Source: Lytechinus pictus (Eukaryota). From it: 64,000 bases of DNA. This document shows, one piece after another, positions 1 to 64,000 of this stretch. Made by a program: the position numbers and the translations under genes. The DNA is taken from NCBI RefSeq assembly GCF_037042905.1, contig NC_087262.1:20832001-20896000 (forward strand). The letters run 5' to 3'. The notes beneath the pieces are model-generated. The model did no database searches. It worked only from the letters and a program-made list of their open reading frames with translations, and was not told the DNA's origin. The first letter of the stretch is position 1. Each line of letters starts with the position of its first letter.

Positions 1-1728
1 TATTCCATTCCTTTTGAGCAGAGTCTATCTCATACAGCTACGCGCCTCTTGTTACTTAAAACATCACCAAAAGTTTTTGCTTGACATTTTGCTTGTTGAC
101 CATCCAACCTCAAGGCTTAAGAGCAGGAACCGAATTTTTTATATTTGTTATATAATTTAAAACAACCTGTTGCACCCTTTACTAGTATTCTGTTGTTTTT
201 TTGATGCGGTCGGCTAGCACATGTTGCATACGTATCTGTTTATATCTCTATTGCGTAAAAAAATGTATCAACATATTATTATCAGACAATGAGTTGAGTG
301 GTTTAAACACACAAAGCATAAGCAAGGGCTAACAGTCCACCTTTTCTCTATCTTATGTTTAGACTTTTTAAATCTCCTATGCTCGGTAATAACTTAGTGA
401 AGAGTTGAAGGCCTAAATGCGGTGATTGTTGAAGGCCATGATTTTTTGACAATCAGACACCAGTGACAAGGGAAACTCCCTGGTTTCCCTGGTGTGCACC
501 AGGATGTTTTTCACAATCAGTTATCATGGTACTGTCTTGTCTTAAATCACATGAGTGACTCCTATATTCATAAACTTTTTACTCCGAGTATGAGTGAATC
601 TAATTACCATGGACCTATCCATCCAAACAATAATACTAATAGCTAAATGTTTATTTGTATAATGTAAATACATGTACACGTTCGTGCATTAACATTAATT
701 CTCGGATCATCCCGAAGCAAAATTGTCCCTGGAGCTACATGCAGTTTGTACTTCTATGTTTTTCTGCTATTTGCCTTTTTTGTTTCTGGCAATACAGTAG
801 TGTTTCGCATTAAAATCAAATGTGCTCATTTCAGGCCTTTATCTCTCTACTCTACATTGCATGACCAGGCTCTACACTTTCCATCCAATCTTATATTACT
901 CGAAGCCTGTAATATATCAATGTAATTTATTATTGTAGATTGTATTACGTTTATCCACATTCTCCACTGGCTATCCATTCCTGCATTATTAAGCATGAAC
1001 AATTTATGTACAAAAAAAAAAAAATCCCTACTACAATTTTCAATCTGGCATTCAAGGGAAAACGGTTGGATGTTTCAAAATTCAAGTGCTTTTGCTCTTC
1101 TACATTATGTTTGAAAAATAATTTATTTAACCATGTCTATTTTTGGTTAGGTTCTTTTATATTGTATATGCATTTCTTTATAAAAAAAATCCTCAACCTG
1201 TTTAAGACATAAAAGGAACAATAGGATGTTCACATCCACTAGCATCGCAACAAGTCGGTTTTTATTGTGTCCGCACTCAATTCCACTCAAGCGTATACTG
1301 CGCGTCGTAAATCCAGACTTTGTTGCACGCAGCTATATACATGTATACGGTCTATCGTTTGTCTGTTATGTAAAAGTTTGAATCATTCTTCGAACTTAAA
1401 CGTGACTCTCGTTAAACATGTTAAATGCAGAGTCATCCTTGTTTGTTTTCTGTATATATACATATCACGACATGTATTCGTTCTAGACCAATAGACTATA
1501 TTGATCGATCTTTGCATACTTCTATCGATCACGCAGGTATAAATCCGACATTATGTTAAGTTTGCTATCATTACTATTTAGTTATCCTCATTTGATATTT
1601 TGATATGACCTTTAAAAAAATATATGTAACCTTCAGGAGAGACGGATACAGAATGAATATCTGTTGTCATTTTACTTCCTTTATTTTGCTTTCATACGTT
1701 CTGTTTATTTTTTGTTTTTTTACTTACC

Positions 1729-1785
<57 letters not shown>

Positions 1786-1815
1786 ATGTATATATGTGTA
1801 CATATACTAGTATAT
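1729..1815. repeat. (TA)n microsatellite
   Basis: Near-pure TATATA run with a few TG/TT interruptions; it produces the spurious YIYIYI ORF 1605-1844. Confidence 0.95.
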
Positions 1816-2135
1816 ATTCTCAATTACTCTTAGTACTTCACTAAGGAAGTTTATTTTGTTTTTGCTTCAGTGTTTTACATTTTCTCTAGTTTCAACACCA
1901 CCCCTTCATACTTTGCACTGCACAAGGTCATTACATTTTATATTAGTTTTTATTCTCCCTGTTTTTTTTTTCCTTATATTTCTTCTTCTATTTTGATTTT
2001 TCTGTTTTTACTACCCTTTCGTCAACACACACTTATTATTTCTTTCTTTCTTTTTTTCACACATACTCAGGAACAGGTATACAGCATAGTGCATTGTTTC
2101 ACCGAGGTTTACCACAAACCCTCTCTCCTCTGCTA

Positions 2136-5100
2136 ATGACTGATTTTACTAGGTTTCCATTTAGTTCTTTAAACAACGACGACTTGTTGTCTCTCTCGGC
2201 GCAACATGGCGCTACTCACACATTAGATAATCATAATTCCAATTACGATACACACATACGAAATTTGATGGACAATAATACAACCAATCTTAATTACAAC
2301 TTTGATGCAAATGATCAATTTGGACAACTCTCTACATCACATTATTTCACAGAACAACATTTCGAATCATCTATTACATCAGACAACACAAGCGAAAGTT
2401 TTTATCTTCTCCATTTAAATATTCGAAGTGCCAGTAAAAATTTTGATAAACTTAAATTATTCCTAGATAACAACCGGTTTCCAAAATCTTCATTTATTGG
2501 TTTAACTGAAACATGGTTCTCTGATAATCCATGTTCCCTCTTCACACTCCCTGATTTTGATTTAATTGTTAATAATAGAACGCAAAGACCTGGAGGTGGT
2601 GTCGCTCTGTACATACCACAACAATACGATTATACTCATATAGCTAATATAACCATATCAAACGACGTTTTAGAAACCCTGTTTGTTGAAGTCACAAACC
2701 CAAAAGGCAAAAACTTAATACTGGGTGTATTTTATAGACCTCCTCAATCAAATACCAATGCATTCTTAGAATCTCTCAATGAAATTTTATTAAATCCTGT
2801 TTTAAAAAATAAAGATTGTTTCTTCATGGGTGACTTCAATATCAACTTAGTAAATTGCAATTCTAACAGCACCTCTCAGGAGTTTCTTGAAATGTTTCTT
2901 TCCTATTCTTTTTTACCGCTTATCACTAAACCGACAAGAGTTACAAATAACTCGGCCACTTTAATTGACAACATTTTTAGCAATATAACTCAACAAATTC
3001 CCAAAGCCGGCGTTATCATTAGTGACATCACTGATCACTTTCCCATTTTTGCTAGGTTATCTACAAATAAAGCTATAATGAAAGAAACATTCAATACTCC
3101 ATTTAGAAAAATAACTGATGACAATATAAACAATCTAATTAATGACTTAAATACAACAGACTGGTCGAGTGTTTTTGAATCCACAGACGTTGATGACGCA
3201 TACAACTCCTTCATTTCCAAATTAACATCTTCTCTAGATACTCACGTTCCTTTTACTATCAACAGAAAATCAAATTATAAAAAGGTCCCACTCCACCCGT
3301 GGATTACTAAATCACTTTTGAGATCAATCAACCGAAAGAACAAATTATACTATAAATACATATCCAAACCAAGCGACAAATCCCGTTCTAAATATACATC
3401 ATATAAAAACACACTTACTTCTTTACTTCGTATTGCAAAAAAAGAATATTATACCTCCCAACTTGATTTGCACAAAAATGATATGAGGAATACTTGGAAA
3501 ATTATAAATGGCGCGTTAAACAAAAAGAATAAAAGTTCCACTATATCAAAAATAAAAACACACAACACAATCATCGATGACAATAACTTAATAGCAAATG
3601 AGTTTAATTCATATTTTTCCAATATTGGCAACAATCTGGCAAGCAAAATCCCATTAACACATAAATCATTTAACAGTTTTCTTAACAACCCAAACCCTAA
3701 CTCTATATTTTTTTATCCTACCAATACAGGAGAAATTATTAATATTGTTAACAATCTGCACTCTAAGAAGAGCCCAGGTTTCGATAGCATTCCTAACTTT
3801 CTACTCAAGAAAATTATTTTAACTATCGTCGATCCTTTGGTGCACATATTCAATATTTCTATGAACACAGGGAAAGTACCTAGTCTCATGAAAATAGCCA
3901 AAGTCATCCCTCTTTACAAAAAAGGCGACAATCAACTTGTTTCTAACTACCGCCCTATTTCATTACTCACCTCATTATCTAAAATTCTCGAAAAACTTAT
4001 ACATACACGTACAAGTACGTTTTTTGATAAACATAATATCTTTTCTAACTCACAATTTGGGTTTCGCAAAAATCATAGCACTTCACATGCAATTCTGTCT
4101 TTTATTGATAAAATCACTACTTCCATAGATAAAGGTTTTCATACTGTTGGTATTTTCCTGGACTTCTCCAAGGCCTTCGATACCATTAACCACGAAATAC
4201 TTCTTTATAAACTTTCTTTTTATGGTATTAGGGGGAAGGCCTTGGAGTGGTTCAGGAGTTACCTAACAGATAGGTCTCAATTCGTATCAGTTAACAACGA
4301 TACAGTACTTCTTCTACTCTTCCTATCACCTGTGGAGTACCTCAGGGTAGCTTACTTGGCCCTCTTCTTTTTATTACTTACATCAATGACATTAAAAAAA
4401 GTTCAAATTTACTAACATTCATACTGTTTGCAGACGACTCGAATATTTTCTTTTCTCATGATAACGCAAATCAACTTGTAAGAATTGTAAACTCTGAACT
4501 CATACATGTAACTGACTGGATTAAGGCGAATAAACTATCACTTAACCTACAAAAGACAAATTATATGCTTTTTAGTAACAAAACACATACATTACCTGAC
4601 AATCTCATTTTTGATAACACCGTTCTTGAAAATGTATCACAAACCAGATTCTTGGGTGTTACTATTGACAATAAGCTATCATGGAAACCACACATTGATA
4701 ATATATGCAAAACAATTTCAAGAAACATCGGAATTATTAACAAGCTCAAATATTTTCTTCCATCTCACACTTTACTTACATTATATCATACACTAATATT
4801 ACCATACATTAATTATGGCATTTTGGCATGGGGTTGTGCAATCCAAACACAATTACAAAGGATACTGTTGTTGCAGAAGAAGGCCCTTAGAATAATTTTT
4901 AAAACTCATTTCAGATCACACACAGATGTCCTTTTTTTCCAAAATAATATTCTTAAAGTGAATGATTTATATCTTTTCCAACTCGCCCAATTTATGTATA
5001 AACTAAATAAAAATGATCTCCCCACAATTTTTTCAAATATGTTTTGTAAAAACTCCTCCATACATGATTACCCAACGAGACAACGTAATTGTTATCATCT

Positions 5101-5275
5101 ACCCCCAACCCGTACTCTTTTAGCAAAAAACTCTTTCGTCTTTTTTGGACCAGTGTATTGGAATTCACTGCCCAATGACTTTAAAGAATCACCAAGCATT
5201 AACATTATCAAGCGCAAACTTAAAAATATGCTAATTTGTCAATACTCCACACCAACAAGTCAAGCTAATATATAA
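2136..5275 (+). pseudogene. LINE ORF2 (APE-RT) broken by a single frameshift at ~4301-4307
   Basis: ORF 2094-4415 loses RT similarity after SVNND. The alternate frame reads TSSTLPITCGVPQGSLLGPLLF...FADDSN and continues into ORF 4565-5275. Confidence 0.92.
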
Positions 5276-5640
5276 CTGTAACTAAACGTATTTACAACTA
5301 TCATTTAATTATCAACAAATTTGTCTAATATATGTTCTAAATAATGTCACTACAGTGTCCTATGACCTGTGCACCTGTCATGTTCCTCTTTTTATTTTCA
5401 GTTTTATTTGCACCACCCTTTTCTCCCCTCTCTTTCCTTTGCCTCCCTTTTCCACTCTTATAATTTCTATTAAAAATTTTATCATCATTATCGTTATCAC
5501 TCCAATTATTCAAATTACTTTCCACTTTTTGTTGTCGTTTATACGCTCTATTTTGGTATTTTGTAGATTATGTATTTTATTTTTGTTTTCCACCCGTCTC
5601 TTGTATATAGGTTATGTTAATTAGTATTGGAACTATGTTT

Positions 5641-5686
5641 AGGGACTTGCCTTATTTACAAGCTCTGCTTTTCTTGGCAAGTCCCT
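5641..5686 (+). other. 3'-UTR stem-loop of the LINE (likely RT recognition signal)
   Basis: AGGGACTTGCC (5641-5651) pairs with GGCAAGTCCCT (5676-5686), about 120 nt before the tail. Confidence 0.7.
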
Positions 5687-5849
5687 CCGTTCAGATAATG
5701 TTATCTTCAATATTTGTTATGAAATGTTATAGAACTGTATGTATTATTTTGAACATGTATTTACACTTTACTTTGATTATATCTTTTGTTTGAACGGAAA
5801 TAAATGAATAAATCTAAATCTAAAAATCATCAAATCGGGGATTTATTCA

Positions 5850-6060
5850 TAGTGTGGCAATAGCAGATCTTGGGTTCGAATCCAGCAAGATATTGATCCA
5901 TAACGTGCTGCACTCGACCCAGGTGAGGTTAATGGGTACTGGCAGGAAGTACTAGTAATTGCTCAAAAACTGACCACCGGATTGGTAGCCTAGCTAAGCA
6001 CCTTGGAGCAACTTGAGCACCTAACAAAATGGATATGTGGGCTATATCAATACCCACTAT
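5850..6060 (+). mobile_element. Decayed tRNA-derived SINE followed by an (ATT/ATC)n-rich tail
   Basis: B-box-like GGTTCGAATCC at ~5873, central GCTGCACTCGACCCAGGTG...AATGGGTAC motif typical of invertebrate SINE cores, and simple-repeat tail 6058-6165. Confidence 0.6.
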
Positions 6061-6318
6061 TGTTATTATTTTGTTATTACTGTTATTATTAGTAGTATTA
6101 TTATCATCGTCATATCATCTTCATTATTATCATCATCATCAAATATTAATTGTCATCATTATTGTTAGTGTTGCCCATAGATGTTAGTCTCTTATGAGGT
6201 ATGGAATCATGGGTATGGTGGTCTTGCTTCAGAGACTTTTCCACTGGACCGCAAACTTCTGTACAGTTGTGAACGTGAACATTCAAGGTAGCTGATATGC
6301 CTCCATATGAATATCAAT

Positions 6319-6856
6319 CCCGGGGGGGCCACTTACATTGACGAGTGGATACCATGCGCGACCAAAAAAACATGTAAAAAAGATGTCTTTTTCAAGATAG
6401 GGCATGTTACGTACGTAACGTAATAAGGGTGTCAAAAACACTAAAATAATGAAAAAAAGGGTATCTATTTCGTTAGGAAAGCTACATGTTTAGGGTCAAA
6501 TTTGCTAGGGTATAAAAAATCAAGACTAAAATGTTTTATAAAGGATGTACTTTTTGCCCCAGGAGTCAACACTACGTGTTTAGAGTACAATTTGCGCGAG
6601 TGGGGCTGTAGGTAAAGGTAAAACCGACGTCCGTGACATAACAATTTCACTGTACTTGTTTAGGGGTTCAATTCAGGGATAACTTGCCAATAGTATCGTT
6701 ATGTTTCCAATACTTGTTAAGGGTAGGGTTTCACACGTCAATACTTGTTAAGGGGTGCATTTTCAGAATATGGAAAATACGTGTTTAGGGTGCTTTTTGA
6801 GATCTCATGGTCGCGCATGGTATCCACTCGTGAATGGAAGTGCCCCCCCCCCCCGG
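6319..6856. mobile_element. Non-autonomous DNA transposon (MITE) with 8-bp TSD
   Basis: TIRs CCCGG(G)n-CCACTT.CATT.ACGAGTGGATACCATGCGCGACC at both ends; direct repeat ATATCAAT at 6311-6318 and 6857-6864. Confidence 0.9.
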
Positions 6857-8742
6857 ATATCAATGTTCCATGAAGTTAAAGTTTAATCTTTAATGGGGGG
6901 GGGGGGTCGTTGTGCGCCTGGAAACTTGAAGGATTGTCGGTATGGAGTTTCACACGATTATAAATTCAAGACACCCCTATCAAACAAAATTTGAAGGAGA
7001 TATAAGAGGCTCGGCATACAGCTTGGTAATTGGTCAGTCCTTTGCAAGTCTTGCAGACAGAACTGCTTTCTCCATTTACTCCCAATGCTCATAAGAATTT
7101 GCACACAATTGAAGTGAAGACATGCAAGACACATTGTCCAACTGCTTCAGGTCCTACCTTGCCATGGTAATGGGATATAAGAATAAATAAGGGAGAAATG
7201 CTTTACATACGTCACATAAGGCCGTCGTGATATGGCAGGGTATTCATCACATCCGTGATATATTCTTTCATGGCTTCACTTTTCGATAATTATGCTAACA
7301 ATTGAGATATTTAACTGTCACATTTCTAGTTTCTTCAAGGCATTGAAAATTTGTTCATGGCTTCACTTTTCGAGTTGCAAACACTGATATTAGTTGTAGA
7401 TGTCAATTTATCACTGCCATGGGTATGGGGCTTTTGCTAATGATGTTGCTAATGATGTCTCCAGTTGCACAGGCATAGTAACATTTTTCTGATGTCAATT
7501 ATTTTGTTCTTCAACAATACATGTATAAATAAAATTTGAATTGTTTTGAAGAGATTTCGGTAGAGCTCATGGGAAGTAGATTTCAATTTTAGTTAACTTT
7601 TTCAACTATTGTGGACCCATGGCCATACAAAATGAAATGAACTTACAGATGTTACCATTTCAAAAATAACCCTTAATTATTATGATTCAACTAATATCAA
7701 ATAGGGCAATCCGCATTAAAATATTTTAAAAGTAAGAAGTATGATATGATAATGTGTTATCAGTACGTCTAAAACTGCTTCAATTCTTAAATTACAATAG
7801 AGATCACTAAGTAAAACAAGATGCATTGTAAATACATATTCTTTGATGTATATATCATGAATTATGTGATTTTATGTACACAGTACAGAGAGATGTAATA
7901 TATTGAAGATTATATGTGTATGACATTTATTTGTCAATAATATATGAAAGATTATATGAAGCTTAAATGAAAATGTATATGGCTATGTTGCCCTTTGTTA
8001 TTTGTATTAAAATACGAAACTGGCTGAACCAAAAGAACTTTGTGTACTGTATCTTTTATAGGTTTTTATGTACATTTTTCTTCTCAACTTTTAGTTGATA
8101 AATTTTTGTCCCTGATGAAAAATGATTTTACAAATCATAAATAATGTGTGATAAATATGTACAATGAATATGTCAGAAGTTAATTGTAGTATCTGTAGTA
8201 GTATTCATAGTAGTAGCAGCAGCAGCAGTAGTGAAGTGATATTATTTTTATTTGGGAATTCCCTTCAATCTTCCTCTCATTTTCTGTTTCATTAAGAAAC
8301 TGAAGTATTGCCCTTTCTTGTCTTATATTGTAAGACTTCAAACGTATCAGAATACCACACCCATAATAGGCTTTATCGTCCAATTAAAGGAAGAGAGGAG
8401 AATTACAATTATTAATAAAACATTCAGGGACTTTTAAGTGATTAATTCGAAAATATATGTAATGGTAAAGGGAACAGGAAGCACAGGGTGCGCCTATGGA
8501 ATTAAGAGATTCGGTGGGTGCACCCGCACCTTCCGCCGCCCCGTGGATCCGCCCCTACACTTGCTGGGATTGTTTGTGACGTCTTGCAAAATTGCTGCTC
8601 AAGAAATTTTCTTTTGAAAACTTCTTTTCCTACTACCACAAACTACTGCTGCTGTTGATTTGGTATTGATGATAGTAATAACAATGATAACATATATAGA
8701 TATAAGCCTAATAATGATAATGTTAAAACTAGTAATGATGAC

Positions 8743-8980
8743 NNNNNNNNNNNNNNNNNNNNNNNNNNNNNNNNNNNNNNNNNNNNNNNNNNNNNNNNNN
8801 NNNNNNNNNNNNNNNNNNNNNNNNNNNNNNNNNNNNNNNNNNNNNNNNNNNNNNNNNNNNNNNNNNNNNNNNNNNNNNNNNNNNNNNNNNNNNNNNNNNN
8901 NNNNNNNNNNNNNNNNNNNNNNNNNNNNNNNNNNNNNNNNNNNNNNNNNNNNNNNNNNNNNNNNNNNNNNNNNNNNNNNN
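8743..8980. other. Assembly gap
   Basis: 238 N, flanked by simple repeats. Confidence 1.
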
Positions 8981-8998
8981 CATGTGAAATTGCTATAT

Positions 8999-9063
8999 AG
9001 ATTGATAGATTGATAGATAGATAGATATATAGGTAGGTAGGTAGATAGATAGATAGGTAGATA
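8999..9063 (+). repeat. (GATA/GGTA)n microsatellite
   Basis: AGAT and AGGT tetramer runs. Confidence 0.9.
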
Positions 9064-10290
9064 GTTAAATAACTGCATATTTAAACGCGGGGAGTTACTC
9101 CCTGGTAAAAGCATGACTCGGCAAAAAAAAATACAAACAGTCAAACAGGGAAGAACTTGACCTTTATATAAATTACAACCACAGACAGCACAATGCTTAT
9201 ACACCACCGAGAGAGGGCATGTGTTAATCCAGTTCACAAAGAACCATCAAGTCAACGACGACAACAAGCAGCTGGTTAGCTAATGACCTGTCCAGGGTTG
9301 TCACGCTTTCAAGCCTTGCCTTTGTGACGACCCTTGCAACCATTTTATTCATTGTGTAACCGAAAATACTTTTTAGATTGTTTATATATGATACATTTGA
9401 TGATGTACATACAAAATATTTGTTCATTATTTTTATGTCAAATTCAGGATATGTATTTTCTTTTCGAGATATTTGTTATGAAAAATGTTGCAAAACCAAT
9501 AATGGAGAGATCAATAAATGGAAATGGTATATTTCGTACGATCACCGTTAATAAAATCATCTTGGGCATGAACATGGCCCTGGAATGCGGGGGTGCTGAA
9601 ACACCCTCTAAGATTTTTCAGGGGCAGCTGCGTATGTTACTTGCCATAGGCAGCCCATCCCTGGGAAATGAAGTTGAGAAGCAAAAAAATAATAATAACA
9701 ATAAATAAATAAAAGGTTATTGACCCCAAAGTACTGAATGACTGAGGTTTCCAGAGCAATAACCCCTTTTTTTTGGGGGGGGGGGCTTGTCATTTTTTTC
9801 TAACGACCACCCCCCCCCCCACCTGAACAAAACCTTTAGCACCCCCTATTTAAAAAAAATAGGCCCTTGGCATGAAATTGTGCCATCTCTGAAAAATGTA
9901 TATAATTTTTCTCTTTAGATTTCTATATCTTCTGGTCAGCTTTCTTCCCCCCCCCCCCTCACGATTTCCTGACTTTCTTTAATGTTTGGGGTTTTATCTA
10001 TTAATTTTCCATTCTCTTGTATTATTTCTATATTTCATCTATATTTCATCCTCCCCTCGTTTTATTACTTCCCTTTTTTTATTCCTGTCAGCATTTCGCC
10101 ACCCTTCTCCATGAACAGAATGTTAACAACGAAGTTGATATAACCACCCCCATGATCTCTCTCTCTATCTCTATCTCTCCCTCCTTCCCTCCATCTCCCT
10201 CCTTCCACCTCTTTCTTTGTATCCATTTCTTATTTTCCTATCACCAAGTGCTCCATGCCTCGATCCCCAAATCTTTATGGAAACAAGAAG

Positions 10291-10317
10291 GGTGGGCGTG
10301 GCAGAAGTGGGCGTGGC
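10291..10317 (+). promoter_or_regulatory. Tandem GC/GT boxes (Sp/KLF-type) upstream of FUT11
   Basis: GTGGGCGTGGC occurs twice, ~600 bp before the FUT11 ATG, next to a CpG-richer stretch (10560-10870). Confidence 0.4.
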
Positions 10318-10926
10318 ATGCACTGCGATCCTTATCCTCTGGCCCTCATTCCCCGCTTGTTCCCATTTCTTGAAAACTTATCAGTTCGATACAAAGATGA
10401 ACGAGGTGTTACCGCATGGATTACTACTAAAATCATTTACAATACACCTTTGTTGATGATCTAAAGATCTAGAATCTAGATGATGGATACCCCAGGTGGA
10501 TAGGCCGATGTACAAGTTCATAATAATTCTTTTCATGATTTGCTTCCTCCCAAACACAATATCATTAGTAGTGGTGGAGATAACGTGGGAAGTTGCACGT
10601 TGACGATGGATTTGCACTTCCGTATTTTTCGTAAACAAAACGCAAGATAGGCTTTGTCTTTACTTTAGTGCTTATCTCATTTCCGCAACGAAAAAGCCCA
10701 TTCTTTTACGCTCTTATTTCGTGAAGACCCAAGCTCGAAATTAGTTTACTTCCGTCAATAATCCTTTAGTTACTAGCGAGTGGTCTCCTCGCCTCACACA
10801 GTTCACTCGTACTCGCCAACCCCAGCTCCGTCGCGTCGCCAACTGACGAGTTTCGTTGAGAATCCCGACCACTGTGGGGGTGATGCAGATTGTAATGTAA
10901 GCGAGTTCATTAAAAATCTTGCCAAA

Positions 10927-12503
10927 ATGGATTCAAGGGAAGCACTAGTAAGACAAAGAAAGAATGTCCAATCTGACAAGGGTAAGACGTCTGTTGATTC
11001 TCACCAAACTGAGCCAGCTAAAAAAGATCATGGGAAAGAAGACTTGATTCAAGATGATGATGCTGTCGATGGTGTAGATTGGAAATGTGGGATGGTAATT
11101 CTGCTTCTCGTATTTGCGATTGTGTTTTTAGGCAGCATGACTCTTGGATCTAGATTTGCCCTTCCAATCTCTCTATTTAGCAGAGCGAACGTGAATGATC
11201 AACCAATGGGACAAATGGAACAGAAATCAAATCCAATGTTTCGGGACCAAAAACCAAGTGAAAGTCGTTCGTTTCTTCAAGGTCATGATGATAGTCATGT
11301 CTGGGAAGCTAATGATGATGAAATCTCAATGGATGAAATTCTGGAGCATTCCAAAGATCAGAGGATAAATGGAAAGGCGAAATTGAAGGAAGATGTCCCG
11401 AAAATCGAGTTGGACAAACCCACAATTCTCTGGTGGACTGATTCTTTGTTTCCCCATGCTCATCGAGGTCACATCTCAGAAATTAACTGTGGAGAGCATA
11501 CTTGCCTGTCAACAAGTGATAAAAAGGTGTTACCAGACCCACTGACAAGAGGCATTTTATTCTATGGAACAGATTTCAGAACATATGAGGCGCCTCTCCC
11601 GAGAAAACCGTGGCATGAATGGGCACTCCTTCACGAAGAGTCGCCAATGAACAATTACGCCTTGGTTCATGGGATGAGACTTTTTAACCACACAGCAACT
11701 TTCAAAAGAATATCAGACTACCCGATCACAACGCATTCTCTTACAAATCTTGAATATTTAACTGAAAGAAAACCTGTTCCGATTGAAGTAAAGAACAGAT
11801 TACGAAAAAATAAATTTGCGCCAATTCTCTATGTGCAGTCTCATTGTGATGTGGCAGCAGACAGGGATAGATTTGTCAAGGAGCTTATGAAACATATCAA
11901 GGTTGATTCGTATGGTCAATGCTTGAACAACAAGAAGATTCCCGAACATCTGAGCGATCCTGTTGATTCAATGGAATCTGAACAGTTTTATGATTTCATC
12001 TCAAAATACAAATTCCACCTTGCTTTTGAAAATGCCATCTGCGATGACTACATCACCGAGAAGTTCTTTCGACCATTTCACGTCGGATCTGTGCCGATCT
12101 ACAAGGGGTCCCCTTCAGCCCAAGATTGGGCTCCAAGCAAGAAATCATTCATCAATGTTGACCAATTTGACTCCCCGGAGCAGCTTGCTTACTTCATCGA
12201 ACTCCTAGATACAAATGATGACATTTACTTAGATTATTTATCATTCAAGGAAAGAGGTATCACCAACAAGGCTCTGTTAGTTAACATGAACGATCGTGAC
12301 TTTGCAATCAATGAGTGGAATCGGCACAGCTTCATCTCAGGATTTGAGTGTCATGTTTGCAAGAAAATATCTGAGAGGTACAAAGCAGAGCTAGACCCTA
12401 GTCGGCCTGCCCCGGAGAAGAAGATGGGAGATAACTCTCACATGGGATGTCCTCCACCCGAGCCATCGGTCGGAGACATTGCAGATATACCTGCAATTGA
12501 TGG
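10927..12503 (+). CDS. FUT11: GT10 fucosyltransferase FUT11 (POFUT4)-like, coding exon 1
   Basis: Type II TM segment (GMVILLLVFAIVFLGSMTLG); motifs ILWWT, LFYGTDF, WALLHEESPMNN, YVQSHCDV..DRDR, YKFHLAFENAICDDYITEK; donor GG|GTAAGA at 12503/12504. The upstream GTG start at 10780 is unlikely to be used. Confidence 0.93.
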
Positions 12504-12794
12504 GTAAGAATGGAAGGAATAATGTACAATCTATATTGTGGAAAGAGGGAAGAGTTCCTTTTTTGACAGCCACCCAAAGTGAGAAATGTTATATTATGCA
12601 TTCAAATTTTGTATTAGGACCAAAGTTAGGGTTAGGGTTAGGTTTTGGGTGGCTGTTGCGAAAGGTACTCTTTGGGCCTGTGACACAATGCTAATCGATT
12701 GATCAAGCAATTAATCTGTTTGCTTGATTATACGTAATGATCAATGTGATCAAATATTAAAATCAGCCCTATAAATGATAAAGTGTTGAGCTTT

Positions 12795-12939
12795 GTGCAA
12801 CAGACCTCATGATTTCACAAAGATGAGTTGATTTCAATGTACCAGATCGAGATCTATGATGATATTGAAGCATTTAACCTTGATTTTAAAGACTCTCATG
12901 AAATAATTGTTTGCTGCAACTACTTTCTTTTACCTTTAA
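12795..12939 (-). mobile_element. Terminal fragment of a TTAA-targeting (Kolobok-like) MITE in the FUT11 intron
   Basis: Ends ...CTTTTACCT|TTAA; reverse-complement homologues at ~26451-26558 and ~32090-32197. Confidence 0.6.
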
Positions 12940-12965
12940 TTTACTTTTTTTATGATCATTTGCAG

Positions 12966-13113
12966 GATTCACAATTGGATACAAGACTATTGGGGAATGA
13001 GAGACCAGGTGGTGGCACTGGAGGAAATGATCAAAAATGGTGAAAAAGACTCATCAAAACTCTTTGAATTCATGGAGAAAATCTATTATGACAATGACAA
13101 CCATCAGCCTTGA
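12966..13113 (+). CDS. FUT11: FUT11-like, coding exon 2 (not in the ORF track)
   Basis: TGCAG acceptor; phase matches exon 1; reads GIHNWIQDYWGMRDQVVALEEMIKNGEKDSSKLFEFMEKIYYDNDNHQP*, matching the W.QDYW...MI.N.E C-terminus of FUT11. Total 574 aa. Confidence 0.9.
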
Positions 13114-14181
13114 TGAAGAAATCTGCCTGGGGAGCATTTCATAAAACTATTAGGCTGTTATAAACTACTGAAACCCTTGCATCTGATTTGCTGAGAGCAA
13201 AGTGGTCTGTGATATGCACTGACAATAACCTTCCTGAAATGCTCCACTGAAGGGTATGATTTGTTAGTATTTAAGTCTAGTGCCTTACCTATTACACAAA
13301 CCTTTATATTTAATTGCAAATAAGTATAAGCAAAACAAAATCATTCCGATTGAATGCTGGTATTAAAGATTAGAGATTATTAAAGACATTTTGATAAATA
13401 TTTTATCAAAATGTGCATGTAACAACAATATATATGCTATTTTGCAATTGATTTTTTATAGATATTTGTGTAATTGGGCCCTGAATAATTTTTAGGGTAG
13501 GGCTAAGAATTGCTGTTCTGTCTTCATCTTACAGAAAATTATGTTCATGAATTAGCATTTTCAACCCCAAAAAGTGCCATACTAGTAATGCAAAAAAGTA
13601 TGGGGTATGACCTTAGCATCCCCCCCCCCACTTAGTTGGCATAAAATATTCAGAGCCATTTTTATGACTGATTGTTTTATAGACCCAAACTTGTGCTTCT
13701 TACAGAGCATATAGATATCGCAATGTACATAGTTAACCAATATAGGAGTAAGTACGAAAGCTAAGTGATAACATACATCTAACATCACCCTTCCCCACTA
13801 TTACTTTAAGAATTTTTATGCATCTTATGCTCATATCTTCATAGGGGTTTCGGGGGCAGATGTAGTTTTGACTTTAAATGTATAACATGTATGCCTCATT
13901 TAGGTAAATGTACATGTATATGAAGTGCAATTATAATAAAGAACAATATATTCACTGTATTTTTGTAATACATTTTCCCCCACTCCAGGTGAGTTTTTGT
14001 GGCATTTCATCATTTTTCTTGAAATATCTTGTGATGTAGGTATGCAATATTACTAAAGAAATCTATGCTATTACCATATTGTGTTGTTTTTTTGCATTTT
14101 GCGGTAAGGAACACTGCAGTTCATGTGATTATTTTAGTATTAACATTCAAACTTTCTACATACTGGTATCTTTCAAGTACA

Positions 14182-14994
14182 TTTGCTCAAATTCACAAAG
14201 GTGTTTTTTAAAACCATCGGTTGAACCCATGGTATATACAGGCTTCCTCTGTAAATTACGCTTAATTTACCAGTATACTGAAAAGTGTCCGATAAAGATG
14301 CGCACTTTTGTCACAGTACGCTATTTTATTCTGGAGTCTTTTTTTTCATTAAAGGACAAATCCACCCTAACAAAAAGTTGATTTGAATAAAAAGAGAAAA
14401 ATCCAATAAGCATAACACTGAAAATTTCATCTAATTCGGATGTAAAATAAGAAAGTTATGACATTTTAAAGTTTTGCTTAATTTCACAAAACAGTCATTT
14501 GCACATCCTGGCTGGTATGCAAACGAGGAGACTATTAGGTCATCCACTCACTATTTCTTTTGTATTTTATTATGTGAAATATAAAATATTCTAATTTTCT
14601 CCTCATTGTCAAGTGATACAATGATTAATTCCTCCCTGAACAAGTGGAAATGGCATTGTTTAATACTATATGTTTCAGTCAAGTTGGCCCTTATTGTCAA
14701 ATCTGTAAAAAACGAAATATTGTATAATTCGAACAATAAAAAACAAAAGAAATAGTGAGTGATGGACATCATCGACTGACTCACCTCGTTGTGCATATCA
14801 CTGTTTTGTGAAAAATAAGCGAAACTTTAAAATGTCATAACTTTCTTATTTTACATCTGATTTTGATGAAATTTTCAGCACTATGCTAGTTTGATTTTTC
14901 TCTATTTATTAAAATCAGCATTTTGGGGGTGGACTTGACCTTTAATTAGTCCATTGTACAAAACAGTACAAAACCACCTTTGTGAATTTGGGCC
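14182..14994. mobile_element. Short MITE interrupted by a second MITE
   Basis: GCTCAAATTCACAAAGGTGTTTT ... AAAACCACCTTTGTGAATTTGGGC inverted ends enclose the 14353-14941 element. Confidence 0.7.
14353..14941. mobile_element. ~590-bp MITE, TTAA TSD, AGG...CCT termini (Kolobok-like)
   Basis: TTAA|AGGACAAATCCACCC ... GGGTGGACTTGACCT|TTAA, long imperfect TIRs; three more copies at 53464-55425. Confidence 0.9.
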
Positions 14995-17842
14995 ATTATG
15001 ATTTTGTACATGTACCTTGCATACAACGCAAATTGCCATCATGGAGGAGATTTTCCATTGTATGGGAGGCCTTTAATTGCAACATTCGGAGAGCAAAGTC
15101 ACTTTTCAAAAGGGCACATTTTTATATTACAGTGAAATGGGAAACATGAAAAGGATGTATGCAAAATAACCAACTTATTGCCAGGGTGATCTTATCATCT
15201 TCCCCTGGTATGAGATCATGATAATCACTGGGTACAATAACTCTCCTTTCTCACATTGGATAATTTCAATTGGTGCTATTAGAGTGATGGCTGAGTAAGT
15301 AATAAAGCTAACGTGCTTGCCAAAATGTTAAAGAACAAATAAGTGCCTTGAGCATAATGTGTATATGCATGTGGTAGAATTGATAATATTGAAATTTATC
15401 TTCTTTTTTTTTTCTTTTTTTGTACAGTTTTACCTTTTTGTGTGTAAATGTATAAATGTACAATTTATTCCCTTACATGAATACTTGGATGTGAATTTGT
15501 TTTTCTTTTGGATGTATAATGTTCTGGAAACAGTATACATGTATACTTCATAATTCCTCTGCAGAGCTGTCAACTCCATTTAGGCCAGATAAAGCTGAAC
15601 TTGGGCCCGTTTTGTGTACGTCAGCAAGGAATCGGGGTCTACCATTGTTTGAGTTAAACCCAGTTCAGAATTCGGGCCACTGGGTTTGCAAATTGGCAGT
15701 GGAAACCTAGTATTATTGAGCAATTAACCAACTTAGAATTTATTTCAAAATTTCACTTCCATTTTCATGGGTGTCTATAATTTCTCAACCTGTGTTTTGG
15801 TGAATTTTAAAGTCTTCCAAGCATGTACTGTCTGTGCAATCCATATTACTGTAGCAAATGAACTGTGTACATTTTTGTATGATGTAAGAGTCAAAGGAAC
15901 AATTTTTATATGATCAGTCAACAGTTTTATTTTTTGTAGTTTTTATTATGGTTTCATATAAAATTGACAGCAATGCCCATTATTAGAGCAAAAATAGTGA
16001 AATGGCTTTGATGCTATGTAACTGAGCATACCATTATTTTTTAATATTCCTTTATTGGATCTTAATTTTTGCCTGCCCAATATTGGAACTTGCTCCGTCG
16101 TTACGCTCAGAAGCCTAAAATTTGAGCACTTAATTTTGAAGAAAATCATGCTTTTTAGTTTTGTTTATTCGGGCTGAGCGATAGTTTCATAACTTTTAAG
16201 TTATTTAGTTTCTTACCTATGGAGTGTAGTAATAAAATGCAAAAGCAAAATGAAATATTGGTATTTATACATTTTTTTACGATGTTAAAAACAATATTTT
16301 TACATATATATCACCTCTTTATTGATAAATGAATCATATTGTTCATCAACATAAACCTGCGTTTTTAGGTAACAAGATATATGGCAACATATAGATATGA
16401 ATATAACAGTGTGAAACAAAATATGCAAGAAGCAGAAGTATATACACAAACATACAAACAAAAAACATTAAGTGTGCATTTTGGTAAATAAATGATGAGA
16501 AACAAGTATATACCATTCATTGAGTGATTAAGATATTGAGCAAGTGTAACATTTGATATAAATCATCAATATAAGGTATATCAATTTGAGTATGTTTCTA
16601 CAAATTGGTAATACATGTAAATCTAACTAACCAGTAGAAAGTACATTGTGAGGTATATAAAACAGGCATTCTGCAGATACAATAGAAAGGGGAGGAAATA
16701 GAGAAAGAGAGTGGCGGGAGATCAGTGAAGAGAGCAGGGACGTAGCTAGATGGGGGGGGGGGTATGGGGATGTGACACTCCCCCTAACACCAATGGCAGT
16801 CGGCAAATTTATATACCAGTTGGCAAAATGGAGAATAGGGAGAAAAAGAGAAGGAAAAGAAAGGGAGAGTTTCAAAGAAGGTTTCATGTAGACTTATATA
16901 GAGTAAAGACTACCAGTTGGCAAATCCAAATTCATGTAGGCAGGCTTAGGGCCCTATACCAATCAGCAAAATACAAAGAAGAAAAAAGATGGAGCCATAA
17001 AATACAAAGTATAAGCCATAAAAACTCACGAGTTTTCAAAATTATACCACAATTATTGACAATTTCACAAACACAATAGTTTTGCAAAATGTGGAGAGGC
17101 AAGACTAGGTAAATTGAAGAATATGGGGTGTGGTGAATTTCCAAAGTTGAAGTTAAATAATTAAAGCCATAGTAAAGTTGGCAAATTATGGAGTAGGCAT
17201 ATTATTAAAGTGGCAAAACACTAGGCTCTACCAGTCGGTAAAGTGCTGTAAAATTCACTTTTATTCACATATCGGTGCCTTTGCATTGCAGTTCCAACTT
17301 TTTCAATCCTACAACACTAATACATTCTTCTATTTACCGTTATTGTTATCATTTATTATCATTGTTATTAGTATTGTTTTTGTTATCATTATTGTTCTAC
17401 TATCCGCCTATCATTTATATCTCCATCCATCGGGCCATCCATCTATCTATATTATATTTATCTGTCTAAATATATATGTCTATCTGTCTGTCTATTTATC
17501 TTTCAATCTAATATCTACTCATCTGTTTAAATAATTATATCTGTTTAACTATTTTTCTATCTACGACAGACCACCTAATTCGTCTCTTCCTCTTGCATTT
17601 TCCTTCTTTCTTTTCTTCTTTTTCTTTCTGTCTTTTCCCCTTCTCTCACCATCGATTTAGAGACACAACATTCCTTTCACGGACCGTTATGTCTCTAAAG
17701 TATAATTTTATGTAGTATTTATCCCATTACTATGTAATGTGATTGTACATATTTTGTAAATACTTTGTAAATATAATTGTTTATGAAATGATTTTGAATA
17801 TGTAATGTTCTATGATAGTGTCCCCAATACCCGAATTAGGGT

Positions 17843-17883
17843 GACATGGGTCAAATATAGTTTTTCTATATTTGACCCATGTC
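17843..17883. repeat. Perfect 18-bp inverted repeat with 5-nt loop
   Basis: GACATGGGTCAAATATAG-TTTTT-CTATATTTGACCCATGTC. Confidence 0.95.
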
Positions 17884-19394
17884 GATTCCCTCTAAATTTC
17901 AGATTTAAATCATTTAATTTAATGTTATGATCATTTATTTTCGCGATAGCCATGATTGCTTGGGCAATTTGTCATTGTATTTTATTATTTGTCACTTGAA
18001 TGTATTTTCCGCGCAATATAATTATTAAACAAGTCACTATAGAAATTAAATAAACAGCATGCGCTTTCATTAGTTCGCAAGCATAAAAAATTTCAGCATG
18101 TGGGTTAATTATCTCTGCAAAACATTCTTCAAGTGAATCACTTGAACTTTTACAAAGAGCATGCAATTTAAGAAATGGGCATTCAAAATCAGATGTTGCA
18201 TGGCGTGGCAGCTGTTTAGTCAAATTAATTCACGTATGTATATAGGTAAGCATAGGACAACTCATTTAAGAAAATTTTTGTTGATTATTCTGCGATTGCG
18301 TTTCATGTAAAGACCTACTTTTCCTGTTAGTAATATTTGAAATAATGTTATGAAATGTACTAGAATAATTTTTATTCAAGAATAAAGGCACCGGTTGATG
18401 CTATGCATGGAGCCACCCCTTAAAAATCCGCCTGCATGCTTGACATAGTTACAGAGGATCACCCATGAATTGAATAAAGTTGAAAATATGTATGAAAGGG
18501 ACATGCCAGTGGCGGATTCACTTTCGACTGAGAGGCACAATTTTTTTTACTGGAATGTGTCATGCATAGGCGACTAGGGATCTTTTTTTTTTAGTTGTCA
18601 ATATTTTCCTTACAAAATGCCCCCCCCCCCCCCTTGAAAAATCATTGATCCGCCCTTGGGACTTGTAAAAACGTTGAAAAGAACAAGAAAGAAGAGAGCA
18701 AGCATTAATGAAAATGCTCACATTATAGCCAGCATTGTCGGGTAAAAAGGAAAAATATAGTATTGCCCTTAAAACCTTTGTAAACAAAACGTTAAAAAAA
18801 ATGCAAAAATTTGTTTTAAAGCTGAAAACTAAGGAAATTGTAGAAATTCAAATTTAGCAGTAAATGGATAAAAATTATAATTTATTATAGATATGTTTAT
18901 ACATTTACAAATTAGATAAAGATGCCATGCAAAACAAACGAATTACACATCATTAATTTGAAATTTCAAAAATGAAATTGGTTGCTCAAGCAATCCCATC
19001 GGTCATTGTTGATTAAATTGAATGCACAATTCCTGAATTTCATTGCCCAACATTTTGAATTTAAAAGTACATTCGCTAACTTGTAATACCATTAAAGAAC
19101 CTCTTTGCCTTAGAACGAAAACAAAAGCACGTGACAAAGAAATGATCACATTTGAGATAGTCTTGTCCCAAAATTTATTGAAATTATTATAAATGAATTC
19201 TAGTGTCTTTAAATAAAACCCATTGTTTTATTTTGAAATTTGAATGACCGATATCTCCGGAAAAACGATGACGCGTGAATTTAAATGCACATTAATAAAT
19301 TTAAGTGACTCCTATATGAAATTTGACAGGAAAACCAATAAAATCATTGTCATTGTCAGGTTGGCAAATGTAGCTGGTACACCCCCCCCCCTAC

Positions 19395-19681
19395 CAGGGG
19401 CGTACCTGGGATTTTTCACAGGGGGGGGCAAAACCGTCCGCCAAAAAAATTTGACAAGCAAAAAAAAAAAAAAAAAAAAAAGGTCTTCAATCACAAATGA
19501 AGGATTTTGTACCAGAAAAAAATTTGACAAGCAAAAAAAAAAAAAAAAAGGTCTTCAAGCTCGTCAGGAGGGCAATAAAGGTCTTCAAGCTCGTCAGGGG
19601 GGGCAGGTATATGACTTTTGTATGGGATGTGGCTCGTCAGGGGGGGAAGAGTGCCCCCCCTGCCCCGGAGGTACGCTAGTG
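19395..19681. mobile_element. hAT-like MITE with 8-bp TSD
   Basis: CAGGGGCGTACCT...AGGTACGCTAGTG ends; CCCCCTAC at 19387-19394 and 19682-19689; internal duplicated poly-A modules. Confidence 0.82.
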
Positions 19682-20330
19682 CCCCCTACAAAATACTTCT
19701 GGCTACGGCCAGGGCCGCGGCCCTGCCTGTTGGTTTTTTTGTCATTGTGTAAATAGTAAGATTTTACCTTTTATTATCGTATTAAATTCTATACATATCA
19801 AGGACCCCGCTGGAAATAAGCTTTTTAGCTTCCGTGTGTTATCCTGTTCAAGCCTGTACAGTTGTTTTTAATATGCTACCGTATACAAGTTACGGAGACT
19901 TGCCAAAATCAATCAATCAATTTTAATATGCCTATAGGTCACTCAGTTCAGATGATATCTAAAAGGCAGAATCTGTTTTTTTTTCAATCAATATATAGAC
20001 CTTTAAAAGTTACCTTTCCATCTTGTTTTATATACTTTCTAATACAAAGTTGTTCATTTCAGACAGTAAACTGTGTTTTTTATTGATAATTTTTATGAAT
20101 ATGACGATATTTCAGGTATTATAATATAAATCCAAAAAAAGATATCGTTTTAGGGATATATATATATTTTTTTTATTATAAGGAAAATACGGCCAGTTAA
20201 GTATGCATGGTATATGCCTTTTCAAAGATACCATACTCTGCTCACAAGCCTGGCCCTGGGTAACTATCTCTCTTTTTATCCACTCTCTCTTGGTAATGTG
20301 ATATCCTGACGAATTGGCTTACCAGAAAAG

Positions 20331-20479
20331 ATGGGTAGAGATAAAGAAATCTGGAGGATGAACTCAAAAGCTTGTAGGAAATATATGAACTGCCTTTCCT
20401 ACTCCATATTACCGGTAACTGGTGCAATTAGTCACACGGCGTTTGCGGTACATATTTTGGATCGCTCACTTTTGGAAGG
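20331..20479 (+). CDS. Uncharacterised multi-pass membrane protein, exon 1 (not in the ORF track)
   Basis: ATG at 20331 reads MGRDKEIWRMNSKACRKYMNCLSYSILPVTGAISHTAFAVHILDRSLLEG, then consensus donor GG|GTAAGT (phase 2). Confidence 0.8.
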
Positions 20480-20979
20480 GTAAGTTCGAAGGTGATACCA
20501 TCGGGACGGTACGGCTGCAGTGCTAGTGACGCATCGGTAGCGATACGTCTGGGCAGTAGCTAGTGGGCGTGGTCGCCGGTCGTGTTTAATTCTGAAACTG
20601 AGTGGAAGTGCAAGTGTGAAGTTTGTAATTGTATGTAGGCAAATCAAATTTGTAATGATCAAAAGCAAACAACGTTTTGAAGGATTTCTAGCCATAATTA
20701 TTGCATGCAACTACCCCCAAATTCCCTTGCATTGGTAAGAGAATGTTAACTTAAACTTGACCCCTGCCCCTGGCCCTGCCAGTGCCAGAAAATTGAAAGT
20801 AAATTTTGACAGTAAAACCAGGCCAGAGGCCTAGGCTAGGGCTAGAGGCTAGAGTAACTAACAAATAACAGATCTAGAGATCATTCAAACATTAGGCCTA
20901 AATATCGACCTGGTCTTTGAGATTCACAGGGCATTCCAAGCTAAAAATAATATCTCTATTTTCATAATAGCATAGAGTA

Positions 20980-22610
20980 CCGTAAGTAACGGTGTATGTA
21001 TTAACCGCACCCGTGTATTAACTGCACCCCCCATTTTCGGATGAAAAAAAAAAAAAAATCATCCAAATAAGTCATCAAACTGACTTTCTATCTCTAATAT
21101 GCGTATTTAAGAAAGAGTCAAGAACCAAAAATGTAAAAAAAAAAATATCAAAGTACCGGTATTACTGGTAAAAAAAATGATGGGAAATCAGCGCTTTGTC
21201 ACTTATCTGCAAATTGCCGACATTATTGGCCAACTACACACTCGCCTCACACACACACATATGGTACCGGTGTTCATTGCAAGTACCGATACCAGCATCA
21301 ACATGGGGGCTCACCCATTCGAGAAGATCGTTCATACCATATTTCCTGCATCACAGCCCCACTTTTGCTTTCAGAATTCTGTCTAGCATTCAATGTCTTG
21401 ACATGAATTTCAGACACGGAAATATGAGAAGGTTCAAGATACGAGAAATTTGCGATTTTGTTCAGGTGTTTTTCTTGTCTGCTTTGAACCACTACCGGTA
21501 GTTCTCAGTACGTGTGTGGCCGTATCTTACAGACAGCAAATAGGAAAAAAAATGCTAGTACCGGTATACCGTATTTTCAATGGGAGCTCTGGGCGGGAAT
21601 AAAATGAATAATAATAATTTTAAAAAATAAAAAGTCGGAAGGAATGAAGACGGGGATTGAAGATTGATTTTAAGATGATGGATGATAGAGAGAAATGAAG
21701 GATAGGCAAATGAAAGAAATTGGAGTTTAAATCACAGAGAAAAAAGGTAATGTGGGGAAATGAGAAAGAGAAGAAATTTAAGAGCAAGAATGAGATGAAG
21801 AGAGATAGGAGTTCGAGATAAATAATTTTTCTTTCTTTCTTGCATATGAAGAAAAAAAATGAAAAATAAGGAAATGAATGAAAGAATAAAGAGGAAAATT
21901 ATAGATTGATTTTAATATGAGGAATGACAAAGAAAAAAAATGTTCGTTCATAACACCATTAGGCCTTCTTTTTCTGTTCCAAAATTTGCTTAATGCGTGA
22001 CAGAAAACATCAAAATAATAATACAGGTAATCAATGAATGAGTCAAATTGAAATTATGACATGAATTTCATGAAACTTTCTTCCGTTTACCTCCCTCCTC
22101 ATGGCACAAAATTGTCAAATAATACCAATAATTTGTCAAACATTATAACAGCCACGGAAAGGTAAAGCGCCAGCTTACGTTGACGTTGCGATAAACATTA
22201 CATATATGCGTGTCTTATTCGGCTAGCCGCACCGTGCTTTTCGGTCGATTGTCGATTAGCGTCTGAACTTTGCCGCGTTGACTAATAAATGACAAAGACA
22301 AAGTCACACCATTCAAAATGTCAGTTTCATGAAGGTAGGTGCGTTTGTTACCTTAATCTAACTTTGAGGGACATTTACGGTAGATACCGGTAGTCATAGT
22401 TGCTTCCCTTTTACACCCGCGGCTCATGCCCCTCTAAACAGCATTGCCCCAAGCGGCTACGCTCATCCACCCAACGCGAGTTGTAAACTGGTAGTGGTAT
22501 CGGGCCGAGATTGGCTTGGCTCAGACCTATCACCGTGTATAAACCGCACCCCCGACTTTTGATTCTGTCCCGCCGAGAAAAAGGTGCAGTTAATACACCG
22601 TTACTTACGG
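20980..22610. mobile_element. 1.6-kb non-autonomous Tc1/mariner-pogo-type DNA transposon in the intron
   Basis: TA|CCGTAAGTAACGGTGTA(TGTA)TTAACCGCACC ... GGTGCAGTTAATACACCGTTACTTACGG|TA; subterminal GTGTATWAMCYGCACCCC repeats; no transposase ORF. Confidence 0.9.
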
Positions 22611-22853
22611 TAATATTAAAAGAGAAAATGCTGTGAAGCTTCAAATCTGACAGAAAATGAGGTAAATGAAGTTTAAAGTTCGGAAATATTTTTTTGTGAA
22701 CAACTATGTTTGTATTCATGTTATCGTGAATATGCAATAGGTGGGCTGATGATAAAAAATCAAATATTTAAAGTTTTTTTCCAGTAGGCCCTATAACATG
22801 TTTTTTTATTCCTCATGGAAATGTTAAATCAATTTTTTTGTTGTCTTTTTCAG

Positions 22854-23220
22854 GTGTTTTCCGAAATGGCATCTAGGTGTTGCAAATGGTCTGTTATTCA
22901 ATGCTCACTTGGGTGTAGGACTCTACATCTACAGCAGACCTTGCCTAAGGACAGCTAGCGTCTCCCACCGAGTACTCTTTGGTCTCTACGGCAGTGCCAT
23001 GTTTAATTTCGGATCTGTGCTTCTATTTGGAACTGGCAAACAAGTTCTTGTCGAAGACCGTTTGATAGGAAGCGTCTATGCCATATTCGCCAGTCTCTGT
23101 TTCCTCTGCGTGGGGAAATACTTCTTTGATTTCATGGACAGGCAAGTCGACATTACTGATGATGCTGACAACATTGACAATATCACTGAAACTGTTGTAG
23201 AAGAACTAAGTAGTGCATGA
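22854..23220 (+). CDS. Uncharacterised multi-pass membrane protein, exon 2
   Basis: Polypyrimidine + CAG acceptor in matching phase; CFPKWHLGVANGLLFNAHLGVGLYIYSRP...GSAMFNFGSVLLF...; hydrophobic segments and an acidic tail; 171 aa in total. Confidence 0.85.
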
Positions 23221-23467
23221 CATTTGGTTTTCATTGATTTTACTAGAAGCAGTACATTTACCTCTTCATTGGACTTCTATTCCAAAATGTATTCAGGATG
23301 ATATTACTTATTTCAGATAAAATGGTGCTGGTTTGAAAAAAAATATTATCAAAGGTTCATTAGCTTCACCCCCATTGAAATCGAATGCTTCAGACACTTT
23401 CAAGATATGTCTTAAATCAGATTTTGGAGTTAATATTTTCTTATGGTTAGCTGAAACTTATACTGTA

Positions 23468-23710
23468 GGGGAGATCGGGTTAGTTGGAACGCGGGGTAAG
23501 TTGAAACATTGTAATTTTATTTAACGCCTGTAAAATAAATGTATGCAATACTGCCCACAATTTATTGCTATTAATCAGGGATGCCACTAGGTGTCCTCCA
23601 AAAATACTGAAACATATCGCGGGCCGGGATAGTGTCCAAGAAATTTTTTTTTTAGGGGGGTCCACCTTTAATTTTGGGATGGACATATGTCACAGGTAAA
23701 AAATTGGACA

Positions 23711-23741
<31 letters not shown>

Positions 23742-24608
23742 TTAGGAGGGGGGGGGGGGGTCCGCCCCCACCTCAAATTAGGGGAGGAGGGAGGACCAAG
23801 TGGTTTCTTACCTTGTTGTGATCGATGACTTTGAAGTCAATTAGGTTTGAAAAACTGACGGTAGTTAGTTGTGTGTTTCTCATAGAACGCTAGACCAAAA
23901 GCTTCAGTCTCTGTATTTTGGTTGTTCAGCTGAACCGCGAGAAAATATATAAAATTCAGAAACATTGTACCTTAGACCGCAGTTACCGCTAATTCCTTTC
24001 AAATGATGATCAAAACTTAGTCATCCTCGATTCCTTCGTTGGTCATCGTAAGTTGCCATCTTGGATGACGTCATCATCTGTACAGACGTATTTATCAGTC
24101 GCTATTATACCGCGATTCGTGCCGCTACTTTGTGCTTGTCTATGTGCGTGCGTTTGGAACTTGTCGCTCGCATTGATTGGCCAGGATATCGATAATTCTA
24201 ATCAGAAAGCCTTGATAAAAGCATAACTCAATGAACGTAGTAGGCAGTGCGCGCGTTTATAATTTATGTACTGTATAAAAGCAAATATCTCGGGGGAATA
24301 TCTCTCACTCGGTCGATCGACATGCATCGCAATCGGAAGAAATAGGGGGAAAAAAGGAGGACTTTCCGTTTTTTTTAATACACAGAAAACAGGAAAAGTC
24401 GGAAATACGGAAATAAGACAGATAGCAGGAAAAAAGCCGGAATTCCGTATAAATACGGAAAAGTGGCATCCCTGATTAATAATACAACACTGTTGTATTA
24501 TTAATAGCAATAAATTGAGGGCAGTATTGCATTAATTCATTTTACAGGCGTTAAAGAAAATTGCAATTTTTCAACTTACCCTGCGTACCAACTAACCCCG
24601 ATCTCCCC
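23468..24608. mobile_element. Palindromic MITE with TA TSD, interrupted by 23576-24474
   Basis: TA|GGGGAGATCGGGTTAGTTGG ... CCAACTAACCCCGATCTCCCC|TA; uninterrupted paralogue at 30051-30262. Confidence 0.9.
23576..24474. mobile_element. Non-autonomous DNA transposon, 13-bp TIR, 6-bp TSD
   Basis: ATTAAT|CAGGGATGCCACT ... AGTGGCATCCCTG|ATTAAT; the paralogous empty site near 30154 has a single ATTAAT. Confidence 0.92.
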
Positions 24609-25766
24609 TATGTAAGAATATGTAAAGGGTTGAAAAAAGTCTACAATTGTGGTTTGTGCTATTAAGTGGTCATGATATATTTAAACAAATCAATCAGAAC
24701 ATTGTGTGGTTCAATTGCAGTTTTGCTTCTAGTTAGATGCAAAAAGTTTCATGAACCTATATGATATTACTAATGCAAAGATCCAATAAATGGTGAAGGG
24801 GCCCATTGGGATTAAACATATATAACAAAACCAATCGCAAGTCCCAAATACATTTTTTTTATTGGTTGAGAATAAAGGCATATTTCATTTTTTTTTTTTT
24901 TATTCATTTTTTTCAGTTTCAATGATTGTAACTTTGTCCGCAATGGGCCCCATATGGGTTTAATAGATTTGATATATCCAAACAATTTTTGAAATAGGGC
25001 CTACAGTAATTTCTTGCAAGCTTGTCTTTTTCTCCTAACCAGTGGTCTTGAACCCTTTTTAAGATCATGAGATGCAAAAAATATCCTGCTTTGTTGGATG
25101 CTTTGCAATCTTTTTAATACCTTAACCTATTGTTAATCCACAATAAGGACACTTTAATATAATAATTGTATGTTTTATTGATATATCAATACAACTCGCA
25201 AGCACCTCAGGAATATTCTTTTTCATTCTAATTCTCAGAAGTATATATGTACATGTATTTGCTTTTATGTTTAAAGTGACATGATTATTATAATCTTCAC
25301 AGAATCACATATATTCTATAACATACTGAATCTGAATTATATAATCTTATTATCTCCTTTCATGAAGTCAAGTGACTGATTGGTGGTGTTCAAAGAAGCA
25401 TGTGGACTGAATTCACTTATGGAAAAATAAGTTGTATCTGAAATGAAAACAGTACTTTTTTCTTTATATTGCTATTCATGATTGTGCAGTAAATACCAAT
25501 ATGCTTTTTATTTTACTGGGTATTTTTATTGAAATTGCAAGTAAACTCATTTGATAAATAGAAATAGTCAAACTGTAATATATGATGTATGCACATTGCA
25601 CAAAGTATTTATGTTATATGGTTTATTTCAAAAGAGCTTTTGTTTGTGTTGAAATGGAATTTCAATAGAGTTTTAATAGAAATTTATATAACAGAATGAT
25701 TTTACTTCTTGAATTTAAGTGTCAGCTTAGGCTGGTGGAATATTTTTTTTTTTTAAATTCTGTCCT

Positions 25767-25934
25767 GGTGTTTCATAAAGCTGTTCGTAAGTTAAGAGCG
25801 ACTTTAAGAACGACTGGTGAACTGGTGAAATAATCACTAATGAACATAATGGTGAACCGTCACTTACCACAAGAAAGGATCACCAGTCGTTCTTAAAGTT
25901 GCTCTTAACTTACGAACAGCTTTATGAAACGGCC
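25767..25934. mobile_element. Short palindromic MITE (duplicate at 31400-31567)
   Basis: TTTCATAAAGCTGTTCGTAAGTTAAGAGCGACTTTAAGAACGACTGGTGA inverted at the other end. Confidence 0.85.
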
Positions 25935-26557
25935 TCCAGACCTACCATGTATATACCTGCTACAAAGAAGACACTGTGTAGCAGTTACTTTTTTTTAAAG
26001 TATAACAAATTGCAAAGCATTGTGAGGGAAATTGTTCCCTGATTATTTTACTAAGAAATAGTTTTACAAACTACTTGTACAATTATATGTATATGAAATC
26101 CAATATTGATATTCATTTTTAGTGTTAAAAGTGTTACATATTTTGGAATCATATCCTATTTCCATGACCATATGGCTGCCTACAACTGTGGATTATTTAC
26201 AGCAGCAATCGTACCAAAATTCATAGAATATCTGTAGATGCCATTGGAACATTTTAAAAAGTCTTAGTATACAGGAGTTTTTGAGTCGTATCTCCAAATG
26301 AAACAACAATATTGCTTGAATAAAATTGAAAACTGTATTCGAGTTGAGCATGGTTTATGTTATACATTGCAGTTTTGTAAAATGTGGTTATATTATTAAT
26401 TAAGCTGTCGTTTTCAAGAATTTGAAGTATCTTTTGAATGTGTATTTAACTAAATGATGCACATAGAATTAAAGGTAAAAGAAAGTAGTTGCAGCAAACA
26501 ATTTTTCATGAGAAAGTCTTTAAAATCAAGGTTAATTGCCACCGTATGATCATAGAT

Positions 26558-27111
26558 CCTCGGGGGGTCCACTTCCATTGATGAGTGGATACCATGCGTG
26601 ACCGTTGGGTTTCGAGAAGCACCATAAACAAGAATTTTCCATGTTCTATAAATGCACCCCTTAACAAGTATTGGCGTGTGAAACCCTACCCTTAACAAGT
26701 ATTGGAAACAAAACTGTACCCTTGACAAGTATTCCCTGAATTGACCCCCAAAACAAGTACAACAATATCTTATTTATTGTTATGTCATGGACGTGATCAC
26801 GGACATCGGCTTTACCTTTACTTTCATTGGGTTTAGTACCACCCCACACACCTTGCTCAAATCGGACCCTAAACATGTAGTGTTGGGGCAAAAAATACAT
26901 CCTTTATTATAAAGTATTTAAGTCTTTTTATACCCTCGCAAATTGGACCGTAAACATGTAGTTTTCGTAGCGAAATATACACTCTTTTTTCATTATTTTA
27001 GTGTTTTTGACACCCTTATTATGTTACAAACGTAACGTGCCCTATCTTGAAAAAGAGATCCTTTTAACGTGTTTTGTTTGTCACGCATGGTATCCACTCG
27101 TCAATGGAAGT
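26558..27111. mobile_element. MITE of the 6319-6856 family, opposite orientation, right terminus clipped (duplicate at 32197-32748)
   Basis: GGGGGGTCCACTTCCATTGATGAGTGGATACCATGCG ... CGCATGGTATCCACTCGTCAATGGAAGT; interior is the reverse complement of 6319-6856. Confidence 0.85.
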
Positions 27112-28526
27112 ACTATTCAGATATATTGCATGCAAAAACATTTACACTTATATTATAACTCAAGTTTTAAACTTTTATCATTTAATTTTATTGTTATCAA
27201 CTCTGCCATGATGACAACTTCTGAAGAATAAATAAATCTGATTGATCTTATAAATACTTATATCAGTGTTTTTTCAGATACTGTTTCTATAATCTAACAC
27301 AACAAGAAATTTGTGGTCTGTAATACTGCAGGCAAGTAAAAAGTTAGCTTTGAACAATTGATCTGAAGGCTTATTTGTCATTGAAATTGCAGGCATGACC
27401 CATCATCTGTCCTCCATTGGTTAAATCTTTCTCCCAATCAAATCTATTCAATAGCAAGAATCCCTTTCTAGTGATTTCAAATCACACTAATATGGACAGT
27501 GATTTTTCATTTTAAAAAAAAAAAAAACTTTCTCTTTTTGAAAACATTTAATGAATTTTCACACAAAAAGTAAAGAACCAAAATGGATTTCCCATTTTTA
27601 TTTATTGGTAAATTGAAAATCACTGTCCCTACTTTATCATCAAGTAAAGTCATGTTATTGCACCATTGGAAATAAAAAAACAAATACAAATTTGCATTAT
27701 ACATGGAATATAGGAAGAAATATCTGTTTTTATGCATATTTTTTTTGTTTAAAGAGGACGAAAAAGGGAAAATCGTGTACATTAAACAAACTTATTTAAT
27801 GATAAGGATTTGATTTGAGCAAAATAACTTGGAAGACGTGTTCCTATACACTTCTTTGTAAAGGTGAAATTGATCTGCCAAGTAACGTACAAGAGTGCAC
27901 ACACTCATAAACATTTGTTTATTTTGGATTTGGCAAGTTCTAAATTTTAATAGGAATACTGAAAATCGACCCATGCCAAGTGTTCAATGTTTTTCTTCAT
28001 TTTCAATTTCATTTTTCTTAGAAGTTAGTCAATCAAACAGGTCTCATTACATGTAGGAACACAGAAGTACTTTTTCTCCAAATAAAAGTTATGCCACTTT
28101 GATATTGGTAGAATTTTTCTTATTAATCCATAAATTATTATGATGAATAATATAATTATTGGGGCTAAAATGTTCATTATTAAAATGGAATTCTATTCCT
28201 CTGTTGCCTATTGCTCATACATGTACATGTATGGTGCGACTTTGAAACTTTGAGCCCAAATGATATTTGCAGCGTGATTAAAGCTGAAAGTTTGTGATTT
28301 CTCACAATACCGAGGTACCTTTTAATAGGTAATAAAAATAATGATTACACCCCCCTCCCCCGGTGTAAATAACATGTTTTTGAATTTCTGAATAGCATGG
28401 AATCTTCTGTTTTGATTGGTTGAATATTATGGTCTCAAAGCAAGCCAGTATGAAAGAAAGTGTGTGTCATTGTAAGGTATGCCCTCATCCAATCACAGTG
28501 CATGATTATTAATACAGATAAAAATT

Positions 28527-29583
28527 GGTAAATTGCCAATTTGTCAATTGCCAACTTGTCTACTTTCATTTAGTCTAATGCCATTCCATCCATCAACATT
28601 TCGTCTAGCAACCATTTGGTCCAATTACCATTTGGTCCAATCATCACTTTGCCTAATCACCATTTCATCAATGACCACTTCGCCTTTTAACCAGTTGGTC
28701 TGATATCCATTTCATTTTCATTAATTTCACCCAATGAACACTTAGTCCATTTAGACCAAATAGGATATGGACTAAATGGCTATTGGACCAACTGGCTATT
28801 AGATGAAATGATGAATGAACAAATAAGCATTTAGACCATGTGGATAGTGGACAAACTGATGTTAGACCAAATGATAGTATACAAGTTGGTAATTGGACGA
28901 ATTGGCATTAGACTAATTGATCATAATCCATTTTCTGAGACGGCATTGCGTTGGGGAAAAGAAGCGTGATTTTGACCCAATTAATCTTTGGTTAAAATTC
29001 AAGTAATCCTAAAGCACAGATATTCAGCTTCGCTAATTATAATTTTACATTTGTATTGCACTGTTTTTTATTAAATGTTGGGGGAAGGGCCCTCAAAAAG
29101 TAATGAAAGTAGTAATGAAATAGAGAGCACGAAACAAATAAATATGTTTACAATATATACATGTATGCAGTACATCACTACTTTAAAACAGGAGCTCAAA
29201 GATTTTCATTTAACAAGAAAAACAATTCTTTTTTCATATTCCAAAATCACAAATCATGTGGCACAATTTTTAACTGGTAAATTGCCAATTCGTCTAATGC
29301 CAACTCGTCCACTCACCACATGGTCTACTTTCATTTGGTCTAATGCCGTTCGGTCCATCAACATTTCGTCTAACAATCATTTGGTCCATTAACCATTTGG
29401 TCCAATCATCACTTCGTCTAATCACCTTTTCGTCTGACCATTTCGTCTCATAACCAGTTGGTCTAATATCCATTTCATTTTCATTCATTTTGCACAATTT
29501 AACACTTAGTCCAACTAGACAAATAGGATATGGACTAAATGGCTATTGGACCAACTGGCTATTAGATGAAATGATGAACAAAC
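28527..29583. repeat. Fold-back repeat built from ~18-nt CCATTT(G/C)GTC(C/T)A motifs, inside an older ~0.73-kb tandem duplication
   Basis: Units start GGTAAATTGCCAA at ~28527 and ~29277 (and ~34105, ~34823); the second half of each unit carries the inverted motif TAGACCAA/TGGACGAA. Confidence 0.8.
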
Positions 29584-29780
29584 TATTTGGAACTGGCAAA
29601 CAAGTTCTTGTTGAAGACCGTTTGATAGGAAGCGTCTATGCCATATTCGCCAGTCTCTGTTTCCTCTGTGTGGGGAAATACTTCTTTGATTTCATGGACA
29701 GGCAAGTCGACATTCCTGATGATGCTGACGACATTGACAATGTCACTGAAACTGTTGTAGAAGAACTAAGTAGTGCATGA
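29583..29780 (+). pseudogene. 5'-truncated duplicate of membrane-protein exon 2
   Basis: LFGTGKQVLVEDRL...EELSSA* with three substitutions; lacks the splice acceptor and exon 1. Confidence 0.85.
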
Positions 29781-30050
29781 CATTTGGTTTTCATTGATTC
29801 TAGAAGCAGTACATTTACCTCTTCATTGGACTTCTATTCCAAAATGTATTCAGGATGAAATTACTTATTTCAGATAAAATGGTGCTGGTTTGAAAAAAAA
29901 AATTGTTACCATCTAGAGGTTCATTAGTGACTGCAGAGACCAGGCTTCACCCCCATTGAAAGTGAATGCTTCAGACACTTCAGAGATATTATGTCTTAAA
30001 TCAGATTTTGGAGTTAATCTTTTCTTATGGTAAGCTGAACTTATACTGTA

Positions 30051-30262
30051 GGGGAGATCGAGGTTAGTTGGAACGCGGGGTAAGTTGAAACATTGTAATT
30101 TTCTTTAACGCCTGTAAAATAAATGTATGCAATACTGCCCTCAATTTATTGCTATTAATAATACACTGTTGTATTATTAATAGCATTAATTTATTTTACA
30201 GGCGTTAAAGAAAATTACAATATTTCAACTTACCCCGCGTTCCAACTAACCCCGATCTCCCC
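30051..30262. mobile_element. Palindromic MITE with TA TSD (empty paralogue of 23468-24608)
   Basis: Near-perfect ~100-bp arms, TA at both sides. Confidence 0.9.
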
Positions 30263-33200
30263 TATGCAAGAATATGTAAAGGGTTGAAAAAAGTCTACAA
30301 TTGTGGTTTGTGCTATTAAGTGGTCATGATATATTTAAACAAATCAATCAGAAAATTGTGTGGTTCAATTGCAGTTTTGCTTCTACAGGTAGTTAAGATG
30401 CAAACAGTTTCGTGAATCTATATAACTCATGCAACGATCCAATAAATGGTGAAGGGGCCCATTGGGATTAAACATATATAATAAAAACCAAGCGCAAGTC
30501 CCAAATACATTTTTTTTATTGGTTGAGAATTAAGGCATATTTTATTTCATCTTTTTTTCAGTTTCAATGATTGTAACTTTCTCTGCAATAGGCCCAATAT
30601 GGGTTTAATAGATTTGATATATCCAAACATTTGTTTAATACAGTATTTCTTGCAAGCTTGTCTTTTTCTCCTAACCAGTGGTCTTGAACCCTTTTTAAGA
30701 TGAGATGCAAAAAATATCCTGCTTTGTTGGATGCTTTGCAATCTTTTTAATACCTTAACCTATTGTTAATCCACAATGAGGACACATTATTATAATAATT
30801 GTGTGTTTTATTGATATATCAATACAACTCGCAAGCACCTCAGGAATATTCTTTTTCATTCTAATTCTCAGAAGTATATATGTACATGTATTTGCTTTTA
30901 TGTTTAAAGTGACATGATTATTATAATCTTCACAGAATCACATATATTCTATAACATACTGAATCTGAATTATATAATCTTATTATCTCCTTTCATGAAG
31001 TCAAGTGACTGATTGGTGGTGTTCAAAGAAGCATGTGGACTGAATTCACTTATGGAAAAATAAGTTGTATCTGAAATGAAAACAGTACTTTTTTCTTTAT
31101 ATTGCTATTCATGATTGTGCAGTAAATACCAATATGCTTTTTATTTTACTGGGTATTTTTATTGAAATTGCAAGTAAACTCATTTGATAAATAGAAATAG
31201 TCAAACTGTAATATATGATGTATGCACATTGCACAAAGTATTTATGTTATATGGTTTATTTCAAAAGAGCTTTTGTTTGTGTTGAAATGGAATTTCAATA
31301 GAGTTTTAATAGAAATTTATATAACAGAATGATTTTACTTCTTGAATTTAAGTGTCAGCTTAGGCTGGTGGAATATTTTTTTTTTTTTAATTCTGTCCTG
31401 GTGTTTCATAAAGCTGTTCGTAAGTTAAGAGCGACTTTAAGAACGACTGGTGAACTGGTGAAATAATCACTAATGAACATAATGGTGAACCGTCACTTAC
31501 CACAAGAAAGGATCACCAGTCGTTCTTAAAGTTGCTCTTAACTTACGAACAGCTTTATGAAACGGCCTCCAGACCTACCATGTATATACCTGCTACAAAG
31601 AAGACACTGTGTAGCAGTTACTTTTTTTTAAAGTATAACAAATTGCAAAGCATTGTGAGGGAAATTGTTCCCTGATTATTTTACTAAGAAATAGTTTTAC
31701 AAACTACTTGTACAATTATATGTATATGAAATCCAATATTGATATTCATTTTTAGTGTTAAAAGTGTTACATATTTTGGAATCATTCTACATTTCCATGA
31801 CCTTATGGCTGCCTACAACTGTGGATTATTTACAGCAGCAATCGTACCAAAATTCATAGAATATCTGTAGATGCCATTGGAACATTTTAAAAAGTCCTAG
31901 TATACAGGAGTTTTTGAGTCGTATCTCCAAATGAAACAACAATTTTGCTTGAATAAAATTGAAAAATGTATTTGAGTTGAGCATGGTTTATGTTATACAT
32001 TGCAGTTTTGCATGTGTAAAATGTGGTTATATTGTTAATTAAGCTGTCGTTTTCAAGAATTTGAAGTATCTTTTGAATGTGTATTTAACTAAATGATGTA
32101 CATAGAATTAAAGGTAAAAGAAAGTAGTTGCAGCAAACAATTTTTCATGAGAAAGTCTTTAAAATCAAGGTTAATTGCCACCGTATGATCATAGATCCTC
32201 GGGGGGTCCACTTCCATTGATGAGTGGATACCATGCGTGACCGTTGGGTTTCGAGAAGCACCATAAACAAGAATTTTCCATGTTCTATAAATGCACCCCT
32301 TAACAAGTATTGGCGTGTGAAACCCTACCCTTAACAAGTATTGGAAACAAAACTACCCTTGACAAGTATTCCCTGAATTGACCCCCAAAACAAGTACAAC
32401 AATATCTTATTTTTTGTTATGTCATGGACGTGATCACGGACATCGGCTTTACCTTTACTTTCATTGGGTTTAGTACCACCCCACACACCTCGCTCAAATC
32501 GGACCCTAAACATGTAGTGTTGGGGCAAAAAATACATCCTTTATTATAAAGTATTTAAGTCTTTTTATACCCTTGCTAATTGGACCATAAACATGTAGTT
32601 TTCGTAGTGAAATATACACTCTTTTTTCATTATTTTAGTGTTTTTGACACCCTTATTATGTTACAAACGTAACGTGCCCTATCTTGAAAAAGAGATCCTT
32701 TTAACGTGTTTTGTTTGTCACGCATGGTATCCACTCGTCAATGGAAGTACTATTCAGATATATTGCATGCAAAAACATTTACACTTATATTATAACTCAA
32801 GTTTTAAACTTTTATCATTTAATTTTATTGTTATCAACTCTGCCATGATGACAACTTCTGAAGAATAAATAAATCTGATTGATCTTATAAATACTTATAT
32901 CAGTGTTTTTTTAGATACTGTTTCTATGATCTAACACAACAAGAAATTTGTGGTCTGTAATACTGCAGGCAAGTAAAAAGTTAGCTTTGAACAATTGATC
33001 TGAAGGCTTATTTGTCATTGAAATTGCAGGCATGACCCATCATCTGTCCTCCATTGGTTAAATCTTTCTCCCAATCAAATCTATTCAATAGCAAGAATCC
33101 CTTTCTAGTGATTTCAAATCACACTAATAGGGACAGTGATTTTTCATTAAAAAAAAACTAAACTTTCTCTGTTTGAAAACATTTAATGAATTTTCACACA

Positions 33201-36200
33201 AAAAGTAAAGAACCAAAATGGATTTCCCATTTTTATTTATTGGTAAATTGAAAATCACTGTCCCTACTTTATCATCAAGTAAAGTCACGTTATTGCACCA
33301 TTGGAAATAAAAAAACAAATACAAATTTGCATTATACATGGAATGTAGGAAGAAATATGTTTTTATGCACATTTTTTTTTTGTTTAAAGAGGACGAAAAA
33401 GGGAAAATCGTGTACATTAAACAAACTTATTTAATGATAAGGATTTGATTTGAGCAAAATAACTTGGAAGACGTGTTCCTATACACTTCTTTGTAAAGGT
33501 GAAATTGATCTGCCAAGTAACGTACAAGAGTGCACACACTTTGGTGATAAAATTTGTTTAATTTGGATTTGGCAAGTTCTAAATTTTAATAGGAATACTG
33601 AACATCGACCCATGCCAAGTGTTCAATGTTTTCCTTCATTTTCAATTTCATTTTTCTTAGAAGTTAGTCAATCAAACAGGTCTCATTACATGTAGGAACA
33701 CTGAAGTACTTTTTCTCCAAATAAAAGTTATGCCACTTTGATATTGGTAGAATTTTTCTTATTAATCCATAAATTATTATGATGAATAATATAATTATTG
33801 GGGCTAAAATGTTCATTATTAAAATGGAATTCTATTCCTCTGTTGCCTATTGCTCATACATGTACATGTATGGTGCGAAATACCGAGGTACCTTTTAATA
33901 GGTAATAAAAATAATGATTACACCCCCCCCCCCCCCCATCGGTGTAAATAACATGTTTTGAATTTCTGAATAGCATGGAATCTTCTGTTTTGATTGGTTG
34001 AATATTATGGTCTCAAAGCAAGCCAGTATGAAAGAAAGTGTGTGTCATTGTAAGGTCTGCCCTCATCCAATCACAGTGCATGATTATTAATACTGATAAA
34101 AATTGGTAAATTGCCAACTTGTCTACCTTCATTTAGTCTAATGCCATTCCGTCCATCAACATTTCGTCTAGCAACCATTTGGTCCAATCATCACTTTGCC
34201 TAATCACCATTTCATCAATGACCACTTCGCCTTTTAACCAGTTGGTCTGATATCCATTTCATTTTCATTAATTTCACCCAATGAACACTTAGTCCATTTA
34301 GACCAAATAGGATATGGACTAAATGGCTATTGGACCAACTGGCTATTAGATGAAATGATAAATGAACAAATAAGCATTTAGACCATGTGGATAGTGGACA
34401 AACTGATGTTAGACCAAATGATAGTATACAAGTTGGTAATTGGACGAATTGGCATTAGACTAATTGATCATAATCCATTTTCTGAGACGGCATTGCGTTG
34501 GGGAAAAGAAGCGTGATTTTGACCCAATTAATCTTTGGTTAAAATTCAAGTAATCCTAAAGTACAGATCTTCAGCTTCGCTAATTATAATTTCACATTTG
34601 TATTGCACTGTTTTTTATTAAATGTTGGGGGCAGGGCCCTCAAAAAGTAATGAAAGTAGTAATGAAATAGAGAGCACAAAACAAATAAATATGTTTACAA
34701 TATATACATGTATGCAGTACATCACTACTTTAAAACAGGAGCTCAAAGATTTTCATTTAACAAGAAAAACAATTATTTTTTCATATTCCAAAATCACAAA
34801 TCATGTGACACAATTTTTAACTGGTAAATTGCCAATTCGTCTAATGCCAACTCGTCCACTCACCACATGGTCTACTTTCATTTGGTCTAATGCCGTTCCG
34901 TCCATCAACATTTCGTCTAACAATCATTTGGTCCATTAACCATTTGGTCCAATCATCACTTCGTGTAATCACCATTTCATCTATGACCATTTCGTCTCAT
35001 AACCAGTTGGTCTAATATCCATTTCATTTTCATTCATTTTGCACAATTTAACACTTAGTCCAACTAGACAAATAGGATATGGACTAAATGGCTATTGGAC
35101 CAACTGACTATTAGATGAAATGATGAACAAACAAGCATTTACACCGTGTGGATAGTGGACAAACTTATACCAGTTGGTAATTGGACGAATTGGCATTAGA
35201 CTAATCGATCATAAACCATGTAATTGTTCAGAGATGGCATTTGACCCAATTAATCTTTGGTTAGAATTTAAGTAATCCTAAAGCACAGATCTTCAGCTTC
35301 GCAAATTATAATTTCACATTTGTATTGCACTGTTTTTTAAATTAAATATTGGGGTCAGGGTGCTCAAAAAGTAATGAAAGTACATGTAGTAATGAAATAG
35401 AGCACAAAACAAATAAATATGTTTACAATATGTACATGTATGCAGAATATCACTACTTGAAAACAGGACTTTGAAGCTATTCATTTAACCAGAATTTTTT
35501 TTTCCCTTTTCCAATATCACAAATCATGTGACATAAGTTACATTTAGTTGGTTTCAGGGGACAGTTCCATAAAAGTTGCAATTATGTAAGTGTTGCCATA
35601 GTAACAGTCATGAGAGACCAGTGCTCCCCAGTCAATCAAATCCAAAGAAATTTGTCAGATTTAGGGACTGTTGCCGAAAAAAATGTGTTTAAACGAATCT
35701 CGAATTATCATGAGCAAGTCCATAATACACATATTCCATTGTTTGAAATTTAAGTTGCATTTGATCTTTGGAGTTGCGTTTTATTGTAATCTCTTTCTGC
35801 AACGGGCCCCTGACAACTTATCAGACAACAAATTTTGATGAAATGCCTCCCTGGGCCCCGTTGCATAAAATATTTACTGTTAATGTTTTCTTTGCCATCC
35901 AATGGTGATTACCACGATGACAATGCTTAACAGCCAATCAAAATCAAGGATTCCATAGCAGCTACCGTTAGATGGAAAAGTTGCCATAATGGTAATGTTT
36001 ATGCAATGGGGCCTACATGTAGGTCTGTAACTGAACCTACGTTAAAGTCTATCTTTAGCATTGGTAACTACCCCAAAATCTGGCTATAACTATTACTATT
36101 CATTACTAGATTATATGAATATGTATGCCCTAAAACAGTTAAGATGTGGAGGATATGAGATGAATGTACTGTATGTTTTACAGGGGGAAAAATGTGATTT

Positions 36201-36574
36201 CACATGGAAATGTAGTTTGATCAATATAAAACATCTGTGTGGATTTTTCTATTTGATAGAAAACCTATTCCAAAGCAGGGACAGGACTGAAAATTTCAGG
36301 ATATAATGCTTGTAGCTTTATGATATCCAGTCCCTAAAGTTGCAAGATAAATGTTCAACTTTAGAGCCCTTTTAAAGGAAAACAAAAATACTGCTGATAG
36401 AGGGCACTAGATATGTTTGATGAGAATACTTAAATTTTCACAGAGAATCGCTAGTTGAAAAAAAAATCTAGCCACTACTACAAGTTTGTAAGATTGGAAT
36501 GTAAGATGATACTCAAATATAATTAACATTACTGAGTACTGACCCCTTACCAAAGCTAAGTACAGGCTTCAAAG

Positions 36575-38020
36575 TTAGCAAGCAATCCAACCCTGGTCAC
36601 ACTCACTACAAGTAAATCCACCACAGCACCCACAGGAATGCAAGGGTTCACCATCCGCACCCTTGGCAACAACATGACTTGAAGACATATGAGCATTTGA
36701 TGCCTCAGTTTCTCCAGTACATTTGGCATTAATAGCAGCATATTCAGCACCTGTCCTCTCTTGCACAACTGGTGAGTCTGGTTGCGTCTCAGTGATGCAC
36801 ACTGGTTCTTCTTCTTTTACTTTGACTTTCACTTTGTTCGATTCTCTCTCGCTGGTCCTAGATGGTGTAGAAACATCACTGGGTATGGGAACTGGATTAA
36901 ATGGGTGTATCCCGCATGCCCGGAATCCTAAGGTGGCACTTGCGACCGAAGCAGTTCTCCGCCAAGCTCCTGCGAAAAGTGCGCTAAAGTTGTGCTCTGT
37001 GATGGTTGCTTGTGGATCCTCATGTAATAGTGAATCCCTCACAAATTCCCAGTTGTCCTGCAGTGAATTGAACACACATTGATTCAATGGTTGTAGGTAT
37101 TCCTTGCCACGACTGGGCAAGCAGAACAGGATGATGTCGTGATCGATGCAGTATCGTTGCACCTTAACGCTCTTCACATATGATTTGTGAAGTCCATCGA
37201 TGATAAGTAGCACTTTTCCTTCAACGGCATGCTTGCGAAATAGTTTCAGCCATTTTAGGAATGAGCCTTCGTTGATGGATGATATGTCGGGCAATCCATC
37301 AGAAAACTCCTCCCTCTTCTTTCCATTGAGGATAATGAACGGTGGGATGTACTGACCAGTGGCGCTACAACAAACAACTACTGCAGTCTCCTTGACACTG
37401 TTCTCTGAATTTGTTTCACTAATGCCCGACTTCATCCCTTTTAGCACAAGCGTGGACCCTGAGTGGTTCATCATTGTGAGACTGCACTCGTCAACGTTGT
37501 AAATTTTCTCCGCTGACTGGTGAAAAGACTCCCTGTCCATTATCCCACCAAGGCGATCAAAATATCTTGTAACCTCTTGCAAAGATGGTGCATGAGGCTG
37601 TGACAAGCTATCAGCTTTCCCAAGCACAATGTCAGGATGGCGTATGAGAAAGCCTTCAATCCAGAATTCACTGGCCAATCCAGACTCCCTATCAAAGATA
37701 TGTTCAATGTTTTTGCTTTCTGCAAACTGATAACTAAGTCTACGCACATCGAGTCTGGATAAAATGAAACTGCGTGGTTCCATATCCAGGATAAGGCGTA
37801 CCAACTCAGCTTCATTTTCATCTCCAAACGCAGATTTCCAGCGTTCATGCAATCTAGTTTTCACATCAGCCTCCGAAATTTCACCTACTGTCACTTTCAT
37901 CTTTCCTGTTACTGTAAACTTGTGTACTTTGATTTCTTCTTGCTTCCTTTTATTGACGGCTCCGGACATATCTGTACGAGGTCTGGGAGCATCTGATTTC
38001 ACCAAACGTTCACAAATTAT
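36575..38020 (-). CDS. pogo/Tigger-derived protein (CENP-B-type HTH + DDE_1 fold), probable domesticated terminal exon
   Basis: Uninterrupted 481 codons; HTH-type segment ENEAELVRLILDME...DVRRLSYQFAE...WIEGFLIRHP, IYNVDE, CCSATGQYIPPFII..GK, LLIIDG, LPS...YLQPLN; polypyrimidine-TAG acceptor directly before 38020 (phase 0); no TIRs seen. Confidence 0.88.
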   Translation of the reverse strand: MICERLVKSDAPRPRTDMSGAVNKRKQEEIKVHKFTVTGKMKVTVGEISEADVKTRLHERWKSAFGDENEAELVRLILDMEPRSFILSRLDVRRLSYQFAESKNIEHIFDRESGLASEFWIEGFLIRHPDIVLGKADSLSQPHAPSLQEVTRYFDRLGGIMDRESFHQSAEKIYNVDECSLTMMNHSGSTLVLKGMKSGISETNSENSVKETAVVVCCSATGQYIPPFIILNGKKREEFSDGLPDISSINEGSFLKWLKLFRKHAVEGKVLLIIDGLHKSYVKSVKVQRYCIDHDIILFCLPSRGKEYLQPLNQCVFNSLQDNWEFVRDSLLHEDPQATITEHNFSALFAGAWRRTASVASATLGFRACGIHPFNPVPIPSDVSTPSRTSERESNKVKVKVKEEEPVCITETQPDSPVVQERTGAEYAAINAKCTGETEASNAHMSSSHVVAKGADGEPLHSCGCCGGFTCSECDQGWIAC

Positions 38021-38983
38021 CTATAATAAGAGAAATATAATACATATCTGATTTACAACACGGTCTTTGATAAAATGACCGAAACACATTCTTTACAAAT
38101 TAAAATGTGGTTTCTACACTTATATAAAAGGTAAAGAAATTGTGAATGTGTCATGGAAAGAATCTAGTCCTTTGAAGCTGTTACAGAGTTTGTCAAGTTA
38201 TACATCATTTATATACTGAACATTCTTGTGCTAAATCACGCACACAATATTTCAATGGCATTTTAAAGGGACGGATTAACTTTTATTTGTCAAAAATATG
38301 GTAAAAACATATACAGTACCTCTAAAAGAATGAGGGGTTTCATTACTTTGTTACACAGTACACTACAGGAATGGTTGCCAATACTTGTGCTAAATGAGAT
38401 AATCAAAATTTATTCCTTTTTAACATATATTGGGAGTGCATTCATATTATTTTGAAGGGGAGGGGTAGTAAATAAAAAGTAAACCCCCCCAAAAAAGAAT
38501 TTTTAAAATTTGTAAAGAAAAACCAAACACAATTACAGCAAAACCGTAATGGTTCAGAGCTCTGTATTACCTTTGCTTTAGTACAAGCCTTGCTTTCTAG
38601 TTGATTACTTCTCTTTAGAGGTGCTATGCCAGGAGATAACCTCTTGTTGATTGCAATGCATGCAGGGAACCTAGGGTAACAGAGTTTGAATGAATACTTT
38701 ATTTCATCACATTGGTACATCAAAAATAGAATCGTATCAAGGCTTGGTAGAATGCAAAGATATTAATTTGGGGATCACTCATTTCTTTCTATCACTCTTT
38801 TTTTTTTTATATAAACCATAGGGCTGCCATTTAACAAATGTGTTTGATAACAGAATAGAGCATAAGATATCGCATACATACACACCCAAGGTTTACTGCC
38901 ACTTGATCTACAATACATTTATCTCTTGCCTATTTGGTCTCATTTCACATGGTCTAATCTCCTTTTGTCTATAAACCAATTCA

Positions 38984-39176
38984 GTGACACTACCTTTGCT
39001 CCAGTGACACTTGCTCCAGGGTTTATTTCATCTAAGATAGGGTTAGGGTTGTAATAAGGTCTTATGTTGTGTTTAGGATGAGGTATAGTGTTAAATCCAG
39101 GGCTACAGTAAGTCACTTGATTAGAGCGTGGAATTTATAGCGGAGCAATTGTTGCCAGAGCAAATGCCATGGAACC
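38984..39176. mobile_element. Small dispersed repeat with TTGCTCC/GGAGCAA inverted motifs and TAGGGTTAGGGTT core
   Basis: Repeated CTTGCTCCAG at the left end, GGAGCAA/GAGCAAATG at the right end. Confidence 0.55.
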
Positions 39177-39468
39177 ACAAATTCATTGACATAAAAAATT
39201 GTCTAATTGTCATTTGGCCCATTTTGTCTAATTTCCAGTTAGGCTATGACTAATATCTAATTGGTCAAACACCACTACAACTTAACATCAATAGGCAAAT
39301 ACCAAGATTTTCATATATACATACATTAGCAAGTTGGCTTCTGTATTTCCGAATACACAATTAAAAAAATTCAGTTGACAGAAAAGGAAAAAGTAAGTAG
39401 ACAAAGACAAACTGACAAAGTAACAATTAGCCTTGTCAGCAACATCATACATGATGTCATTTGATAAA

Positions 39469-39667
39469 TTATTCCTGTGAGTCATACTTGTGTGCATGGA
39501 GTGCTGCAGAAGGTGTGTGTCCAGAGTCAACAGGTTTGTTGTCTATCTCAGTGATGTCTCCAGAAACACTGCAGGAGTCTGATGCTTTGACACACATCAC
39601 AGGATGGTTATGTGTAAAAGACAGCCGGATCACTGTTGGTAGCTCTCCGACGTGAACATCCAATGAC
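39469..39667 (-). CDS. MULE-transposase-derived cassette, last exon
   Basis: TTTTAG acceptor, phase 2 matches the previous exon; (R)SLDVHVGELPTVIRLSFTHNHPV...SGHTPSAALHAHKYDSQE*; HNH and GH.P..AL...KYD motifs resemble the N-terminal part of animal MULE/SWIM transposases. Confidence 0.72.
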
Positions 39668-40460
39668 CTAAAATAAAATGTATACAAAAAATAGTGATAA
39701 TAATAATGGTATTTTATTTCAAGAATGTTCGCAGCATGATCTGAAATGTACAGAGCTTGTACATATAAAAACAAACGAAAATGTAACTACTTTATACAAT
39801 GTGGCGTTAATGATCAAATTTCCTGCATAAAGGTTCGTCCTATTCCTATTCTTTAGATTCTGAAATCTTCTTTTTTTCTGGAGTACCAGTATATAGACTA
39901 AGAATATCACACTGACTTCATGTCTGTGAGTTAAATTGTATGCTTACAAAGTAATACTACTACATGAAACAAACTGGTGGATGATAGTGGATATTGGTAA
40001 CTTAGATTTCAATAGATTAATTTTATTCTTTTTTTTTTGTACTGATTCTGGATGATTCCCAAGTCCCCGCTACATCTCTACTTCTTACCAAAATTCTCAT
40101 CTCGGTACATGTAGTGTTCTCCCCCTGGTGCTATGAAACGAGTGCTCATATAAGAATAAAAAATAATGATTATAAGTCCCATAGTTCATTAAAGTAACAG
40201 ACTTGATACCATGAGTGGTGCCAGAACATCTAGAGCCCATTTCAAAAGGCTGACAACTATTGTGACTTTGCCATTAAAACTACCATGGTAACAGGGCTCG
40301 ACAGCCAATCACATTCAAGGACTCCATACAAGTTAGTTACAATAATGGCAAAGTAACTTACATTAAAGGGGCGAATCATTGTGTGTAAACAATGGGTCGA
40401 CCCTCAACTCTTCTGAATCGAACATTCTGGACCCACTGGTTACAATGTACAGTAGCCTAC

Positions 40461-40786
40461 CTGTTTCTCTTGGGCACCCGTTTGACAGCGATACCCAGAG
40501 TGGCCGGGCAGTTGGTGATCTTAGTCCTAGAACTTGAACTGACGGGACGGGATTTACGGAAACTGCCATGCTGACACCGGTAATGTGCACTGAAGATATT
40601 CTTGAGCCCACCTGCCTTCCCCGTCCATAATAATCGCAGATTTGTACGCGTCTTTTCCTGGAACAGCCTGAGCCAAGTACGAGCATTACACTCAGTCTTT
40701 ATATCCAACCTGAGGAGAGCAGTGATGCCTTCATCAATGATGTCAAACTGACAAACGGTATAGTTGTACCCATCAGGCAACAACTC
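40461..40786 (-). CDS. MULE-transposase-derived cassette, middle exon
   Basis: CTTCAATAG acceptor (phase 0), AG|GTAGGC donor (phase 2); ELLPDGYNY...YRCQH...TKITNCPATL, the first half of a WRKY/FAR1-like Zn finger. Confidence 0.75.
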
Positions 40787-42771
40787 CTATTGAAGAGACA
40801 TACAAATCTAATGAAAATAATCTATTGATCACATTTATGGCCTTGTAAAAATCCTTGAAAACTACAGTATGACCCCATTTTTTGTTTAGAGCAATGAGAT
40901 TATTACTACTGAGGCAAAAATGAACAACAACAAAACTTTGCTATTACCCGATAAACCTGCCAGCTTTGATATTTTATTAAAGTAGATATGGAAAAAGAAA
41001 ATAAATATTGTGACAGGCACTATTTTCCGTAATTCTCATAATTTCCTAATATTAAAATTAACATATGCCTCTTCAATGATCTTGGTTTCTAAAAGGCACC
41101 CTCCCCCCCCCCCCCAATATCCCAGTGCGTATTGAGTGTAACAAAGCTTGCATGCCCTTGCAAAATTTCTCCTATCCAATTAATGGCCTTATTTTTCTCA
41201 AATCTCCTAAAATAAAAGACCTTATCTAGATTCTAGTACCAGTCCTGAAATTTTAAATGAAAATAAAAACATTTAGCCTATAAATAATATTAAAAATAAT
41301 TTTGATTGGCACATTTATTCCCTTATCACTTAGTTGTTTAAAAACAAATTACAATCAACAACACCTAGCCTGACCAATCTCAAACTTCAAAAGACAAATA
41401 CAGCTAACACTGTCTGAAAGAAATAAATAAATATAGAAATCGATTAAATAGACATTTTAGAAAGGAGGACTTGGAAATGTATAGGAAAAAGAAAGCATAT
41501 GCCCCAAAAATAAAGAGACGAACATAAAAGGAATACTGGTTAAATTACTGTCAGTCTTTGTGGAGAACATCCAACTTTATAGGAAAAGTATGGGAAAAGG
41601 TAAAAGGACTACAAAATGGTTCTGTCTCAAAACATATATTTCCCAATTTATTAACAGAAAACAATACACCAGTAGCTAATGCTCAAGAAAAGGCAGAATT
41701 TGTTGCTAAGGCTTTTAAAACAATAGACAATCGATTAGACAATGACGAGATTATTAGAAGAAATTCATTTGAAAATTTAATACAAAATACGATCAAAGAA
41801 AGCTGCTCCTCTGAATCACCTCTTTATGATGAATTTACATATAATGAATTAACAAGCGCTGTTACAGAAATGAAAAAATCTGCAGCAGGAACATATGGTA
41901 TCAAATCAATTATGACACAACACCTACCAAAAATAGCTCTTCAGTTCATATTAGTTTTAGTAAACAATATTTGGAATTCCTCAATTCTACCCTCAGATTG
42001 GCATTATTCTATCCAGATCCCTGTACTTAAACCAGGTAAAGACCCAACAAACCCTTCTTCATATCGACCTATTTCCTTGACATCAACTTTCTCCAAACTG
42101 ATGGAAAGAATGGTTAAAAATAGACTTGTATGATTCATGGAGCGATGCAGTATCCTGACACCAACACAGGCTGGATTTAGAAAAAATAGAAGTTCTTTAG
42201 ATCAGCTCCTCAGATTAGAAACGGACATACATGTACAGAAAGGATTAGCTAACAAGGAGTATGTCCTAGTTATTTTCATTGACCTTGAAAAGGCATACGA
42301 CCTTTTATGGAGAAAGGGAATAGTATTTAAATGTCATCAAGCTGGTATAAAAGGAAAAATGTTACAGTGGATTAATTCATTTTTACAAGATTGATATTGC
42401 AAGGTAAAAATTAATGGCCAATTATCTTCACAATTTGTTCTGGACAATGGAACGCCCCAAGGTAGCACTTGTTATTAGTCAAATTTTGTTCAATTTAATG
42501 TTGAATGATCTAAAACTGATAGAAAAATCTGTAAAAATCTCTATGTATGCCGATGATATTGCCGTATGATGCTCAGGCAGAAATCTTGACTTTTTACAAA
42601 AGAAAATGCAGAAAGCTATAAAAGAAATTGAACAGTGGTGCTCAACCTGGAGTATGACTATTTCTCCTCAAAAGTCTGCTGTTATGATTTTTACCAATAG
42701 GCATATAGATGTATTAATTTTCAGGTTAAAGATAACTCTATACCACAATACAAAGAATATAAGTTACTGGG

Positions 42772-44206
42772 ATCGGAGAGCGCCCTCGACGCTGATGAAT
42801 CGTTTCTAATTTTGCTCAACCTAATCTGACGGTTTTTAGCCAAAAACTGTGTAATGGACGAGTAAGTACTTCTTTTTGAAGTATTCTTTTCATTCTTTGG
42901 TGTTAAGAAAAAGGAAAAAGATGGATCAGAAAAGGCAATCCTGCTCGGACGGACAAAACTCTCCCTCCAAACCGGCACCCAAACGAGTAGCAGGCCCGCT
43001 GGACTTTACTGGTGAATTTGACAAATATGCAGATGTAGTTGACGGCCCCCCGAGCTGGTTTCTACGTTTCTTTGAGGGTTTTGAGAAGCGTCTAGATGAA
43101 AAGATTGCAAAAAGGTTGGATGAAGTGTGTCTTAAACTAAAGGAGCATGATGAATGTGTCTCAGCCTGTTCACTTCAAATTGACACTTTGGAGAACGAAA
43201 TCCAAGTTTTAAAGAAGGAGAGATCGAATCTTGAAATCAAACTTGATGACTTGGAAAATAGGAGCCGTAGGTGTAATCTGGTGTTTCACGGCATCCCAGA
43301 AAGCCCTAGAGAGAATTGCCAGGCTGCTATGCAAAATATGCTGACAACCTTCGTTGGTCTGGCTGCTGGTGACTTTGTTATTGAGCGTTGCCATCGTACT
43401 CCGAATACACCGCTTCCCAGAGCTGATCATCAGAACGAGAAGAGGTCTCCGCGTATCATCCATGCAGCATTTTCCTCCTACTCCAACAAAGAGAAAGTTC
43501 GCAAGGCATGTGTAGCTAAATTCAAGGCAGAGCGTTTCAATGGAAGCAAGATATTTGTGAGCGATGACTACTCCAAGAGGGTCATTAACATGAGGAAGGA
43601 AAAAATGGGGAAGTTCAAGCAGTTGAAAGAGAAAAATAAGAGACCATTCTTCCTCTATCCTGACCGTCTTGCTTTCAGATCAGGAGATGGGAAGTTGCAC
43701 TTTGTTCAGTAACTGTGACTCTGACTGTTTGACACGTTTATTTCACTTTCTTGATCAATCATTTTTTACTGTTTAGAAAACGAGAAATTACATGTGTTTT
43801 TGTTGGGTTGTTTTTAATGCCAACCTTATGTATTTATCATTTGGCCACTCTTGCTTATTTTTATGTCTTAGTGTTTTCGAGAGAGTAGTAGTGGGGTAGT
43901 GCCCCTTTCATGCTTATGTGGCATTTGTGTTTTGTCTTTGTGTTTTATAGCTTATATTTAGACTGTGCTGATTTTTTTTAACGTAGGCCTTAAACCTGCC
44001 AGATACTCTATAGATTCATATTCGTTAGCCCCTGTCCAAAGGTTTGGACTTGCTGTTTTTTGCAAAGCCATTTTTTGATTTGAGGCTTTGCCCCCACCTT
44101 TGCGCAGCTGCGCCCTTTTGTATATACTTCCTTTTTAATAGTTTTTTTCTTTCTTTCTTTCTTATATTGATTCAATAAAACACATTTTAAAAAAATTTAA
44201 AATAAT
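42772..44206 (+). mobile_element. ORF1-only (HAL1-like) non-autonomous retroelement inserted in the LINE RT domain
   Basis: Flanked by AAGAATATAAGTT(A/T)CTGGG (42753-42771, 44207-44225); AATAAA at 44174 followed by an A-rich tail; no ORF2. Confidence 0.85.
42921..43712 (+). CDS. L1-type ORF1p-like protein (coiled coil + RRM + CTD), 263 aa, intact
   Basis: Heptad region, then LDDLENRSRRCNLVFHGIPE, IERCHR, PRIIHAAF, IFVSDDYS, FLYPDRL. Confidence 0.88.
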   Translation: MDQKRQSCSDGQNSPSKPAPKRVAGPLDFTGEFDKYADVVDGPPSWFLRFFEGFEKRLDEKIAKRLDEVCLKLKEHDECVSACSLQIDTLENEIQVLKKERSNLEIKLDDLENRSRRCNLVFHGIPESPRENCQAAMQNMLTTFVGLAAGDFVIERCHRTPNTPLPRADHQNEKRSPRIIHAAFSSYSNKEKVRKACVAKFKAERFNGSKIFVSDDYSKRVINMRKEKMGKFKQLKEKNKRPFFLYPDRLAFRSGDGKLHFVQ

Positions 44207-46452
44207 AAGAATATAAGTTTCTGGGTATTTGGTTTGATGTGAAACTCACCTGGAAAAAGCACATCGATTATATAAAACTCAAATGTTAAAAAAGAATCAA
44301 TTTGTTACGGTGTATAGCAGGAACAAGTTGGGGAAATAATAAAACGATTCTTTATATAATATACAAAGGTCTTATTAGATCCATATTAGACTACAGATGT
44401 GAGTTATACGACTCGGCTAGCCTTTCGCTAAAACAAGAATTAGATTCAATCCAATATCAGTCACTGAAAATAATAACTGGTGCAGTATATAACCTGCCCT
44501 TGAAGCACTACAGGTAGAATGTGGTGAAAGACCTTTACAACTAAGAGAACTGTCAGTTGACAAATACATGTTTAATGTTTTATCTTTTAACAGAGATACT
44601 CATCATCCTACTTTAGAAATTATTGAACCTTCCTGGTATATTAATCAATTTACTTGGAAATCAGGTCGTGGACCCTTTGTAGTCAGAGCACGTAAGCCAA
44701 ATGAAGAGATCCAAATTGAACAACTAAGCCAAAGAATATTACGAGAACATTTTTGGTCATATGAAATACCTAATATATCTTACTATATCCATAAGATTAT
44801 CAATAAACAACGTAACTTAGTACAAGATATGAAAAACTGTGTCTCAGAAAGGATACATACAAGATGGAAAGGTTACTTAAAGATCTACACTGATGGATCA
44901 AAACAAGAAGACAAGAGAACCAGCTCTGCTTTTTATATACCAGAACTGGATATTAAAATATTCTATAGATTAAATTCTGTAAGTATAATGAGAGCCGAAT
45001 TAACAGCAATGGTAATGGCACTTGATTGGCTAGGAGATAACAGAGGTATGTCCTTGGTAATTTTTACAGATTCGTTGTCTGCTCTTCAAGAACTCAAAAG
45101 CAATCGTATACAAAACAATCTTATTGTTGATATCTTGTATAAAATCAAAGTTTTACAATCATCAGATATTCATGTCAATTTTGAATGGATACCATCCCAT
45201 TGTGGTATTCACGGGAATGAAGTGGCAGACCTTTTAGCCAAAAAAGGAGCATCAAAAGAACAAGTTGAATTAAACATTCCATATATCAAAGAGGAATGGA
45301 ATACCCACATGTCTTTGATTTATAAAGATGTCTGGCAGGCTCAATGGGTATCTTCATCTAAAGGAAGACATTTATTTAGCATCCAACCCAACGTGGCAGA
45401 TACAATTAGTTATCAAGGTCTCATTCGGTTTGAAGAGACTATGATACACCGTTTAAGACTCGGAAAATGTAAATTGAATTATTATCTGTCTAAATGTAAT
45501 CAACATGAAAATGGTCTATGTTCCCATTGTCAGGTTCCTGAGACTATAGAACATTTTTACTACAATGTAAGAAATATGAAAGAGAAAGAAGAATTATGCA
45601 AAGAAGCCTGAAATTAAACAAGCCAGATCTAGCAACATTATTGGGTAGAAATGCAGATTATAAAGTCATCCTGAATGATGTGAAAAAAACAAAGAGATTC
45701 GAATAAGAATATTCCACTGATCTCTCTCCATATCTTTCTCTCTGTCTTCCTTTTGTTCTGATGATTAGTGATAATTCTTAGACTACTAAAATTGAGCTTC
45801 GACCTAGCTTCTTATATAAGTTTGCATACTATGAAGTACAAAAACGCACAATTTAATGGTGGAGGTAACTAATCTTAATTATATTGCACCTCGCTATATG
45901 TCAATATGACAGGCCAGACTAGGACTAACGCAAAGGACCCGGACATTGAAGCGGGAATTAAGTAACTAACTCGGAAACGACCTGGCGCAGATAATCTACT
46001 AGATTGAAGAGCACCAACTTAACTCCAACACCAACCAACTGTCTGACTCTGACTCGCAATACGTGTGAGTGGATTCGATTCTGCACAGCCACATGCCGCA
46101 ATTACCATGGTTACTGGACCAGGCCAGAATTCGAATCCCTGCATCAACTGAAGATCATGTCCTCATTAATTGCTAACACAGAAATTTTAAAAAATTGGGT
46201 GATAATAATAAGAAAATTAAATTAAAAGCGCTTTCGCACGGCCTAAGTCTCTAGTCTAAGAAGTTATGAAGCAGTGTTCCACAACCTGTTCCGAACACTC
46301 TCGGCCCCCGCACGGGATGGCGCAGGGCCAGCTGCGGGGCGATGATCCGGCCGGTGTCCCCAAAACCCACTAATTTCGGTCTGTATTACTAAATGGAATA
46401 CTTGCGAAAGTTGAAATTATTTCATAAATATTTTATGTGTCAGGCAACTTAC

Positions 46453-46545
46453 ACACAATCTTGTTATCTCAGAATTGACACCACATCTGTCCAAACACTC
46501 ATCTTCGGTGCAGAAATCCAATTTTGTCTTCCAGTTTGGGTCCAT
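46453..46545 (-). CDS. Candidate first coding exon of the minus-strand transposase-derived locus
   Basis: ATG at 46545, MDPNWKTKLDFCTEDECLDRCGVNSEITRLC, consensus donor GTAAGT, phase 0; CpG-richer flank at 46230-46380. Confidence 0.62.
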
Positions 46546-46800
46546 TCTTGATTGATGCAGTCGACTATCTCCGCAACTAACTGTAGATGGCGCTATTCCA
46601 ATTGAGCCAGAGTTATCAATAGACAAATTGAGCCAGGCCTTGACTTGAGCCAGAGTACATTCCTCTAATTAACCTTTAAAATAATCTTTTAGCCTTTTTT
46701 TTTTCTTGTACAATTATGTGCAAAAGAGATTTATTTCTATTCTGTTCAGGAAAAAAGTCATCTTTTACAAAGTCTTTTATTTGTTGATTGAAATATTTTG

Positions 46801-47220
46801 TTTTCTCTCTCTGCTTTCACATTGTTATGGAAGAGAAACTGGGCAGTTAACTTCATTTGTAATAATTTGTAATCTCATTGATATTGATTTATTTATTTGT
46901 TTCGTATACAGTCATGTACAAAATCTTTATTTATATGAATTGTGATTGTAAACTTATTGATTTGAAAGAGGAAGAAAATAAAATATTATTAAAAAAAAAT
47001 AGGACTAGGTTTTTTTTTTCTCTCTGCTTTCACATTGTTATGGAAGAGAAATTGAGCAGTTAACTTCACTTGTAATGATTCTGAAAATTTGTAATATCAT
47101 TGATATTGATATATTTATTTGTTTCGTAGTCATGTGCAAAATTTTGATTTATATGAATTGTGATTGTAAACTTATTGATTTGAAAGAGGAAGAAAATAAA
47201 ATAAAATATTATTTTAAAAA
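46801..47220 (+). repeat. ~215-bp two-copy tandem repeat
   Basis: CTCTGCTTTCACATTGTTATGGAAGAGAAA...GAAAGAGGAAGAAAATAAAATA occurs at ~46809 and ~47022. Confidence 0.9.
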
Positions 47221-48104
47221 AAGTAAATACTCAGAATTGAGCAAGAGCTTCGGTTCGGGAACCTGCATGGATCAAACAACACTCCTCCCAACTCCTGGTT
47301 TCGTAAAAAGACTTGTCTGAAAAGTAAGTTTTACCCAATAGTAACCTTAGAAATTGTGCTTCTTAAACAATTAAAATTAAGAAAAATTGTCAGATCTGAC
47401 TACTTGTCGGATAAAAATGTTAATGATACGCTCCATATCAAAGTTGTTTGTCAGACAAGTTCCACAAAAATTTATGAAACGCTGGTCTTCTTGAACTTGC
47501 ATGCATGTCATCACAGGATACATTATTCGCGATCTCCTCCCCTTCTGAACCATGCTATTCAACCCCTCCCCCTTCCTATATAAGTTTCCCTAATGAAACT
47601 GAAGATTTTTATAAGCTCGCATGGTCGTGGTCGCTACGCCCCTTCAGATTTTTCGGGGGGGGGGGTTAGTACTTATAATGGCTGAGTTATGCGATTTAAA
47701 CGGCAGAAAAGATGTCATAACTACCAATATTAGAGAGATTTGGAGATAGGGGAGATGTGATTGTAAGACTGAGAGGGGGGAATTAAAATGGGGATGCCGT
47801 TGATGTGAGTGGTAAGTGGTGGAAGATGTTGAGAGACGGAGGATGGTCGGAGGGATAAGGGATTGAGGATGGTAAAAGGGAGGAGAGATGATGAGAGAGA
47901 TCTGACGGTATATAAAGAGAGGATGGTTATAGAGAAGGGAAATGGAAAAAGGGTGGTATAGATGTTATGGTAACAGATAGAGGATGGTGAGAGGAGAGAG
48001 GAAGGATATTTAGGATAGATAATCAAAGAGATGGGGATGGTGAGAAGGAAATATGGTATAAGAAAGGTGTGGTGATCAAAGAGATAGAGGGATGCAAGTA
48101 GAAG

Positions 48105-51085
48105 ATATAGAGGATGGTGAGGGGGTGGATGTATGGTAGGTGAGATGTGATGGTAAGAGATAGAGGATGGTGAGAGGGGGAGGATGTATGGTAGGTGAGA
48201 TGTGATGGTAAGAGATAGAGGATGGTGAGAGAGGGAGGATGTATGGTAGGTGAGATGTGATGGTAAGAGATAGAGGATGGTGAGAGGGGGAGGATGTATG
48301 GTAGGTGAGATGTGATGGTAAGAGATAGAGGATGGTAAGAAGGGGAGGATGTATGGTAGGTGAGATGTGATGGTAAGAGATATAGGATGGTGAGAGGGGG
48401 AGGATGTATGGTAGGTGAGATGTGATGGTAAGAGATAGAGGATGGTGAGAGGGGGAGGATGTATGGTAGGTGATATGTGATGGTAAGAGATAGAGGATGG
48501 TGAGAAGGGGAGGATGTATGGTAGGTGAGATGTGATGGTAAGAGATATAGGATGGTGAGAGGGGGAGGATGTATGGTAGGTGAGATGTGATGGTAAGAGA
48601 TAGAGGATGGTGAGAGTGGGAGGATGTATGGTAGGTGAGATGTGATGGTAAGAGATAGAGGATGGTGAGAGGGGGAGGATGTATGATAGAGAGATGTGAT
48701 GGTAAGGGATAGAGGATGGTGAGAAGGGGAGGATGTATGGTAGGTGAGATGTGATGGTAAGAGATAGAGGATGGTGAGAGAGGGGGAGTGTGTATGGTAG
48801 GTGAGATGTGATGGTAAGAGATAGAGGATGGTGAAAGGGGGAGGATGTATGATAGAGAGATGTGATGGTAAGGGATAGAGGATGGTGAGAAGGGGAGGAT
48901 GTATGGTAGGTGAGATGTGATGGTAAGAGATAGAGGATGATGAGAGAGGGGGAGGATGTATGGTAGGTGAGATGTGATGGTAAGAGATAGAGGATGGTGA
49001 GAAGGGGAGGATGTATGGTAGGTGAGATGTGATGGTAAGAGATAGAGGATGGTGAGAAGGGGAGGATGTAAGGTAGGTGAGATGTGATGGTAAGAGATAG
49101 AGGATGGTGAGAAGGGGAGGATGTATGGTAGGTGAGATGTGATGGTAAGAGATAGAGGATGGTGAGAGAGGGGGAGGATGTATGGTAGGTGAGATGTGAT
49201 GGTAAGAGATAGAGGATGGTGAGAAGGGGAGGATGTATGGTAGGTGAGATGTGATGGTAAGAGATAGAGGATGGTGAGAAGGGGAGGATGTATGGTAGGT
49301 GAGATGTGATGGTAAGAGATAGAGGATGGTGAGAAGGGGAGGATGTATGGTAGGTGAGATGTGATGGTAAGAGATAGAGGATGGTGAGAAGGGGAGGATG
49401 TATGGTAGGTGAGATGTGATGGTAAGAGATAGAGGATGGTGAGAGAGGGGGAGGATGTATGGTAGGTGAGATGTGATGGTAAGAGATAGAGGATGGTGAG
49501 AAGGGGAGGATGTATGGTAGGTGAGATGTGATGGTAAGAGATAGAGGATGGTGAGAAGGGGAGGATGTATGGTAGGTGAGATGTGATGGTAAGAGATAGA
49601 GGATGGTGAGAGGGGGAGGATGTATGGTAGGTGAAATGTGATGGTAAGAGATAGAGGATGGTGAGAAGGGGAGGATGTATGGTAGGTGAGATGTGATGGT
49701 AAGAGATAGAGGATGGTGAGATGGGGAGGATGTATGGTAGGTGAGATGTGATGGTAAGAGATAGAGGATGATGAGAAGGGGAGGATGTATGGTAGGTGAG
49801 ATGTGATGGTAAGAGATAGAGGATGGTGAGAAGGGGAGGATGTATGGTAGGTGAGATGTGATGGTAAGAGATAGAGGATGGTGAGAAGGGGAGGATGTAT
49901 GGTAGGTGAGATGTGATGGTAAGAGATAGAGGATGGTGAGAGGGGGAGGATGTATGGTAGGTGAGATGTGATGGTAAGAGATAGAGGATGGTGAGAAGGG
50001 GAGGATGTATGGTAGGTGAGATGTGATGGTAAGAGATAGAGGATGGTGAGAAGGGGAGGATGTATGGTAGGTGAGATGTGATGGTAAGAGATAGAGGATG
50101 GTGAGAGAGGGGGAGGATGTATGGTAGGTGAGATGTGATGGTAAGAGATAGAGGATGGTGAGAAGGGGAGGATGTATGGTAGGTGAGATGTGATGGTAAG
50201 AGATAGAGGATGGTGAGAAGGGGAGGATGTATGGTAGGTGAGATGTGATGGTAAGAGATAGAGGATGGTGAGAGGGGGAGGATGTATGGTAGGTGAGATG
50301 TGATGGTAAGAGATAGAGGATGGTGAGAAGGGGAGGATGTATGGTAGGTGAAATGTGATGGTAAGAGATAGAGGATGGTGAGAAGGGGAGGATGTATGGT
50401 AGGTGAGATGTGATGGTAAGAGATAGAGGATGGTGAGAGGGGGAGGATGTATGGTAGGTGAGATGTGATGGTAAGAGATAGAGGATGATGAGAAGGGGAG
50501 GATGTATGGTAGGTGAGATGTGATGGTAAGAGATAGAGGATGGTGAGAAGGGGAGGATGTATGGTAGGTGAGATGTGATGGTAAGAGATAGAGGATGATG
50601 AGAAGGGGAGGATGTATGGTAGGTGAGATGTGATGGTAAGAGATAGAGGATGGTGAGAGAGGGGGAGGGTGTATGGTAGGTGAGATGTGATGGTAAGAGA
50701 TAGAGGATGGTGAGAGGGGGAGGATGTATGATAGAGAGATGTGATGGTAAGGGATAGAGGATGGTGAGAAGGGGAGGATGTATGGTAGGTGAGATGTGAT
50801 GGTAAGAGATAGAGGATGGTGATCGGTGGAGGATGTATGGTAGGTGAGATGTGATGGTAAGAGATAGAGGATGGTGAGAAGGGGAGGATGTATGGTAGGT
50901 GAGATGTGATGGTAAGAGATTGAGGATGGTGAGAGAGGGGGAGGGTGCATGGTAGGTGAGATGTGATGGTAAGAGATAGAGGATGGTGAGAAGGGGAGGA
51001 TGTATGGTAGGTGAGATGTGATGATAAGAGATAGAGGATGGTGAGAGGGGGAGGATGTATGATAGAGATATGTGATGGTAAGAGA
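48105..51085 (+). repeat. 55-bp purine-rich minisatellite, roughly 54 copies
   Basis: Unit GGTAGGTGAGATGTGATGGTAAGAGATAGAGGATGGTGAGAAGGGGAGGATGTAT with slightly longer and shorter variants; degenerate purine-rich flanks from 47730 to 51150. Confidence 0.97.
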
Positions 51086-51958
51086 TGATAAGAGGATATG
51101 GTGAGAGAGGCATGGTATAAGAGATATGTGATTATATAAAGTGGAGATGGATATAGCCTAATTGTTGTTTGGTGGATCAATCAATGAATTTCATTTTATT
51201 GTCCACATGGAAATTCATTTTATACATTAACATTTTGTAATAAAATGTTACATAATATATCACATGCATAGATGTAATTATACAAAAATTACATTAGAAA
51301 TTTACAAATACAAGGGATGTACGCTGGATTATAGCATTCGGATATCGAATTTTTTTTCTTACATCCTCGCGGAAGATAAAACAAGACTATTTCGACTTAA
51401 ATCCGGCAATCTGACCACCCTCCCCCTTCCCCTTCTTGGGACCTGGGAGTTAAAGTAGGCCCACGCCTACATCCCCAAATATTATCTTAATCTCCAAGTT
51501 TATCAATAATCCTTGGGCTGACGCGGACTCAATCTGAGAGCTTCTTAGTTTGATTTGATGAATGAAAAGTGCATTGAGCTTTTCCTTTACAAGTCCCTAA
51601 ATATAAACATCATACAAAGACAGAACCTCAATGGGACCAGCATTTGCATGCCAAAGCGGTCAAGAAAAAAGTAGCACAACCCATTCAGCAGGTGCACTCA
51701 AACGTGCATGAAGTCGGATTCCCAACGGATGTTTTCATGAAATGCTTTAAAATCACATTTCCTACAAAATCATGACAGAAATTATTTCACCTTAAAATTT
51801 AAGGCTTTAATGATTACATAATTTATGATGTTAAGTAACTCATTGTAGAAACACGCAATTTTAATTATTGTTATACCATTATTCATTATCAAAAGTTTTG
51901 GAACCGATTCGCTTTTCGACCCCCTTCCTTTACCCCTATTCAAGAACTATTGACGTTA

Positions 51959-51973
51959 GTTACCCGTAGCAAC
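51959..51973. promoter_or_regulatory. RFX X-box in the probable CDKL promoter
   Basis: GTTACCCGTAGCAAC fits GTNRCC-N(0-3)-RGYAAC, at the start of a CpG-rich patch (51950-52430). Confidence 0.65.
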
Positions 51974-52149
51974 TGTACTCGGCCCATTGCACAGATACCG
52001 TACCGCAATGCATGCCCCATGCACGGTGGGACACCCCAAGCTCAGCCTTCGACTCCCGGGAGCTCCCAGGCGCACGTACTCTCACGATATGGCATATGGA
52101 CGTACCGGGCCGCGTACCGTATACGTCGATCATCAGTAAATTTACATAG

Positions 52150-52872
52150 CGTTGGCGAGACCGACCATCTTTAGTTTGCATTTGTGGAAGAGTAAATTTA
52201 TCTGTGCCCGTGTAACAATTTCAAGAGGTTAGAAGTGTAAAAGTGAGTTGAGCAGACGTTTACTGTGAACCCAGAGATCGTGCCTAGAAGAGGCCAACAT
52301 TACTTTGCAGATGAAATTGAATTTAATTCCGTGGAAGTTCGGTTGAGTCCAAGGCAAGGACACGGCTCCCGCTTCTGATCTTCAATCAAGTCCAACGCTG
52401 ATACGGTATCGTACTTCTGAGCTGCGCAATAACATCAGCAGAATCATTGACATCACTGCAACTTGCAAGAGCAACTTATTTCAAGACAATAGTCTTCATT
52501 CGTTTATGTCATCCTAATCTTTATTGAATGGAAAATAGAAAGAATTCAACAATGTAATTTTTTCGCCTAGCAGTTCAGAATTTTATGGAATAGTCTATAA
52601 AACTTTAGTTAATTAACTTAAAGGGCACTTCAGAGTTCAGTCAAGACTTTAAATTTAATAGAATCTTTCTGGAAGTTTTGACTTGGCAGTCTTCACTTTA
52701 TCATGTAACATAGTCAAGGAATCTTCATGTTTGCTGGATTGTTCATCTGAGAAAATTTTTGAAGGCAAAGCAATGTTCATTTTGTCAAAATGAAAGGTTA
52801 CAAGAAAAGGAAATACAGAGCGATTATACAAAACAAAAGAACTTTATTCTCAAACTCTGCAACAACGCAGCG
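52150..52872 (+). other. Candidate non-coding first exon of the CDKL gene (start approximate)
   Basis: Consensus donor GCG|GTAAGT at 52872/52873; the coding exon at 56263 begins with an acceptor, so an upstream exon is required. Confidence 0.45.
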
Positions 52873-53463
52873 GTAAGTTTTCATTTATTAAACAAGTGTC
52901 TGACATGGGCATGGCATCCGAATCCCTATTTTTTTTTACCAACTGTATTTTAATTATCTTTCTCATTCTAGAAGAGTTGTTAAATCTAAAAACTATGTAA
53001 CAGTTATTGTGTTTAAATCTATCTAAATAGCATGCGATAGAAATACATCAGTCACTTTTCCATCATACATGTCATTTAGTTTTAAAATATTTTAGTATTA
53101 ATTAGAATCTAGATCTACTGTAATATCCAACATCAACAAAATAGGAGATTGGGCAAGAGTCCAATGTTTACTACTAAGAAGTTGTAGGGGTCTTTGTGAC
53201 ATGTTTAGTTAATATCATTAAACAAGAATGACTGAGAAATTTGAAATAGGGTCTAATTGAAATACTTTCAACAACTGTTTGATGGATTTTTGATTATTTT
53301 TGTTCTCAATTTACCTGGCCTGCCAGAAATGAATTCAAGAGTTTAGAGATAAGAATTAGATGTTTGATGTAATATAGTGATTGGGTTTTGGACAGTTACG
53401 TTGTTTATTCCTTTTCCATTTATGTGCATGTGTTTTAAACCATTATGTAAAGTGTTTTCTTAA

Positions 53464-54066
53464 AGGTCAAGTCCATCCCAGAAAAATGTTGATTTGAATA
53501 AATAGAGAAAAATCAAACAAACATAACGCTGAAAATTTCATCAAAATCTGATGTAAAATAAAAAAGTTTTTTTAAGTTTCGCTTATTTTTCACAAAACAG
53601 TGATGCACAACTCAGTGACATGCAAATTGATCAGTCGATGATGTCCATCACTCACTATTTCTTTTGTTTTTCATTATTTGAATTATACAATATTTCATTT
53701 TTTGCATATTTGACAATAAGGAACAACTTGACTGAACCACATACATGTCGTATTAAACAATGCTAATTCCAAATGTTCAGGGAGGAATTAATCGTTGTTT
53801 CCCTTGACAATGAGGAGAAAATTAGAATATTTCATATTTTTAATGAAATACAAAAGAAATGGTGAATGGATGACGTCATCGGTCTCCTCATTTGCATACG
53901 TACAAGGATGTGCATATACATGTAACTGTTTTGTGAAATTAAGCCAAACTTTAAAATGTCATAACTTTCTTAGTTTACATCCGATTTTGATGAAATTTTC
54001 AGTGTTATGCTTGATGTATTTTTCTCTTTTTATTCAAATAAACTGTTTGTGGGGTGGACTTGTCCT
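53464..54066. mobile_element. Kolobok-like MITE (14353 family)
   Basis: TTAA|AGGTCAAGTCCA ... TGGACTTGTCCT|TTAA. Confidence 0.9.
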
Positions 54067-54152
54067 TTAAGAGACAATTTAGAAGACCAGGGATGGTATT
54101 CTGAGATTCATTTTATCTTGGTTGAAATAAAATATTTTATCTCCATACTTAA

Positions 54153-54767
54153 AGGTCAAGTCCACCCCAGTAAAATATTGATTTGAATGAATAGAGAAAA
54201 ATCAAACTAGCATAGCACTGAATATTTCATCAAAATCGGATGTAAAATAAAATAAATAAGAAAGTTATGACATTTTTAAGTTTCGCTTATTTTTCACAAA
54301 ACAGTTAAATGCACAACTCAGCGATATGCAAATGAGAGAGTCGATGATGTCCATCACTCACTATTTCTTTTGTTTTTTATTGTTTGAATAATACAATTTT
54401 TCACATTTTAAAGATTTGACAATAAGCACCAACTTAACTTAACCATAAACTGTTAAAATAATGGTAATTCCACATGTTCAGGGAAAAATAAAAGTTTGTT
54501 TCACTTGAAAAGGAGGAGAAAATTAGAATATTTCATATTACATAGATAATAAAATACAAAAGAAATAGTGAGTGGGTGACGTGTACAGTCTGCCAATTTG
54601 CATACCGACCAGGATGTGCATATAACTGTTTTGTGAAATTAAGCGAAACTTTAAAATGTCATAACTTTCTTATTTTACATCCGATTTTGATGAAATTTTC
54701 AGTGTTTTGCTAGTTCGATTTTTCTCCTCTTTTTCAAATCAACTTTTTGTTGAGGTGGACTTGTCCT
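54153..54767. mobile_element. Kolobok-like MITE (14353 family)
   Basis: TTAA|AGGTCAAGTCCACCCC ... GGTGGACTTGTCCT|TTAA. Confidence 0.9.
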
Positions 54768-54852
54768 TTAAAATCAGTGACATAAAATATCCTTAAAGGA
54801 CATCGCTATTGACTAATCTCAGAAGAGCGGAGGATCAAATCAGAGAGAGAGA

Positions 54853-55425
54853 GACAAGTCCACCCCAACAAAAAGTTGATTTGAATAAAAAGACAATAAT
54901 CCAACGAGCATAACACTGAAAATTTCATCAAATCGGATGTAAATAAAAAAGTTATGACATTTTAAAGTTTCGCTTAATTTCACAAAACAGTTAAATGTAC
55001 ACATCCTGGTCAGTAAGCCAATGAGGAGACTGATGATGTCTTCCACTCACTCTTGATTTTGTATTTTATTATATGAAATATTCTAATTTTCTCCTCAGTG
55101 TCCAGTGAAACGACGATTAATTCCTCCCTGAACATATGGAATTAGCATTTCAGCCAAGTTGGTCCTTATTGTCAAATCTGTAAAAAATGAAATATTGTAT
55201 AATTCAAACAATAAAAAACAAAAGAGATAGTGAGTGAGGGACATCATTGAATGTCTCATTTGCATGTCACTGACTTGTGCATATCACTGTTTTGTGAAAA
55301 ATAAGCGAAATTTTAAAATGTCACAACTTTCTTTACATCCAATTTTGATGAAATTTTCAGCTTTACATGCTAGTTTGATTTTTCTCTGTATTCAAATCAA
55401 CATTTTTCTTGGGTGGACTTGACCT
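54853..55425. mobile_element. Kolobok-like MITE (14353 family), inverted relative to its two neighbours
   Basis: GACAAGTCCACCCC ... GGGTGGACTTGACCT|TTAA; left tip replaced by (GA)n. Confidence 0.87.
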
Positions 55426-56266
55426 TTAAAATCTCTCCGAATGGATACTCTAAGAACCATTTTACAATAATTTTTTCCTTGTAAGACACACCTACCGGTA
55501 CTTTTGAAGCAATATCCAATGAGAAACGTGGTTTTATAGCTTCCTCATCTCATTGCGTCAATTTGTTGAATTCAAATGGGATTGCACTATACGTTGCGCG
55601 CCTTTACAGAGATTTCTTATGAAAAATGATGATACTCTCGTCTTTTTGTCGATGTTAATATAGCGTCATTACAAGCATCATTTCAAAGACAATATTAGTC
55701 AAGAAAAGTCTTGAGAAATAATCCCTAATTGTACAGGAATAATGTTAAGTTATTACTTTCAAACTACATACATGTAATTCTTTTGTATTTTCACTTCAAC
55801 ATTTGGAGCTAATTCACCTAGAAATATTGCTGAAATGAACATCGTGGAGATAAAGTAGCCCCAATCCTATTATTGTAAGATTGTTTTATTTTTTCTTCGT
55901 GACATGGGCGCAAGCAAATCATCTGCGTTACAGCGGTTATACATGATGGATATGTCCGCGCAGGCACTGCTCTGTCGCGTCTTTTGATATGCAAGATAAA
56001 ATTCTGATTAATGTGTCACTTCAGTGGCCGCGGAACTGGCGGGGGGGGGGGGGGTTCAGCCCCCACTTTTTTTCCAAAACCATGTACAAAAAACGTGGAA
56101 TTGACCATCTGATTGTGATTTTTTGCATGGTCAGCCCCCCCCCCCCCTACATGTACTTCCAAAACCGTTCCATGGCCCTTGCACTTCAGTGGAGAAGACT
56201 TGAACTTAAAGTTATGAATAATTTTTAAACTGATTTCTACCAATTATCAATTTCCTTTCCAGGTAG

Positions 56267-56506
<240 letters not shown>

Positions 56507-59111
56507 TGAAATAATAGTTATACCCCAAACATCTCAAACAAACCTTGTGGTTCCTGCAACATACCAAGGAAATAAAAAGGAAATTATGCAATTGGTCATT
56601 GTTTAATGTGCCCCGGTAAGTAGTGTTGTTTATGATTATGCTGCAGTCGCACTGTCAATGAAACTGACCGTAGGTCGACCAAAACTTTTTATGTTATTAC
56701 CAATGACATACCATTGGTTAGTTAGGATTCAGTTTTTGGTGTGACTGTAGTATAATGTAGAGAGTCCATAAGTCAACTTTAATAGTTGTACTCTAAACAG
56801 ACGCGGCCAACACCTTTTGACAAATATTTTTTAACTCTAACAGAGAATAAGAATGATGCTACAATACAGTGCATCCAAAAGTGATCCCTTTTATATCCCT
56901 TTTTGTCAGGTTTCATGTTTCCAGTTAAATATGGAACTTGAAAGGTGATCACAGATACTTCCAAACTGAAATATGAGAGAACCAATGATGTCTTGCTTTT
57001 TTGGTAAATGGCAATGTTATAAAGTTTGAGGAAGTCATGCCTACATGTACATGTAGGCTAGATTAGAATTACATTTTCTTTTATTATATCAGAAATAATA
57101 GTTCAAAAGTGTGAATTTACTGTTAAGACCCTGGTACATTTTGATGGGGGGGGGGCACCCATAAAGGCAAAATATTGCAATCATCTTTGGGATGATGATT
57201 GATGGATGGTAAATAAATAAAAAGGTTGGTTGTAGATATACACACTCTGTATCATTTTGGAAAAATTGCCTCTTTAGTCTATATCATTTTCGGAAAAATT
57301 ACTTATCTATGCTCAATATCTACATCTATTATACATGTATGTAGGACTGGGGGAAAAACTTTTTTTTTATCTGGGGTTATTTTTTTTTAGCTTGATTTCC
57401 AAAATATGCTACATTGTAAATACAGACCAATTTCAGGGGCTTTTTTTTTTTTAGTTTGCCAGTGCTATTTGAGCATTTTAATTTTTTTTTTTTTGGGGGG
57501 GGGTGTGCATTCACTTCAAGCCAAAGTCATGTTATTTTCCAAGGAATACTCAACTGTTAACTATTGTTTGGAACTCTCCTCACTGCTAATTTATTTACAG
57601 TTACCTCAAAATCTCTGCAACGTACACAGAGAGGATACAATTATGATATGTTTCTTGCTGACATTCAAGAACACAATGGGTGCATGAAATTGGAGAGATG
57701 CTTCGCGAGAGCCCACTGATATTCAATAATAAAAGTATTGTAATAGTCCTGATTAGATCTATACAAGCATGCGCCATTGTCCCGAAGCAAGGGAGCATGG
57801 TTAGAGCGATATCATATTAAGGTTGTACACTGAAGCTAGACGGTTGGGGGTAATATGATAGTTTTATTCGGTTAGATACACATGGTGTTACTAAGGGACA
57901 TTGTACCCCCAAGTTAATCAAAGAAGATGCTCCATAGATCTGCATAGGCCTATAATGGTACATTCTTGTCTGTAACTTTGTTTAGTTTACTGCTTACTAC
58001 ATACGTCTACAGAGGCCCTGCCATATTGTGTGTACTGTGTCTGGCTCCATCTAAAAATAAAAGTTAAACATTACAGCTCATATTTGTGGTCTAAAGATGT
58101 GGTGTAACTAAGGATAGTCAACTGTGACAAGAATCAATTTATTAGCTCAGTTGACATTCAAATCATTATTTTCTTCACCATCTAGGGTTTGATGGATGGA
58201 GAAAGAGGAAAGTACATGTAAACATAAGATCAACTATAAAGCACAATTTTGACATTTTCAGTTTCCCGTAATTCTATTACAGCTAAACAGGGTTAGACCA
58301 TGGTCTAAGCCCGAATACGGGCAGGTCATGTCTGAATGGCAAGCAGTCTGTCATAATACATTTTATGTACATGTACATAAGCGGTAACATACATATGTTC
58401 ATGTACTATGTACTGCAGTACGTGTATAGATCTGACTTGTTTTATATGTTTACTTTTAGGATGGAATACAACTCAAACAATTTAATTTGCCCAAAGTCCC
58501 AAATATCTTTTCCATCAAGTAATGACATGTAAATTTCATGTACAGTAGATTGATTTTAAAGTGTATTGTGATTTGTGTCATTATTTAGCTTTTAATACTG
58601 TGTCATTAATTTATATCTCTATGCAAATGTAAACTCATGAAGACTATAAAATAGAAATAGCCTGCACTGGATGACGTATAATTTTATTCAAGCTTAACTT
58701 TCAAAACTCAAGATGCTAGTAGTGGTTTGATATCCCCAAGATCCACCCAAAAGGGTCTCACTTCAAAAAGGGAGGCAGAATGCAGATTTTTAGCAGGGAC
58801 CGGAGGGGTGCATGCCTTTTTTCCCTCCCATCCTGAATCTGCGACTGTACACATGCATGCATAATTGCCCTTTACTGAAGTCACTATCCTGTCTATTCAA
58901 TCCGTGATATCCCGCTCAGTGCAGTGATACCCAATAGTACAGCAGGGCTAAGCCTATCCGATAGAAACCAAGACAAATATTGGACACATCTATCTTTACC
59001 CAGCACCTGTCAGGACTTCCCTTGCAATTGTCTCCCATAAGATCATCAGGATCGATCCTCAATACAGCTCCATTGCACCAGTGTGTGATTGATGCGTTGT
59101 TGAATATGATC

Positions 59112-59125
59112 GTAACCATGGCAAC
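59112..59125. promoter_or_regulatory. Intronic RFX X-box
   Basis: GTAACCATGGCAAC, near-consensus palindrome, in a locally higher-complexity block (58900-59200). Confidence 0.55.
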
Positions 59126-60112
59126 GGATGAACGGCCCTTTATCCAGGTGCTCATCAGTATCAATTGAGGGTATTAAATGTCATTTGCAAGACACCTATT
59201 TTTCAATGCGAATTTTTATATGGGAGATTTAATTCAATAATGTTTTCTGCTAGAGTCTAGTTGTATTCCAATAAAATAAAATCAATTTCAAAGAGTTATA
59301 ATGTTATAGCACTATTTTGTTTCTTCATTTAGATATTGACATGAAGTACTGGACACAATAGCACTCAAGTCCACTTTAACAACAGAGTGATTCAAATAAA
59401 CTGAGCAATATCAATCAAACAGAATGAAAAATCATCTGATATAGATAGAAGAAAATTATGATCTTTTATTTCAATCAAGAACAAAAATAAAACAAAGAAA
59501 AAGTAAAATAGTCTGCAAAAAATGCAAACTCCCTGTTGCCTCACTTGCCTGTAGTATCATGGGTCCTTTAAAATCGTAGTTACTCTGAAAAATTTCTTCA
59601 GCAAAATGCAAATGATGATATTCATTCAGAGGGATAGTTGAAGTTGAACACTATTTTCATACCTTTGCAAAAAAAAAATGTAAATACAATAGTATGATCA
59701 AAGTTTCCCCATGATAGTGTTTGACTATTAATTTAAGGAAAAGAATTTTATATTAAATTGATGATATTACAAATAAACGATAATTATCAACAAATGCAAC
59801 CCTTGGAATGATAATACTTGCATTTAATTGACATTATTAATCATAGGCTTCAGTGGCTTGAGTACTAGAAGGTAACAAAAATCACTCAAACAGATAAAGC
59901 AATCATGAAATTTCCTAAATTTATAAAGGCTTTCTCATGATTTATTTCAATAAAAACTAAAAAAACAAACAATAAATTTCATGTAGTCTAATTTGGCCAT
60001 CTGATTGTAAGTTTTGGTAACCTGATGACAATTTTTTTCTGAATTTTTGAAAGCAGCAAGATTTATATTTCACAGTTAAAGTTTAGTGGCGAAAGCTGTT
60101 GCAATTAAATTA

Positions 60113-60528
60113 TGTAACCGATACAATTACTGTCACCAGGCGCTCTTGTGAGTAATATCTCGCCTGGTTATCATCGCGTATTACACTACGAGCACCAATC
60201 TCTTTTGTCTTGTCCCATAGACGATCAATACCGTTCCTCTGTTGTGAGGGCGACCGCTATTCAAGGCTTCGCTACCCATCTCTCGCTGTTATTGATTTTT
60301 GTCTTTCCCTTCAACTCCAAGCAACTGGACAACGTCTTATCCCTATGCTGTCCCCTTTTTTCCTTGTGGTTAATTTTAAGTTGCCTGCTGTCGTCCTCAT
60401 GGCCAAATCTCAAGTTAATGTGTCGGCAAGGCATTGTCTACGAGGCCTGCGATACTGTTGTGTCGTTAGACCACAATTAAAGCTCATTGATTTCAAAAAG
60501 TGTCCCTTTAGGTGGCAGACTTGTAACA
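60113..60528 (+). mobile_element. Possible solo LTR
   Basis: GC/CpG-richer 416-bp island bounded by TGTAAC...GTAACA with ATTAAA ~50 nt from the end; no TSD found. Confidence 0.35.
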
Positions 60529-61248
60529 TTGATTTATTTGCAAAATAACATGGTGAGATTTCTAGCCAAATGAGACCCTCTCACCACAGCCTTCAAACTA
60601 TTGCTTTTAAATATGCATAATGTATGTGTGTACATGATCATTATCGGGATCAAGGGTGTCCATTTTGAACGCGTTTGTCGTCTTTGTGTCTCTAAACTGT
60701 AGAAAATCCAAATGATAGAAAATAGGAGGATCAGTCATCTGGGTCCCATTTCATAAAGACTTGTTATAATAACAAATTTACTTTCAGCCAATCAGATTGA
60801 AGGATTTCAGTAGCTTAAAACTGTTACTGTAATAGCAAGTTTTATGAAACAGACCCCTGCCTTATTGTAGATTTCTTGCAAAGAAAAAGTTTAAATGCTC
60901 TGAGTATGGTAGGCCTACATTTGAATTTCTCTACTTGTTCAATTAATCATCATCATCAACAATTCACTCATCAAATGTACCCTAAAATTATGAGAACTTT
61001 TTTTTATAATCACAATAATGTCTGTTCAGCAGGCATCTCCTGTTTATTGCCCTTTATTGATCAGGCAGTAGGAAAATACTGTAGCATGAAATGTGCAGAT
61101 TTCAAACTAATATACATGTAACATTCATATTTCTTTTAATTGATTTTCATCCTTAGTTTATCATGTATCTTGCTCTAGTGCCCTTTGAAATACAATTTGT
61201 GTAATATAAATCTCCATGCTTGTTCTGAGGGTAATTTATGCATGTTAA

Positions 61249-61653
<405 letters not shown>

Positions 61654-63559
61654 TGAGCTTCCTATAGAAGTCATAGAAGTGTTTCAAGCTGGAGATAAGA
61701 CCTTTATAGTTTTCACAGAGATTACATCGCATTAACTCTGAGCTAAAGACTTTTGATAGTGCCATGTGCTAGCAATTGATACCATAGAAACTATTTCTTT
61801 AAGTAAAAATATATGTGTGACATCATTTGGAACTGCTCTCTTTTTTATAGTTTCTATAACTTGCATTTTTTTTCTAATCGTTTAAATGATTCCAAATGTG
61901 CTGTGCATTATACAAATCTGATACATTAATTCATTCACTACATGTAAATGTGTGGCTTTCCATGAAAGGAAAAAATAATCAGTATGGACCATTAAAAGTC
62001 TGTAATTTTGAAATTTTTTAATACATTGATGTACATCTATAGGGATTAGCTCACAAGAGATACAATACCAAAACCTTACATTCTAACTGGGGTGGGGTCT
62101 CTGTCATCCTTCATGAATTTCTTTCTGTGTTTTTGACCATTTTGACATTACAGTGGACTTATCATTTAAATGTGAATAATTTATTAAAAACTGCAAAGTA
62201 ATTTATAATAAAACAAGCCCATATATTATATTTTACCACTAAAATACTCACTTATAAGCTATCTGGGAGTTGCCAAAGACTCCTGTGTCTTTACATGTAA
62301 TTGTATCATTGTGCAGACTCTCCCCAGAATGAATAATTCAGTCCTGTCTTTGATCACAACCCCTGGAAGACAATGGCGCATCAATTTCACAAACCAGCTG
62401 CATTTTATTTCCTCTCTGATGTGAAATTCAGCCCAGAAAGGATGATATTACACCACAGTACAGCATTCTCCCAGGCCCTCTCTCTTCTTCGGTTGCACCT
62501 CTCATGAAACATATAATTTTGTCAAGTGCTCATTGATAGGAATATGCATGAAGCATTCTTAAAAGATGCAACTGCAAGGATAGGGTTTTCTTAAAGAGAT
62601 CTGAGCTGAGTTTACACAAAAATACATGAAGATAAACAAATTAAAAAATTGAAAAAACTTGAAAGAAAAATTATAATCTTTTCTTGTTACACCCCTCCCT
62701 GCCAATTTTATCATAAAAACTGAAATGAAAAGTTGTGTAGGGAGCATGATAGAAATAATCTTTGTATTATAAGATGGACTATAAAAGCAAACTGAGAATA
62801 TTACTTTAAAATGAATTTTAAATGTTGTGTTAATGTACAGTAATTAATTGCATTCATTAAACCACATCTGCTGGTTTTCCATAAGAAAAGATGTCAGGGC
62901 TTACCTTGTACGATGAAAGGCAAAAAAAGGAGGGGGTATTTCTTGATATTTTTTCTGTCAGTTGGTAATTTCCTCTGACGACTGCTAAATTTTATGCATC
63001 TAATAACCTGAAAATAAATTTGTCTGTCAAAATATCAAAATCTTCTTTCAACACTCCTGGAATTGGAACGGGGAGCTGAAGATTTCTGACACATTGTATC
63101 AGTATGTCAACATGCAACTGTTAAAAGCAGTGATTAGGTCTTCCATGGATACCATGTCTGATGCTCAGGTTTTTAGTTTGTTCTTCCTTTCACACCATAC
63201 CCCTTGTTTGTTTCTATCAACAAACCAGACAACAGCCAGGAGTGTTTGTTGAAGGGATGATGGTAGCTTGATGAACCCCGACCTAGATACACCTTTAATA
63301 ACTCGAGTGTGCCTAGGGTGTATCTATTGAAAAGCAGTGTTTGCTTTCCAGATTCTATCTTCTGTAGATGTCCATGTTGTCAGAGTTGAGACAACTTACA
63401 AGTCCTGCATTGTTCACACAATCTGTGCTTGTTAACAACTTCTTGAGTGCCAATTCTCCAATTCAAAGATAGATCTACATGTACTCTATATAGTAATTTT
63501 TGTACTCTGTTTCAACTCATACAATATTTGAATTGAAGTGAATATAAAGCCCTTCCTAA

Positions 63560-63829
<270 letters not shown>

Positions 63830-64000
63830 TGAGTAATGTTCAAACAATACGATATTCATGTTTTGAGAGTTCTTGAATTTATTCCTGGTGTATGATTAAT
63901 GACATACCTGTAGTACACACACTGTGTTATGTATCTCTGGAGTTGTAAATCGAGTATTTCAGTAAAATCCATATTAACAATTATGGTGTGGCTATTGTTT

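What the first reader, a model, noticed from the sequence alone, without database searches (positions are those of the whole stretch)
36575..46545. One leader exon, two transposase-derived 3' cassettes from different superfamilies (MULE and pogo)
Seen: a 31-codon ATG exon (46545-46453) ends in a phase-0 GTAAGT donor. Two downstream minus-strand acceptors are phase 0 and open long clean frames: 40786 (with exon 39667-39469, giving 205 aa) and 38020 (giving 512 aa). No strong phase-0 donor joins the MULE cassette to the pogo exon, and the MULE cassette has its own stop. Knowledge: the first cassette has the YRCQH..NCPA..HNH zinc-finger pattern of MULE transposase N-termini; the second is CENP-B-HTH + DDE_1. 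Inference: a host gene makes two transposon-derived DNA-binding proteins by alternative terminal-exon choice, with a pogo gene captured as an exon trap behind an already domesticated MULE gene. Both frames and all splice sites are intact while the neighbouring LINE is full of stops.
Basis: partly seen in the sequence, partly recalled or inferred. Interest (0 to 1): 0.85.

Follow-up and report, generated by a model that had tools for sequence, protein, structure and literature searches.

The report
Sea urchin MULE–pogo transposase fusion gene

Summary
It missed a 100-nt exon (38670-38571, minus strand) and a phase-2 donor at 39488, 19 nt before the "own stop". With these, exons 46545-46453 / 40786-40461 / 39667-39488 / 38670-38571 / 38020-36575 form one 714-codon ORF. 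That ORF is 714/714 identical to RefSeq XP_054774036.2 (Lytechinus pictus LOC129282133, "uncharacterized").

One spliced RNA contig joins exons 2-3-4-5. It continues 82 nt beyond the exon-2 acceptor, and stranded raw RNA reads cross the 3-4 junction. Nothing supports a 46453->38020 junction or a transcript end after 39469 in L. pictus.

- **N-terminal part:** it is homologous to the N-termini of MULE/SWIM transposases, keeps the C-C-H-H ligands and has a WRKY-like fold.
- **C-terminal part:** it is a pogo/Tc1-mariner-type DDE_1 protein with D-D-N (E-D-N in L. variegatus) and a decayed first HTH.
- **Copy number:** all parts are single copy and there are no TIRs.
- **Conservation:** L. variegatus keeps every splice site and the open frame, and all indels are multiples of three. 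dN/dS is 0.29 (p = 8e-12).

It is a domesticated transposase-transposase fusion made by splicing capture. It is a new member of a known kind and only moderately interesting.

The parts
46453..46545 (-). Exon 1 (CDS part): ATG plus 30 codons, phase-0 donor TGT|GTAAGT. Residues ~10-31 already align with the N-terminus of the MULE-type family.
   Evidence: Sequence. Identical to the start of XP_054774036.2. Its 31-mers are held by the same RNA-contig runs that hold the spliced contig. Family alignment. The junction to exon 2 is inferred from the 82 nt of contig beyond 40786, not seen directly.
40787..46452 (-). Intron 1. It contains a fragmented + strand LINE (about 41420-45700; RVT_1 and RNase_H pieces) with a nested insertion at about 42753-44225.
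   Evidence: ORF list and Pfam.
40461..40786 (-). Exon 2: first two thirds of the MULE-type WRKY-GCM1-like zinc-finger domain. The Zn ligands are Cys102 (40576-40574) and Cys124 (40510-40508). It ends in a phase-2 donor CAG|GTAGGC.
   Evidence: RNA contigs of X1, X17 and X6 cover it and stop exactly at 40786. dN/dS 0.09, p = 1.5e-4.
39488..39667 (-). Exon 3: last strand of the zinc finger (His159 at 39612-39610, His161 at 39606-39604) plus a diverging tail. The donor CAA|GTATGA lies inside the ancestral Lys-Tyr-Asp codons of the MULE family.
   Evidence: Joint 39665/7->40459/61 in X1 and X17 contigs. Joint 38668/70->39486/8 in X1 and X17 contigs and in 5 stranded raw RNA reads of X19. Family alignment runs up to the stop.
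39469..39471 (-). It is reached only if the 39488 donor is not used, and is intronic in the observed transcript.
   Evidence: Zero depth at 39268-39443 in X19, X17 and X6. The same read-through stop ends the L. variegatus RefSeq model LOC121432165.
38571..38670 (-). It encodes FPACIAINKRL...KACTKAK. It is unique in the genome and varies in length in multiples of three between alleles and species.
   Evidence: Joints 38020->38571 (X1) and 38668->39486 (X1, X17, X19). Conserved with both splice sites in L. variegatus. Unique by DNA search.
36575..38020 (-). Exon 5 CDS: a nearly complete pogo transposase ORF (481 codons plus stop).
- The HTH_psq remnant is decayed.
- The second HTH is intact.
- The DDE_1 core has Asp (37492-37490), Asp (37198-37196) and Asn in place of the third Asp (37084-37082).
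- The tail is disordered and ends in a Cys-rich motif.
   Evidence: Pfam. Alignment to pogo transposases P0002 and P0003. AF2 model and Mos1/SB/SETMAR fold matches. Single copy. dN/dS 0.26, p = 1.7e-10.
35934..36574 (-). 3' UTR (minimum extent). The X1 contig runs 166 nt beyond 36100.
   Evidence: table 8, record 1. The end point was calculated and not seen directly.
38984..39177 (.). High-copy ~195-nt interspersed repeat inside intron 3. It is not part of the gene product.
   Evidence: 2283 first-look candidates, 79-83% identity. Deep multi-source coverage.

Best explanation
The stretch is one five-exon gene on the minus strand (Lytechinus pictus LOC129282133). Its main transcript joins all the pieces into a single 714-aa chimeric protein.

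**Architecture**
- Exons 1-3 are the 5' fragment of an intron-bearing Mutator-like (MULE) transposase gene. They encode its N-terminal WRKY-GCM1-type C-C-H-H zinc-finger DNA-binding domain. The MULE catalytic and SWIM parts are gone.
- A splice donor lies inside the old Lys-Tyr-Asp codons, 19 nt before the truncating stop. It leads through a 100-nt linker exon into an acceptor just upstream of a nearly whole pogo transposase ORF.
- The pogo part has lost the third catalytic Asp (D-D-N). Its first HTH (psq) has decayed. It keeps its second HTH and the RNase-H-like core.

**Inferred function**
- The product is probably a nuclear, non-catalytic, sequence-specific DNA-binding protein of the CENP-B/POGZ/TIGD type.
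- In it, a MULE zinc finger would have taken over from the decayed pogo HTH, and the dead DDE core would serve as a scaffold or dimerisation module.

**Shown versus inferred**
- Shown: the exon structure, splicing of exons 2-5, the homologies, single copy number, conservation and purifying selection between two species.
- Inferred: the exon 1-2 junction, DNA binding, loss of catalysis and the order of events.

The confidence given is for the single-fusion-gene structure. The functional reading is less certain, at about 0.5.
For: **Gene model**
- The five-exon ORF is 2145 nt with no internal stop. It is 714/714 identical to XP_054774036.2.

**RNA evidence**
- The X1 contig (2776 nt) maps as 36100-38020 | 38571-38668 | 39486-39665 | 40459-40786. 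All skipped stretches have CT..AC ends, which is GT..AG on the minus strand. A further 82 nt lie beyond 40786.
- X17 shows the 2-3 and 3-4 joints.
- Five stranded raw RNA reads of X19 cross the 3-4 joint. All exonic X19 reads are in one orientation and the unique intron bins have no depth.
- Exon-1 words are held by the same runs.

**MULE identity of the N-terminus**
- phmmer found 233 hits, and the ~800-aa hits score E 1e-26 to 1e-20.
- 22 of 50 long hits carry PF10551 MULE. Others carry the ZSWIM1-3 RNaseH-like or SWIM domains. None carries DDE_1.
- W69, C102, C124, H159 and H161 are invariant.
- The AF2 model has pLDDT 81. Its best low-rmsd matches are AFT2 (Z 6.3, 2.5 A) and the RRS1 WRKY domain (Z 6.2, 2.7 A over 73/73 residues). 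The Swiss-Prot AFDB hits are CaRF, WRKY proteins and FRS6/10/11.

**Pogo identity of the C-terminus**
- DDE_1 scores 41-43 bits against a cutoff of 22.
- It is 45-48% identical to transposases that carry HTH_psq plus DDE_1.
- The fold matches Mos1 (3e-8), Sleeping Beauty and SETMAR.

**Domestication**
- Every part is single copy in the 812-Mb genome, and the nearest paralogues are 33-38% identical.
- There are no TIRs.
- The triad is D-D-N in L. pictus and E-D-N in L. variegatus.
- L. variegatus keeps all four splice-site pairs of exons 2-5 and an intact 680-codon frame. Its indels are +3, -12, +6 and -6 nt.
- dN/dS is 0.29 overall (Fisher p = 8e-12). CDS identity is 0.934, against 0.80-0.88 in the introns and 0.71 in the 3' UTR.
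Against: - The exon 1->2 junction was not seen directly, because exon 1 lay outside the single 6-kb read-laying run.
- Raw-read depth is low (1-3x, about 6% of one run read), so minor isoforms cannot be excluded.
- RefSeq annotates the L. variegatus locus as two genes, of 202 aa and 462 aa.
- Exon 3 shows dN/dS of about 1.1 (14 N, 4 S). The second half of the MULE module may therefore be decaying or changing fast.
- Pfam finds no FAR1, FLYWCH, HTH_psq or Tc5 HTH in the protein.
- The WRKY fold matches are only Z ~6. The tool's own note calls that a middling range.
- No experiment bears on DNA binding or function.
Confidence: 0.85

Rival explanations
1. The leader exon is spliced either to 40786 (MULE cassette, own stop, 205 aa) or directly to 38020 (pogo, 512 aa), which gives two proteins by alternative terminal-exon choice.
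For: Both joins keep the frame. Skipping exons 2-4 removes 606 nt, which is 202 codons, so it is frame-neutral. The read-through stop position is kept in L. variegatus.
Against: - The only observed partner of acceptor 38020 is 38571.
- The exon-3 donor at 39488 is used in two contig runs and in raw RNA reads.
- There is no depth at 39268-39443.
- RefSeq lists one product without isoform labels.
- Exon 4 is conserved with its splice sites and has only in-frame indels.
Confidence: 0.04
2. Two independent genes, as annotated in L. variegatus: a short MULE-finger gene (202/205 aa, ending at the read-through stop) and an intronless pogo-derived gene with its own promoter that starts at Met 'MSGAVN' (462/464 aa). 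On this view the fusion contig is a minor read-through product.
For: RefSeq LOC121432165 and LOC121431840 in L. variegatus. An in-frame ATG lies 17 codons into exon 5.
Against: - In L. pictus the depth of exons 2-4 equals or exceeds that of exon 5 in X19, X17 and X1. This argues against a separate, stronger pogo transcript.
- In L. variegatus the 17 codons upstream of that ATG, the acceptor, exon 4 and the 39488-type donor are all conserved and in frame. That is unexpected for intergenic DNA, where identity is 0.71-0.88.
Confidence: 0.08
3. Both a fusion transcript and the parental short MULE-only transcript are made. The locus would be a young transposase capture caught while the parental isoform persists. 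This is compatible with the best explanation but adds a second product.
For: - The short form is a RefSeq model in L. variegatus.
- The 32 nt after the stop are fully identical between the species, more so than the coding DNA before it.
- Young host-transposase fusions often coexist with the parental transcript (Cosby et al., 10.1101/2020.05.07.082677).
Against: There is no L. pictus read or contig depth downstream of 39469 in unique sequence. I saw no canonical AATAAA in the first ~270 nt after the stop (read by eye, not scanned).
Confidence: 0.25
4. A transcribed but functionless chimera: a decaying pair of transposon relics spliced together by chance.
For: Exon 3 has dN/dS of about 1.1 and exon 4 about 0.39 (not significant). 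Allelic divergence within L. pictus is very high (38/714 aa between the two RefSeq versions). The psq HTH and the C-terminal tail have decayed.
Against: - dN/dS is 0.09 in exon 2 (p = 1.5e-4) and 0.26 in exon 5 (p = 1.7e-10).
- All six indels seen between species or alleles keep the frame.
- All splice sites are conserved across dS = 0.16.
Confidence: 0.07

Closest known systems
Host-transposase fusion genes formed by splicing capture (Cosby et al. 2020/2021; e.g. KRABINER, SETMAR, PGBD3-CSB, POGK)
   Same: The transposase ORF sits in its own exon and is entered through an acceptor just upstream of the ORF. It is joined by splicing to upstream exons of a pre-existing gene. The gene is kept under purifying selection and orthologues exist in related species.
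   Different: - The upstream partner is itself a truncated transposase gene of another superfamily (MULE), not a KRAB, SET or other host-type domain.
- It lies in an echinoderm and not in a tetrapod.
- Almost the whole transposase, including the DDE core, is retained, not just the DNA-binding domain.
- I could not test whether the acceptor came with the transposon, because no family consensus is available.
Domesticated pogo transposases (CENP-B, JRK/TIGD, POGZ, POGK; S. pombe Abp1/Cbh) - from my own knowledge
   Same: It has a DDE_1 core with an incomplete catalytic triad, a retained CENP-B/Tc5-like HTH region, single copy number and no TIRs.
   Different: The first (psq-type) HTH is partly deleted and is predicted to be disordered. 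A WRKY-GCM1-type finger is grafted on the N-terminus. No orthologue was found outside Lytechinus.
MULE-derived host genes with the N-terminal WRKY/FAR1-type finger (plant FHY3/FAR1/FRS; animal ZSWIM1/3; CaRF as a fold match)
   Same: The N-terminal C-C-H-H finger is homologous to that of MULE/SWIM proteins, and the fold hits include FRS6/10/11 and CaRF.
   Different: The MULE core and the SWIM finger are absent. Pfam FAR1/FLYWCH models do not hit. The finger is followed by a pogo body instead.
ZBED9/SCAND3-type multi-element chimeras - from my own knowledge, not tested here
   Same: One host gene is assembled from domains of more than one mobile-element class.
   Different: The element classes differ (retroviral-type SCAN, integrase and hAT there; MULE and pogo here), and so does the lineage.

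Membership tests
pogo / Tc1-mariner-type DDE transposase (as origin of exon 5) | DDE_1 domain above Pfam gathering score | tested here: met
   41.1 bits (window) and 43.4 bits (P0001) against a cutoff of 22.
pogo / Tc1-mariner-type DDE transposase (as origin of exon 5) | RNase-H-like transposase fold | tested here: met
   Foldseek PDB: Mos1 3.4e-8, Sleeping Beauty 6e-6, SETMAR/Metnase TMt 0.66. The core pLDDT is mostly 80-95.
pogo / Tc1-mariner-type DDE transposase (as origin of exon 5) | Intact D-D-D catalytic triad | tested here: not met
   Asp, Asp, Asn in L. pictus and Glu, Asp, Asn in L. variegatus. Relatives P0002, P0003, P0004 and P0006 have D-D-D.
pogo / Tc1-mariner-type DDE transposase (as origin of exon 5) | N-terminal paired HTH (psq plus Tc5/CENP-B type) | tested here: inconclusive
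   - No Pfam HTH hit.
- The psq region carries 14- and 9-residue deletions and has pLDDT below 45.
- The second HTH region aligns with pogo relatives and is helical at pLDDT 84-94.
Active pogo transposon | Terminal inverted repeats and multiple copies | tested here: not met
   The best flanking inverted repeat is 22 nt at 73%. The sequence is single copy and the next best genomic match is 33% identical at protein level.
MULE (Mutator-like) transposase (as origin of exons 1-3) | N-terminal region homologous to that of proteins carrying the MULE domain | tested here: met
   phmmer E 1e-26 to 1e-20 to ~800-aa proteins. 22 of 50 long hits carry PF10551, 7 carry ZSWIM1-3_RNaseH-like and 4 carry SWIM.
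MULE (Mutator-like) transposase (as origin of exons 1-3) | WRKY-GCM1-type C-C-H-H zinc finger | tested here: met
   C102, C124, H159 and H161 are invariant in 34 sequences. The fold support is moderate only: AFT2 Z 6.3 at 2.5 A, RRS1 WRKY Z 6.2 at 2.7 A over 73/73 residues. WRKY, FRS and CaRF hits appear in AFDB.
MULE (Mutator-like) transposase (as origin of exons 1-3) | MULE catalytic domain (PF10551) and SWIM finger | tested here: not met
   Absent from the protein. tblastn with nine family members found no relic elsewhere in the 64-kb window at E<=0.01.
MULE (Mutator-like) transposase (as origin of exons 1-3) | Hit to Pfam FAR1 or FLYWCH DNA-binding models | tested here: not met
   No family at E<=5 for residues 1-235.
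Host-transposase fusion gene by splicing capture | Spliced transcript joining upstream exons to the transposase exon | tested here: met
   The X1 contig joins exons 2-3-4-5. X17 and raw reads of X19 support individual joints.
Host-transposase fusion gene by splicing capture | Orthologous conservation under purifying selection | tested here: met
   L. variegatus is syntenic, keeps all splice sites and an intact frame. dN/dS is 0.29, p = 8e-12.
Host-transposase fusion gene by splicing capture | Upstream partner is a non-transposon host gene | tested here: not met
   Exons 1-3 are themselves MULE-derived.
   - Exon 1 lay outside the laid stretch, so the junction could not be seen or excluded directly.
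- Acceptor 38020 was seen joined only to 38571.
- No depth lies at 39268-39443.

The most novel reading that the evidence does not exclude
A Lytechinus-restricted regulator was built by grafting the DNA-binding finger of one transposase superfamily (MULE) onto the body of another (pogo), whose own first HTH then decayed. That would be a swap of DNA-binding module between superfamilies. The locus may still be in the transitional state in which the parental short MULE-only transcript (205 aa) coexists with the 714-aa fusion. That would make it a tractable non-vertebrate model of transposase capture, in a species where gene knock-outs are feasible.
Probability: 0.25. Interest if true: 0.55.

Novelty: new member of a known kind. 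Interest (0 to 1): 0.4.

Why it matters
Exon shuffling can combine modules from two unrelated transposase superfamilies into one conserved host protein. Known cases join a transposase to a conventional host domain, and known cases come mostly from vertebrates. The gene is annotated only as "uncharacterized". RefSeq also treats it inconsistently: it is one gene in L. pictus and two in L. variegatus, although the L. variegatus DNA keeps every splice site and the frame. The comparison therefore also flags a probable annotation split. L. pictus is used as a genetic model, so binding sites and a knock-out phenotype could be obtained.

Tried and rejected
- **Pfam on split exons and on residues 1-235:** no family for the N-terminal part. 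Its identity came from the exhaustive phmmer search instead.
- **The look-up of encoding contigs for the L. pictus protein P0001:** not on record. I used the L. variegatus locus through P0166 instead.
- **DNA of the closest pogo transposases (P0002, P0003):** not retrievable. I therefore could not test whether the 38020 acceptor pre-existed in the transposon, nor find its TIRs. In P0002's contig the next ORF has a faint PHD hit. This fits the idea that the Cys-rich tail is a PHD relic, which I did not test.
- **TIR search around exon 5:** only weak matches at chance level.
- **Relics of the MULE core downstream:** none in the window.
- **Foldseek against PDB for the N-terminal model:** nothing at E<=0.001. 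WRKY-type matches emerged only with the structural re-alignment and with AFDB.
- **Literature searches for pogo or MULE domestication in sea urchins and for WRKY-pogo fusions:** nothing specific.
- **The search of earlier findings by words:** nothing.
- **First try at the exon-3 end:** I placed it one base off and corrected it.
- **Organism B in the read-laying run:** exons 3 and 4 had no depth in the organism-B run X6. I attribute this to divergence below the 90% cutoff and draw no conclusion from it.

Full report
**1. The observation**

- Exon 1 (46545-46453) is ATG plus 30 codons and ends TGT|GTAAGT.
- The acceptor at 40786 is phase 0. Exon 2 ends at 40461 in a phase-2 donor, exon 3 starts at 39667, and an in-frame TAA ends at 39469. 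With the leader this gives 205 aa.
- The acceptor at 38020 is phase 0 and opens 481 codons to the stop at 36575. With the leader this gives 512 aa.

Pfam finds DDE_1 in the last exon (1.8e-10). The LINE between exons 1 and 2 is real and broken: RVT_1 and RNase_H fragments lie on the + strand.

**2.

A protein search with the pogo exon returned a 711-aa Lytechinus pictus protein (P0001, 96% identical). It carries the leader, the MULE cassette, 30 extra residues and the pogo part in one chain.

The extra residues map to a 100-nt exon at 38670-38571 (cctAG|GTTCCC...GCAAAG|GTAATA). This exon is entered from a donor CAA|GTATGA at 39488, 19 nt before the "own stop".

The five exons give 2145 nt and 714 codons with no internal stop. 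The product is identical at 714/714 positions to XP_054774036.2, LOC129282133 of L. pictus. The window is therefore L. pictus, and RefSeq already predicts this model, named only "uncharacterized protein".

**3. RNA evidence (one call allowed, window 36100-41350)**

- One contig of run X1 (2776 nt) maps as 36100-38020 | 38571-38668 | 39486-39665 | 40459-40786. Every skipped stretch has CT..AC ends, which is GT..AG on the minus strand.
- The same contig runs 82 nt past 40786 and 166 nt past 36100.
- Run X17 independently shows the 2-3 and 3-4 joints.
- Five raw reads of the stranded RNA run X19 cross 38668->39486.
- All exonic X19 reads share one orientation, and the unique intron bins have zero depth.
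- Depth over exons 2-4 is as high as over exon 5, so no separate, stronger pogo transcript is visible.
- The bin 39268-39443, where a terminal exon ending at the 39469 stop would have its 3' UTR, is empty in X19, X17 and X6.

Exon 1 lay outside the stretch, so the 46453->40786 junction is inferred from three things. The contig leaves the genome exactly at 40786 with 82 nt to spare. The same runs hold 7 of 11 sampled exon-1 words. The RefSeq model is identical. The only partner seen for 38020 is 38571.

**4. Identity of the N-terminal part**

- Pfam has no hit for it.
- An exhaustive phmmer search gave 233 hits. The long ones (~750-1000 aa) match with their first ~200 residues at E 1e-26 to 1e-20.
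- 22 of 50 long hits carry PF10551 MULE. Others carry ZSWIM1-3 RNaseH-like or SWIM. None carries DDE_1.
- W69, C102, C124, H159 and H161 are invariant.
- The AlphaFold model has pLDDT 81. Its best low-rmsd structural matches are AFT2 (Z 6.3, 2.5 A, 74 residues) and WRKY domains (RRS1 Z 6.2, 2.7 A, 73/73). Z ~6 is only moderate. The Swiss-Prot AFDB hits are CaRF, WRKY proteins, AFT2 and FAR1-related FRS6/10/11.

Three further points follow.
- Homology begins at about residue 10, so the "leader" is part of the MULE-derived gene and not a separate host exon.
- Homology runs right up to the stop (window HKYDSQE*, family HKYDLQ). The donor GTATGA therefore lies in ancestral Lys-Tyr-Asp codons.
- Paralogous multi-exon MULE-type genes in the same genome share the intron-2 position.

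No MULE core or SWIM relic remains in the window.

**5. Identity of the C-terminal part**

- It has DDE_1 above threshold.
- It is 45-48% identical to transposases that carry HTH_psq, a weak Tc5 HTH and DDE_1.
- The fold matches Mos1, Sleeping Beauty and SETMAR.
- Exon 5 starts about where those transposases start, so almost the whole ORF was captured.
- The triad is D-D-N, and E-D-N in L. variegatus.
- The psq region has two deletions and is predicted to be disordered. The second HTH and the core are confident, and the last 100 residues are disordered.

**6. Gene or transposon?**

- Exon 2, exon 3 and exon 5 each occur once in the 812-Mb genome, and the next matches are 33-38% identical.
- Exon 4 and its introns are unique apart from a ~195-nt high-copy repeat in intron 3.
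- No TIRs were found.

The L. variegatus locus (L025) is syntenic. It keeps all four acceptor/donor pairs of exons 2-5 and a 680-codon open frame. Its indels are +3, -12, +6 and -6 nt.

| Segment | dN/dS (Nei-Gojobori) | Fisher p |
|---|---|---|
| Exon 2 | 0.09 | 1.5e-4 |
| Exon 3 | 1.14 (14 N, 4 S) | not significant |
| Exon 4 | 0.39 | not significant |
| Exon 5 | 0.26 | 1.7e-10 |
| All | 0.29 | 8e-12 |

dS is 0.16. CDS identity is 0.934, against 0.80-0.88 in the introns and 0.71 in the 3' UTR.

RefSeq nevertheless splits L. variegatus into LOC121432165 and LOC121431840. The second is 462 aa and starts at the internal Met. Given the conserved splice sites and frame, I read this as an annotation split or as a sign of a coexisting short isoform. 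I do not read it as evidence for two unrelated genes.

No closer homologue of either part turned up outside Lytechinus.

**7. Mechanism**

- Shown: one spliced mRNA carries a MULE finger, a linker and a pogo body in one frame. The gene is conserved and constrained in two species.
- Inferred: a pogo element landed downstream of a MULE-derived gene, or within it and truncated it. An acceptor just upstream of its ORF, together with a donor inside the MULE exon and a new linker exon, produced the fusion. This is the transposase-capture route described for vertebrates (10.1101/2020.05.07.082677).
- Inferred: the product is probably a non-catalytic, sequence-specific DNA-binding protein.

**8. Verdict**

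The alternative-terminal-exon reading is not supported, while the exon-trap and domestication part is. The locus is a new member of the class of domesticated or fused transposase genes. Its unusual feature is that it combines two superfamilies. The gene model already exists in RefSeq without a description. Interest is moderate.

Noticed in passing
L025 (L. variegatus CM031032.1:7911330-7932718), 1-7938 and 10001-11389: RefSeq splits the orthologous locus into two genes (LOC121432165, 202 aa; LOC121431840, 462 aa). The DNA nevertheless keeps exon 4, all splice sites and one open frame through exons 2-5. This is probably an annotation split.
   Followed up: yes
window 36575-46545 (whole gene): Allelic divergence within L. 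pictus is very high.
- The two RefSeq versions of the protein differ at 38 of 714 positions.
- The X1 RNA contig differs from the window by about 4% in exon 5.
- X17 holds two haplotypes.
- Exon 4 has at least three in-frame length variants: the window, a -3-codon form in XP_054774036.1, and a +1-codon form in X1/X17 at 38607.
   Followed up: partly
window 39440-39487: The ~32 nt just after the read-through stop (AATAATTTATCAAATGACATCATGTATGAT) are identical between L. pictus and L. variegatus, which is more conserved than the coding sequence before them. They may be a splicing or 3'-end control element.
   Followed up: no
window 48102-51086: A 55-nt minisatellite of 54 copies at 95% match, with extreme GC skew. 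It creates spurious ORFs of more than 1000 codons on the minus strand, about 1.5 kb upstream of exon 1.
   Followed up: partly
window 46797-47203: A 218-nt unit is repeated 1.9 times, 250 nt upstream of the start codon in the presumed promoter region.
   Followed up: no
window 38984-39177 and about 40278-40320: Short interspersed repeats lie in introns 3 and 2. The first has more than 2000 first-look candidates genome-wide at 79-83% identity. Both draw very deep, mixed-strand RNA coverage that does not belong to this gene.
   Followed up: partly
window 42753-44225 (ORF 42876-43712, + strand): An insertion is nested inside the intron-1 LINE and carries an intact 278-codon ORF with no Pfam hit. 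Another first-stage note reads it as an ORF1-only half-LINE.
   Followed up: no
window 10780-12507 (+) and 2094-4415 (+): There is an uninterrupted 575-codon ORF with both fucosyltransferase (GT10) domains. A separate LINE ORF carries endonuclease and RVT_1.
   Followed up: no
G000:C20:3171900-3182700 (L023/L024) and loci L018-L022: Several multi-exon MULE/SWIM-type paralogues lie in the same genome and share the intron position of this gene's intron 2. The family is either intron-bearing transposons or a set of domesticated genes.
   Followed up: partly
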